This document shows positions 1 through 64,000 of a stretch of 64,000 bases of DNA, in pieces (position 1 is the stretch's first letter; every line of letters begins with the position of its first letter). The stretch spans positions 28,460,001 to 28,524,000 of the forward strand of contig OZ249436.1 of assembly GCA_965235115.1 (NCBI GenBank), written 5' to 3'. The notes beneath the pieces are model-generated. The model worked only from the letters and a program-made list of their open reading frames with translations, was not told where the DNA came from and did no database searches. Both the position numbers and the translations under genes were made by a program. This DNA is from Laetmonice hystrix (taxonomy: Eukaryota).

Positions 1-2182
1 TCAATCAAGGGTCTTAAAGGCAGGAATCAGTGCTTAAATCTTCAAGGAGTAATGCTGGATTCACTTGCTGCCCAATTGATACCAGAGTTTTTTGCCAGAC
101 TGAACCCTGATGACCACAGTATATATACTGCCACCCTGTCTGATCTTTACAACTGCACCATTTGGTATATCTACGGAAGCGGTTCAGTGCAATTTTCTCT
201 AACAAAAGTAAATCTGTAAAGTAAGTCATATTTGAAAAGGCAAAACCCCAGGGTTGTTTGCAGAGTGTACCGTGGACATGGAGCCCAGGCAGCCGATGGA
301 TTGGTCCCTGTATAGTACAAGTATCCGCCCCCAGGGTACTCACTACATTTCCGGAACAGTCCCGTGCACCGCCCTCCCGCCGAGAGAAGCCGGGACTTGG
401 TGGTACCTATACAACTGTTATTAGTTATTAGTACGAAGTATTGCCGATCACATCAGGCCCTTATCGGATGAACAGGATAGATTTTCCTCACAAGACAAAT
501 GTTCCCCAAACGCCCATGCTCCGCAAATGGTCTACTCTGGCACCATGACGGTGACATGATGGCAATCCTGATTTATTATGATTCTACGTTTCTTCTGGAA
601 ATCCATCAGTCTGTGTCAAAGTTTGGATGACTGCACAGTGGTTCCGTCATTGCTCCTCACATTTTGCGTTCCAGCAAAACAAATGCCAAAAGAATGGCAC
701 AAAATGGTTGAAACGTAGGTTTTATCTACAGGATAATTATGTTACCCATATTTCTGTCCGATGCTGTGTTTCTGCCCGAGGCTAAGAGCTTAGTTTGTCG
801 GTATTTCTATATATTCGTTGACACCTAGCTGTATTTTCATCTTACTTTTACGATTTTGTGTACAATACTGTTTGTAACATTAATGTTGGAAAGAACTGTC
901 AACAAAAACTGTTAGATCACATTCAAAAGCCTGATTATTGCGTTTACCGTCCTTGAGCTGCCTTCATCGATTTCCATAAAACAACTTGGCCCCGGTTCAA
1001 AGATTGGGATCTTAAGATCTGACGGTGTACTTAACGAATGAAGAGAGCTGGCACGTCCTATACTGTATGCGTTTGACTCTTTATGGAGTGAGTGCACGTA
1101 TGCTGCGTGCAGGACAGGGATGGATTGTAAGGCATGAAACTTTGATCTCTCCAGGGAGGCTGGGTTTCCGTGGCTAGGCATCACTGCAGGGTCATCCAGA
1201 CGACGGCAGGGGTCAGCTGGAAATCATCATAACCTTGGCTTTGATGTCGTACGGCGAGCACCTTGAACTATGTGCAAGCCTGCGGAACTTTCAGCCATGA
1301 TTCCAAAAAGGCGTATTAGCCGAAGGCATTCGGTCATTGGCACGCCGGTTGTGCCGTGTTTGGTTGTGTTGAGAGTTAATTCTTCTTTAGTAATAGAACT
1401 TTGGAGGCGACTTGTCCTAACGTAAACTCATTATTGGCCGTTGTTAATTGATGAAGTGCCATGTGTGTTGTGACTGTGTCCCAGGCACGGTGTGGCGAGC
1501 GTGGGATGAATTAGATGGTTTACCACCGTGCACGGCAGGGGGAGGGTAAATTGTTGGGGGCAAGAGTTACTCCCGACATTCAGGCAGTCGTAACACACCA
1601 TAAAAGGTTATCAGTTCCAGCTGAACTTCAGCATTCACTTCGAAACAGGAATACCAGCGAGACTGGTTTCTCATTATAGAATCGACATGGGGCATCGTCA
1701 TTGGCAGGAACATATTCATTACTGATACTAATGATGATGATGAGGATAATATCAGGAGTATCAGGAATAATACCGGGATTATGATGAAATATGTGAAGGT
1801 GATATGAAGATTTAGTTACCTGGCTGGTGTTATGATGCACCAGATCAATGCGTTTACTCCAACCCTATGCCAACACACGCAAACATAACTGGAAATACCT
1901 TCTGACGTCCATGACTGAATGATCAGTCTCCACCGTTCATTAAATCTGTTCTGTTCCTCTCGGTAATAGAATTTAATGAAGCGTTTTAATTATTGCCGCA
2001 TTACCTGTGAGGTCAGTATTCCTTCCAAAAACTCTTGGACATGGAGGCCCAGTTCAACATTGGCATTGCTTTCAGATTTGCCGCCAATTTAAAGATCCTT
2101 TAGTATCAACCGTGTCATTTATAATTCTTCCCGAGTTTGGCCTGTTAAGAAATATAATTTGTATGATGATGGGTGTACGATA

Positions 2183-2360
2183 CAGTGGCGGATCCAGCCC
2201 CCCCCCCCCCCCCCCCCGCCTGACTCCAGGGTTATCATTTTTCAGTGTGTCTGCGGCGCACCTATAAGAGGTTTTATACATTCATCAAGCCCCCCCCCCG
2301 TTGTAAAATTCTGGAAGTCGACCCCCCCCCCCCAGTTGCAAAGTCCTGGATCCGCCCCTG
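2183..2360. mobile_element. Short non-autonomous element (MITE) with CAGTGGCGGATCCAG...CTGGATCCGCCCCTG termini
   Basis: 15-bp terminal inverted repeat with 1 mismatch and internal poly-C runs. The same termini recur at 47786-48094. Confidence 0.7.
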
Positions 2361-3599
2361 CGATAGGTGGGTGTTAGGTGGTTCTGTTACCGCGGTACAG
2401 TTCCGGTCTAGGCCTATAGTGCAAAAGTTAGAATTGTTGGTAATTGGAAATGTGTTTAACAACGGAAACAAGTCGTTAAACTCCCATTAGAACATCCTCA
2501 GCTTGACGTAGTTTACATTATTAGAATGTCGACATAGAAGGTTCCGAACCGAATCGAATCATTGGTTTCAAATCCCAGATGCGCCCTTTTGAGGTCACAC
2601 TTTATGCAAACACCTGCACAGCAACATCCCAGCTGATCTTTTCTGATCATTGCTAAGGGGGTGTACTTGTTTGCTACCGGTAGCCATTCGACATAAACTG
2701 GAGAACGTCAGCCTGTTTGATGTGGATTCCCACATCATCAGTAATTGCCCGGGCAGTTTCCGTGATTTGGGCGACACTCGAATGATGACACATCACCGCG
2801 GTCAGAAGTAAACGTCAGTAGATGCTAATTCGCTTTACGTCTAGAGCTTCTCCAAGACGGATAAGCTTGTGGTTTGAGCTTAAGGCTGTTCTTTATTTGT
2901 CAGATTTTTCCTAGACTTTCTCTGCATTCATTCTGACTCCTTCGAACAGTCCGCTCGTGTTGAACAGGACAGATTTTCTTGCCAATGCCTAAGTAGCAGT
3001 CGTCATGATTATCAGCAATATTTGCATCTAATCCACAAATATGTGACGGTCGACTCGAATATTTTCACACATGACTGAGTAGCCAGCACAATTCAGTCGC
3101 TGACCTAAACACTAAACACCAGAGGACCGCCTGAACGCTTTGATATTCCTGCGCGCATGATTGATAATACGTGGAATGACTTGAGCCGCCCAAAGTCATG
3201 TTGTTACATAATGCACATAGATAAAATGAAATATGGAGAGAAGTGTGGGGAAACTACATGCAGTGTGATTTATATGGCAAGCATGGTGAAAACCCCCCAA
3301 AAAAAGAAGGTGAAATAGATGCCCAGTATGGCCTTGGTGTAAAGGAGTAGCGGTACGGCAATTATTCGATGGTAAGCCAAGCCCATCCTCCATGCTGTCC
3401 ATTACTCGACACCTGTCAGCCGACCGTATTCTGGTGACGTGCAGATGTTCAAGCTGTCATCCTACATTGCTCCCACTGGATTCGTGTCCAGAGAGGGCGT
3501 GACCTGGTCGCTTGACCTCAGTTGCCCTGTCAGGACCGGGGGGGGGGGATATGTCTGGACTGATATGGGCTGGCAGTCATCCTCCGTTGGGGGAAGAAG

Positions 3600-4700
3600 G
3601 TAGCTCTAGGGCGATCAGATGATGTTAAGAAAAATGATGGAGCCCGTCTTAAGTGGCCTTGGACACTTAGTCTTTTTTTGGGGTGCCGTATTTAATGTGG
3701 TGCAGTTTTGGTACATCCCGTGGCCATGCCCAGTTAGCCTCAGTTCATCAGAGATGCAAAGAGAGCCAAGCCGTGCTATCCACCACATTCATCTGAAGGT
3801 CATCAACGTCGTGCAGGCATTGGGTTCCGTGCGATGTGTGCTCAGGGATCAATAGACGCCTAGGGCCGCGTGTTCCGGGATCAGAATTCACACTTTGGTG
3901 TGAGTTCAGGGATCCAAATTCATAGAATGTTGTATGCTTACTGGCTGAAGTTCACTGGTGTCAAATGAAGGGTGTTTCTCTGAGGCAATAAGATAAGCAG
4001 CCGCACGAACAGCCATTCACGTCCTCGGACACTTGGCTGAAAACTATCCAGATCCAGGTAAAGATTGGCTGGATCCATGGAAACCAAAGAGTAGCAATAA
4101 TATCAAGATTTAGGCAACACCAGATATGGTGACTGGACCCTGAGCTGGTGGTTATAGGTGGCAGAATCTGGGTCACGATATTGGTGCCACCAGTCAGAGC
4201 ATTCAAGTCCTCAATAATGCAGGGCCGTGGGATTTGCATTTTTGGTGATTGCAAGTACATCTGACCTGAACTCCAGGCAGACATGGAAATATGTTACACC
4301 TGTATGGTTCTGGCTGACCATCCAGGACGTTGTTGGAAATTTGGCACCGTGGTTTTCTCAATGGCTTTATGAAGCATTAGATTATGCCGCTGCATATGTA
4401 CTCTTTAGTTTTTCTAGGCAAACCTCCCTAAGAATTAGCAAGATTCTCATGCCGCCAATCGCCGTTGAATTGAACTCTTGGGTGCCGGGCGCGCGACTGT
4501 TTGGCACCACGGTCGGCTGTTTGGCATGGGAGTATACATTGCAGACTGCAGTTGAATTGTTGGGTTGTTCTATGCAGTGGAAGTTGGCACCGGGGTTGGC
4601 AATGTTAGGCGTCTGGCATGATGAGGGAGTTGGAGTTTGACCCCGCAGCGGACGGTTTGGTTGAGTTTGGAATTGGACATCGTCGTGTCTCCTCCAAAAC
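3600..4700 (-). pseudogene. Highly degenerate Gypsy-like LTR retrotransposon pol relic (boundaries approximate)
   Basis: ORF 3961-4284 contains QIPRPCIIEDLNALTGGTNIVTQI, resembling the Gypsy RT segment YPIPRIEDLFATLAGGKxFTKLDL. CCLNLDIIAT sits near where YLDDILVT would be. Many stops and frameshifts. Confidence 0.3.
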
Positions 4701-7700
4701 AGAAGACTGACAACGCACAATCTAGCTCTCCCTGTTTCCTTGCCCAGTTGGAACCCTTTTACGAAATGGTTCTCATGGAATCGTAAGGAATTTACCCTGG
4801 CCTGGGTAGTGGCGTATCATGTATGATGTCCCGAGATTGCATTATTTGATGGTGTTTTTTATTTAAATTTCCTAGAGGAGCATATGGCCTGGAAGAAAGA
4901 TCCTCTCTTCCTCTGTCGTTCCATTTTCATTTCTGTTAGCCCGCCAAAAGTGAGGTAAATCTCTGACTCTGGCAGTGAGGGACTCGAATATTGGTAACCA
5001 CGTCATCGTAATAATAACCTCATCAAAAAACGGGGCAAACAGATGACAATCTCTATGGCTCTCGTCATGAAATCAAAAAGGTTGAAAGTAATTGCCGTGA
5101 TGACATAAGCAAACCAACCCTGCCAACAGTGCAAGTTCCCAGCAGGTTGTCATTATTAACGAGGTCGTCGTAATTACAGGCCGTTTTAGTGTATACTAGC
5201 GACATTGAGCCTCAAACTCTAATAACAGTTTTTTATGAAACACTTTCTGAAGCTTCGAAAAGTCTCGTCTCGTTATTAACCTTCCAAAATGATAACGATT
5301 TTTTTTTCTAACGCAGAACGTATCGCTATTAACGCGGTGGCCATGTGACTATTGCTCATTCGTTCGCTGAAGCCTAGGGAGACTGATGCCCAAATAAACA
5401 TGGAGATACCAAACGACTGCCATTATTTCTCTAACCTCCCCTGACTGGAATTTTAAAGTAGGTCTCGATTGATAAAACCGCACGAGATTCGAATTTTTAA
5501 CTAATTCTTTCTAAGATTAGAAAGAAAATTGTCACTTTTTTGTATTCCCCTTGGACGGAATCATTTTTTACCTATGTGGTAAAAATGTTGTTCCACATTT
5601 GAGGTAATCTGTCTTCACATTTGTCGTAAAACTTTTAACATATGCCGTTGCTCTGTTTTACACATGACGTTGAGTTTTACATAATTCAGAGGTTTCACTT
5701 ATGGCGGAAATTTCAAATTTGAGGGTGTGACACACGACATCTCCCGCTCTCCCGATGTATTCGGTGTTTTTTCATATAAGACGTGATGCTGTATCAGCGA
5801 CTGTCCCATCTCGCCATTTGAAAAAAAGAGATGTAGAATAGCCTGCTCCTTTAGTTTTTTGGTAGACCACCTCGTTCGAAATCCTGAAACTTTAGAATGA
5901 AAATTGTTGAAAATTCACTTTCCTGAAAATTCACATTGGAACTTTGATCTGTGAATTGAGATCAATAATTGACGCTTAAACAAATCATCACACAGAGATA
6001 TAATTTTCCCCGACTCCTGAAACACAAGAAATGCTCCAAGCAGTGTAAATTTACACTCGGTGGGAACGGCTACCACAGGTCTTTCAGTTCCAATTTCCGT
6101 GTATTTAGCCTTGAAGTCTGTTGTGGTAATCGTAATTAAAGCTATCGGGATTTTCAGTATTAGAAATGTCATTTTGGACGGACCTTCCATCAGACCATGG
6201 ACTCATCCCTTATTTAAGCTGATCTGAACTATTAATACCTAATCGGGTGTATGAGGGTCGGCGTGAGTGAAAAATTGACAGTTCCGATGAGTTGTCAGAA
6301 GGGGATCCCTTCCTCCGCCATTACAACTCCAAACTTTGTAACTGCGGTGTCACGGGCCTGGCATTTATTTAGTTTCACACGGACGTTTTAATCTAGAGAG
6401 TCTGACACAAATCAACCGTTAGACATCTTTGAAAGCTGAAATGAATTATGACATATGAGTAGGATGATTTTATTATTGCAGTATATTCAGGCTTGCCGTC
6501 GAGGTGAGGTGGAAATTATTGTACGGTATTATGTAGATCTAACATCTCATATCATATGTCAGCTTGCTCACGGAGTTAACGTATATCATGGTAGAACTTA
6601 TACATTTCTGATGTAATGCACACCTAGTGTAGTTCAGGATTCATCTTTAACGTGTTTTCTACTTTCTATAGAAAGGTAACCCATGTTTCTAACTGTCTAG
6701 AGAGACAAAGAGGCTAGAGCAGGTATTGTATTACACATTATGGTATAACGCATAGATCTATCGTTGTATCTGATGCTACCAATTATAAAAACAAGTAACC
6801 AATGGAGATGTCTCTCATATCGACCAATGAGCCTCCCTGAATGACGTACATTTGCGGCCTGCGACTGCATTAGAGTTCATGTTACCTATGCTAGACGGAA
6901 GACGGAACCTGTTCATTAAAGGAGCCTATCTCGCCATTTTCAGGTGTAAAAGTACAGAGCCGGTCCAATGCATATCTCCTGTTTATGTGGCCATGCCAAC
7001 ATCATTCTTCCAGGAACAAAAGCGAACCGCCATTTATGCGGTCCATTTCCTGGCCATTAGTGGTCAAACCATCTTACCGTATTATTAAGAAGTTTTTGCT
7101 AGGGAACAAGGTAGGAAAGACAGAAAAAATGAAATATTTTAGTAAGAACATTTTAAGGAGACTTGATTATCGTCAGGGCACAAAGGAAGAGGACAAAGGA
7201 AGAAATAGTGATGGCATGTTTCATTAGTTTGTGGTTCTTTTTAATTAAATGAGATTTAAATCGTGCTTGTTGATTTGTTTGATTATTATAATTTTGGAAT
7301 GATAGAGCTTAATCTCTTGAAGATCCACTGATTTAAGAAATTAATGGAATGGAGTTTTTGAGCCCTACCGACCCTCACAGAGGTATAAATCAAGGTAACC
7401 TTGTTTAGTAAGATGAGTTGATGGCGTGTAGCTGTAATCACATGCGATCCTTCATTCAGGGGTGGTTGTACTGTTAACCCTCTCTCAAGGACGGTTTGTG
7501 TCAACATGAGGGAGGCGGAACCTTACCGATGTCCAGCGGACATACAACTGTTTATACCTAAATATATAATAAACATACTCGAATGTAAAAAAAGTAAACG
7601 TATACCTCACTATAATATAGATGGCTGATATAAAAGATCCCCGGTATGTCTTAGCGTGTTAATAAAAAGGAATATACATATATTATCTCAGTTTTTATTG

Positions 7701-8694
7701 TGAACTGGTCAAACTAACAGCCTAGCGTGAGAGCGATTTTAATACCGCATGAAATCTACTGATATTAATACTACCTATACAACCCTCCGAAAATTAGGTC
7801 ATCATTATCTTTCCCAGTCTCTAGACAGCGAAAGAAGGAAAACTTGAGAAGTGCATTCATCTACTTTTACTGTTTATTGATGGTAGATTATACACACACC
7901 TGTACACAGTGTAAGCTCTAGACGGCCAAGTATGCATTGTATGTGATGTATAGACCGAGTAGTTTACAAAGGATGGGTCGTCTAGACATGACAAAAGGTA
8001 GACCTACCACAGGTAGACCTACCACAGACATAAGATAGATATAGAACCAGAGGCACCCACTGTGAAACATAAATATCATGATAAGTGCGGTGAAGTGGTT
8101 ATCTGCACATGTTAGACTGTCAGTACCATGATTCTATCACCTCGATAACGTGTTTAACGTCTTATAATTATCTCAATGCATCAGTAAACTTAACGAGTGT
8201 AGAGGCGAGAAGTTGCTATTGTTCATTTTAGGCCTACTCCTTAAAGATACCAGTTAGCAGCACTGTTGTTACCGGCAGATAAGAATTAAGCATTCAAGAG
8301 TTAGATTGGTGTGCTTGCATGGCCACAGTCATATTACTGCTCGGTAAAAAAACACGCTTGAGTAGATGTAAGTCTAGGATCACGATTCTCCACAAAGGCA
8401 GCACACTAGACACGGAGAGTGATAGATCAAATAGCCCAGCGACACAGCTTCGTAATGCAACGATCGGAAGACACCCTGACTGAGCAAGTAGGTAGAACTG
8501 TCCCTGTTCAACATCGAGAAAGATTTCAGTAAGATTTTCATTCAGGAGGTCTAGCAACAGGCCTGTAAGATGACTTGCCAACTAGGGCGCGGACGTTCAT
8601 ATAGGCCTATATGCAAGGGCTGAAAATCAGTTAATTTCTCCGGATTTTTTTTACGAGTGATACTGATAGAATATATTTAGAAGGGGGTTAGGGG

Positions 8695-8935
8695 CCTATA
8701 CTGCCGTGAAATGACAAAAGGAAGCAAGTCCGACTTTCGTGTAAATTTGGATTCAGGGAATTAAGTCCTATCTATCAATGGGTGTATTTCTGCTAAACAT
8801 CTCTGAAGCTATCAGTCACATAACAAAAGGGAGCAAGTCCAGCCAAGTGCACTGTAGAGAAAACTTGTTTATGTCCATTTCTCGAAACTTGAACTTTTGG
8901 ACTTGCTTCCTTTTGTCATTTCACGGCAGTATAGG
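8695..8935. mobile_element. MITE with perfect 37-bp terminal inverted repeats (possibly Tc1/mariner-type)
   Basis: CCTATACTGCCGTGAAATGACAAAAGGAAGCAAGTCC at 8695-8731 and its exact reverse complement at 8899-8935. Partial internal copy near 8821. Confidence 0.75.
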
Positions 8936-9653
8936 TCACTATAGGCCTACTGTCTTCGTCCTCCCCATGTGGCTGTACGGGCTGTTCAGTAAGCGATTAA
9001 GTACAGGTATCGTACGTGGAATTTATTCTGAGCTCTTCAGGTAAAACAGTCGTACCACACCCGGTCTGATACTCCTAACATACCGTACTACACATCTATG
9101 GTTTCACCACGTCACGATCGAGGCACAGAAAATACAGCAGTAGGCCGTTATGGAAACAACTAGAGCCGCCATTGTCCACCAGAGGGACCAAGGGTGGGTA
9201 GTGGTAGAATCAGACGACAGGTGGCAGCACACGCGGCCTCACTCCTCTGTCGCAGTCTATCAGGTGTGATGTTCTTAAAACACAATAAAGAGGTCTATTG
9301 ATTTCTATTTAGAATCATTTTTGATGTTGGGAGAATTTCGAAGATTTTGCTGTGAGTAGTAGTGTAAAGCCTGATATAGGTTTCTGCGCCTGAGCCTTGC
9401 TTGACCTTGTATGTTTGAATGTAGGCCTATTGTCATGATCGACCAAGGATAAGGTTTTATAACCTATCGATATCAATACCAGTATAATGTTAAACGTCTG
9501 AAAGGTTTCTAAGGCGGCCACATCTGTACGTCAGTCTGTCACCGACCACATATTATACGCCTAATGAACGTGCGAAAGAAACCGTCTTCGCGCGAGGATT
9601 ACATCATGCTATAAGATAAACCACAAAGTCTCATGTTAATTTGTATGAGATGC

Positions 9654-9860
9654 TGTGTTTGTTCCTGGAGATAAATATCTCTAATGAATCTATTTGTGGC
9701 TGGTAAATTTTTTAATACAAATTTCTACTAGTCTTTGCTGATTGCACATGAATAAGATGTGTTTGTTCTGGGAGATAAATATCTCTAATGAATCTATTAG
9801 TGGCTGGTAGTTTTTTAAATACAAATTTGTATTTGCTGATTGCACATGGATAAGATATGT
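9654..9860. repeat. Imperfect ~104-bp tandem duplication
   Basis: TGTGTTTGTTC..GGAGATAAATATCTCTAATGAATCTATT starts at both 9654 and 9758. Confidence 0.7.
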
Positions 9861-10248
9861 GTAGGGGCAGAGAAACTCTCTCGATAGCCAATACAATTAA
9901 TGCCCTGTTATTCCGGATTTTTAAACAATAGTACTGGTTGATAATTTACCATCTAGGTGAACAAAACATGTTTTAAGCGTCCAGATCATTTGTATCATCC
10001 AGTGGAATGAGTAACAGTGATGCTTATTCAAATAATCATAGTCAGAGTAACCCGGTTTAGCTATAGGACCAAACCGTACGTACGGCGACCACAGCCGCAC
10101 TTGGCTGTCTATATTGGTGATACCGAAGGTCAATAACCAGTCCCGTGTTCTGTTGTTGAGAGTGGTGTGTTTGGTGTGTTAGGTCCGTGTAAGGTTCTGT
10201 GTGGGTGAGCAGGGGAGGGCATTGATTTCCTTGCTGAGGAAACAGTGT

Positions 10249-10503
10249 GGGTGGGTGGGTATTTGGGGTTTTACGCCTTGCAACAGCCAGGGTCATATCA
10301 CGGCGGTGAAGATGAGATGAAAGTCAGTTTTTCTTGGTGGAGGAAACCGGAGTACCCGGAGGAAACCACCGACCTTCGGGAAGGAACTGACTGACAAACC
10401 TTTCACACATGCAGCCCAGGCCGGGAATCGAACCCGGGTCGCAGCGGTGTGAGGCGATGGTCCTAGTTGTCATGATGGAGCCGACACCTTAGACCACTCG
10501 GCC
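10249..10503 (-). mobile_element. tRNA-derived SINE, copy 1 (slightly 5'-truncated)
   Basis: On the - strand: A-box-like GGCCGAGTGG, B-box GGTTCGATTCC, central GGTTTCCTCCGGGTACTCCGGTTTCCTCCACC (V-SINE-like core) and (ACCC)n tail. 13-bp TSD GAGGAAACAGTGT at 10236-10248 and 10504-10516. Confidence 0.9.
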
Positions 10504-11932
10504 GAGGAAACAGTGTATCCTGACCAGGATCAGCTGAGAAGAGCTGGTACTCTCCCACCCTGGCCTTTTCTCACCCTCCGAAACTGGACGCAGAGAAACA
10601 AAGACCGGAGTTTTGTTTGAAGTGGAGGTGCGGAATGGGTTTTAGGCATTGAGTCCAGCAGACATTCACTCTGTTCTGTACGCGGTAACAGAAACAGGTT
10701 TTGGATCGAGAAAAGGAAAACCATGTCCGTATTCTCAGGGGTCGAGACAAAACGAATCCACACGCACACGCAAAGTCAAGAATGTTAGGAGCAAAAGAAG
10801 GTCGAATTGGGGCTAGCTCTCCTGGAACTCCGGATTTTCAATTCAAAGTAAATTAATGAATAAAAGTTTGTTCGTACTCACTCTGAATGTTCTTTTAATG
10901 AAAAACAGCATTGAAGAAATGGACATCCCCCCCCTCCCCAATTTCCCCCTGAACTTTAACACCACCATAGCTCATGGCTCAATTGGAGCAGCAAGCAATA
11001 AAAGACCCAACTTTGCCTGCCACCTGCGCTTAAGAAGGCCGCATGAGATTGTACTTTATTCAGCCGACAAACCAATATCCCAGGAAAGCCGGAACTGCTT
11101 TTTATTACCCCCCATAAGACTGCTATAAATGAAGTAAAGAAATGTGCCGTATTGAATTTAGACGGCCCAGGTACTTGTGTACAGGGCTTGTCGTCACACA
11201 GTGCTTTCTTTTTTTTTCTTGACGTAGATATTAGTGAGGCGGTTGGAACATTGACGTGGCACCTGTGTTAGTGGCGCGGAGAGTGGGGGTTTTGTCACGG
11301 TGACGTGAGTGTGGGAGAGGGTTTGTGTGTTAGGGCTTCGTGGGACACGGTGTCGCCACAAGGTGATTCTAGGCTGGTGGCCACCAGCCAAACTTCATCA
11401 GCGTTCATTACGGGAACGCTTTTATCAAACAGTTAATGCAGACACGTAGAGACTGTGCATATTAAGTGACCTTGGCTGGACGGCCGTTACATTTAATTGG
11501 GGCCAGCAACCCAAGCACTTGCTTCCTGTCATGCTGAGATAGACTGCCTTTGAAAGCCATCGGGCGTGATATCTGTAGCCAGGTAACAAATGCAGAGTTG
11601 TTCTGAATGAGACTTTTATATGTGGGAACGGTTGCGTTTTGGTTAAAAAAAGAGAGAAAAGATTGTGGGGTACTACGTATCTGCCGGTTCGCAAGGTCAT
11701 TACATGACCACTTAAATATACGATAGTATAGGACTACTTCGAACTGTTTTCGGACTAGGAACTGTGTGAGCACTGTGACTTTACCACTGAGATTTACCAC
11801 TATAAATCTAATGATATTAGTCCCTCTCGAGGCCAACCACGTAGGTAACCCCCCCCCCCCCCCGATAATCAGGCAAAAGTGTCTTTGAATTATAGATAGA
11901 AAATGTCTGGGCGCTGTGTTAGTTTACCAGAT

Positions 11933-11950
11933 TGGCCACTAGAGGGCAGG
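11933..11950 (+). promoter_or_regulatory. CTCF-like motif
   Basis: TGGCCACTAGAGGGCAGG closely matches the bilaterian CTCF consensus. Motif match only. Confidence 0.35.
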
Positions 11951-12293
11951 ACCGATACTTTATTTTAGTTTGTCAGAGCGGTGAAAAGATTAAGCGTAAG
12001 TCGTCTTCTTTATTACATAGCTTTTATCATATACCTGCCTCGGCCTATTAAGTGAGTAGGAAGCCAAGGAGATTTATGCCTTTAACATAATTTATCTAAT
12101 GAACAGTAGTTTTATCTCTTTACCTTTTTCCTATAGCAAGTATGGTCCAACGTGCACTTTTAGACACATCAAATTCATAAATAATAAAAAGATATCCCCC
12201 CCCCCCACTCGCTAAACAAAAGCATAATTTATTATTTCCTCCACCCAGTTGCTTTGTCCTATTCGTATTTACTTGGACGCGAGCATGTTTCAC

Positions 12294-12670
12294 TGACACC
12301 AGAAGCTGGACAATGTGCCATGAACGGCCAACCAGAATCCTGTCTCGGGTCCAGCCGCATGCCGTCCGGCCGATGGATTCATACAGTGACACCAGAAGCT
12401 GGACAATGTGCCATGAACGACCAACCAGAATCCTGTCTCGGGTCCAGCCGCATGCCGTCCGGCAGATGGATTCATACAGTGACACCAGAAACTGGACAAT
12501 GTGCCATGAGCGGCCAACCAGAATCCTGTCTCGGGTCCAGCCACATGCCGTGCGGCCGATGGATTCATACAGTGACACCAGAAACTGGACAATGTGCCAT
12601 GAGCGGCCAACCAGAATCCTGTCTCGGGTCCAGCCGCATGCCGTCCGGCCGATGGATTCATACAGTGACA
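12294..12670. repeat. Minisatellite, 93-bp unit x ~4
   Basis: TGACACCAGAA.CTGGACAATGTGCCATGA...GATGGATTCATACAG repeated. Explains the 31-aa periodic ORFs in four frames. Confidence 0.95.
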
Positions 12671-13077
12671 CTGGTCCCTGATCGTACAACAGGATCTCCC
12701 CTCTTAATTACCCAGTCCTGCCAGGCGTGTGGGCTTCAGATAGTGGCCTCCCATGTGATGTAGGATATAACCGGGATGTCCAAACAAATGCCGGTGTTCC
12801 GGGCCGCTTGGGTGGGGCTTTGACCAGGACTGGCATGTATGGCCGGCTGGCTGGCTCTGCCGGTTAGCCAGCCAGTCTCCCATGCGGGTTATCGCTTGCC
12901 TTGGTTGATAGTGCTCGGATAGCCAGATGAGGCGGACCTCCCCCCCCCCCCCCCACTCCCCAACCTCCCATCCCCTCCCGGCGGGACCTGTCTATAGTCT
13001 ATGGCTCTCCGGTGGTTGAACTCTGATCGACCCTCCACCTGACAGGAGTCAGACGGCGTCAGTCAAGTACCAGTCTG

Positions 13078-13290
13078 CGGCATACACGTGCGACTGTGGA
13101 CGAAACAGTGGGACATGTATGCCGGCATACACGTGCGACTGTAGACGAAACAGTGGGACGTGTATGCCGGCATACACGTGCGACTGTAGACGAAACAGTG
13201 GGACGTGTATGCCGGCATACACGTGCGACTGTGGACGAAACAGTGGGACGTGTATGCCGGCATACACGTGCGACTGTGAACGAAATAGTG
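13078..13290. repeat. Minisatellite, 45-bp self-complementary unit x ~4.7
   Basis: CGGCATACACGTGCGACTGT(A/G)GACGAAACAGTGGGACGTGTATGC units start at 13078, 13123, 13168, 13213 and 13258. Confidence 0.95.
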
Positions 13291-15105
13291 TATTATATTT
13301 CTGGGGAAGATGGGAAGATCAGATTAATTATTTCATGGTGCGGCTTAGGTCGGTGGTTCCCCCTAAATGTGATCGGAGGTTGTAATGGTTTGAAGGCCTT
13401 CATTCGGTTGAGAAACATTTCATTCAATACACATTGAATCGATTGGTATACGTCTACATTAATAGTGATGTCTTGTGTTCTGGCCGTATGGCCTTTAGTT
13501 TTAGCGTTGTGATTTAACTGGCTGGATTGGGCAATAAACATAGCAGTTCTCTGTTGTACGATAGAATGTTAGATATGGGTGATTAGATCTAAGAGAGGAA
13601 AGTAACTGGCGGGGAGGTAAGCGGTACGATCATCGACTCCCGACCCTGTGATCACCTTTACCGTATTGGTGCTATGGTGCTACAGTGCTGCTTCTATAGA
13701 GTGCGGGATTCCCGCAATTTTTACTATAATACAGCTTGGGAATTGATAAAGCAGCTTCTCTTAAAAATACAAAAGTAACCATTTAAAGGCAGGTTATTTC
13801 TTGAAATTGATTTCTCAAACTTGGCCCACAAAAAAATCTGATGGGCGCATTTTTTGAAAGTCATTGTGGGATCTGGCCCCTGTTTCAACATTCCTAGAAG
13901 CAGCACTGCTATATACCTTCTAGTCAGCCCATAAGGGAGCTGACCGTAGTTGATCGCCTTGGACATAGAAGAATACGGAAACCATGATAAGCTGATTTTT
14001 ACCTGAATGCGGTATAGCGGATGCGATAAATATAGGCGACCACGTTTATAGACCTACTATTTTACTCAGGTATGATTGCGGTATAAGAGCAGTCCGAGAG
14101 ACATGGCGCCGTGTATGTCCGTTCCTACCTGACGTACATCTAACCAACTCGAGCGAGATGTCTATGCCTTACGCTCTCCCATACACTGTTAATTTTCTGG
14201 GCATCCATGTGACTTTCATCACTGCTGGTATGATCAGTGAAAGGGTGTTCCCGGATGATTGCTACTAATTGTTCTATCACCTCCTCGCTCAGCGTTTTAT
14301 CTTGACTGCATATCAGAACGTGACTATATCAAAGGAGAGGGTCCAGGTTTGCGCCAAGGGGGGGGGGGTGCCAAGAGGGGGGTTGTGGGTGCCAAGGGGG
14401 GCTGTGTATGTTGTTTAGTTTGAACTTTTCAATTAGAAAAAAGAAAAATTACTTCGTAAGGGGGTGCAACCCCCGTACCCCCCCCCCCTCCCCATCCGCC
14501 ACTGTATCATAGTATAAATGTGCATGTCATACTAGTGTTTTCTGGATTAGGCCCTGTAAACAGCAGCGTGTTTTGATAAAAACCCTTTTGTAGCGTTCCA
14601 CATTCCGCATACGGTGTTCCGGTAGTGGGCGTTGGTGTGGGGGTGGATGTGGGTGTTCTGTTGACGAGACTATACAGTAGGGATTACCGTCAAAGGTTAA
14701 AGCAATCCCGAACATGCGTTATCTGTGTGTGAGAATAGCTGTACGAACATGAAAGTGACATATTACCGTTCAGTGAGTGGTTGTATCATAAAGGTCGGCC
14801 AATGGTCTGTGACATCCATAGCTGCGGTTATAGCGGATAAACTCCTGGCACTGATCTGACGTAGAAAGACATGAAATTGGCAGACCAACGGATGAATTAC
14901 AGAAGTAAATGTAAAATTCATGGGATGTAATAATTAGAAAAAAAGCTTTAGACATGAAAATACCCGCCAGACAGATAAGTGGTTTTGTTTAGGATTAGAC
15001 TGACATATAACGTTCACAATATTATACATGTAAAGTTAATGTGAGTTTCCTTTGGTTGAGGAGAGGGAGGCGTAGAGTTGACCGTGGTTGTGGTTTATGT
15101 TTCAG

Positions 15106-15178
15106 GTCCACTGAAGGGAACAGGATGGCCGGGACCATGGACGGCCTGACTGATTCCGTCTCAAGCCTCAGGCTAGCG
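15106..15178 (+). CDS. Candidate exon of an unidentified host gene (may contain the start codon: MAGTMDGLTDSVSSLRLA)
   Basis: Acceptor TGGTTTATGTTTCAG| and donor GCG|GTAAGT around a 73-nt GC-rich segment. Open frame with Kozak-like AGGATGG and ACCATGG. Ends in phase 0. Confidence 0.55.
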
Positions 15179-16849
15179 GTAAGTAACATTTCAAGCGCCA
15201 CATTTATTTTTTTTAATACACATTTTGTATTATCTCATCTGAAACATTTCCCCTGCCCACATATTTTTGTAGAAATTAATTTTGAAGTATTAGTAGGTAT
15301 TGTCAGATCGAGCTGTGTGTAACCAAAGAAGGAGGTTGGTTTTCATTAATGATGTGCAATAAGTGTTCCTGCTGTGCAATAGAAGTAACAACCCGCCCTA
15401 ACCACCACCGCCACCAATCACCACTGAAGCTCTTTCAGTATGTATACAGACAGTACAGCATGAGACATTTTTGATGTGACTTTGGAACACAATGGATGTT
15501 TCCGTGGAAATCCTCAGCTCCACTTGATGGAGCTGTATAGACGTCATATCACGGTCCAAGAGTTGGTGTAGAGAACCAGGCTAGGAGCAGATGTTTGCTT
15601 CCAACGCCGTTCATTAAAACATCTGCTCTATGGATTCACATGGCCTGCTGACAGGGCCTGTTCTCTATATACCAGGGGCTCGCTTCGTGTTGACAAACTC
15701 ACACCCGTGGCAAGTAATAAATTGGAAATTGGCAACAATGCTCACTCCGACATAATGGAAAACCTGACAGTGCTGCCAGATACGAGCGTCCCAGGGAGTT
15801 GGGAGGACTAAGTAGTGTTGGGAAATGGGAATTTGCTGATGGCAGCCTGGCGAAGTGCAGCATACGTGCATTTCCTGGAAATCCGCACTGGGATAGACTA
15901 TTGGACGGTATATTGAAGTCATGGTCAAACATTATATTACAGGCAGGTTTTAAAAAAAATGTCAATTAGTTAGCTGTCATGGTGCCTGTATAGAATAATT
16001 ATTTCCTCACGGACCTTTATGACAGGGACGGAAATAGATATTTCAGAAAAGTTACAAAGGCTAGAGGGAGCCAGCAAGTATAGTCGTAAACCGACGCATT
16101 ATAGAAAAACATTGTAAATTATTCATAATGTTTTCAAAGTACACAAAATATATATCAGGATGAAAGATAACCCTCCCAAACCTGTCGCAGAAATCGTTTC
16201 TGTCTTCAGTCTGTCGAAAGCCCGTTATATAGTGAATGTAAAATATCAAGTCGAATACGAAATTTCAGATTATGAGTACCTTTCATAAGATATCTATTAT
16301 ATATAACTGTTTTCAGGTTAATTATAAAGTAATGAACAAGGAGTCACCATTTTAAAAAGTTATCGATTTGTTATTGATTTGTTCATGATTGGTTCAAATT
16401 CTGTCTGCCCTAAATTGATGCCCCTAAATACTGTTTTGAAAAGGCTGCACCTAGTACAAAAGCTGGTACATTCATTGGAACCTTTTCCTTCCGAGCATTT
16501 GGACCTGCCTTAAAGTTCCTTTCCGTTTCTCCCCGTTTGCTTTCTTATTTTATGTACTTCCTTGTTTTATAAATAAGCTAGACACCTACAGCTGCCTCTA
16601 CTCACACAGTTGGTGTTGACGGCCTGCAGACAGGGAATTGTAAGGCAGCACACCTCCCAGACAGGTTCATAACAAAGGCCAGGCTAATTAGAACAGCTTG
16701 CAGTTAGTCTCAACCAATTAGATCGTAGTAAATTAGCCTCCAGGTAATTAAATCTAGATCGATTTTCCATGCCTTGTCCTTGATCGATTGAGGTCTGTAG
16801 GGTCTCTCTTTTTTTCTTCAGTCATCAAAACGAACAGAACCAGCGGCTT

Positions 16850-18330
16850 GATGATGGAAGCCAGAGACGCTGCAGGGTGCATTTATCTTTATCAATAATA
16901 AAGTCTTGGCGTCAAGGATATGTTCATATGTTAATATGGGCATAATATATGTCTTCTTTATTGCCTGCCGTTTTGAAGTATGACGTCTTGGAGGGTACCC
17001 TTCTTGCCAAGAGTTTTGCTGTTGATTTTGGTAAGCCGGCTTTTGAGATGTATCGTTTCAGGGGATTGAAGGGGAATTAAAATGAGATTACATTGTCTTT
17101 CACCCACATACCTTCCAGTCCGCGGGATGATCCGTGGTGATCACTCTTTATTATACTTCATATCCATCAATCATAGCGGCGAATCAAGGAAAAATATCCC
17201 CAGCAGTGAAAAGTGGCTTCATTGAGATAACAAGTACTGTACCACAGGATAACACAAATATAAGAACCATAATTATTCACATACACGTTTAGAGTCTGAT
17301 ATTCCATAATCCTAGTTACCGTGTAGAAGCTAAGTTAGCATACGAAGTGCCTCCGCAAGGGTTGATTCTGCACGGAAAGAAGCAAATCCAGTTGATCCAG
17401 TGATCACTTGGTGGATCTTAGAATTCGAACTCCAGGTAGAGACAGTAAAGAATTTTTGTTTGTTATTGATTTGGGTCTCGATTCCCAAGCACTGGTACAA
17501 TAGACTTAGTGAACCTTTTTCACTTTGTCTCATCTATTTCAGACTTGCCTTGTCGTTTGGGGGCTCTTGATTTCATGGGCACGCGCCGTTGTGGGGAAAA
17601 AGTGTCCTTGACGTGACATTTGAGGAGTTTGATGCATTAATTAGATATTTGTTAGACAGCTGTCATTTCCAAGGTTGGAAGAAGAGTCTAAATCTTGGCC
17701 ACAAAAAGAATGATTCCATAATAGGAGCAATCCCAAGAATAGGAAATCTTTTCTCATACTTTGGGTTCTGAAGTACATGTCCGCTGTGTTAGTCGAGTAT
17801 CTGAGGTAATGACCGACGTTCAGTTGACTGGTCAGGGTATTCAGGTCAGTAAGCCGCTCAGTAAGTAATCTTTCTATTGTTCATTGTTATCGGTGTTCAG
17901 GCTTGTTCGATTCATGCATCATTTGCCGGATCAAAACTATCTTTAATGACGGGACCGGATTTCTCTGACAGTCAAATCAATTGGTAATTACAGTGAAGTA
18001 GGTCAGTCCTTCCTCAAGGACTTTTGGCTCGATTGCGAGTGGCAATGTTTTCTTTGAAAACATCAATGTTGCCTGCAGATTTCACATGAAAGGCAGTACT
18101 TAAAAATGCGAGCCCAGCATTATCCGCCGATAGCCTTTTATCAACAAGGAATCTTCTAGAAGATGGTGCGGTGAAGACGGCCTTTTACTCTCCAGTAGAC
18201 TTCAGAATAGGAAAGTAGTTAGCGTTTTCGCACGAGTCCAGATGCTCATCTGTAAAATTACAAAGTGCTTTGAAAGAGGATCGCATGTAGTGTTCAGTGT
18301 TCGGAGTTCTGGACAATCGTGCGAGATACA
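16850..18330 (-). pseudogene. Degenerate Penelope-like retroelement (RT + GIY-YIG relic; boundaries approximate)
   Basis: Broken - strand frames give, in the expected order: STAFHVKS (cf. HVKNS), LPIDLTVREI, NRTSLNTDN (cf. RTSLxxDxI), KLLKCHVKDTF (cf. RYVDDTF), RYVGE (cf. YIGET) and IIDKD (cf. ILDRE). Confidence 0.45.
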
Positions 18331-18754
18331 TTTCTGTCTCATCTTATGATGAGAGTAGTTATTCGAAAGTTAAAATGCTTCCTGCTGCATCGTTTCACAC
18401 TGTGCAAATTTTAATGAGAAAGGGAGATTTGATACCACGACAGTAAATTTGCATAAGTAAAACTAGTGAAATGCCCCCATTCTCCGTTTAAAGGAGAACT
18501 GACAGATTTATAAATCAGAATGAAAGAAATCTAGAAATCTTGGGAAATTTCTCGCTTTTGTGACTCAGTTAATGTGCAAAGAATTCTTTCACCAGAAGCT
18601 ATGAATAACTCAAATATATTAATAGTAACCGCCCATGAGGGGCGAAAAAGGCGAAACTGAGAGGAATTTTGCCAAAAATAACAATAATTTCCAACTGTTT
18701 AGTGAAAGGCAAAATTAGAACTTATGGCTCTATCAGATTCCACGGCGATTAACA

Positions 18755-19750
18755 TCTCAGCAATGGCACGCCATTCTTGTGGAGAGATTGGACAGCTGAT
18801 GACTTCCTTCTTGTACTCATCTACGATGGCCTGGCAGACTTCTCGTACTAGGACAGACATGGTGTTATGAGGAACTCTGAAGTCAAACTTCATACTGGCG
18901 TACTCGTCGCCCGATGCTAGGTGGCGCATAGTCGCTGCAATCTTCAACCCTGATTCGATAGTCTTCCTACACCGAGTGTCTTGTTTGGTACATCTTGGAC
19001 CAAGTGTGGCAAGGAGCTCATCAAACGTCTCTGGTGGTACTCTCAGGAAGTTGAAGAAGGATGCAGGGTCTTCATGTCGTAGCTCAGCCATTAGGTGGTG
19101 ATAGACGTCGGAAACTACACCATGGACGTATAACGTCATAGTCTCAGTGGCAGTGAGGGTCTTCATGTCGTAGCTCAGCCATTAGGTGGTGATAGACGTC
19201 GGAAATCACACATTGGACGTATAACGAGCGCCATAGTCTCAGTGGCAGTGAGGGTCTTCATGTCGTAGCTCAGCCATTAGGCGGTGCTAAACGTCGGGAA
19301 CCACACCTTGGACATATAACGTCATAGTCTCAGTGGTAGTGAGGGTCTTCATGTCGTAGCTCAGCCATTAGGCGGTGATAGACGTCGGAAACCACACCTT
19401 GGATGTATAACGTCATAGTCTCAGTGGCAGTGAAGGTCTTCATGTCGTAGCTCAGCCATTAGGCGGTGCTAGACGTCGGAAACAACACCTGGGACGTATA
19501 ACGAGCGTCATAGTCTCAGTGGCAGTGAAGGTCTTCATGTCGTAGCTCAGCCATTAGGCGGTGCTAGACGTCGGAAACAACACCTTGGACGTATAACGAG
19601 CGTCATAGTCTCAGTAGCAGTGAGAGCCCAATAAGCGTACATCGGTTGCACACCAGTCGCAGGGGACGATTTCTGCGACCAAAACTCGTTTCTGTGCGTT
19701 GTTGCTACGTCCAGGATACGCTCATGTAGTTCGCTTGGCGTTGCCATGGC
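18755..19750 (-). pseudogene. Truncated PIF/Harbinger (HARBI1-like) transposase N-terminal region
   Basis: ORF 18699-19166: YHHLMAELRHEDPASFFNFLRVPPETFDELL...KIAATMRHLASGDEYASMKFDFRVPHNTMSVLVREVCQAI...CPISPQEWRAIAE, typical of the Harbinger transposase HTH region. It stops before the GAIDGKH catalytic motif. Possible ATG at 19747. Confidence 0.85.
19066..19626. repeat. Minisatellite, ~91-95-bp unit x 6, derived from Harbinger transposase coding sequence
   Basis: GGTCTTCATGTCGTAGCTCAGCCATTAGG... repeated six times. The unit nearest 19066 is in frame with the transposase (HHLMAELRHED). Confidence 0.92.
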
Positions 19751-19849
19751 GACTGTACTGGATCATTAAAGGTTTGGCGCTCAAGGTAGCTCATAGCGAC
19801 CCAATCCCGTCCTGAAACTGCGTCACCAAATCGTTCTCGGAGACCTTAA

Positions 19850-20420
19850 GGGAAATGTGAGTGTTCGAATCCACCACTAGAATTTTCAAAATATTTTTAT
19901 GGGGGATAGCCTTTGTCCTTAGGAGTACAAAGAAAGAAAAAAAATCATATGTCACCGAATTAGTTTTTTTTATACAGGCCTCCGTAAAAAATGGGTCTTT
20001 ACTATAGGTTTCAATGGGAAAAACAGGATTTTTCAGACATTTTGACTAATAGTTAAAAAATGACCACCAATTTTCTCCTGAAACTCGGTGACAAGATAAA
20101 GTGGATCAAAACTAATAGGTTAAAACAAAAAAAAATGGGGGTCACCGAATCAACAAAAAAGTTACAGCCTGCCAAACAGTCAGTGCCTTGGTAAAATACG
20201 GGTCTTAACTATAGCATTCAATGGAGTAGACAGGTTCTGGCACACAGTTTGGTTCATTGTTTAAAAATTACTACTGATTTTCAGATCAAACTAGTTGACT
20301 GCATAAATAAGCCAAACAGTTTTCTTTTAAAGCTCACTACGCGGCGCTTTGAATACTCACATTTTCCCCGTGGTACCAACGCGGCTCACTAGGTGGCGCT
20401 TTGAACACTCACATTTCCCT
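19850..20420. mobile_element. TTAA-target non-autonomous DNA transposon (Kolobok/Sola3-like), just upstream of the Harbinger ORF
   Basis: TTAA|GGGAAATGTGAGTGTTC ... GAACACTCACATTTCCCT|TTAA, with a degenerate second copy of the right end near 20333-20370. Confidence 0.7.
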
Positions 20421-21060
20421 TTAAGTAGGCGCTTTGCCTCACGCTTTCCTACTTTTCAGGTCGCAATGAGAGCACCATGAGGCTAGGTGTGACAGGGGTC
20501 CCAGCACACAGAGGTTATCTGCTTACAAATTACTGAAAAGTGGTATCGAATGTGGTCGACTTCACCACAGCGTCGTTGGTTTGAATCGACTTTAATTTGA
20601 TTCGGAATGATTTCCAGACTTTGTTATCAGCTGTAGTTGACTGACAATTTCTCCAACAGCTCCTGATGTTGCGAATACCATCAAGCTATTCATAATGTAA
20701 ACAGTCATGAAGACCGACGTGAAAAATGAATATAGAAATATGAGATTAATTGGGTCTTTTTTGAAATTTTCCGAGGCAAGAATACTGAATCCCTCTGTCT
20801 GGTGCTATGAAATAGATAGAGTCAGTAGTAAAGGTCATATAGATGACGCCGTATGTAAGTCTCCACCATGCTCGGTACGAGAGCTTACTGGCTTAATTTA
20901 CAGGAGGGAGCATTAACATTACATAGACCGTAATCTCATGTCCCTCGGGGAGTAGGAACCTCCTCAGATTGTACGTGCACAAAGTAATTGAATGTCGGTG
21001 TAATTCCAACTGACCTTGGGCCAACAGTCTGCTGCATTACAGAGTAAGACGAGCAGTGAC

Positions 21061-21126
21061 CCAGGCCGTGCCGACAGGAAGGCCAGGCCGTGCCGACAGG
21101 AAGGCCAGGCCGTGCCGACAGGAAGG
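21061..21126. repeat. 22-bp unit x 3 (CCAGGCCGTGCCGACAGGAAGG)
   Basis: Three perfect tandem copies. Confidence 0.95.
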
Positions 21127-21234
21127 CACACTGGAATCCAACTCATACAGGAGATTGGGGGTCTGTTTATTGCTGCAGTGCTGTTGATTTGTCTCTCCTG
21201 ATATACTCCGTTGTTTTTCCGCTTCTTTATACCA

Positions 21235-21642
21235 CAGGGTGGCCACATAAATTTCAATTTCAAACTCCCTATGTTTTCCCTGGCTCGTGATGAATTTTCC
21301 CTTTGATCCGGCATGGCTGCCATTCAGTGTTTTTATCAAATATGGCAGCCGTTTTGAATAAGATCGCCATCATCAGCAGCAATTTGCAAGTGGGATTTTT
21401 CCTCCATAGGCATTTAATTGTGACTCAAAAGCTCTTCAAATAAACCTCAATATTCAACAATGCTGCCTTTTCACTGACTTTTTTTCTTTTGCCTAATTTT
21501 TACCCTTGGCTGTCAATTTTTTTTCCCTGTGTAAAGTGTGTTTTCCGTGTGTTTTAAGGATTTTTCCAAATTCTCTGTGTTTTCCCTGCAGTACATTTAT
21601 TGTTATCATTTTCCCTGTTTTCCCCGTGCTGTGGTCACCCTG
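21235..21642. mobile_element. MITE with CAGGGTGGCCAC termini
   Basis: CAGGGTGGCCAC ... GTGGTCACCCTG (11/12 inverted match), with subterminal TTTTCCCTG repeats. No clear TSD. Confidence 0.6.
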
Positions 21643-22580
21643 ATTGAGCCAGACGGCAGGTTGGCCGCCCAGTGGTGCATGGCCCGTCTACCTCCAACGT
21701 CTGAGTGAAAGATCAGATTTCTCATTGGTGCTTACTGAAGCTAACCTAACTTATCCATCTTCCACGCTACCATCACCACGCGTCTCTCTCTTCATTAGTT
21801 ACCCCAAGTCGTTGTTAACCCCAGGTAAACTGAAGATTTGCCCTGATGTGTGGCGAGGGAGGATGCCGCTTGCCATGCCGACGATTAGAGTGGTACTCTG
21901 GGTCAAGTATAGAAGTTCTCGGCCATCCTGTTAAGGAGTCGCCGGATCCTATCTCGTGTGCCGCCACAGCCCGCCCACCACCGTCTGCATGGGAACGGTC
22001 GGCAAGGATCAATCCCATTTCAGTCTACTTACGGCGCAGACACGATGATAAACGATACGATTATGGATCAGTGGAACAACATATTGCAATGGTTGCCATG
22101 AAAGTTCAAGTAAACGACTCAGTGACTACGGTGAAGATGCAGGGGGTGGAGCGACGAGATGTCGTTGACAGGTCGCATACTTGTGAAGTCACCGGGAGAT
22201 GGGAGATCAGAAATGTAGGATTTCGGCGATAATATGAGATGAGCGGTGGTTACATTTTCTCGTCAACTATCATGTTGAGCTATCAGTCAAGATTTTATAC
22301 TTATACTTTGGTAAAGTAGCCAAAGTTTGGTCAGATGTGCCCGCCTACATATCGGTATTCACCAGTTCAAACTATTATTTATCTCCCGGTTTGTTCTGGT
22401 AATGGACATGATAAGATGATGTTTATACATGTGTGCTGATATTTTTACATCATCGATATTTATGGCCCGTGTTTCTGGAAACATGAGAAAATTGTAGAGC
22501 GTGGTTTGTCCAGGAACCAGATCTGATTCTCTATTCAGATTTTCTAATTCGAAATATTCGCGCGACATCAGACAAGGCGT

Positions 22581-22793
22581 GTATCTCATTATTTCATACA
22601 TATCGTAAACAGTTCTCATTATTTGGTAGTATCTCATTATTTCATACATATATCGTTAACAGTTCTCATTATTTAGCAGTATCTCATTAATTCATACATA
22701 TCGTTAACAGTTCTCATTATTTAGTAGTGTCTCATTATTTCATACATATCGTTAACAGTTCTCATTATTTAGCAGTATCTCATTATTTCATAC
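22581..22793. repeat. AT-rich minisatellite, 48-bp unit x ~4.4
   Basis: GTATCTCATTATTTCATACATATCGTTAACAGTTCTCATTATTTAG.. repeated. Confidence 0.92.
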
Positions 22794-22927
22794 ACTGTTC
22801 GTTAAGGGCGGTAGTTAGTTCAGGCGTGTGTTCAGTGACTTCTTCTCAATGCGAACAAAGAAGGCTCCTAGAAGAGTGAAGTCAGACATACTTACAGACA
22901 TAGGTGACACGTTAAGATGTTCATAAT

Positions 22928-23304
22928 ATTACAGATGGTGCGGAGATTGTGCGGAGATTATTACAGATGGTGCGGAGATTATTACAGATGGTGCGGAGAT
23001 TATTACAGATGGTGCGGAGATTATTACAGATGGTGCGGAGATTGTTACAGTTAGTGCGAAGATTATTACAGATGGTGCGGAGATTGTTACAGTTAGTGCG
23101 AAGATTATTACAGATGGTGCGGAGATTGTTACAGTTAGTGCGAAGATTATTACAGATGGTGCGGAGATTGTGCGGAGATTATTACAGGTGGTGCGGAGAT
23201 TATTACAGATGGTGCGGAGATTGTTACAGTTAGTGCGAAGATTATTACAGATGGTGCGGAGATTATTACAGATGGTGCGGAGATTATTACAGATGGTGCG
23301 GAGA
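22928..23304. repeat. Minisatellite, 21-bp unit x ~17 (two variants)
   Basis: ATTACAGATGGTGCGGAGATT interspersed with GTTACAGTTAGTGCGAAGATT. Confidence 0.95.
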
Positions 23305-25486
23305 AAAAAAACCCTTACAATATTCATTCACTGCCATCGTGGGACAAGTATGGCCGTGCTCAATAAATTATAAGCTGATGCACTTTTAAAAAAATGGATT
23401 ATATGTATAATCAAAGAACCTATACGTATGAACACGTTCTTTGGTATAATATATTTATAAGATAAAGCTTACCGCGTAGAAGGAAAATGGTCCGTATTAT
23501 CGAGCTGGCCCAGGTGCTTTCTGTAAGAAAAAGCAAATTTCACATTATTATAGTCATTATAGAAAGTCGTTGAGGAGAGGTACAGTTAAGTCTACAGCTA
23601 CGATTAGCTAATGCAGTTATCACGAGCGACTAGAATTGTCACTTTGCATAAAATGTATTGAATATAATGTCACGGGTATCTTTACCTCAGCAAGTGATAA
23701 ATGCCACCGTCCGTTACTAGTACCTATCGAGTAATGCCGTTCAGTCTTCGTAAAGATTTAAACATATCTTTCAACATAGAGTCACCCGTTTTTAGTATTA
23801 AAGGGGCAGTAATGGTTATGGTCCTAATGAATGGAGCCGTGCTGTGAGGCCAATTAAGATAGTTATCAAGGGTGCGGTGTGGTCACCACTTCCAAGCCAC
23901 GTAACCCTACCTGCTAGGTTGGGGTGCATGGGGCGAACCGGACCAGCCACGGGGGAGTAACTCCACGGGTGCGTGGAACAGCTAAAACATTCAAATCTAA
24001 CTGAAGAAAGTGTCGAAAAAACATTCCGGTAGCAGTTACTAGAATGGGAGTTTTGCTTCCATTTTCATACAAATGATTCTTTGATTGTATATGCACTTGT
24101 AAGTGAGATACAAAATGTGGGAGATTTAGTTACTTGGCTATTGGAGATATTTTACGAAATTACAGCGGAGCTCTTTCCCGTTGGAATCATTAGCACCCCT
24201 GCTGAGTTTATGGCTGTTCCGTCCTTTTTATACTCCCCCTGCCCCTTTAAGGACACAAGTCCTATCACAGAGGCCATAGTACAGGTCGACGAATGTATTT
24301 AATTAGGTTAACAGCAGACTTCGCCGTTACTATACTTTACCTCTGTCCATTACAAGCAGTGGCTTCCCTGTCGGACCTGGCCAGAGCTTGCCACAATCAC
24401 ATCATTAAGCAGTCGGTCAGTGCTGCAATAAGTGTAGCTTTACGGCATGATGGTTTTAATGATATAGAATGTTTAGATAGCAGATAAAAAAAATATCAGG
24501 CTGAATGCTGCAATACGGACTGCTTACGGACTGATCCGTGAGATACACATGTACATGGTTTATCAAATCGATTGGCTAAAACAGATCCTAGTTTTGTGCC
24601 AACCGGAGTTACGTGACTGAAGGTGTGGTTAGAACAGTAGATTAGATTCACGAGTGGCCCATAGTAATGAAGTGAAGAGTATCTCGACCTTTGTCAAATC
24701 TTCCTTAAGGCTGTACACGCATCCAGTAAAGCAAAGTCACCCAGGCATCCGACGAGTGTGCAGAACTCGACATCCTGGAGAAAAGTGTCAAATGCTAACC
24801 AGCGATCCGTAACGTTCACATTGGGAGACCGTCTCTGACTGAGAGAGGTGACGTGTGTTATGTGTATGGCTGACGGAATCGGATAAAAGGGACGCATGGT
24901 TGCATTCTGAAAAATTGACCGTTTGCTGGGAGAGAGAACAGTGGCCTTGGCTCCCAGCCTCATGGCTTCCAGTTCTCCCTTTCACCAATTGATACAGGTA
25001 CCAGCGGCACCAGCGGCACCAAGCCCTACCCTGTCAAACGCCTTCGGCTTTGTAAAAACATTGACTGGTTGCCATCACTCTTGCTCAACCATCAGACAAG
25101 GAGACTTGTAAAAGGGACTGGCGTGGCGAGGGGAATGGCCATTGGTAAGGCAGGCGGGTATTTGAGGCCAGAGCAGGGGGTGGGACATTGGTATGATAGA
25201 TGGCCTTGATGATTGAGGAGGAGGATGGCTTGCTTTCAGGGCCCGGCGTGTCTGATCGTCTCTTTGTGGACCCGGGATCACCCATAGTGGCCATGATCGG
25301 GTATGGCTTTTTATCGGTTTCCCTGATTGCATGCTTCTCGGTCCAGCGTGACATCAAAGCCGCAAGCTTTGCACTAATTCTGCTGCATTCTGTTTAGCTT
25401 GGCGGTACACGGGGACACTGGGCTCAGACAAACTGGTGACTGTTGATGTATGTCCATTGTCATGTCTCTGTCAGGTCTCGTGTTGT

Positions 25487-26267
25487 CCTGTCCCCTGTCT
25501 CTGTGTGTTGTCCTGTCCTCTATCTGGGTTTGACCTGTCCCCTGTCACTGTGTGTTGTCCTGACCTCTATCTGGGTTTGACCTGTCCCCTGTCACTGTGT
25601 GTTGTCCTGACCTCTATCTGGGTTTGACCTGTCCCCTGTCTCTGTGTGTTGTCCTGTCCTCTATCTGGGTTTGACCTGTCCCCTGTTACTGTGTGTTGTC
25701 CTGACCTCTATCTGGGTTTGACCTGTCCCCTGTCACTGTGTGTTGTCCTGTCCTCTATCTGGGTTTGACCTGTCCCCTGTCACTGTGTGTTGTCCTGACC
25801 TCTATCTGGGTTTGACCTGTCCCCTGTCACTGTGTGTTGTCCTGACCTCTATCTGGGTTTGACCTGTCCCCTGTCACTGTGTGTTGTCCTGACCTCTATC
25901 TGGGTTTCACCTGTCCCCTGTCACTGTGTGTTGTCCTGTCCTCTATCTGGGTTTGACCTGTCCCCTGTCTCTGTGTGTTGTCCTGTCCTCTATCTGGGTT
26001 TGACCTGTCCCCTGTCACTGTGTGTTGTCCTGTCCTCTATCTGGGTTTGACCTGTCCCCTGTCACTGTGTGTTGTCCTGTCCTCTATCTGGGTTTGACCT
26101 GTCCCCTGTCACTGTGTGTTGTCCTGACCTCTATCTGGGTTTGACCTGTCCCCTGTCACTGTGTGTTGTCCTGACCTCTATCTGGGTTTGACCTGTCCCC
26201 TGTCACTGTGTGTTGTCCTGTCCTCTATCTGGGTTTGACCTGTCCCCTGTCACTGTGTGTTGTCCTG
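25487..26267. repeat. Minisatellite, 47-bp unit x ~16.5
   Basis: CCTGTCCCCTGTCACTGTGTGTTGTCCTG(A/T)CCTCTATCTGGGTTTGA repeated, with degenerate similar sequence on both flanks. Confidence 0.96.
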
Positions 26268-26599
26268 CTTTATAGGCCATTTTAAGTTTTGGGTAGAAGG
26301 AAACCCCTGTTATTTTGATCTGTTTTGTCCTGTCTACTATCATAGGTGTGCCTGTTTTGTCCCCTATCAGTAGGAATCTTGTGCTGGTCCCTGTCAGTGC
26401 CATGTCCTGCCCCCCGTCACTGCGTCACATCCTAGCCACTGCAGTCGTCCTCGCGTCATATCTCCTGCCATAGAAGTGTGGGTCTCACACGTTTTTCATT
26501 TTCTGGGACCAGACAGACTAGATCCATTCAGCCATTGCTACATTTACTCGGACATGAGATTCGTTAGATACGGTACGAGATGACACAACCACAGCCGGC

Positions 26600-27150
26600 G
26601 TAATTGAAATCCTGATGAAACTATCTCTAGTTGAAACGAGATTTTGTTAATCTATTCTGTCCCACCAGGTTGAATGGTGAAAATGCATGTTTCCCTTCCA
26701 ACTCGCATACCCGGTATAGTTCGGGATGCGGTATGTGCGGTAATACCGAGCCACAAGAAGAGTCGGGCAGTAGAATGAAGCCGAATCGGGCTCAGGTTAT
26801 TATTACATGTGTAATCAAACAGGTGAATGGAGGTTTCTGTCATAATAGTGTTAGATTCTCTCATCGTTTCATTGCTAGGCTTCATCTATATTTTTGTGCC
26901 GAAGGAGTAGTAGATCTTATTAGGAACTTATTAAATAATAACTCATTCTGGAGGCATCTAGAACCAGACTGAAAATTACTCGTATAGGAGTGAGCGCTAA
27001 AAAGTGATTTGGTCTTCAAATTTCATTCAGCAGTGCTTTCTGTACATTCTAGCATGTTTTAGTTATGAAATCAAGGACTTAGAGGAGAGTTACCAGCATT
27101 CTAGAATACGGTTCTGATCCAGTGTTAAACCTATTAAATATTCCTTGTCA
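26600..27150 (-). pseudogene. Possible L1/Tx1-like LINE 3' (zinc-knuckle region) remnant
   Basis: ETSIHLFDYTC resembles the ETxxHLFxxC motif of L1-clade ORF2. Heavily decayed. Confidence 0.25.
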
Positions 27151-27752
27151 TTCTCTGTGCCATGTCCGGTTTCCCATCACTTTGTTTGCCCCGCTTCCTT
27201 TGATCGTACCATGTCCTATTCTGTCAGACTCTCTTGTTCACCCCCTTTCGTCCTGCTCCCTATCGGTGGTTTTTGATCTACTCCATCTCACAATATGAAA
27301 GGGAAGTATAAAAAATATTACAAAGTACAAAGTGGGGACCGTTGTTACCTAAAAGTATAAAGGACATAGAAAAATTCCTCTGTTAATATGACGAGGATTT
27401 TTATGTTTTCACTGCATGTGCAGGAGTACGTTTTCTTTCTGCTGAAAAATGTTTAACTTTGGTTACTACAGTGAAAACATGACGAACTTTTACCTTATGG
27501 GTACACCGTAGGAATTCTTTCTTTTAGGCCCATATGATGTGTTCCTATAATTTTGTTATGTCTCTCAAGTGGTCAGCTTTCAGGTCGAGTGATCAAACGC
27601 TCTCAACAGCCGCGGGGGTTGTACGTCCCAATATTGAAGCAGGAATCGTATCAGGCAGCAAACCTTCAAATAAAGGGCTCCGTTGGTTTCTAACACGTGT
27701 ATTCTACCGGCCAGCGGGGGGGGGGGGGGGGCTGGTAGAGGCGGGGGAGGGG

Positions 27753-28046
27753 TTATTGATACGCGCCAACCGGGGGGGACCAGGTATAGGTGGGGAGTGG
27801 TTATTGATACCCGCCAGCCGTAGGACCAGGTATTGGGGGGGGGGGGGTGGTTATTGATACCCGCCAGCCGTAGGACCAGGTATTAGGGGGGGGGGTGGTT
27901 ATTGATACCCGCCAGCCGTAGGACCAGGTATTAGGGGGGGGGGTGTTATTGATACCCGCCAGCCGTAGGACCAGGTATTGGGGGGGGGGTGGTGGTTATT
28001 GATACCCGCCAGCCGTAGGACCAGGTATTAGGGAGGGGGGTTATTA
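27753..28046. repeat. G-rich minisatellite, ~47-50-bp unit x ~6 with variable poly-G
   Basis: TTATTGATACCCGCCAGCCGTAGGACCAGGTATT(A)G(n) repeated. Confidence 0.92.
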
Positions 28047-28850
28047 GTACGGACAAATCTGACCAGTAAAGTGTGTATTGTGTCCACGCAGGTGTAGCGG
28101 ACAGTGACATACGGCCAGGTTGTCCCGATGGGACCATCCTGATTGGGTTTTCCCTTATGAGATGGCGGGGCCCATTCAGACCCTAAGCCCGCCCCGGCCC
28201 GTGACCCGAAGTCAAATAATAGACCCGCTCTCGGGAAGATGGAGGATTAATGGGGCAGAGAATTGCCAAGTAATTGGATCTCGTCACCGTGTTTTCTACG
28301 TGTGGGAAGTCACGCTATGTGGTCTGCGAGAGAATGTGGTCTACGGCGGCGAAATCATGGGCAGTCATTGCAATCTGTCTGATATTGGGTTATTTTGTTG
28401 CTTTTTTCCCCGCTCGCAATTAAAGATAAAATGAAGGAAAATGGTGTGTCTGGTATAATGGAGTGCGTAATAAAACGGGTTGCTCGATGGTGTACTTGAT
28501 GGGCAGGCACGGAGGCAGGATAGTTTCAATCGGGACAGTGTTTACATTAGGCCATTCAACACAATCAAGAGGCAAGTTAACATAACGGCCTGGGATGAGG
28601 GTATTTCGGAGTGAACGACAACAGCGAGTTATGGGGAGTGTGCCAGTGTTAACATAAGGCTATAGGATAGCGCTCACTGTAGGACTGGCGGCGGCACCGT
28701 GCCACCGATACGGCCCTCCACCTGTGTCCGAGCAATGTAAAGTCCGTATGTGGCGTCTGTCTGAACCATGTAAAATCGTGCCATGGTGCAGCCCATCATG
28801 CTCCTCTGTCTGCAGTTTGTAAAATCAGTATGTGACGTTTGCCTGAAGTT

Positions 28851-29178
28851 TGTAAAATCGGCGAAATGCCACATATTTCCGCCAGCCTCCTCGGTCCACA
28901 ATATGTAAAATCGGCGGAATGCCACATATTTCCGTCAGGCTCCTCGGTCCACAATATGTAAAATCGGCGGAATGCCACATATTTCCGTCAGGCTCCTCGG
29001 TCCACAATATGTAAAATCGGCGGAATGCCACATATTTCCGTCAGGCTCCTCGGTCCACAATATGTAAAATCGGCGGAATGCCACATATTTCCGTCAGGCT
29101 CCTCGGTCCACAATATGTAAAATCGGCGGAATGCCACATATTTCCGTCAGGCTCCTCGGTCCACAATATGTAAAATCA
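28851..29178. repeat. Minisatellite, 53-bp unit x ~6
   Basis: TGTAAAATCGGCGGAATGCCACATATTTCCGTCAGGCTCCTCGGTCCACAATA repeated, with degenerate units upstream from ~28735. Confidence 0.95.
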
Positions 29179-32100
29179 GATTTCAGCACCAGCGACCTGC
29201 CGTGACATAGATGTTTCCGGTCTATGTCAGAGTGTCTGCGCTAGATAAGCACACATAAAGTGTCATCTTTCCCGAATACATAGACATAATGAGGGATATG
29301 TAGGCCAGGCAGGTGTGTGCTGTCTGTGGGGGACATGCTTTCTTAAATAATATTAATTTTGCCGCGGGAAACTCCGACGTTATTGATGTTAGAGCTAAAT
29401 GATCTTTTTATGTCCTCTACTCGTGGAATACAGACAAAAATAATGAGAAAAATGATTCCTCATTTCAGCATTTGTTCTAAACTGATGTGCGTAGCCTTTC
29501 TCAGTGAAAGCTGGTATCAGATTACGAGAGGGATTAAGTTCGAATTACTTCAAATACTTGAGGCTCCTGAGATCGGCGCATAGAAGTGCACATTTGAATC
29601 ATGGTAATGAAATCATATGCAACAACAAAACAGAGAGACTCCATAGAGTTAGCAAATTGAATTGTCTCATTGCGATTTTAACAGAACTTATTTTGTCAGT
29701 AGAAATTACTTCGTCATTAATCGTCTAAAATTATTGTTACTTTCTCAAGAAAATGAAATAGCTGTTCAAAGTAGGACATTTAAAGGATCATCAAGGATGA
29801 GATGGAATATTTGGGTTAGTTGTTCTCATTATCTGCTTCATAATGACTTAATCTGTTAAAGCTCTGGTGAGCCAATGCTGACGAGGCTATTTGTTTTCAT
29901 TCCATCAGTTTAGAATCTCTGACTGACTCTGGGTAGTGATTGATATAAACGAGATACTAGATTGGCATACAGTCATTTAAGTAGGATGTCACTTTATAAA
30001 GGGGCCCGTACACACTGAGGCGATTTTCCGTGCGACGTCCGTGCGGTTTTTAATTTAAAGGTACGGGTAGACATTTACTGGGCTGCAGGCCAGTATCTCA
30101 TCGTAGTCCGTTCGTGACACCGGAAAAAGGTTTTATCCTTTATCTATAAAATGGCAAGGGGTAATATACCTGAACCTTGCTTATTGTATGAATCATGGCG
30201 TATCTAATTATGGATTGTCAGACCATGCAATTTGTCTACTTCACGAAATCATTCTCAATGGGCCTCCTTTATTCTTGGCAAACCATAACCTCAAAATCTT
30301 ATACCTGGACATATTCTAGAGTCTTCAATGTAGGTACTCAAGGGATATGAAATCCTCTTACAGTCTGTGTCGTTATTGGCTGTAATTAGATAGTGTGGAA
30401 CCATCGGTCTTTAAATGTCACAAACCAGGTATTATCCTGAGTGGTGAGCAAGAATTGGGACCCATTGGGTTAAGTGGATTATTATTGGGTGTCTGTCCCG
30501 AGGACAGTGCCATCAGTTACCTTGGTGACTTCTATAGTGACAGGTAAATACAGGTGTACCTCACGGCATACGTTGTTTCTTTCCCACTCTCTCCAGCCAG
30601 TTATAGAGTTATATAGAGTTTTTACAGGATTAAAGAGAGACCTTCCAAAAATTAAAATAATACGATTGAAATATTATAAAATAACTACGAGCAATTTTGA
30701 CATTTTTACGCCTACGTGATTATGTTGGGATGCCAGAGGCTCGAGCAGTGACGTTTAAAATTAATCAAATAATATCTTGCGCTATTAAATTGACAAACCT
30801 AAGAAATAATGAATATTGCCATACCTGCATCACTGCAATGATAATGGGATTAACGACACAGAGATGGATTATTTTCTCCTGATGCATTAATCTTATAAAC
30901 TCGATTCTCATTGGTTTAATATTCAATCATTGGTTAGACAACCCCATCGGCAGTCGCGTACCCGGACAATATTATTTAAACTACGGACCAGTATTTGCCT
31001 CCATCCAGTCATGATACTGAAATGAAAAGATCGCACAAAAATGGCACTACTAAAGATCACTCAGAATAGAGCCTTTGAAGTCTGACGTAACAGCAGCATA
31101 GGACGCACAGACAGTTGAAATACCAACCAGGGTCGCCAGAACCTAAACATCAAAAGAAATCTAACAATAGGATTTGTGAAATAGGTCTTGTATCACCTGC
31201 AAAGGCCGGCAATATTAAATAATACTTTAATTGACTATTCTTTATAATAAATATATATACTAGACGCATTCAGGTGGTTTTGTCATTCCGACACAGCCAA
31301 AAGTACGTACGCTGTGTTTATGCTGCGTTTTCAGGCGCGCCATAGTTTAGGTTCTGGTGTTTGGTGCCAACCTAAATGGCGGAATTACCAGGAGAGCAAT
31401 GAATGTCATTACGTCCGGTTCAAGTGGGGGGGGGGGGGGATTTAAAATGACCCGGAAGAAAATCACGCCGAGGAGACAAAACAAGGGCTGTACAAGTAAG
31501 TGGTAAGTAAGCACACCCTGTCTGGTGCAGTGTTGTCGTGGAAATCAAACATGGATTATTTCAGTAGACACAGGATGACGTGACTTCCTTATGAATGCTA
31601 CAGGCGCCAGTATCACGGATGGCCTGGCGATATGCAAGGTTAGGTTTCTCGGCCGGATGGCTAGAAGTCTATCAGCCCCACTTTCTGCTCGTCTAGAGAG
31701 GAGAGGGAAAATCCACAATGACGAAATGGCTGCACGTGAAGCACTTTGTAAACATAACTTAACATGAAAGGGAAAACAGATTGGAAACATGATTACTACT
31801 TCACGAGTAGTTGTCAGAAACTGAAGAAAATCAGGCCGTGTGATATGTTTTACAAGTTTACTCTGGATGCAGCCATGGAAAAGGGAATGGGATTTAATGT
31901 TGTTTTTATCCATTATTCATGCAGTATCCGTGAACATTTTTAACATGTGTCAGGTGAAGAATAATGTAACAGTTTAGTCCGTGATTGTAGTTAATGGAGA
32001 TTTTAGGTCCCGTCGGCAAATGTTGTCAATCTGAGAACAAGTCATTTTATTCTGTGCATTTCGGTCGGTTCAGTTTTAGTCAGTAAATTTTTACTGGTAA

Positions 32101-33139
32101 TGGTCCAGCAGTCGGACTTATTCCATGTGCACATTGCGCAGGGCTTTCAGGCACAAGTCGCGGCAGGGCAGAATGACAAGTAGACCAACTCACCTTTCAC
32201 GCCTCCACACGCCTTTATAACCAAAAGCTTATAATAAATAGTTAATCAAATCAGGGCCGCCCCAACTCGGGGAGAATATCTAATCTGAGACGTGTCTAGA
32301 GCTAGCAGACCGCAACTTGACGTCATTTCAAGTGCTACTCGGCGAACGCTGGCGGCAAAATCTGTTCAAAGTGTCACATCACACACTCCTAATTACGCCT
32401 CATCATACACTCTTAATTACGCCTCATCATTCCCTCTTATTCTGGGGCTTCACTCGGTTAATTCAACCAGATGTCTCCTGGCATATTGAGTGAGGGTAGT
32501 CTTCAGCGGCAGAGAGGAACCAGTAGTGGTATAGTATTGACACCCTGTACACACCAACAGACTGTAATCTACCCAGCGCGACTGCAGATGTTCGCAAAGT
32601 GTTGACAAGTCATTTGTGATGGACCATGACACTGCAAAGACATTGCAAAACTAAAGCTTTTGTGAAACTAACTTTATTTGAGCAGTGAAAAATGTTTATT
32701 GAAGATTACAGTGTTCTTATATTCACCTTTCTAACCTCTCTTAAAGGTGATTAACTTCTTGTTGTTTTCGCAAGCATTCACTTTGAAGAAATATTGTAGG
32801 GGTTTTTCCGTGAAAATTCACTTCTCTTCCATTAAATTCTTAAAATAACAACAACAAAAAGGGTCTATAATTTTCACCACGAAAACTGCAGTGAGGAGGA
32901 GTCCGGAGGACGGACTTTGTGTGACGGACCTTAATAAAACGTTTGGTGATATGAAACGGCTGTTCTGCCCCAAATACAGACCCCCGGTTTTGTCATAAAA
33001 ATCTCAAGGTACGTCTGTGGTTTTTTGTCAAGTGACTAGACCACGTCTATTCTATAATTTGCCGTATATTTTGGAACTTTATCTCGCATGGCTGTGCGGC
33101 AGGATAAGCCGCACAAAGCTCAGCGTAGTGATATATCAG

Positions 33140-33420
33140 ACCCGATACGCATGTTCTCTCCTATTTCGGAAAAGAGTGAATTCTGTTGGTCTCTCCTTCA
33201 AGAAGAGAGTTTTCACCCAACGTACCTTATAGTTGAGGGCTGAGATCCCTAGATTATTAGCTAATCACAGACCGTTAAGGTTAGGTTTAGGGTTAGTCTC
33301 AATTTGAAGAAGGAATTCTACACCCATTGCGTCCATCACTAGGCGTTGGGTGAAACTATAATGGATGGAGAGACCAAGAGATTTCTCTGCTTGAAGAAGG
33401 AGAGAACATGTGTATGTCTA
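33140..33420. mobile_element. Old MITE with ~55-bp imperfect inverted ends and a central GGTTAGG-rich core
   Basis: CATGTTCTCTCC...TTGGTCTCTCC near 33150-33197 mirrors GGAGAGACCAA...GGAGAGAACATG near 33367-33410. Confidence 0.5.
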
Positions 33421-35500
33421 TGACGGACCTATGGAGTGTTTAGGCCTTGGTCATAGGAGGGTTACTGCTGGTGTGTGTGTGTGACAGGCATGATGCGTGG
33501 CGACGTCATGGCCTAGTTCTTGCGGTATTTTCCCCTGGAGCATTGTTTATAAACAACTCAACACCAGTAGGCATTGTAAGAGTCTTTCAACTGCTTCAGG
33601 TGATCTAAAAATAAAACCGTTTGGAATTCTTGCATGAGATTTTAATTAAATGATTTACACAGTGGTAAGCTTGATCATGTTAATTAGATCTGAGTAAAGC
33701 ACATCTTAACTAAAAGTAAAGGAGAAGCTTATTCATGAGCTTATTGAAGTGATCATGTGCTATTAGCTATTGCTATTAGCTATTGCTAATCAGGAATTTT
33801 AATACAGTACTATGCATGATTTTGTGATGCAACTGGAAACAAAGATGGAGTGTCTATACTGTGAGCAATACTATAGTATGCACTAGATTACACGAATCTT
33901 TTGTACTTCTAAACTCCGAAACAACAGTCTCTCTGAGCAAGAGAACCACTAGACAACCGTACGCTGCTTCTTCCGATCACGCACAAAACTCTCAGATTGT
34001 CAAAGCTAGTGAAATGTTGTTGTTTTCGGGCATTATCAAACATGGGTACGTAATGCTCATTTATCTATTGGCAAGCCCACCTGCCGCTGCCTTTTTGTAT
34101 TCAAACGAATGTGTTGTGTTCAAGGCCAGACTTCAGTGACGGAGGTAGTTTGGGTGTTTGCAAAACGAAGAGCAGTTGATGTGATGTTAGAAAACGATCG
34201 AAATGACGTCATTTAAAAAGTGCTGTCATGTTAGAACAGTGTTGACAGGGAGGAATTACCACGGGTCTTCATGGTAAATTCTGTATGGTTAGAGTGAGAG
34301 GCGTTTTTGTTTCGGATGGATTCCACCATTTAAGCACACATATTACGCGCACACCTTCAGTAATAAGATAATCTGCAGTGCTTTGGTATTTTTGGTTGCC
34401 TGTAGATATAAGTAGAATTAAGACTCTAGCAGTTCGCAGTAGTTCCAGACCGAATACGCCGTCGTGCATAACAAAACGCAAAAACTTCTATACACACAGC
34501 GCTCACCCGATATTTTGCTGTTTCAGTGTCTTTCCTTGCCGTTGGTGGCGACTGTCCCTGATTATTTAAGTACTAGTTAATGTAATGTAGCGTTATAGCA
34601 CCACCCATCTGCCCAGTAAGTAAACACCTGCCGTAGGGTTTACAAACAGAAAACACCATGTTAGAGGCAGGTGAAGTGACGGTAGCCGAGTACCACAACA
34701 AACTCGTGTGTCTCTGAGATCACTGGGATAATTTCCCTCGGTAATTCTGTACCCCCCCCCCCCCAACACAGCATCTCTCTCAACCAGATTGTCATCCGCC
34801 ATCCTCACTGTGCTTTGTTCAGCTAGTTGTAACCACTCGTGGCTCGCTGTACGCAAACTTTGTCAACCATGCGGCGGTTTCTGTAAATTTTGTAGTTGCC
34901 GTCAAGCAGCAAGGTTAATAGTGACGATTTACCCTTGCCGGTATAGACCGTCTCGGTTAGCTGTCAGTCTATAGCAAATTAAGGTCATATACAAATGATA
35001 AAAAAAGACCGAAATGGAGCGTTGTGGGTAGAGTCAGGATGTTGGTTTTAGTATAATTTTTGACACGCTGACATAACCCCCAGGACCTGCCAGCGCCAAT
35101 AGTCGTAACACGGCCAGGCCATGTTCGGCGGGCCACCCAAGGCCATATTCGTGTCAGGAGGGGCACAGCCCTTGCAAAGGTTACCTTGCATTACCTGACA
35201 AAGTGCCGTGCGTCTACAAGATCTGTGCCCAACCATGGGTCACTCATGGGATAAGACGAACATATGTTATGTAGGTGCTTCATCAATGAGTAATGGGAGA
35301 TTGATGTTGCTGTGGTGGTGGTGGTGAGGGGGTCTGATTGGCGCAGGTGTAAACGGACGTGCTTTTAAGCACTGGATAGGCCTGTGCTACGGTTGTGTGT
35401 GATTGAACCACTGATCTATGAGTGTATGTAGGACAGGAGGTATGTGATTGGACCACTGAGCTGTGATTGGTTGAATTCGGGTCTATGTTCTATGACGGTC

Positions 35501-35862
35501 ACTGTTCTATGACGTATTACACGAGGTCTGTGAGTGACAACTGTTCTATGACGTATTACACGCGGTCTGTGATTGACAACTGTTCTATGACGTATTACAC
35601 GAGGTCTGTGATTGACAACTGTTCTATGACGTATTACACGAGGTCTGTGATTGACAACTGTTCTATGACGTTTTACACGAGGTCTGTGATTGACAACTGT
35701 TCTATGACGTATTACACGAGGTCTGTGATTGACAACTGTTCTATGACGTTTTACACGAGGTCTGTGATTGACAACTGTTCTATGACGTATTACACGAGGT
35801 CTGTGATTGACAACTGTTCTATGACGTATTACACGAGGTCTGTGATTGACAACTGTTCTATG
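35501..35862. repeat. Minisatellite, 39-bp unit x ~9
   Basis: ACTGTTCTATGACGT(A/T)TTACACGAGGTCTGTGATTGACA repeated, with an outlying monomer at ~36131. Confidence 0.96.
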
Positions 35863-36167
35863 TGTTTTATGTAGAATTCCCGTTACGGAAGTGCCGTTTT
35901 GCACATGGCATACACTGAGACACCTCTGCCTCCTGCCTCCGTTCTGAGCAGGGGACCAGTCCAAACGCTGCTATATATATATAGAACAGCCAATCAGAAA
36001 ATTCCGGTCACTAAAGACACAGCAGGCAATCCGCGCTTTACTACAGCTGGGCTATGGACCTATACCCTGGCTATGCCGTTGGGGGGTCCGCCAGGTGGAC
36101 TGTTCTGTGTTTAGAAGTCACTTATTGGACGACTGTTCTATGACGTATTACAAGAGATCTGCAATTA

Positions 36168-36611
36168 GGTTCGAGGACAACAAGTCCCTGCCAAATCCCC
36201 CCCCCCCCCCCCGACATTCACACATATCCCAGACATCTACCCCTTAGGACAAGCGCCCCCTATGACATTCAACCCCGTAAGACATCTACCCCCGAGGACA
36301 TTCACCCCCATGATATCCTTGGACATTTACCACCCATGTAGGCCTATGTATGAGGGCACGTGCATGCATGTGTGGGTGGGTTCGTACATACGAGGCTACC
36401 AGGTTGAACTTTAACTAGGGTGAATGTCCTTATGATGAGTGTCCTAGGGTGAATGTCCTAGGGTCGAATGTCCGGGACGAATGTCCTAGGGGTGAATGTC
36501 GGGGGACGAATGTCCTAGGGGTGCATGTCCGGGGACGAATTCCTAGGGGGTAGATGTCCAGAGGGTGAATGCCCGGTGAGTTGATGTCCTCAGGGTGGTT
36601 GTACTGTCACC
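36168..36611. mobile_element. Foldback-type MITE with mirrored GGACATTCACCC / GGGTGAATGTCC sub-repeat arrays (Mutator-like)
   Basis: Inverted arrays of ~20-bp sub-repeats. Imperfect 9-bp TSD CTGCAATTA / CTGTAATTG. The joined flanks rebuild a monomer of the 39-bp satellite. Confidence 0.7.
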
Positions 36612-36726
36612 CTGTAATTGGGCGACTGTTTGTATGATATCTATGACAGCGGGTCCACATATTGACGCTGTTCTATGAGTGGTTAGTAATTAGAGCACTC
36701 TGAGTACTTATGAGTGTGTGTAGCCT

Positions 36727-36820
36727 CCTAATCATATATTCCTTTTTCTCTTTGCAGGTAAGTGATGACCTTTCACCTGGTTTTGGTAGTTACCTCTACG
36801 ATGACGTGGGTTAGGTGAGT
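36727..36820 (+). other. Candidate recursive splice site with 57-nt RS-exon (36758-36814)
   Basis: Branch-like CCTAAT, polypyrimidine TTCCTTTTTCTCTTTG, CAG|GTAAGT at 36757/36758, and a second donor TAG|GTGAGT at 36814/36815. Confidence 0.6.
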
Positions 36821-36957
36821 TTTTACTGGTGTAATATCAGGTACAGGCCCTGAACAGTCAATGTATTGCAATCAATTCAAGGTTTCAGTATATCTACAAG
36901 GAAAGAAAACGCTTCCATGATATGGAATGACTAAATGACTAAATGTTATAAATGACT

Positions 36958-37092
36958 AAAAACACTGTCCTAGTGCTGTCAGTTAACTCTTTCAGCTCGG
37001 GGGCCATGAAGTGTGGTACGTTATGATAACGTACCACACTTCATGGTCCCCGAGTTGAAAGAGTTCACTGACAGCACTAGGACAGTGTTTTT
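36958..37092. repeat. Near-perfect palindrome/hairpin, 67-bp arms with a 1-nt centre
   Basis: Arms 36958-37024 and 37026-37092. 64/67 Watson-Crick pairs; two of the three mismatches are G:U in the + strand RNA. Confidence 0.95.
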
Positions 37093-38720
37093 GAAGTTAC
37101 TACCCACAGCAGAACAAAAGCAGACGAGCTCGGAAACAGAATTCTATATAAAAACCAGACACGGGTTCCTCTGAAGTGTACGGTAAACTAACAAATCCTG
37201 AAATGCCGGACCCATGTACGGCTTTCTCCGCCGTCCCGCCATCATAATGGTGTCGTCTGAATTTATGGCCATATTATATTGTAGGATGTTCTCGGAATGA
37301 AAAGGACAAAGCCAAGTGTTTTGGCCTGTAGCTTGAGTAATCCATCCAGGAAAAGGATATAATAATCAAGGGTGATCTGGTCATGTAGTCTCCGATATAT
37401 GAGTGCTGATATCAGGGGAGCCTGGGTGGGCCCTATCTTTGCCTGTAGTTTGTGATCTTACACGTAGTGTCGCCATCTAACTGGCACGTAATATGTGACC
37501 TTATTGGTGCTTCAGCATGGTAAAACTTTCGCCGTGACACGCTGGCGATTCTCTTTGACGCCATTCGATGGATTATTTTTTACTGCAAGGGGTCGTTGTG
37601 TGTTTTTTTCCCTGGTGATGCAGTGCCTCAAGCGCAGTGCAGTTCCAATAACGGACAGTGGAAAGATAAATGTCACCAACACAATGATGATATATTCCGG
37701 TAACACCAAGGTAGCAAAATAGATTTTTTCATTGCGAGGAAGTTTCTGAATGTCACGCGGTGAGATGGCTTTTAGCCCAACGTAAGTCGTTAGGAAATTC
37801 TGGAAACACAGGTAGAATCTTCTAAGTTCTTCTCGTCAGAAAAAAATCAATAAGATCGATTTGAATCAAGTCAGAATATGACATCCGGTTCCCCCGGAAT
37901 ATATCGGTGAAATACCAAGGTTGCCTCGTGATTTTTATTACGGTTTTTTTTACAAACAATGCGCAGGTGGCCTTTCCCCAAACCAGACCATTGAAACCTT
38001 CCTTTGTTGTTATCAAGGAGAACAGAGTTTGGTCTGTCTGTACGAGACCAGAGTGGTTGGATTGGTATCTTTTTTTTGCCCCTCCCACGTGCCCTTCTTC
38101 CGTTAAGTCCAATTATGCCTCGGCATGTTGTGAAAGCTGCAGCATTGCCAAAGCATATGTGAATCACAGAGAAAGCTGGAGGATCATGCCTGCTGGCCTT
38201 GTCCAATCAGCTGCCTCTGTAGAACGCTGCCGCGGTGCTAACTGGCCTCGTTAATGGCTTTCTGCAGAGCTAAGGACCCGTTAATCGGTCTGTGATTAAT
38301 GCTGGAGACAACCAGTCCATGCGAGCGCCTGATTGGCCGGTAAACAAACCGGTCATACAACACGGCGCCCGTAAATGTAACGTGGCAATTTTCTCAACTC
38401 AAAGCAACTTTGGGAGCTTGAAATTGCGCAGAGCATGCAGGATCTGGAAAATTAATGGCAAGAGACTTGTATGACGTTAAACCTTTCTCAGGGGGCTTTT
38501 AGGTAACCGGTCATACATGTGCCAGTGTATCGCCTGGGACGCATGATTGGTACTTTAGTGGTCAGGGCGGTATACTGGAGAAAGTTGGTTGTTCCTTGTA
38601 CTCCCTTGGGAATTGATGCGAAGGTCTTGGTACTTGCGTCTGCAGTGTGGTGGGTCAGGGGTGTGAATGCTTCTGGCGATTCACAGCAGACTGACCGACC
38701 ATTTAAGGTGGAGTGTTAAA

Positions 38721-39495
38721 CCCTTGTAAGGGCACATGGGGTCTTTTGTGACCCCAGACGGGCATTTATCCTTCTCAAGTGTATTACGAACAAATTTACG
38801 TTATTATTATTTTTATTCATATCTACATAGCCTCCAGATATGCAGATTGGTTTCCTAGACTTCCGTTGCAGGGCAGCTGGGCTCTACAGTCGGTCTACAG
38901 GACCCCAGGTAAAAGTGCCATCTGGTGGTGATAATTGAGGTCACAAAGCCTGTATTGTTTCGTTTCACACTGACCGTTTTAGAGTAACGTCTAAAATATA
39001 TAGCCTAAGACAGTCTTCAGTCAATTTTCCGCTAGTCATGTTTGAAACAATTATTGGGGGTTACTGTGTATTTTCGTCCTAGTTACAGAACATCTCAATC
39101 CACAATATTACATGACCGTAGATATAGTTGCCATTACATCGACTTGTTTCATTTCCAAAAATGAGATATGTAGATTATATTCTTTTGTCTGTCTCTGAGT
39201 GTATCTATCAGTATAAACATAGCCATAGGCTCTCTCTATAATCTAGGCCTAGAATATAATCTAGGTCCTATACGGATGTTTGGATTTAAGAATGCCATCG
39301 GTAATGCACATTTTTCACATTATAATCAGTTTTTAACGGGTTGCATCCGGCATATAAAATGCCTGAGGTTTTTAAAAATAGATAATAGTAATGCTTTATC
39401 AAGTTTATTTGTAAGGTTCTGATAACTAAATTATGGGGTCTGAATGGACCCTTTGTGCCCTGCAATGTGATTCTGTGGACGTGCCCTGACAAGGG
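38721..39495. mobile_element. Non-autonomous piggyBac-like element
   Basis: CCCTTGTAAGGGCAC ... GTGCCCTGACAAGGG|TTAA (14/15 TIR, CCC/GGG termini). Left flank TTAAA. Subterminal GGGGTC..GACCC motifs at both ends. Confidence 0.75.
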
Positions 39496-41446
39496 TTAAA
39501 CTAGTTACTTTGCTTGACCTCCATTTGCATAAAGCTTGAAATTTAAATATTATTTAAATCATCAGTGCAGCAGACGTATTATCCGAGGGTTGCGCAGGGC
39601 GTTTTGTGCAACTAGGGGTGGTAGATGTGAGGTGTTTTGCAATACCAGCTAGCTCCCTTTTGTCAAACATTGTATTCGTACCACATCAGCGTGTGAACAG
39701 GTCGTTTGGGTCTGGTTAATTTGGGCGTCATGTTTCTAGCTGAATGATTATAGGAGTATCACGTTGATGATTCTCATGATGAGGTATTAAGGCTAAGGTT
39801 GGTAGGTATAGTTGTTATACGTCACTGCGCAGAACGGACATTGTCAGCGGATCCAGCCCGTATAACTCTCTTTGATCTTCAGGGGGAGGTGGGCCTTGTA
39901 CGATGGAGTCGCCACATCGAGTCGGCAGATGAGGACCCGACTCTCTGCAGCCCCCGCAGGCATCACACCTCGTTGTTTTTATCTGTATCGGTTCACAGTT
40001 TGATCCATGTCTGTTGTCAAGATACAACAGGGATGTTTTCTTGTGACAGCGAAACATATTTGTGTTTCATGAATTTTTAAGGGTGTGTTTGACGCTGATG
40101 GCTGGATCCGTGGTGTATATATAGTAAGCAAGCGTTCTATTATACCCTGCAGGGTTCCCAGCGCTGGGGATGCTGGGAAATGAAACCGGAAATGATTTGT
40201 CGCCGGTGACGCGACCGTTTCCGTGGTTCCACTGGGATATGTCAAAAAAGGCTGATTGGGCAGGCATGCTGGCGGCTACAAAATAGGGCTCGTGGAACAC
40301 GACCTTAATATTGTTAAAATGTCGTTTTACGTTTTGCGGTAGACAAGAAAAGGCGGCACTAGAGAGATTAGAAATTGATACACCGGTTATGATAATAGCG
40401 TTTTAAAGCTGCTAGTTTGGATTGCCGATTGTGAACTGGAATGGTAAAGATATCAGTTCCATTGCAAATTAGTTCATGAGTAATGGGAGTGAAATAACCC
40501 TGAGCGAAACCTGCATTAATTCATTGTTTCTAATATTTTTCATATTAATTTGATACAAACGGGAGGAGCTTGAAATGGTTGAATATTTGATGGGCCTAAA
40601 AATAAAACTCTGGCTGAGGCGTTAGATTCCATTTCTGCCTATTAATCAAATAAAGGTAAAACCTGCATACAAAATGATTAAGTTCACATTAGTTGTGTGC
40701 GGCAGCACCACCTTGTAGGACCGCCCATATTTAAGAGATTGTCCGTGCTACGTCCCTGCGAGTTTAAAGGATTAAAATCCAGTGCCAGTGCTAGGACATA
40801 TAACTTTTTGGAATAAACTTTACCTTTAAAGTAAAAAAAATGCATGGGGGTCATATGGAAAAATCACTTCTATGTTTGCAGCTTTGTTATCAAGCGTTGT
40901 CGGGTCAGAAGCTAAGTGAATTGACGGGCCACCGTGCACTCTGAAACACACGTTTCATATTATATATATAAAAAAAGTTGGTAATGCTATCCCATTTTAT
41001 TATTATAAACTGGCCCTTATATATGGGTGGATCCTGTATGACATGGTAACCAATTAGCTGCACACAGAAATCCCCGCGCCAATCAATGGGAACAGGACAG
41101 ATGTAAATCAATGTTGGCCGCTTTTATTAATCATCTGATCGTGGATGAAATGGAATGAATCGCTTGCATATTTACTCCGTATACCTCACAATCCGTACAA
41201 ACTTTCTGGTAATCTTTGTTGTTGTTGTTGTTGGTTATTCTATAAAAGTTCCAATAATCCGTATGTTTCAGAATCCCATCGTATTTTAGTGGCCACCGTG
41301 CTGATCTAATAAACGAGGTCTGACTGCATAAGGTTCATTCACAATCTTGAATTATTTTACTAAAATTTCCTCCTTATATAGAGGGAATGATAACATTTTT
41401 CAGTCACTTTCAGATCGGTTTTGCTGAACCGCACAATGCATGAATG

Positions 41447-42075
41447 TTTTTAGCCCCAACCCAAAGGGGCGGGGGCTTCTAATTCGCCCTCCATCCCTCC
41501 GTCCGTCCGTCCGTACGTACGTGTACATGTACGGACGTAGACAGGGAATTGTCAGAAGTGTATGGGTCAAATTGCATAAAACCTTACACTATGATGAGGG
41601 ACGGTCTGAGGATGATGCATGTCAAATAGATTCTGATATCATTAGAAAATGGTCACTTCACAGCCATCTTGGATGTAAACACATTTCGAGTAGTAAGTCT
41701 GACAAAACGATTCCGGTTGCTTTTAAATTTTGTGCAAGGAAAAAGCCGATGAGGGGGAAAAATGAAAATAAATGGGCACGGCTTGTGACCCCGCATAATG
41801 CCTTCTCTTTTCACCAAATTTGAAAGAAATCTTTGTTATTATTCCCCCAATGTGTTTATATCCAAGATGGCCATCAAGCGGCCATTTTGAATGATATCAA
41901 AAACCTGTGACCTGTGTCATCCTTAGACTGTCCAGATCAGGTTTCATGCAAGAATTTGTCGTTTTTGAGATATGAGACAAAATAGTGTTATTTTGGGAGT
42001 CAAAAAGCAAATATGGCTGTCATGTCCCCATTTTCGGTCTGAACTAAGCATTGGCATATATACAATCAAAATAAA
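41447..42075 (+). mobile_element. Helentron-associated (HINE/DINE-like) non-autonomous element, partial
   Basis: T-rich 5' end TTTTTAGCCCC..GGGGC hairpin and (CCGT)n microsatellite. Body homologous to 45048-46198, 49987-50770 and 61424-61880. Contains internally inverted halves. Confidence 0.65.
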
Positions 42076-42583
42076 TAAGTTATGGGTGTCAAATAAGGAT
42101 TTATTCCATGCAACGTGAATATCATCATTTCAGCCCATTGACACTCAAACCAAAATCTTAGCTGGGGTCGGCAAAGCATCAGGCTGGAGATCTGAATTTC
42201 AGCGATTTGAAGTTACCTGATATCGAGTTCATGTTTTAGTCTCTAACCCGAAGAGATGAGCCTGCTTTTGTGTATGAGTCAGCTAGTTTGACAATGCCCA
42301 TCATTATCTGTTTAGAAGTGATAGTAGGATGATACACGTCAGATAGACTTGTGGTCGATATTATAGGAGACGAACTAATGGCCTTCCTGGCAGCAAACAA
42401 TAGGTGCTTGCGGTGACCTTACCGTCAGAGATAGGTTAACTGTCACCAACCTACAGGTAACAATGCAGAGGTCGCTTGCTTCCTAAAGTGGGTGTTAAAC
42501 GCGATAATTTACAGAATGTATTGAAAAATATTTCTACCTCTTATACGACCATGTGCTTGTTTGCCAACATGTTACAGATAAGA

Positions 42584-42996
42584 TATTCGTCTTATATACC
42601 CTAAATTAGGTACAAATGTCATCGTTTTCTTCTGACTAATGACAAATAAAAAAAACAAATCGGGTAAAATACGATCGTCTTTCCAAATGAATGAAAAGTA
42701 AAGATTGTTTTTTTTTTCGAAAATTTCGCCAGGAAATTAGTAGCATACAAATCATACAAATTTGCAGTTTATCTACACTTTAATAAAGGCGCCTAATGGA
42801 TCGGAATGTTCAGATTTACACGTATACTTATCGTCTCACCTCTATACGTTATGGAGTTGGATACTTGTCATAGTGAATATCTAGTATTCGTCTTATATAC
42901 CCTAAATTAGGTACAAATGTCATCGTTTTCTTCTGACTAATGACAAATAAAAAAAACAAATCGGGTAAAATACGATCGTCTTTCCAAATGAATGAA
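42584..42996. repeat. Two identical 112-bp direct repeats separated by 189 bp
   Basis: TATTCGTCTTATATACCCTAAATTAGG...CCAAATGAATGAA at 42584-42695 and 42885-42996. Confidence 0.92.
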
Positions 42997-44579
42997 CATA
43001 CATGTATATGTTAATATAAGAAGACAGCAGTGAGGATCTCTCGCAGGGTGAAACAAACTGGAAAGAAAACGGAAGAAAACAGGATGAACGCCGCCATTCT
43101 GGCATGTCGAGAATCGTAGAAACTTAGGTGTTATAATAACTATCTGTGCGTGGGAACGGGTCTCCAATAGAGCCACCTACAATTCTCTGGGCCTAGGAAA
43201 CTCATAGAATGATGGCTTATATATCTGAGAAACGCAATGCGGGTCTGGTTTTGGTGAAACGGCACGTATCGTGACACAAACTCTTTAAGTCCAGTCGCGC
43301 TTGAACCTGATTTACTATGTGGAGAGTTGCATTGGTGGTAGAAATACATAGCTGCATGGTTTTGCACCTTGAAGCATACTGAAAATAATACTGCCTGTCC
43401 ACTGAAATAGTCTGACTGAAATATTCTGCAATTATACCATCATCCTTCCTGCAGATTGGTGTGTTGTTACAGCTAGGCTCGACTGGTTTATATTTGCAAA
43501 TTTTAAAGAAGAACCAACCTGGTGCTTTGTCGGACGGCTGACTTTAATAAATCACATACCCTATATAGTGGGGCGGATAGTCAAACCAATTGTGCATTTT
43601 GTGATAAAAGCATGAGAATTTTCACAGAGTAACCTGGGACCATACTCTTTAATTTAAGATAGGGAGGCATCCTGGATCCTGCCTGTGAGGCCTGTTTTAG
43701 CGTTTTGTTGCCTAGCAACAGTAACATGCTTAGCAACTGGCCTCATATGGTTCCAAGGAGATAAAGAAACACACCTACCCACACTAAAGTCATATCTTGG
43801 GTTAACATGGTAACATCAATTATTCCATAATACCAGCCCGTTGCCTAGCAACAGATCTTGGTTGTGAGACCTCCTTAGCAACGGGCTACCCCATCCTGAA
43901 AAATGTAGCTTTCAGTAGAGAAATCATAACAAGACGATGTCCAGTGTTTTACAGTTCATTTACATACATGTGTAGTCTTACTGTTGCCTAGCAACGGAGC
44001 TTGAATGACTCAGTTGGGGGGTTTTCTTCATATAGAGAGGCATCAGGAATTCTCCTTATATGAAGCTGGGCACCAGTTAGGAAAATGACATAACTACGCG
44101 ACTTGGTATCAGCTTTGCTTGGCTTCATATGGCTGCAGGGAGAAAAAGAAACATACCCACCCACACTAAAGTAGTATCACCGGTTAACCTGGTAACATTA
44201 GTCATTCCATAACAGCAGCCCGTTGCCTAGCAACAGTAACATGCTTAGCAACTGGCCTCATATGGTTCCAAGGAGAAAAAGAAACACACCTACCCACACT
44301 AAAGTCACATCATGGGTTAACATGGTAACATCAATTATTCCATAACACCAGCCCGTTGCCTAGCAACTGACCTTGGGTCTGAGACTTCCTTAGCAACGGG
44401 CTACCCCAACCTAATAAATGTAGCTTTGAGCAGAAAAATCAGACAAAAACGATGTCCAGTGCAACTGTAGTCATGTGGAATCTTAGTTACCTAGCAACGG
44501 AGCTGGATAACGCAGCTGTGTTTTTTTAAGGTAAGGAGGCATTAGGAACTCCTTATATGAGGCTAGGCACCAATTAGGG

Positions 44580-44849
44580 TGGGTGGGTGGGTATTTGGGG
44601 TTTTACGCCTTGCAACAGCCAGGGTCATATCACGGCGGTGAAGATGAGATGAAAGTCAGTTTTTCTTGGTGGAGGAAACCGGAGTACCCGGAGGAAACCA
44701 CCGACCTTCGGGAAGGAACTGACTGACAAACCTTTCACACATGCAGCCCAGGCCGGGAATCGAACCCGGGTCGCAGCGGTGTGAGGCGATGGTCCTAGGT
44801 GTCATGATGGAGCCGACACCTTAGACCACTCGGCCACCCGAGGCCCCCC
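44580..44849 (-). mobile_element. tRNA-derived SINE, copy 2 (full length), inserted in the left Academ arm
   Basis: Near-identical to copy 1. 12-bp TSD CACCAATTAGGG at 44568-44579 and 44850-44861. The right arm keeps the empty site (~47667-47687). Confidence 0.92.
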
Positions 44850-45047
44850 CACCAATTAGGGAAATTGTGTAATGCACTAATAGCTTTGCAAAAATCTATG
44901 TCTGAAATTCTGCGTCCAGTTGTAGGCAAATGTATCAGCAACAAGCAACAGAGTGACTCCGACCTGTAATTAAAGTGCGAGGGAGTGACGAAAAGATATC
45001 TTCCAACGACAGGACAAGAACAAAATACATGAATATTTTAATATCTA

Positions 45048-46198
45048 ACAAGCTTGTAAAGCTTATAGCCCCCACTAAGAACTATGGATTCTTGAAGAAA
45101 CGATGATCTTTGAGGGGCAAAGAAAAATTGTTAAATGAAACTTCGTATGTACTTCGTCTGCATCTTAGTAACTATGCAGTTATGTACAGTTTGATAGCGC
45201 TATGCGATATGAAGTGTTTTGTAGATACAGACAATTGCAAATATGCAATTGGAGGTTGACCTTAATGTCTTCTGTCACCAAGAACGAAGTCCTGAAAATG
45301 TCAGAGTTATTGCTTCGAATTTCTTCATAACCAAGATGGCCACCAAGCAACCATTTTTTAATATATGTTTGACCTGTGTCCTCCGTAGACTGTCCCCGGT
45401 TATTATGCAATGTTTCATGCAAGATTAGATGTTGTTATCTTCAACTGGTTTGGCGGTACAGGCCATTAAAATATGCATGACCTTGATTGCCCTTGCAAGA
45501 TCGCTCAAGGTCATGGGAAATGGTGCCAAATGAAACTTCATATACCACTTCCTATCTGTCAATAATAGTAATTATTGCCTTATCTTGCACCGTTTTCGAG
45601 ATATGAGCCCAAACAGTGTTACTGGGGGGAGTAAAAATATCAATGTGGCCGCAATGTCGCCATATTTGCTCTGATCTGGGAATACATTGCCATATACATT
45701 GCCCCTCATATGCACCTCCTTTCCGCCAAATTTGAAAGAAATCGGTATAGTTTTTCGAGTTATTGCTCCAAATGTGATTATATCCAAGATGGCCACCACG
45801 CGGCCATTTTGACTGATGTCAAAAATATCTTTGACCTGCCTCATCCGTGGACTGTCCCGGATCATTAGGTAATGTTTCATGCAAGATTATGTCGTTACCT
45901 TTAATTGTTTTGAAGATCCAGGCTATTGAAAATATGCATGACCTTGATTGACATTTCAAGGTCGCTCAAGGTCATGGAAAATGGCGCTAAATGAAACTTC
46001 ATATACCACTTCCTATCTGTCAATAATAGTAATTATTGCCTTATCTTGCATTATCTTGCAATGAAAATAGTAGTAACTATTGCGTCAAGCTTGCGCCGTT
46101 TTCGAGATATAAGCCAAAGCAGTGTCATTGTGGGGGTCAAGAAACAAATATGGCCGCCGGAGGGCGAATTATAAGCCCCCCGTTCTGGGGGCTAAAAA
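45048..46198 (-). mobile_element. Apparently complete Helentron-associated (HINE-like) element
   Basis: On the - strand: 5' TTTTTTAGCCCCC subTIR with nearby GGGGGGC inverted partner, ~460-480-bp internal core repeats, 3' GGGGCTA subTIR, then the short hairpin AAGCTTTACAAGCTT and GTT. Confidence 0.7.
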
Positions 46199-46235
46199 AA
46201 GCCCTGAAATTACACCAATTACCATGAATGATGAT

Positions 46236-46724
46236 GGTATCAGGGCACTCTCCCCTGGACATTCGCCCCGGATATCTGCCCCCAGACATTAGCCCCCGTA
46301 GGACCTTTGCCTCCCTATAGGACATGAGCCCCCCCCCCCGACATTCACTCCCAGACATTCACCCCTCGCCCCCCCCCCCCCGACATTAGCCCCTGTAGAA
46401 CTTTTGGCCTTCTAGGACATCTGCCCCCCAGACATTCACCCCCGGAGATTGCATCCATGGAACTCTGATATTCCCCACACACCTGTGCCTGCGCGGAGGG
46501 GTTAGGACAGGGTTAGAGTAGAGTTAGGGTTAGGGTTAGGGTTAGGTTAGGGTCCTAGGGGGGCAGAAGTACTCCGGGGGTTAATGTATGGGGGCAGATT
46601 TCCTAGAGGAGCAGAAGTCCTACGGGGGCTAATGTCCGGGGGGTGAATGTCGGGGGGGGGGGGGCAGATGTCCTAGAAGGGTAGGAGTTCTAGGGGGGCA
46701 AATGTCTGGGGGAGAATTGTCCCC
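46236..46724. mobile_element. Foldback-type MITE (GGACATT.GCCCC / GGGGC..ATGTCC arrays) with a central (TTAGGG)n-like tract
   Basis: Same architecture as 36168-36611. TTAGGG x3 at 46524-46541. Confidence 0.7.
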
Positions 46725-47086
46725 TTGCATTTGCATGCCGTCTTGCATTTGCATAAGATGCGGCATCCCTTTTTGCAGCCACAGGAAAGCAGCTCCTGGT
46801 GCTTTTGCTTCTTCAGGAAGGGTTGTCCAGTTTGGATAACAGTCCGTCTCCATTCTTCATCCATCCCCACGGCCAGGTTATAGGCGAAGAAAGCTCAGAC
46901 CTGTGCGGAATCCTGTGTCTGACCCCATGTGCCCAGCTTGTTAGGCAGCTCTCCTGACGTGTTGCATAGTTAGACGGAATTGCTGCTGGAGTGGTGATAT
47001 CTTCTTTGGGAACATTCTTTTATGGTTTCATTGACATAAGTGAAGTGCAGCTGTACATGAGTATGACAAATCTAGCTGGTACTCAT
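46725..47086 (-). pseudogene. Academ transposase C-terminal fragment (- strand copy)
   Basis: Frameshifted RFVILMY...QHVRRAA*QAGH-WGQT...WGWMK...PNWTTLPEEAK / QELLSCGCKKGCRILCKCK, matching the end of the XPG-like region plus the Cys-rich finger of AcademX proteins. Confidence 0.75.
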
Positions 47087-47310
47087 ACTAGACACAGGAT
47101 TCTGCACCTGAGCTTCCTTCGCCTCTTACCTTGGGATGGATGAAGAGTGGAGAGTTAGACGGACTGCACCATCCAAACTGGACAACACTTCCTGAAGAAG
47201 CAAAACCATGAGCTACTTTGCTGTGGCCCGTATCTATGCAAATGCAAGAGGGCTGCTCTGTAATGCACTTCCCTGTCTTTATGTGGAGGAGAGTGCTCAG
47301 AGAACTGACT
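47087..47310 (+). pseudogene. Academ transposase C-terminal fragment (+ strand copy, reaches the stop codon)
   Basis: TQDSAPELPSPLTLGWMKSGELDGLHHPNWTTLPEEAK / HELLCCG / LCKCKRAAL*CTSLSLCGGECSEN*. Confidence 0.75.
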
Positions 47311-47785
47311 ATGTCTATGATGTCCTTCTTTCTCATAAGAAAGTACTCTATCATAAATTGTGGCGTGAATTTTTCATTCTCAGAAGTAAAATACATACTT
47401 ACACAGCCGTGCCCAAAGCATACTAATCACAGAATAAATTTATACTTCTGCAGCAGCAGATGACATGATAAACAATACATTAAAAGACGCATTTAGAGTG
47501 TTTTCTAATTCCTTTGAAAAAACTATTTGGTTCTGTATGATTTTACGTTTCTGTATTGACTGTGTCTCAAAATACTATTCCTAAGTCTTTTCGCCACCTC
47601 CTTGCACTTTAAATCAATGGTTGGGGTCACCCTGTAGCTTGTGATACCAAGCAGTTATGTCATTGCCCTAACTGGTGCCTAGCCTCAAAAAAAGGAGTTC
47701 CTGATGCCTCTTTATCTAAAAAAACACAGCTGCGTCATCTAAGCTCCGTTGCTAAGCAATAGTAAGATATGAATGTGCACAGTGA

Positions 47786-48260
47786 CAGTGGCGGATCCGG
47801 GGGGGGGGGGGTTCAGGGGGTCCGCACCCCCTCGCCTCAAGTGCCCTTTTCTCTCCCCACAAGTGCCTTTTTTATTTTACGAAAGATTTTTAAAATTTAA
47901 ATGTCCAATTGTCTAGGCTTATAAAAAGTTATTATACCCTTAAAGGCTGGTCTATATCGCGTATTTGGCACTGTAATTTTAATTTTTTTCTGGGGGAGGA
48001 CCCCCAGACCCCCCCCCCCCCTAGATGGCTTCGTGCCTTCGGTGCTCGCATCATGGAGGACACCCCCTTCACCAAATTCCTGGATCCGCCCCTGACTGTC
48101 CCCACACTCCGAAATTTCTAACTACTGCTTGTCGATATGTGCATAGGCCTATATGCCACTTTTATTTGACTGTCTAGGCTACTCACTGGGGGGGGGGGGG
48201 GGGTTGAGAAAGTGCCCTTTTTCCATGGCACCCCCCCCCCCCCGTCTTAAAAATCCTGAG
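47786..48260. mobile_element. CAGTGGCGGATCC-type MITE (47786-48094) plus an adjoining related fragment, inserted in the right Academ arm
   Basis: Termini as in 2183-2360. Absent from the homologous position of the left arm. Confidence 0.7.
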
Positions 48261-49986
48261 TGAGTGAGACACTGGACATCGTTTTAGTCTGGTTTCTCTG
48301 CTTAAAGCTACATTTATTAGGTTGGGGTAGCCCGTTGCTAAGGAAGTCTCAGACCCAAGATCTGTTGCTAGGCAACTGGCTGGTGTTATGGAATAATTGA
48401 TGTTACCATGTTAACCCATGATATGACTTTAGTGTGGGTAGGTGTGTTTCTTTTTCTCCTTGGAACCATATGAGGCCAGTTGCTAAGCATGTTACTGTTG
48501 CTAGGCAACGGGCTGCTGTTATGGAATGACTAATGTTACCAGGTTAACCGGTGATACGACTTTAGTGTGGGTAGGTGTGTTTCTTTTTCTCCTTGCAGCC
48601 ATATGAAGCCAAGCAAAGCTGATACCAAGTCGCGTAGTTATGTCATTTTCCTAACTGGTGCCCAGCTTCATATAAGGAGAATTCCTGATGCCTCTCTATA
48701 TGAAGAAAACCCCCCAACTGAGTCATTCAAGCTCCGTTGCTAGGCAACAGTAAGACTACACATGTATGTAAATGAACAGTAAGACACTGGACATCGTCTT
48801 GTTATGATTTCTCTACTGAAAGCTACATTTATCAGGATGGGGTAGCCCGTTGCTAAGGAGGTCTCACACCCAAGATCTGTTGCTAGGCAACGGGCTGGTA
48901 TTATGGAATAATTGATGTTACCATGTTAACCCATGATATGACTTTAGTGTGGGTAGGTGTGTTTCTTTATCTCCTTGGAACCGTATGAGGCCAGTTGCTA
49001 AGCATGTTACTGTTGCTAGGCAACAAAACGCTAAAACAGGCCTCACAGGCAGGATCCAGGATGCCTCCCTATCTTAAAATAAAGAGTATGGTCCCAGGTT
49101 ACTCTGTGAAAATTCTCATGCTTTTATCACAAAATGCACAATTGGTCTGTATTTTTGGTCTTATCTGCCCCACTAATAGACATTTGTTATACCGTAGAAT
49201 TCCACCACATGCAGTATGGACTGATGTTTAAAACGTTACAATAAACTTCATGACTCCCTTGTGACGGTGTGATGTGAGCGTTCCTGATTTCAGTCGCTGT
49301 CGTCGGTGATTTAGACTGCATTATTTAGAATTGGCAATGAAAGCACAGGTCCAATGTGCAGGGAACAATTTCAGTGCATATTATGTAAAGTTATAGGTCG
49401 AACTGACATCTAGATATCATGCGCCTGACGGGACGGTATGTCAGGCTGATCGGACGGCTTTTCAGCGTACATATATCTAAATACAGGCGTCATCTTATAT
49501 CTACATGCAGGGGCAGGGACAGTCACATCAGTTTCCAAATTGCCATATTGGCAACATACTCCGGTTTAGACGGCTGTCCGACACGGCATGGGTTAACGCT
49601 CCGAGTATACAAACTTTATGTTATCTGTGCAGGTATAGCCTAATGTTACGATTGAAGTTAATTACTCAACTCTTTCTTATCATCAACCTTCAGATCCTGC
49701 AAGGTTTTTGTCTCCCCCAGGTCGATCTCTGATGTCAGGCTTGTGCCGACAGTAAAAGAAGCGTTGTGATTTTAATAATTTGTTTTACTTTGTAAGTAGT
49801 CTGACTGTATTCGCGGGCGTGACGTATGAAAGGCTTTTCTATTGTAAGTTTTCAACAAGCTAAGTATACCGGCGTGTTTTGCAGCTTTCTGTTTGACAAG
49901 ATGCTTTATACTATTTTTGTGTTTATTTGAAACAAAGAAGCGTTTGAGAATCTTTCATTCCAACATAACGCATGGTGAAGGTCACC

Positions 49987-50770
49987 TTTTAGCCCGCAAC
50001 CCGAACGTCCGTAGACAGCGATTTCTCAGAAGTGTATGGCTCAAATTGTATGAAACTTTACATAATGATCACGGGCGGTCTGAGGATGGTGCACGTTAGA
50101 TTTTTGATATCATTCAAAATGGTTGTTCAGCAGCCATATTGGATGTAAACACATTTCAAGCATTAACTCGCGGCCAAAACGATCCCGATTTCTTTCCCAT
50201 TTGGTGCAAAGATGAAGCATATGAGATGCAATGTATAGATAGATGTACAGTATACCAATGTATACAGTCCAGGGCCCGGTTTTTTTTGTTTACTTTTCCA
50301 CCGTGAGCAAGGGTGAGCTGAGCTGAGCAAGGGTGAGCAGAAGCTCATGCTCACCGTTTTTCCCACTGTTTTCGTTTTTTGGGGTGTTTTTCCGCGAGCT
50401 TGCTCACCATGAGCACGCCTCATGGAAAAAAGCAACCAAAAAAAGCGCAATAACGGTGAGAATGAGCTCATGCTCACCCTTGCTCACGGTGGAAAAGTAA
50501 ACAAAAAAACCGGGCCCTGAGCGAATATGGCGACAGTGCGCCCATATCTATTTTTTTACCCCCAAAATAACACTGTTTTGGCTCATATCTCGAAATTGGT
50601 GCAAGATAATAATTACTATTATTGACAGATAGGAGGTGATAATTATGTGAAGTTTCGTTTGGCGGCATTTTTATGACCTTGAGTGACCTTGAAAGGTCAG
50701 TCAAGGTCATGCATACAAGGATGACACAGGTCAAACGTAGGTCAGGGACATTTTTGACGATTCATATGGC
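49987..50770 (+). mobile_element. HINE-like element, partial copy
   Basis: TTTTAGCCC start. Body homologous to the 41447 copy and, in reverse, to 45048-46198. Confidence 0.6.
50270..50519. mobile_element. MITE with ~49-bp TIRs nested in the HINE-like copy
   Basis: CAGGGCCCGGTTTTTTTTGTTTACTTTTCCACCGTGAGCAAGGGTGAGC and its reverse complement ending at 50519. Confidence 0.8.
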
Positions 50771-51699
50771 CTCTCTCGAAAACACTTCAAGACATACTAC
50801 AAATAATGGATGAAGACATATGCAGTTTCTTTGTGACACATGTATCACGGATGTTCTCACATGGACTGTCTCTCAAAAATACAAAGTACGCATAGTTCCT
50901 CCGAAGGGATCTTGTTTATTAAGGTTTAAACCATCTATGAAGTTATACACACTGAAGGTCAGTATGCGGACGTGTACATTCAGACAATGGATAATCTGCC
51001 TTCAGTTGATTCATTTAACTAGAGTCCATTGTGAAATACCACTCTAGATTTGGCAGATGGGCCTCTGGGCAAACTTCACTTTTAAATAATTGATGAAGCA
51101 GTGGCATGGAGTATTGTATAGGGGGCTGGCGGGGCAGGTTCCGGCCCCGCGTGCCATTTGAAATTTATCACTTTTTGTGTTGCCTACATCTCTCTTATTT
51201 GATGCTCAAAAAGGGGTGGGGACACGCGAGAGCAACGCAGGAATTGGAAATAAACGTAAGGATGATATTCTATAAGTTTGTTAGCTCTCCCCCCTCTCCT
51301 TCGGAGCTTTTTGCGTTTGGTGTCCTCTTCTGTCTCCTGTTACCCCGGCTCCGGTTATATCATAGTAAATGATGAAATATGATAATTATGAACTCGTTTT
51401 CGAGTTTTAGCAGGTGCGCAATATAAGTGCCGTCCTGACAAGCCGTGGGACAAACGCTCAGCGCTACATTGAACCGATTGTTTCTGGTTGTGAAGTCTCG
51501 AAGTCTTCGCCTACACTGCTACTGCTCCTGGAGCATGCAGTCTGTGCTGGAATTTCTCGAGTCGAGGACACGCGATAGTGACAGCAGATCGGTGCAGTAA
51601 GAACGGCCAGGGGAGATGACACTACCTTAACTAGCTTGATTCGGTATCCGTTGGGATAGAAGCACAGACTTCCAGTTCTGGCAGTGACCTTCTGCGGAG

Positions 51700-52030
51700 A
51701 AGGAAAAACAAAGCCATGCTAGGAGAAGGGAGGAGGTGAAGGTGTGGGAGGTTGCCTCCGTACCATGCCAAAAGATCAGTGGGCGCGCCACGTGGCGAAC
51801 GCTCTGCTATAATACGCCAATCTGTTCGTCCGTACGTGCGCGCTGGGCGGCGCTCACAGAACGGTGGCTGGGCTACCTACCCGCCAACCCACCAACCAAC
51901 CAACCAACCAACACTCGGTACCGTGACAGACAGGCAGACAGGCCGGCAGACAGAGAGACAGATAGACAGACGCAGCGGCTACGGCGGCAGCTTCGCGTTT
52001 ATCAGTTAAGAGCGGGCCTCAGGTAGGGAC
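51700..52030 (+). promoter_or_regulatory. CpG-rich candidate alternative promoter / first exon
   Basis: Palindromic E-box CGCCACGTGGCG (51786-51797), TATA-like CTATAAT (~51807), (CAAC)n and (GACA)n tracts, and a possible donor CAG|GTAGGG at 52022/52023. Confidence 0.3.
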
Positions 52031-53659
52031 CGACTTAAGGCTTCCTAACCTGCGAGTTTATCACTACAACCAACCAGCACACCTGGACTATAAACAACAG
52101 CTGACATTGGATGCATGGCACAGGTTTTATTACCTAGGCTGTGGCCGCTGATGGCCGGCAGGCGGGCGGGCGACGCCTAGCAGTCAGTTGGAATGTGCTT
52201 GGCACCGGAGCCAGATGCGTTGACCATCAGATGCGGGAAGCGTCACCTAGGAACACAGACATCTCACCTGGATGTTTGCACCCGTGGAGAACAACAAGAT
52301 CACGGTCACTACTCATAAATCCGAGGCATTGTTGTGGGCGTGCATGCATGGAATCGTTGCGTGATTCTGTGGGTACCCGATACGGCACGGATGGCCGGGT
52401 TGTTTGTGTGTGTTGAGTTATACGGTGTGTTTGAAAGGAAGGCCATGGGAAGATTGCCAGCGTGCACAATGCCGAGGTGGGTTAGGTGCCTGTATGGTAA
52501 CTAACCTCGTCTTCTGACAAACAATGGCCGGCACCTGTTGACATGTTCACCTCATCACCCTGTATCATTCGTCTCCCACAAACCTGATCGTTGTTACAAC
52601 GATAAACGTATCATTAGATAATTGTTTCGTGGCTACATATCAATATGGGCTACACATACTGTAGAGTAATGGTATGCGTATTGCCAAGATACACATCTTG
52701 ATGTGGATCGCATCGGTGAATGAATTGCGCCTGTTTTGAATCCGTCCCCGAGTGAAAGCTTTACCTGGAATGCTGAGGACCAAGACCGAGATGTCTGTCA
52801 GGACGCAAAACCTTTTCTTGGTGTGAAAGGGCGAGTTTTCCAGGTTTCTCTCAAAGTAAGTATTAATACCTCATGTACTTGTGTTCGTAATTAAGTGTAA
52901 TTATCAAAATTATAAACTTTCAAAAGTCGGCAGGTGTACAACACAGACTTCGAAATGAATATTTCTGAAAAATGAAAAACGCCTTTTTTTGCTACTAGCA
53001 ATTAGCCGTATAAGAATGAACTCTTCTGTTGTCATCAGCTAGACACAGATGAAGGAGTGTGATGGATTGGTATGGAAATTAAGTCTGTAGTATGGGAAAT
53101 GGCTTACTCTGGCTGTCATGTAACTCGTAAGTGACAATCAGGTAGGAGGGTAGCAAGTAGAGAATGAACCAATCAACTGAAAGGTTTGATTCTCATCCTT
53201 CCCCAAGGTTTTCATTATGGACGAGGGGGAGGAGGAGGTGCAGTCATATTCTGGGACGGGTCTTGTATTGTTGGCATCGGATTAGGACGGTTTGGGCGTC
53301 TCACGGCAGTCTTTTCTGGCGATATTTATTAGCGATAATAGCTTCGTGTGGTGGAAATTCATAAAACGGATAATTAATCAACGTGATTAATTATCTGGGT
53401 GTCGGTAAAGGCCGTCCTCATATTCCGTGTAAGCACAACAATCTTTGCTAACCCTACTCGGCTAATTACGTCTAATTCTATGATACACTATTACACAGGG
53501 TACCGTCGGTTTGTTACAAGTCGGTGCGGATACCTTGTTAAACAACAAAAACTGAAGTCCCTCGGTTTTTCCTCCGGTAGTTCTCTTGTGTTATATTCAG
53601 AAATATGATGAGGAAGGCGGATTTCGATGTGGAGTGTTGGATGTTGAGTAGCCTTTAAA

Positions 53660-54251
53660 TCATAGTAGTATATGTAAAGTGGAGTAAGAACTCATAGTAT
53701 ATATGTAAAGTGGGATAAGAAGAACTCATAGTAGTATGTGTAAAGTGGGATAAGAAGAACTCATAGTAGTATATGTAAAGTGGGATAAGAAGAACTCGTA
53801 GTTGAATAAGAACTCATAGTAGTATATGTAAAGTGGAATAAGAACTCATAGTAGTATATATGTGGGTGGGTGGGTATTTGGGGTTTTACGCCTTGCAACA
53901 GCCAGGGTCATATCACGGCGGTGAAGATGATGATGAAAGTCAGTTTTTCTTGGTGGAGGAAACCGGAGTGCCCGAAGGAAACCACCGACCTTCGGGAAGG
54001 AACAGACTGACAAACCTTTCACACATGCAGCCCTGGCCGGGGATCGAACCCGGACCGCAGCGGTGTGAGGCGATGGTCCTAGGTGTCATGAGCCAGCACC
54101 TTTGACCACTCGGCCACCCGAGGCCCCGTAGTATATATGTAAAGTTGAATAAGAACTCATAGTAGTATATGTAAGGTGTGATAAGAAATCATAGTAGTAT
54201 ATGTAAAGTGGAATAAGAATTCATAGTAGTATATGTAAAGTAGAATAAGAA
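53660..54251. repeat. Minisatellite, ~34-37-bp unit, interrupted by a SINE
   Basis: AAGAACTCATAGTAGTATATGTAAAGTGG.AT repeated on both sides of the SINE. Confidence 0.9.
53864..54127 (-). mobile_element. tRNA-derived SINE, copy 3 (more diverged variant)
   Basis: Same head, core and tail. 13-bp TSD GTAGTATATATGT at 53851-53863 and 54128-54140. Confidence 0.9.
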
Positions 54252-55779
54252 GCAGGCTGCTTCACTACTTGCCCGCCCAGGCCTCAAACTGCTAGGGGCG
54301 TTCCGTTTGATGGTAACGTAGTTAGGGTATGATTTTTCCGGGTACGTAGCACAGATATAACAGTATGCTCAACCTGAGTACGAACCCAGGCATGATCTTC
54401 TGATTCAACATCTAATTATGAGCCTCACTGAACCGCACCTGGGTACATGCACATTGTGAAGATATCCTGGTCGTGTAGAGTTCAGGCAGAATGGTTGCTT
54501 CCCTAATCCATTTGGTCGGTAGGAGGGAAAACATCTCCAGCATTCATGGGTCGCCGTGCTCGCTACAAACAAATGTAAAATCGTAGCAATAAGAGGCGGG
54601 ATTAGTTCAGGATTCTGGAACGTTTTTTTCGGTATTGACAATCCAGTTTGAGGTCCAACCTCATTATTATCATTTTATTCAGTTCTTGGCGAATGAGGAA
54701 CACAACCTCAAAAAATACTAGCCAGTGGTTGTTTTCCAAACGTGATTGATCTTTTTAATAACGCTTTTGGTAATTCTATTGACCACCCTGAACCGTTTCT
54801 ATCAGACAGACAGAGGTCACCTTCAAAGGTTGTACGTGTGTGTGTAATATAGTATAGGCCTAGATAGAAAGGAACATCATACGCCGAGGACAGGCACCGA
54901 GCTGGTCAGAGGGTGTATGGAGGATACATCCGTATACTGCACAGGCTTGTTACATTTCGGGTTGACGTATAGGAGTTTTACATTTTCTGTCGGTCGTATT
55001 TTGAAAAGACCCATTCTCACGAATCGTGGCTTACTGTGAGGCTTAATCTTATCCAGCCTCATGTCTCCATACTGAGGAGGCCATGATGTAGCCGTGCCTC
55101 AATATCCATACCTCCCAGTGGGGCTGTATTCTCACCACGGGCCCTGCTGCCCTTAACGACTGCCAGATGCGAAATATACAGTCACCAGCCTTTTAAGAAA
55201 TGTAGGAATGTTACTTTGTGATGTTTTAGATGTATGAATTAGGTGGTGGTTTAATTATCGACATAAGAATCACCAGGGCTGCAAGGTTAGTAGTAACTTA
55301 TTTTATGCCAGGCTGGTCTTTTGATTATTTTGAAAGTGTAGCGTATTAGACTTTGGTCTTACTCTCACCGTCTGTGTATGTGACATGTGCCGTAATAGCT
55401 TTCGAGGCAGACACTTTTTGCGTGATACTAAACCATTACATAGTCGACTTGCCGTTAACATTGTTGGGGCCCGCCTATGCATGTTTTGTCAAGGGACGCC
55501 TGGGACTTTATGAATAGTATTGGATTGACAAAAATTCTGTCAAAATTTGATCCGTGGATTGGTCGGATTAATGTGATATATAATGGATCGAGATCACTCG
55601 CTCTCCAAGATTAAAGGTGCGTGTGTGAGAGAGAGGAAAGTTGAAGATTGAAGATTGTAGGTTTAGAATTGTCTGAACGAATACGGAGAGGTATAGCGTT
55701 GTAGGAATGAGTTTTGCAAACGTCCACATACATTCATCACTTAGGTCCCATCATGTAGGTCAGTAGTCTTGTGCAGACG

Positions 55780-56770
55780 TGACCTGGAACACTTTGAATA
55801 CATGGCCCAAGGCTCTTCGGCTCTGTACATGACTTTGTATCTATATACATGACGTGGAACACTTTGAATACATGGCCCAAGGCTCTTCGGCTCTGTACAT
55901 GACTTTGTATCTATATACATGACGTGGAACACTTTGAATACATGGCCTCGGGCACTTCGGCTCTGTACATGACTTTGTGTCTATATACATGACGTGGAAC
56001 ACTTTGAATACATGGCCCAAGGCTCTTCGGCTCTGTACATGACTTTGTATCTATATACATGACGTGGAACACTTTGAATACATGGCCCAAGGCTCTTCGG
56101 CTCTGTACATGACTTTGTATCTATATACATGACGTGGAACACTTTGAATACATGGCCTCGGGCACTTCGGCTCTGTACATGACTTTGTATCTATATACAT
56201 GACGTGGAACACTTTGAATACATGGCCCAAGGCTCTTCGGCTCTGTACATGACTTTGTATCTATATACATGACGTGGAACACTTTGAATACATGGCCTCG
56301 GGCACTTCGGCTCTGTACATGACTTTGTATCTCTATACATGACCGGGGACACTTTGAATACATGGCCCAAGGCTCTTCGGCTCTGTACGTGACTTTGTAT
56401 CTATATACATGACGTGGAACACTTTGAATACATGGCCTCGGGCACTTCGGCTCTGTACATGACTATGTATCTCTATACATGACCTGGAACACTTTGAATA
56501 CATGGCCCAAGGCTCTTCGGCTCTGTACGTGACTTTGTATCTCTATACATGACCTGGAACACTTTGAATACATGGCCCAAGGCTCTTCGGCTCTGTACGT
56601 GACTTTGTATCTCTATACATGACCTGGAACACTTTGAATACATGGCCTAGGGCACTTTATCTCTAAACATGACCTGGAGCAGTTTCAATACATGGCCTAG
56701 GGCACTTCGGCTCTGTACATGACTTTGTATCTCTATGACCTGGGGCACTTTGAATACATGGCATAGGACA
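55780..56770. repeat. Minisatellite, 70-bp unit x ~13
   Basis: CATGACGTGGAACACTTTGAATACATGGCC....CTTCGGCTCTGTACATGACTTTGTATCTATATA with period 70. Decays at the right end. Confidence 0.96.
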
Positions 56771-57872
56771 CTTTGGATCCCTGCGTAACTTGGAGGACTT
56801 TGGCCCTGAGGCAGTTTTGATCTGTACGTGACCTAGGGCACTTTGGCCCTACAGTTTCCATGGGCACTTTATATCTAACCGTGTCCTGAGGCAGTTTTAA
56901 TATATACGTGACGTGGGGAAATTCCCCATGATAACTTCCCCACAAAACTTTTAGGCAGGGGTTCGGGTTAAGGTCAAGGATAGGGATAGTTATCACGGGT
57001 GATGTCCCTTTTCTTTGACCTACACATAATCTGGGCCGTCTTGAATTTATCATCCGGTCACTTTGAGCCAACACGTGACCTTGACAATGCTGAACCTGTG
57101 TGTGACATGAACTTAGAATTTCACACGTGATTTTTGACCACTTAGAGTCTGCCCATGACCTAGGGCACATCTTTGTGTGCAGTAGGTAGGACGGGGTTCT
57201 CTAGGAAGAGAGGGATTTATATGCTATAAATAATCTTGCAGCAAAATAGCAGGCTCTTGGGAGATTATCCCTTGATCTACCTGTCTTTGTAAGATTATAG
57301 CGGTCACGGCATCAAGGCAGTTTCAAAGGTCGCTGCCGTTGCCTCCCGTCTCCCGTTTCCAGTCCAAGGTTTGTTTTCCCGAATCGACACAGTCTGTCTT
57401 GAATGTTGTGACTTTCATGTCTGCGTCCACTGGGGCCTACCGAACGTTATCAACAGTTGGCGTCTGCTGAGTTCTATAACGAAGACGTGAACACTCGAAA
57501 TAGAACCGGGCCAAACCAATTATCTGCCGCTTGATTGAATGTTGTACTTTTTTGGAAGCAGACAAATAGTAGCTCGTTGCTTAACGTTGGAGCCGCAAAT
57601 GAGACTGAAAATTGCATTTTAAATGTTTCTGGTGGTTCCAAATGCCCTGGGATGTTTGTCAGAAATCTTATCTAGCGTTGTGTTTCCGGTGTGGAAACAG
57701 GGAATAATGCAATATTCCAGGACGATTAGCTGGGGGTTGGAACGTGTGCTCAAATTGTGATTAAATTTTCAACAACTGCAATTTCCTCATGAAGAGAACC
57801 AGACTCGTTCAGTCAAGCCCGACCCATCTCCCAGTGAATGACACGGCCTATATTGGTTCAGGAAGCAGGTGT

Positions 57873-59400
57873 TATCACCCCACTGAGAGGGTTTACACAG
57901 CCAACTAATCACAACACAGTCCAACCAGTCACATAACCCTGATATATCGGTCACACTGGTATCAACCCACTGAGAGGGTTTACACAGCCAACTAATCACA
58001 ACACAGTCCAACCAGTCACATAACCCTGATATATCGGTCACACCGGTATCACCCCACTGAGAGGGTTTACACAGCCAACTAATCACACCACAATCCAACC
58101 AGTCACATAACCCTGATATATCGGTCACACCGGTATCACCCCACTGAGAGGGTTTACACAGCCAACTAATCACAACACAGTCCAACAAGTCACATAACTC
58201 TGATATATCGGTCACACCGATATCAACCCACTGAGAGGGTTTACACAGCCAACTAATCACAACACAGTCCAACCAGTCACATAACCCTCATATATCGGTC
58301 ACACCGCTATCAACCCACTGAGAGGGTTTACACAGCCAACTAATCACAACAGAGTCCAACCAGTCACATAACCCTGATATATCGGTCACACCGGTATCAC
58401 CCCACTGAGAGGGTTTACACAGCCAACTAATCACAACACAGTCCAACCAGTCACATAACCCTGATATATCGGTCACACCGGTATCACCCCACTGAGAGGG
58501 TTTACACAGCCAACTAATCACAACACAGTCCAACCAGTCACATAACCCTCATATATCGGTCACACCGGTATCAACCCACTGAGAGGGTTTACACAGCCAA
58601 CTAATCACAACACAGTCCAACCAGTCACATAACCCTGATCTATCGGTCACACCGGTATCACCCCACTGAGAGGGTTTACACAACCAACCAATCACAACAC
58701 AGACCAACCAGTCACATAACCCTCATATATCGGTCACACCGGTATCAACCCACTGAGAGGGTTTACACAGCCAACTAATCACAACACAGTCCGACCAGTC
58801 ACATAACCCTGATCTATCGGTCACACCGGTATCACCCCACTGAGAGGGTTTACACAACCAACCAATCACAACACAGACCAACCAGTCACATAACCCTCAT
58901 ATATCGGTCACACCGGTATCAACCCACTGAGAGGGTTTACACAGCCAACTAATCACAACACAGACCAACCAGTCACATAACCCTCATATATCGGTCACAC
59001 CGGTATCAACCCACTGAGAGGGTTTACACAGCCAACTAATCACAACACAGTTCAACCAGTCACATAACCCTGATATATCGGTCACACCGGTATCAACCCA
59101 CTGAGAGGGTTTACACAGCCAACTAATCACAACACAGTCCAACCAGTCACATAACCCTGATATATCGGTCACACCGGTATCACCCCATTGAGAGGGTTTA
59201 CACAGCCAACTAATCACAACACAGTCCAACCAGTCACATAACCCTGATATATCGGTCACACCGGTATCACCCCACTGAGAGGGTTTACACAGCCAACCAA
59301 TCACAACACAGTCCAACCAGTCACATAACCCTCATATATCCAGTCAATCGGTCACACCGGTATCACCCCACTGAGAGGGTTTACAAAGTCAACTAGTCAC
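57873..59400. repeat. Minisatellite, 87-bp unit x ~17
   Basis: CCACTGAGAGGGTTTACACAGCCAACTAATCACAACACAGTCCAACCAGTCACATAACCCT... repeated. Shorter related degenerate units continue to ~59580. Confidence 0.97.
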
Positions 59401-61423
59401 ATCACCCCATTGACAGAGTTGAATCGAGTCAACCAGTCACATCACCCTTCTGAAAGGGTTTAATCCAGTCAGTCAGTCACATCACCCCTAGTGACAGGGT
59501 TTAATCCAGTCAACCAGTCACAACAGGGTTTAATCCAGTCTATCGGTCACATCACCCCACTGACAGGGTTGTCACCCCCTGCAGTAACGAAGTTTTCACC
59601 AGGCCGACCGAACACTTTGCCCTCGACGTTCAGGACCTGTCTGAGTGCCCTCCTTGAACCCCAACCACCACCCCACTCACTGCCGTCACTCGGAGCACTG
59701 CACCACCTCATCAGTGAATGTGCCGAGATCAGTGAGGCTCAAGGACCAATTGGTACGGCCGGTAAATGGTGACCAGCTACCGTTCAGAGTGCCCGGTCCC
59801 TCACAGAAAAATCACCCTCACTGAACCACATCAAGGCACACAACCCAGACTGCCAAGGCAACTCTTGCTGGACAAGGCAGTCAATGGAGAATTTTTACCT
59901 TGGCCTTTCTAGACGTGGGAAAACCAAACACATGTATTCGGGATTATATATACTGAGATTTTTACTGTACTGAGCCAGGTTGATAATTACACATTTTGAC
60001 AGTTTTGTTCAGATCGATGCGGGGCGATTTGCCCTACACTATAGAACGTTTGTCTCAAACGGAGGCAACGGACTAAAGTCGTGCAACCGAAATGAATCAA
60101 GAATCGCTGCTGCAGGACAGTTAGATTAACAATGTATTTGATGTTGGACTTCACGTTATTTTTTTACGTTGGACAATATCAGTTTAGCAATGCTAGGTTA
60201 AAGGTCTTCCATTTGATCATGATTAGTCGGTGCAATACAAAACGACTACTTCGACTATTTTTGTTAAACTGGACATTAAGTGATTTTATATGTTTTGACA
60301 GATTTCTCTACATTGTTTATTATCGCCACTTTGTGACGTGATGCACTCATTTTGTTTATTACGAACAAAACAGATTTAGGTGTAAGCAATCTATCAAATT
60401 GGAAGGCAGCCAGTCAGTCATCATTATACCGATAAAATAATGATGAATCGAGAAATAATCACATCATATCTTATTATGAGATCACCTGTCGACTGTTAAT
60501 TTAAAGGTGAGCAGCCTTTGGTGTAATTAGTGGTTGTAGATTTTAATTACTGATTAGCTTATTAGAGCCTAATTATTGGCGACCATCGTATCTTCTCATC
60601 TGAGGTATTCACTGGGTTTCGTGATTGTGTATTTTTAAAAATGAGTTTTTTCGTTCATTCATTTCATTTTACAGAGTTTATTACTCATTTTTAGGAGAAA
60701 TCTGCGTACAAAGTAAAGAAGATGCCGGAAGTACATTGTATATAAGTGTACCGCTGGGAGCTGAACTTGTCTGGGAATCGTCTCACTGACCGGAGGCTGA
60801 ATGTGCTCTCTGGCCTTCAAACACTTCCATTCTGTTGTCTCGGCTCATGCAGCATTCATGCAATGTTTAAAAAGAGTGCCCGACCCAGCAAGTGCCTGGA
60901 GCCGTTATATTAGATTGCTCCAGCGGAGGCTCACGCGTGATTAGCAGTAACTAAGAACCCAGGTTTGGTGTTGCTGGCTGGATGCTAGCCTGTGGGAGGT
61001 GTATGTTGGACGTCGTGTCTGGGGTAGTTAGACAGTGTCTGGCATTGTGGACGAGCGCCCTTCAATAACAACGCTATCACTGCAGGTCGACGTCCTTTAA
61101 ACAATACGGACACCTGAAGGGACGGTCGACCTTTATGGCTCGTACATGTGGGATACGTAGAAGGGTTGAATAGAAAGGATGCCCCAAGAGGCAGGTCATA
61201 CAGTGTGAGTGCAAGATTGCCTGTATCGTTGGGTTGTAATCTCAGATTAAGATAGAAAGATTATCTGTACGAGAACGTACCCACCTGTCAGTCTGTCAGC
61301 CCCTTCTGTCAGGGCATGATTTAACCTGGTAGCGTGTCTCGCTACTGACATGCTAGGATCCTACCATCCAAACTATTTTTGTTCCATATCTAAATAAGAA
61401 ACTAACATTATTTACGCAATCGC

Positions 61424-61880
61424 TTTTTGGCCCCCAACACAAAGGGGCGGGGGCTTCTAATTTACCCTCAGTCCATACATTCGTCGCGCCGTCCGTACGT
61501 CCATAGACAGTAATCTCTCAGAGGTGTATTAGTCAAATTGTATGAAACTTTACACAGTGATCAGGGACGGTCTCAGGATGATGCACATCAAATAGATTTT
61601 TGATATTCAAAATGGCTGCTTGGGGACCATCTTGGACGTAAAGACATTTTGAAGCAATAAATCAGTCAAAACTGGATTTCTTTGAAACTTGGTTCAGAAA
61701 GTAAGTATATGAGGGGCAACATGCATGCCAATAGGCCTATGTTTTATGTTCAGATCGTATAAGGGGATATCGCGGCCACATTTGTTTTTGACACCCGGCC
61801 CCGTGCCACTATTTTATAATAATGTTACTATTGTTGACAGATATGAAGTGAAATATTTCCTTTCGTTTGACATCATGTCA
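61424..61880 (+). mobile_element. HINE-like element, partial copy
   Basis: TTTTTGGCCCCCAACACAAAGGGGCGGGGCTTCTAATT start, matching the 41447 copy. Confidence 0.65.
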
Positions 61881-62835
61881 TCATTGCTTCGTGTCATCTT
61901 GTCGTGTAATATGACTTTGGTACGTTTCCCGGTTCTGGCAGGTCACCGAAAGCATTGTCTTAGCTTCAGGCTCTTGGGCTGAGGTCCCCAACTTTATAAC
62001 TTTGCATTCCTATTCAAGTACTACCGAGCCTCATACATATTTTGTTAAAACCCTTCGGATAAAATACACTCCTCTGTAAGACCTCTCGGTAGTGTTTTAC
62101 TCTGGACGCAGTGGGTTCAGGATGGTCTTACTTTAATTATTCATCCAGGATATTTCGCCAGAAGGAAACAGTCTGCCCTCTCAGCTGTACGGAATAGATC
62201 TGAACAAATTCCACCAAAATGAAGGCGCGTGTCTCCTGTGGTCTTCCTTAGATTGCCAGACTTGCCTTCCTTCCTCAGGCCCTCCACTGAAAGGGACGGC
62301 CCGTAGGGTACCGTGTTAGGAGGATAGACCACGATAATCACTCAGATAGAAACTCTACATGTGTCACACTTCAAGTTCTTCCCATGAGGCCAACCAGGCA
62401 AGTGCGAGTAGATGTCTATAATGCGTAAGGTAAAGGATGCCTAGAGAGGCATAATTACCAGAGGAGGTCTTCTGCAAGTTTTACTGCCCCACCCACACAG
62501 TTAAGGCCATGGGAAAGTCTACTGTGGTTTTTGGGGCGGTAAAATCTCTGGTGTACTTGCTGTCTGCCGATGGCGAGCCAACTAAAGCTCGGACGTAATG
62601 TAGTGGCGATTGACCATAGGATTATTTCTCTATAGTCAAGGCAATATCGACAGCTTTCCCGCTTATGGGAATTGGCAGGCTTGTCCGTTGAAGAAAGGCG
62701 TAACTAATTGCCACTTTGTATCAGCAGAACTGTGGTAAATGGATTGTAATTTGAAGGGGGTTGTCACCCTAAGTATTACAATTATGGCGAGGCTGATGGC
62801 GAGGGTGTTAACGAGGGTGGTGTTGAGTAAATTAT

Positions 62836-62927
62836 GACAACCCTATAATGGCAGCACTGAATTGACCGTGACGTATACGTCGACAACCCTATAATGGCAG
62901 CACTGAATTGACCGTGACGTATACGTC
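62836..62927. repeat. Perfect 46-bp tandem duplication
   Basis: GACAACCCTATAATGGCAGCACTGAATTGACCGTGACGTATACGTC x2. Confidence 0.95.
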
Positions 62928-64000
62928 AGGTTTCCATAACGGAATCTTGGCGTGAAATCTTAGCTGTAGATGAGATTTCTGGAAACCAGTTCCAGGACTT
63001 AATGCTGACAAAGTGATTTGTGGTTTGCCGGTATGCATATCGTTTTCTTTTGTTTTACACGTAAAGTGTACTGAGGTAATTTTCCTTTTTATAAAGTCGT
63101 CTTTCAGACCAGCAGACAGGTGCCGGTAGGCATGGAATCAATCAATAAAGTTTGCGGTAAAATTCTTTACCACGATTCGTTCATTTACAGCCTTACGTGT
63201 CGTGTACAAAGGCAAAGCCATCAGAAAAGAATGTGAAAAATATCGGCTGCTGGGGGTTCAGACTTATCATTATTCATAATTTGATATGATTAGGCTGATT
63301 ATGACTAATCCATTAGCATCAGCAGCTGCGGATTATTTTGTAGTACTAATGAATGTTTAAATAATGATATCGCCAGTGTCAAGGTACAAAGATTCCTGAG
63401 TTGTCGAATTCATTCAGAGATGGTTTAAATCCTGTCCCTAATCATACATTAATTCATTCATTAATTACCAATTATAAAGGTTGTCAGTAGTTAGGTATAC
63501 CTATAGCAACTTTTCATCCCCGCGACTGTCTACTAGAAATAGCACTTTTCTAAACGCCGAGGAAGCGCAGTCAAGTATTCGCTATTTTGTTGGGCGAATT
63601 CTTTTCTGCAATAGACCGATAAATGTTTCATAATGTATAGGCCGCGAAAAGTTAAATCATGCCCTGAAAACAAGGACATTATAAAGCGTTATGCACTGTT
63701 AGCGACCCGGTCCGATTGCTACAGCATTGTTTCTAGATACAGAAGTATGTTTAAATAAATGGCATGACGGCCAGGAGCATGGTGTATTATGCCCTCGGCT
63801 CCGCCTGGGGCATGTGATCACGACAGAACACATTTTTGGTCCCGTGCAATATCCATGAATAAGAGTGAGGACAGGAAAATATGAAGGAAAGTATGATAAG
63901 CCGTATCATTCCGATACCAGTGAGGGTAAAGATTGTAATCTCGTAAACAGACATTTGGTAATTTATTGTTACGTCCCGTGGTGTCACTCGGGGCGTTCTG

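Follow-up and report, generated by a model that had tools for sequence, protein, structure and literature searches.

A probable ratchet point for recursive splicing, with a putative stop-containing RS-exon, in the long 5' region of a spiralian TRPM3-like gene

Recursive splicing is documented in flies and vertebrates; for sea urchin and other insects it has been deduced from motif counts, in which RP-site motifs were enriched in long introns (PMC2773006). Among fly ratchet points, 196 of 197 carry TT at positions -6/-5 (10.1101/006163). The cryptic RS-exon of flies, about 50 nt in length, is recognised first and then skipped, owing to competition between its own donor and the rebuilt one (PMC8605326; PMC6224609). 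For vertebrate RS-exons, the nine cryptic sites of Sibley 2015 are recounted in the same two sources (PMC8605326; PMC6224609), and annotated human RS-exons are reported to be repressed by the exon junction complex (EJC; PMC6224609). A search by titles and the opening of abstracts, with subscription papers for the most part and supplements outside its reach, retrieved no literature on recursive splicing in annelids, molluscs or octopus, and the papers that it listed for recursive splicing together with TRPM do not, at this level of reading, describe TRPM genes as being spliced in this way.

Here we describe a site, within an analysed stretch of 64 kb (hereafter the window), that is probably a ratchet point. 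With it comes a putative cryptic RS-exon that contains stops, and both are placed in the very long, presumably intronic 5' part of a TRPM3-like gene. The grounds for this reading are the motif, its strand, the host gene and the statistics of a genome-wide class of similar layouts, and it is from these that we infer every splicing step. As in the Drosophila ratchet points Ubx-RP, kuz, Bx and luna (PMC8605326; 10.1101/006163; PMC6110457), a strong acceptor with a prominent pyrimidine tract and TT at -6/-5 abuts GTAAGT, a second donor follows about 50 nt on and encloses a putative non-coding RS-exon, and the location appears to be a very long 5' intron; in flies, the ratchet point of Bx is situated in the 5' UTR and such sites are enriched in first introns. 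Every Drosophila-type sequence feature tested was found at the TRPM site, namely the strong tract, TT at -6/-5, a branch point and the downstream donor (Table 1). Unlike its Drosophila counterparts, the site resides in a spiralian host and is a predicted one; the genome holds about 17 strict sites, compared with more than 500 in fly; and the segments flanking the TRPM site could reach about 95 kb, compared with 2.6-63.6 kb (10.1101/006163) and typically 9-15 kb (PMC6110457) in fly. Cryptic RS-exons of flies do not, as a rule, preserve the frame, but the lengths in the class described here lean towards multiples of three, and at the TRPM site the RS-exon donor and the rebuilt donor would be of similar strength. 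Like PMC2773006 on sea urchin and insects, the present analysis provides a computational sign of selected AG/GT ratchet motifs in invertebrate long introns; that study, in which neither word occurs, includes no annelid and no mollusc, and it predates the RS-exon test applied here.

Table 1. Positions of the splice signals, putative exons and first conserved host-gene exon (window coordinates unless indicated otherwise).
Feature	Position	Strand	Basis and remarks
Branch-point-like CCTAAT	36727..36732	+	Sequence; likely branch A at 36731, 27 nt before the junction
Polypyrimidine tract and CAG acceptor	36739..36757	+	Sequence; 15 pyrimidines in succession at 36739-36753, TT at -6/-5, CAG at 36755-36757
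Putative ratchet-point donor GTAAGT	36758..36763	+	Abuts the acceptor AG; junction 36757/36758
Putative cryptic RS-exon, 57 nt	36758..36814	+	Stops in all three frames
RS-exon donor TAG/GTGAGT	36812..36820	+	Cut at 36814/36815
Candidate upstream exon MAGTMDGLTDSVSSLRLA	15106..15178	+	Proposed in the preliminary description; phase-0 end
First conserved TRPM exon (SQRSWIERVF..., phase 0)	G000:C1:28595949-28596028 (window-equivalent 135949-136028)	+	Homology

The preliminary description of this DNA had reported a strong acceptor with a 16-nt pyrimidine-rich tract, a perfect GTAAGT and, 57 nt on, a second donor TAG/GTGAGT, with a stop in every frame of the intervening segment, and all of these elements are borne out by the sequence and its translation. 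Positions -20 to -5 comprise 15 pyrimidines out of 16, as against 8-14 in 23 real TRPM acceptors; the site had been chosen for the strength of its acceptor, so that the purity of the tract by itself proves little. The AG-free zone preceding the acceptor spans 32 nt. In frame 0, the 57-nt segment reads VSDDLSPGFGSYLYDDVG and then its sole stop, the terminal TAG that constitutes the last codon, whereas the other two frames open with a stop followed by VMTF... and with K, two consecutive stops and PF..., respectively. When scored with splice matrices set by hand from general metazoan frequencies (rather than with MaxEntScan), the site is the top-scoring + strand AG/GT in the surrounding 464 kb. 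The motif stretch is single-copy, with one match in the 627-Mb genome, and the RNA structure predicted at the site is nothing special (z=0.23). In the second haplotype, positions 36627-36837 are unchanged, the only differences in the aligned contig (36627-36912) being those at 36838, 36848 and 36856; the comparison concerns one sample, in which a divergence of about 1% makes a clean stretch of 94 nt common, and it therefore carries little weight. Three read runs of the same sample behave as genomic DNA, as judged from their even intronic cover and differences of about 1%, and among the joints listed for them none fell at the site. The flanks of the site are rich in repeats, with a MITE-like inverted repeat containing internal 15/29-nt units upstream (36205-36609) and a 67-bp hairpin, 96% perfect, downstream (36958-37092). 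A CCG/GTGAGT donor located 182 nt upstream of the site falls within an inverted repeat and is taken as chance.

The TRPM3-like channel gene begins 99 kb downstream of the site on the same strand, its first conserved exon (Table 1) being followed by more than 20 further exons co-linear with four spiralian TRPM proteins in tblastn searches. Pfam matches were obtained for three of the four TRPM exons submitted, with Ion_trans scoring 24.7 bits, just below the cut-off of 25; the host is identified as TRPM1/3-like by its SLOG (LSDAT_euk), TRPM2-like and Ion_trans domains, encoded along a co-linear series of exons. The best named match of the host gene is from the annelid Owenia (89%), above nemerteans (86-87%) and molluscs (81-85%), which speaks against the 'mollusc-type' genome assumed at the outset; the animal is taken to be a spiralian and probably an annelid. 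The earlier expectation of + strand transcription across the site is likely to be correct, given that 17 of the 19 ten-kb bins between -50 kb and +140 kb (window-equivalent) have a positive GC skew and all 11 bins between -160 kb and -50 kb a negative one, the latter part containing a predicted minus-strand gene. The exons on the minus strand between window-equivalent -135580 and -154758 belong, we assume from their motifs, to a PDE8-like phosphodiesterase gene divergent from TRPM, and an exon near -65300 is presumably polysaccharide-deacetylase-like. Taken together, GC skew and predicted exons suggest that the transcription unit starts near -55/-60 kb. The whole window (1..64000, + strand) would then lie within a 5' region of about 190 kb, with the site some 95 kb from the presumed start, that is, about midway. 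What points to a long intron is the distance of 99 kb to the first conserved TRPM exon, the sense GC skew and the lack of a predicted exon cluster, the transcript and the upstream exon being presumed.

No recognisable gene was found within the window, nor a cluster of predicted coding exons in the 5' region ahead of 135949. The exon finder, which had been trained on TRPM, recovered about ten exons of an independent minus-strand gene and only one of a downstream kinase gene composed of short exons; small exons can therefore escape it, and the apparent emptiness of the neighbourhood is a soft result. Elsewhere in the TRPM 5' region, AG/GT occurs at four weaker sites on the + strand, none with a strong second donor, and at four on the minus strand. 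One full site in about 190 kb would imply flanking segments of up to the 95 kb mentioned above. Several further observations pertain to the same region. The window contains 18 copies of GTAAGT on the + strand and three on the minus strand, and donor-like hexamers lean towards the sense strand across much of the TRPM unit. An AG/GTGAGA follows a CT microsatellite at window-equivalent 215514, 3 kb before a gene that we take to be MAP2K5-like. Within the window, a stop-to-stop frame of 160 residues on the minus strand (18699-19181) resembles a fragment of a Harbinger-type transposase and is adjoined by a 91-nt tandem array.

As to the exon to which the ratchet point would be joined, the preliminary description had placed a 21.6-kb intron between exon 15106-15178 and the site. 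This intron is not established. Exon 15106-15178 is missing from the 17 candidate exons that exceeded the thresholds in the 5' region, and no homologue was found for the 40-residue stretch that ends with it, a weak test, although it ends in phase 0, the phase in which the first conserved TRPM exon begins, and could therefore be joined to TRPM. When the TRPM N-termini of relatives were compared with the 5' region by tblastn, nothing better than E=0.1 was obtained; in these relatives, many unrelated N-termini are spliced onto a SQRSWIE-like exon. A coding role for the 57-nt segment or for exon 15106-15178 was rejected on the same grounds, namely the absence of a tblastn match and of a homologue. 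Equally, the frame-1 ATG of the 57-nt exon could be joined in frame to TRPM only via an AG located 2 nt inside the next exon, which is unlikely.

On its own, the junction motif is no more frequent than expected by chance. The pattern Y9-N-YAG/GTAAGT matches the genome 45 times, as against 41 times for the reversed pattern, and an order-4 Markov simulation of 1e8 bases produced three bare motifs and no full layout, which would translate into approximately 0.004 bare motifs per window and 38 per genome, as estimated from only three matches. We have accordingly discarded the enrichment of the bare motif as an argument, on the basis of these counts and of those per pentamer (about 34 for each GTRAG vs about 28 for each GTYNH pentamer). 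The stricter form Y12-N-CAG is enriched (18 vs 4 reversed), and T occupies position +6 in 18 of 34 Y12-N-CAG/GTAAG sites once 25 tandem rows are collapsed to one. A 39-nt tandem array at G000:C1:19554304-19555426 contains 25 copies of the pyrimidine-CAG/GTAAG motif.

The full layout behaves differently. A GTRAG is found 32-62 nt past the junction in 14 of the 45 sites and in only two of 45 at a shifted distance of 132-162 nt (Fisher p=0.0017). Acceptors followed by non-donor GTRNH starts yield 117 such layouts, corresponding to a scaled expectation of about 1.5 for GTAAGT vs the 14 seen, and ordinary short exons are therefore not the explanation. In a census of all 45 sites, a second donor scoring at least 8 is present at +25..100 in 17 cases vs two cases at +150..225 (Fisher 1.6e-4), its actual distance ranging from 33 to 98 nt. 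Compared with the remaining 28 sites, the 17 members of this class more often carry a branch-like YTRAY (15/17 vs 11/28) and TT at -6/-5 (15/17 vs 11/28, and 12/22 among TRPM acceptors), and their AG-free zones are longer (p=0.02). The TRPM site ranks second of the 45 by second-donor score. Exon lengths in the 14-site set are 33-60 nt, in agreement with the roughly 50 nt of fly cryptic RS-exons (PMC8605326). They lean towards multiples of three (10 of 14; under other thresholds 10 of 17, p=0.027, and 7 of 12, p=0.066; a post hoc comparison), which might mean that several members are included cassettes like m1/m2 of Ubx. Given that GTAAGT starts are about ten times more frequent than expected and that T at +6 is enriched, the GTAAGT donor appears to be under selection, at least at the level of the class. 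Over 30 kb, GC skew on the strand of the motif is positive at all 13 other members of the 14-site set, two of which have a negative half. Exon predictions within about 12 kb of these sites are isolated and do not form runs; in Pfam searches with nine peptides from the vicinity of class sites, the four isolated predictions remained without a match. The initial interpretation of the AG/GT plus RS-exon layout as a recursive-splicing site is upheld in part: the likely + strand transcription, the genome-wide class of full layouts and the long stretch devoid of predicted exon clusters upstream of the TRPM3-like gene speak for it, the missing enrichment of the bare motif speaks against it, and recursive splicing itself is predicted.

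The outcome at such a site would be determined by competition between two donors, the strength of which was taken as the energy of the duplex with the 5' end of this genome's own U1. The RS-exon donor TAG/GTGAGT pairs with U1 at -10.6 kcal/mol and beats 19 of 20 real TRPM donors. As it stands, CAG/GTAAGT is a perfect donor (-12.9 kcal/mol), but after splicing the three bases preceding GTAAGT would be supplied by the upstream exon, giving -10.1 for ACG and for GCG, the last bases of candidate exon 15106-15178, -11.4 for AAG and -12.2 for CGG. With that candidate exon, the rebuilt donor would thus pair slightly less well than the RS-exon donor. Only eight of the 64 possible trinucleotides equal or surpass the latter, so that skipping of the 57-nt exon is not guaranteed, and the outcome could depend on the upstream exon. 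Copies of the U1 snRNA gene number at least 42 and are located on C1, C5, C19, C29 and C30, many in tandem clusters.

In the proposed ratchet mechanism, the strong acceptor and the TAG/GTGAGT donor would define the 57-nt segment as an exon. An upstream exon would then be spliced to 36758 with removal of the first intron segment, and the join would recreate a donor consisting of the last 3 nt of that exon and GTAAGT. This recreated donor would usually win, so that the 57 nt leave together with the next segment, towards the SQRSWIE exon. Where it lost, the exon would be kept and its TAG would end an upstream phase-0 frame, probably resulting in NMD, or the exon would remain as part of the 5' UTR.

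Alternatively, the signals could belong to a small exon that is mostly included, either as a non-coding part of the 5' UTR in a long TRPM isoform or as a poison cassette under regulation. The GTAAGT within it would then be silenced (e.g. by the EJC, as in annotated human RS-exons) or seldom used. Both of its splice sites are among the strongest of the gene, its 57 nt are a multiple of three, as in 10 of the 14 class members, and the rebuilt donor has no clear advantage in strength; moreover, it precedes the first conserved coding exon of a gene whose relatives have diverse N-termini, so that its stops need not matter. An exon of this kind would, however, leave the roughly tenfold excess of GTAAGT starts (14 vs about 1.5) and the enrichment of T at +6 (18/34) unaccounted for, and two of the ten members of the 14-site set with lengths divisible by three, namely L101 and the one at TRPM, have a stop in every frame. 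We consider predominant inclusion rather unlikely. The two donors could also be read without any use of the acceptor at 36757, GTAAGT serving as the plain donor of an alternative first or upstream exon with a pyrimidine-rich end and TAG/GTGAGT as an alternative 5' splice site. CAG/GTAAGT would be a perfect donor in that role (-12.9 kcal/mol), TRPM genes do use alternative first exons, and alternative donors would favour spacings that are multiples of three. Yet the site shows what belongs to an acceptor, namely a branch-like motif at -27, an AG-free zone of 32 nt and TT at -6/-5, all of them enriched in the class, and the DNA upstream is repeat-derived, with open frames of just 18, 11 and 8 codons, which makes a plain donor pair highly improbable.

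There remains a chance juxtaposition devoid of function. Some 28 of the 45 motif matches look like background, about 2.6 full layouts are expected among the 45, thousands of windows were scanned, and the flanks of the site are repeat-rich. However, the 14 layouts seen, against 2.6 expected, put the share of chance at no more than about 20% per member even if branch point, TT, strand and intron context, all of which the TRPM site has, are left aside, and the site ranks second by second-donor score; the unchanged second haplotype (36627-36837) points weakly in the same direction. Coincidence is thus improbable, and we retain the ratchet point with a cryptic RS-exon as the best explanation.

Considered singly, the TRPM site would be an ordinary example of a known mechanism, the added element being the genome-wide class test behind it. 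A spiralian class bearing the signature of exon definition would suggest that the mechanism is common to bilaterians. A more far-reaching and, in our estimation, doubtful proposal is that spiralians have a class of their own, made up of balanced RS-exons that often preserve the frame and have a donor roughly equal in strength to the rebuilt one. Channel isoforms would then be filtered at the TRPM site according to the promoter used, and all three bilaterian clades would possess recursive splicing by exon definition. Under such a balanced choice, the last three bases contributed by the upstream exon or promoter would decide between skipping, with a productive channel mRNA, and retention of the TAG; an exon kept with its terminal TAG would lead to decay or to a truncated N-terminus.

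The class provides about 17 candidate addresses in this genome, some of which lie close to recognisable genes or to each other. A Calx-beta exon, presumably of a Na/Ca exchanger gene, is located 14 kb beyond one class site (E=8e-6, just under the cut-off), the Calx-beta pair of sites (G000:C3:8391794 and 8421762) being on the same strand, 30 kb apart, with local repeats right after both junctions. A ratchet-like site at G000:C6:12525853 lies 13 kb before mid-gene exons of MORC type (Morc6_S5, zf-CW). Altogether, three same-strand pairs fall within 100 kb vs 0.16 expected, one of them representing a duplicated segment; besides the Calx-beta pair, same-strand pairs are located at C3:30686283/30756116 and C8:13672181 (GTGAG)/13701630.
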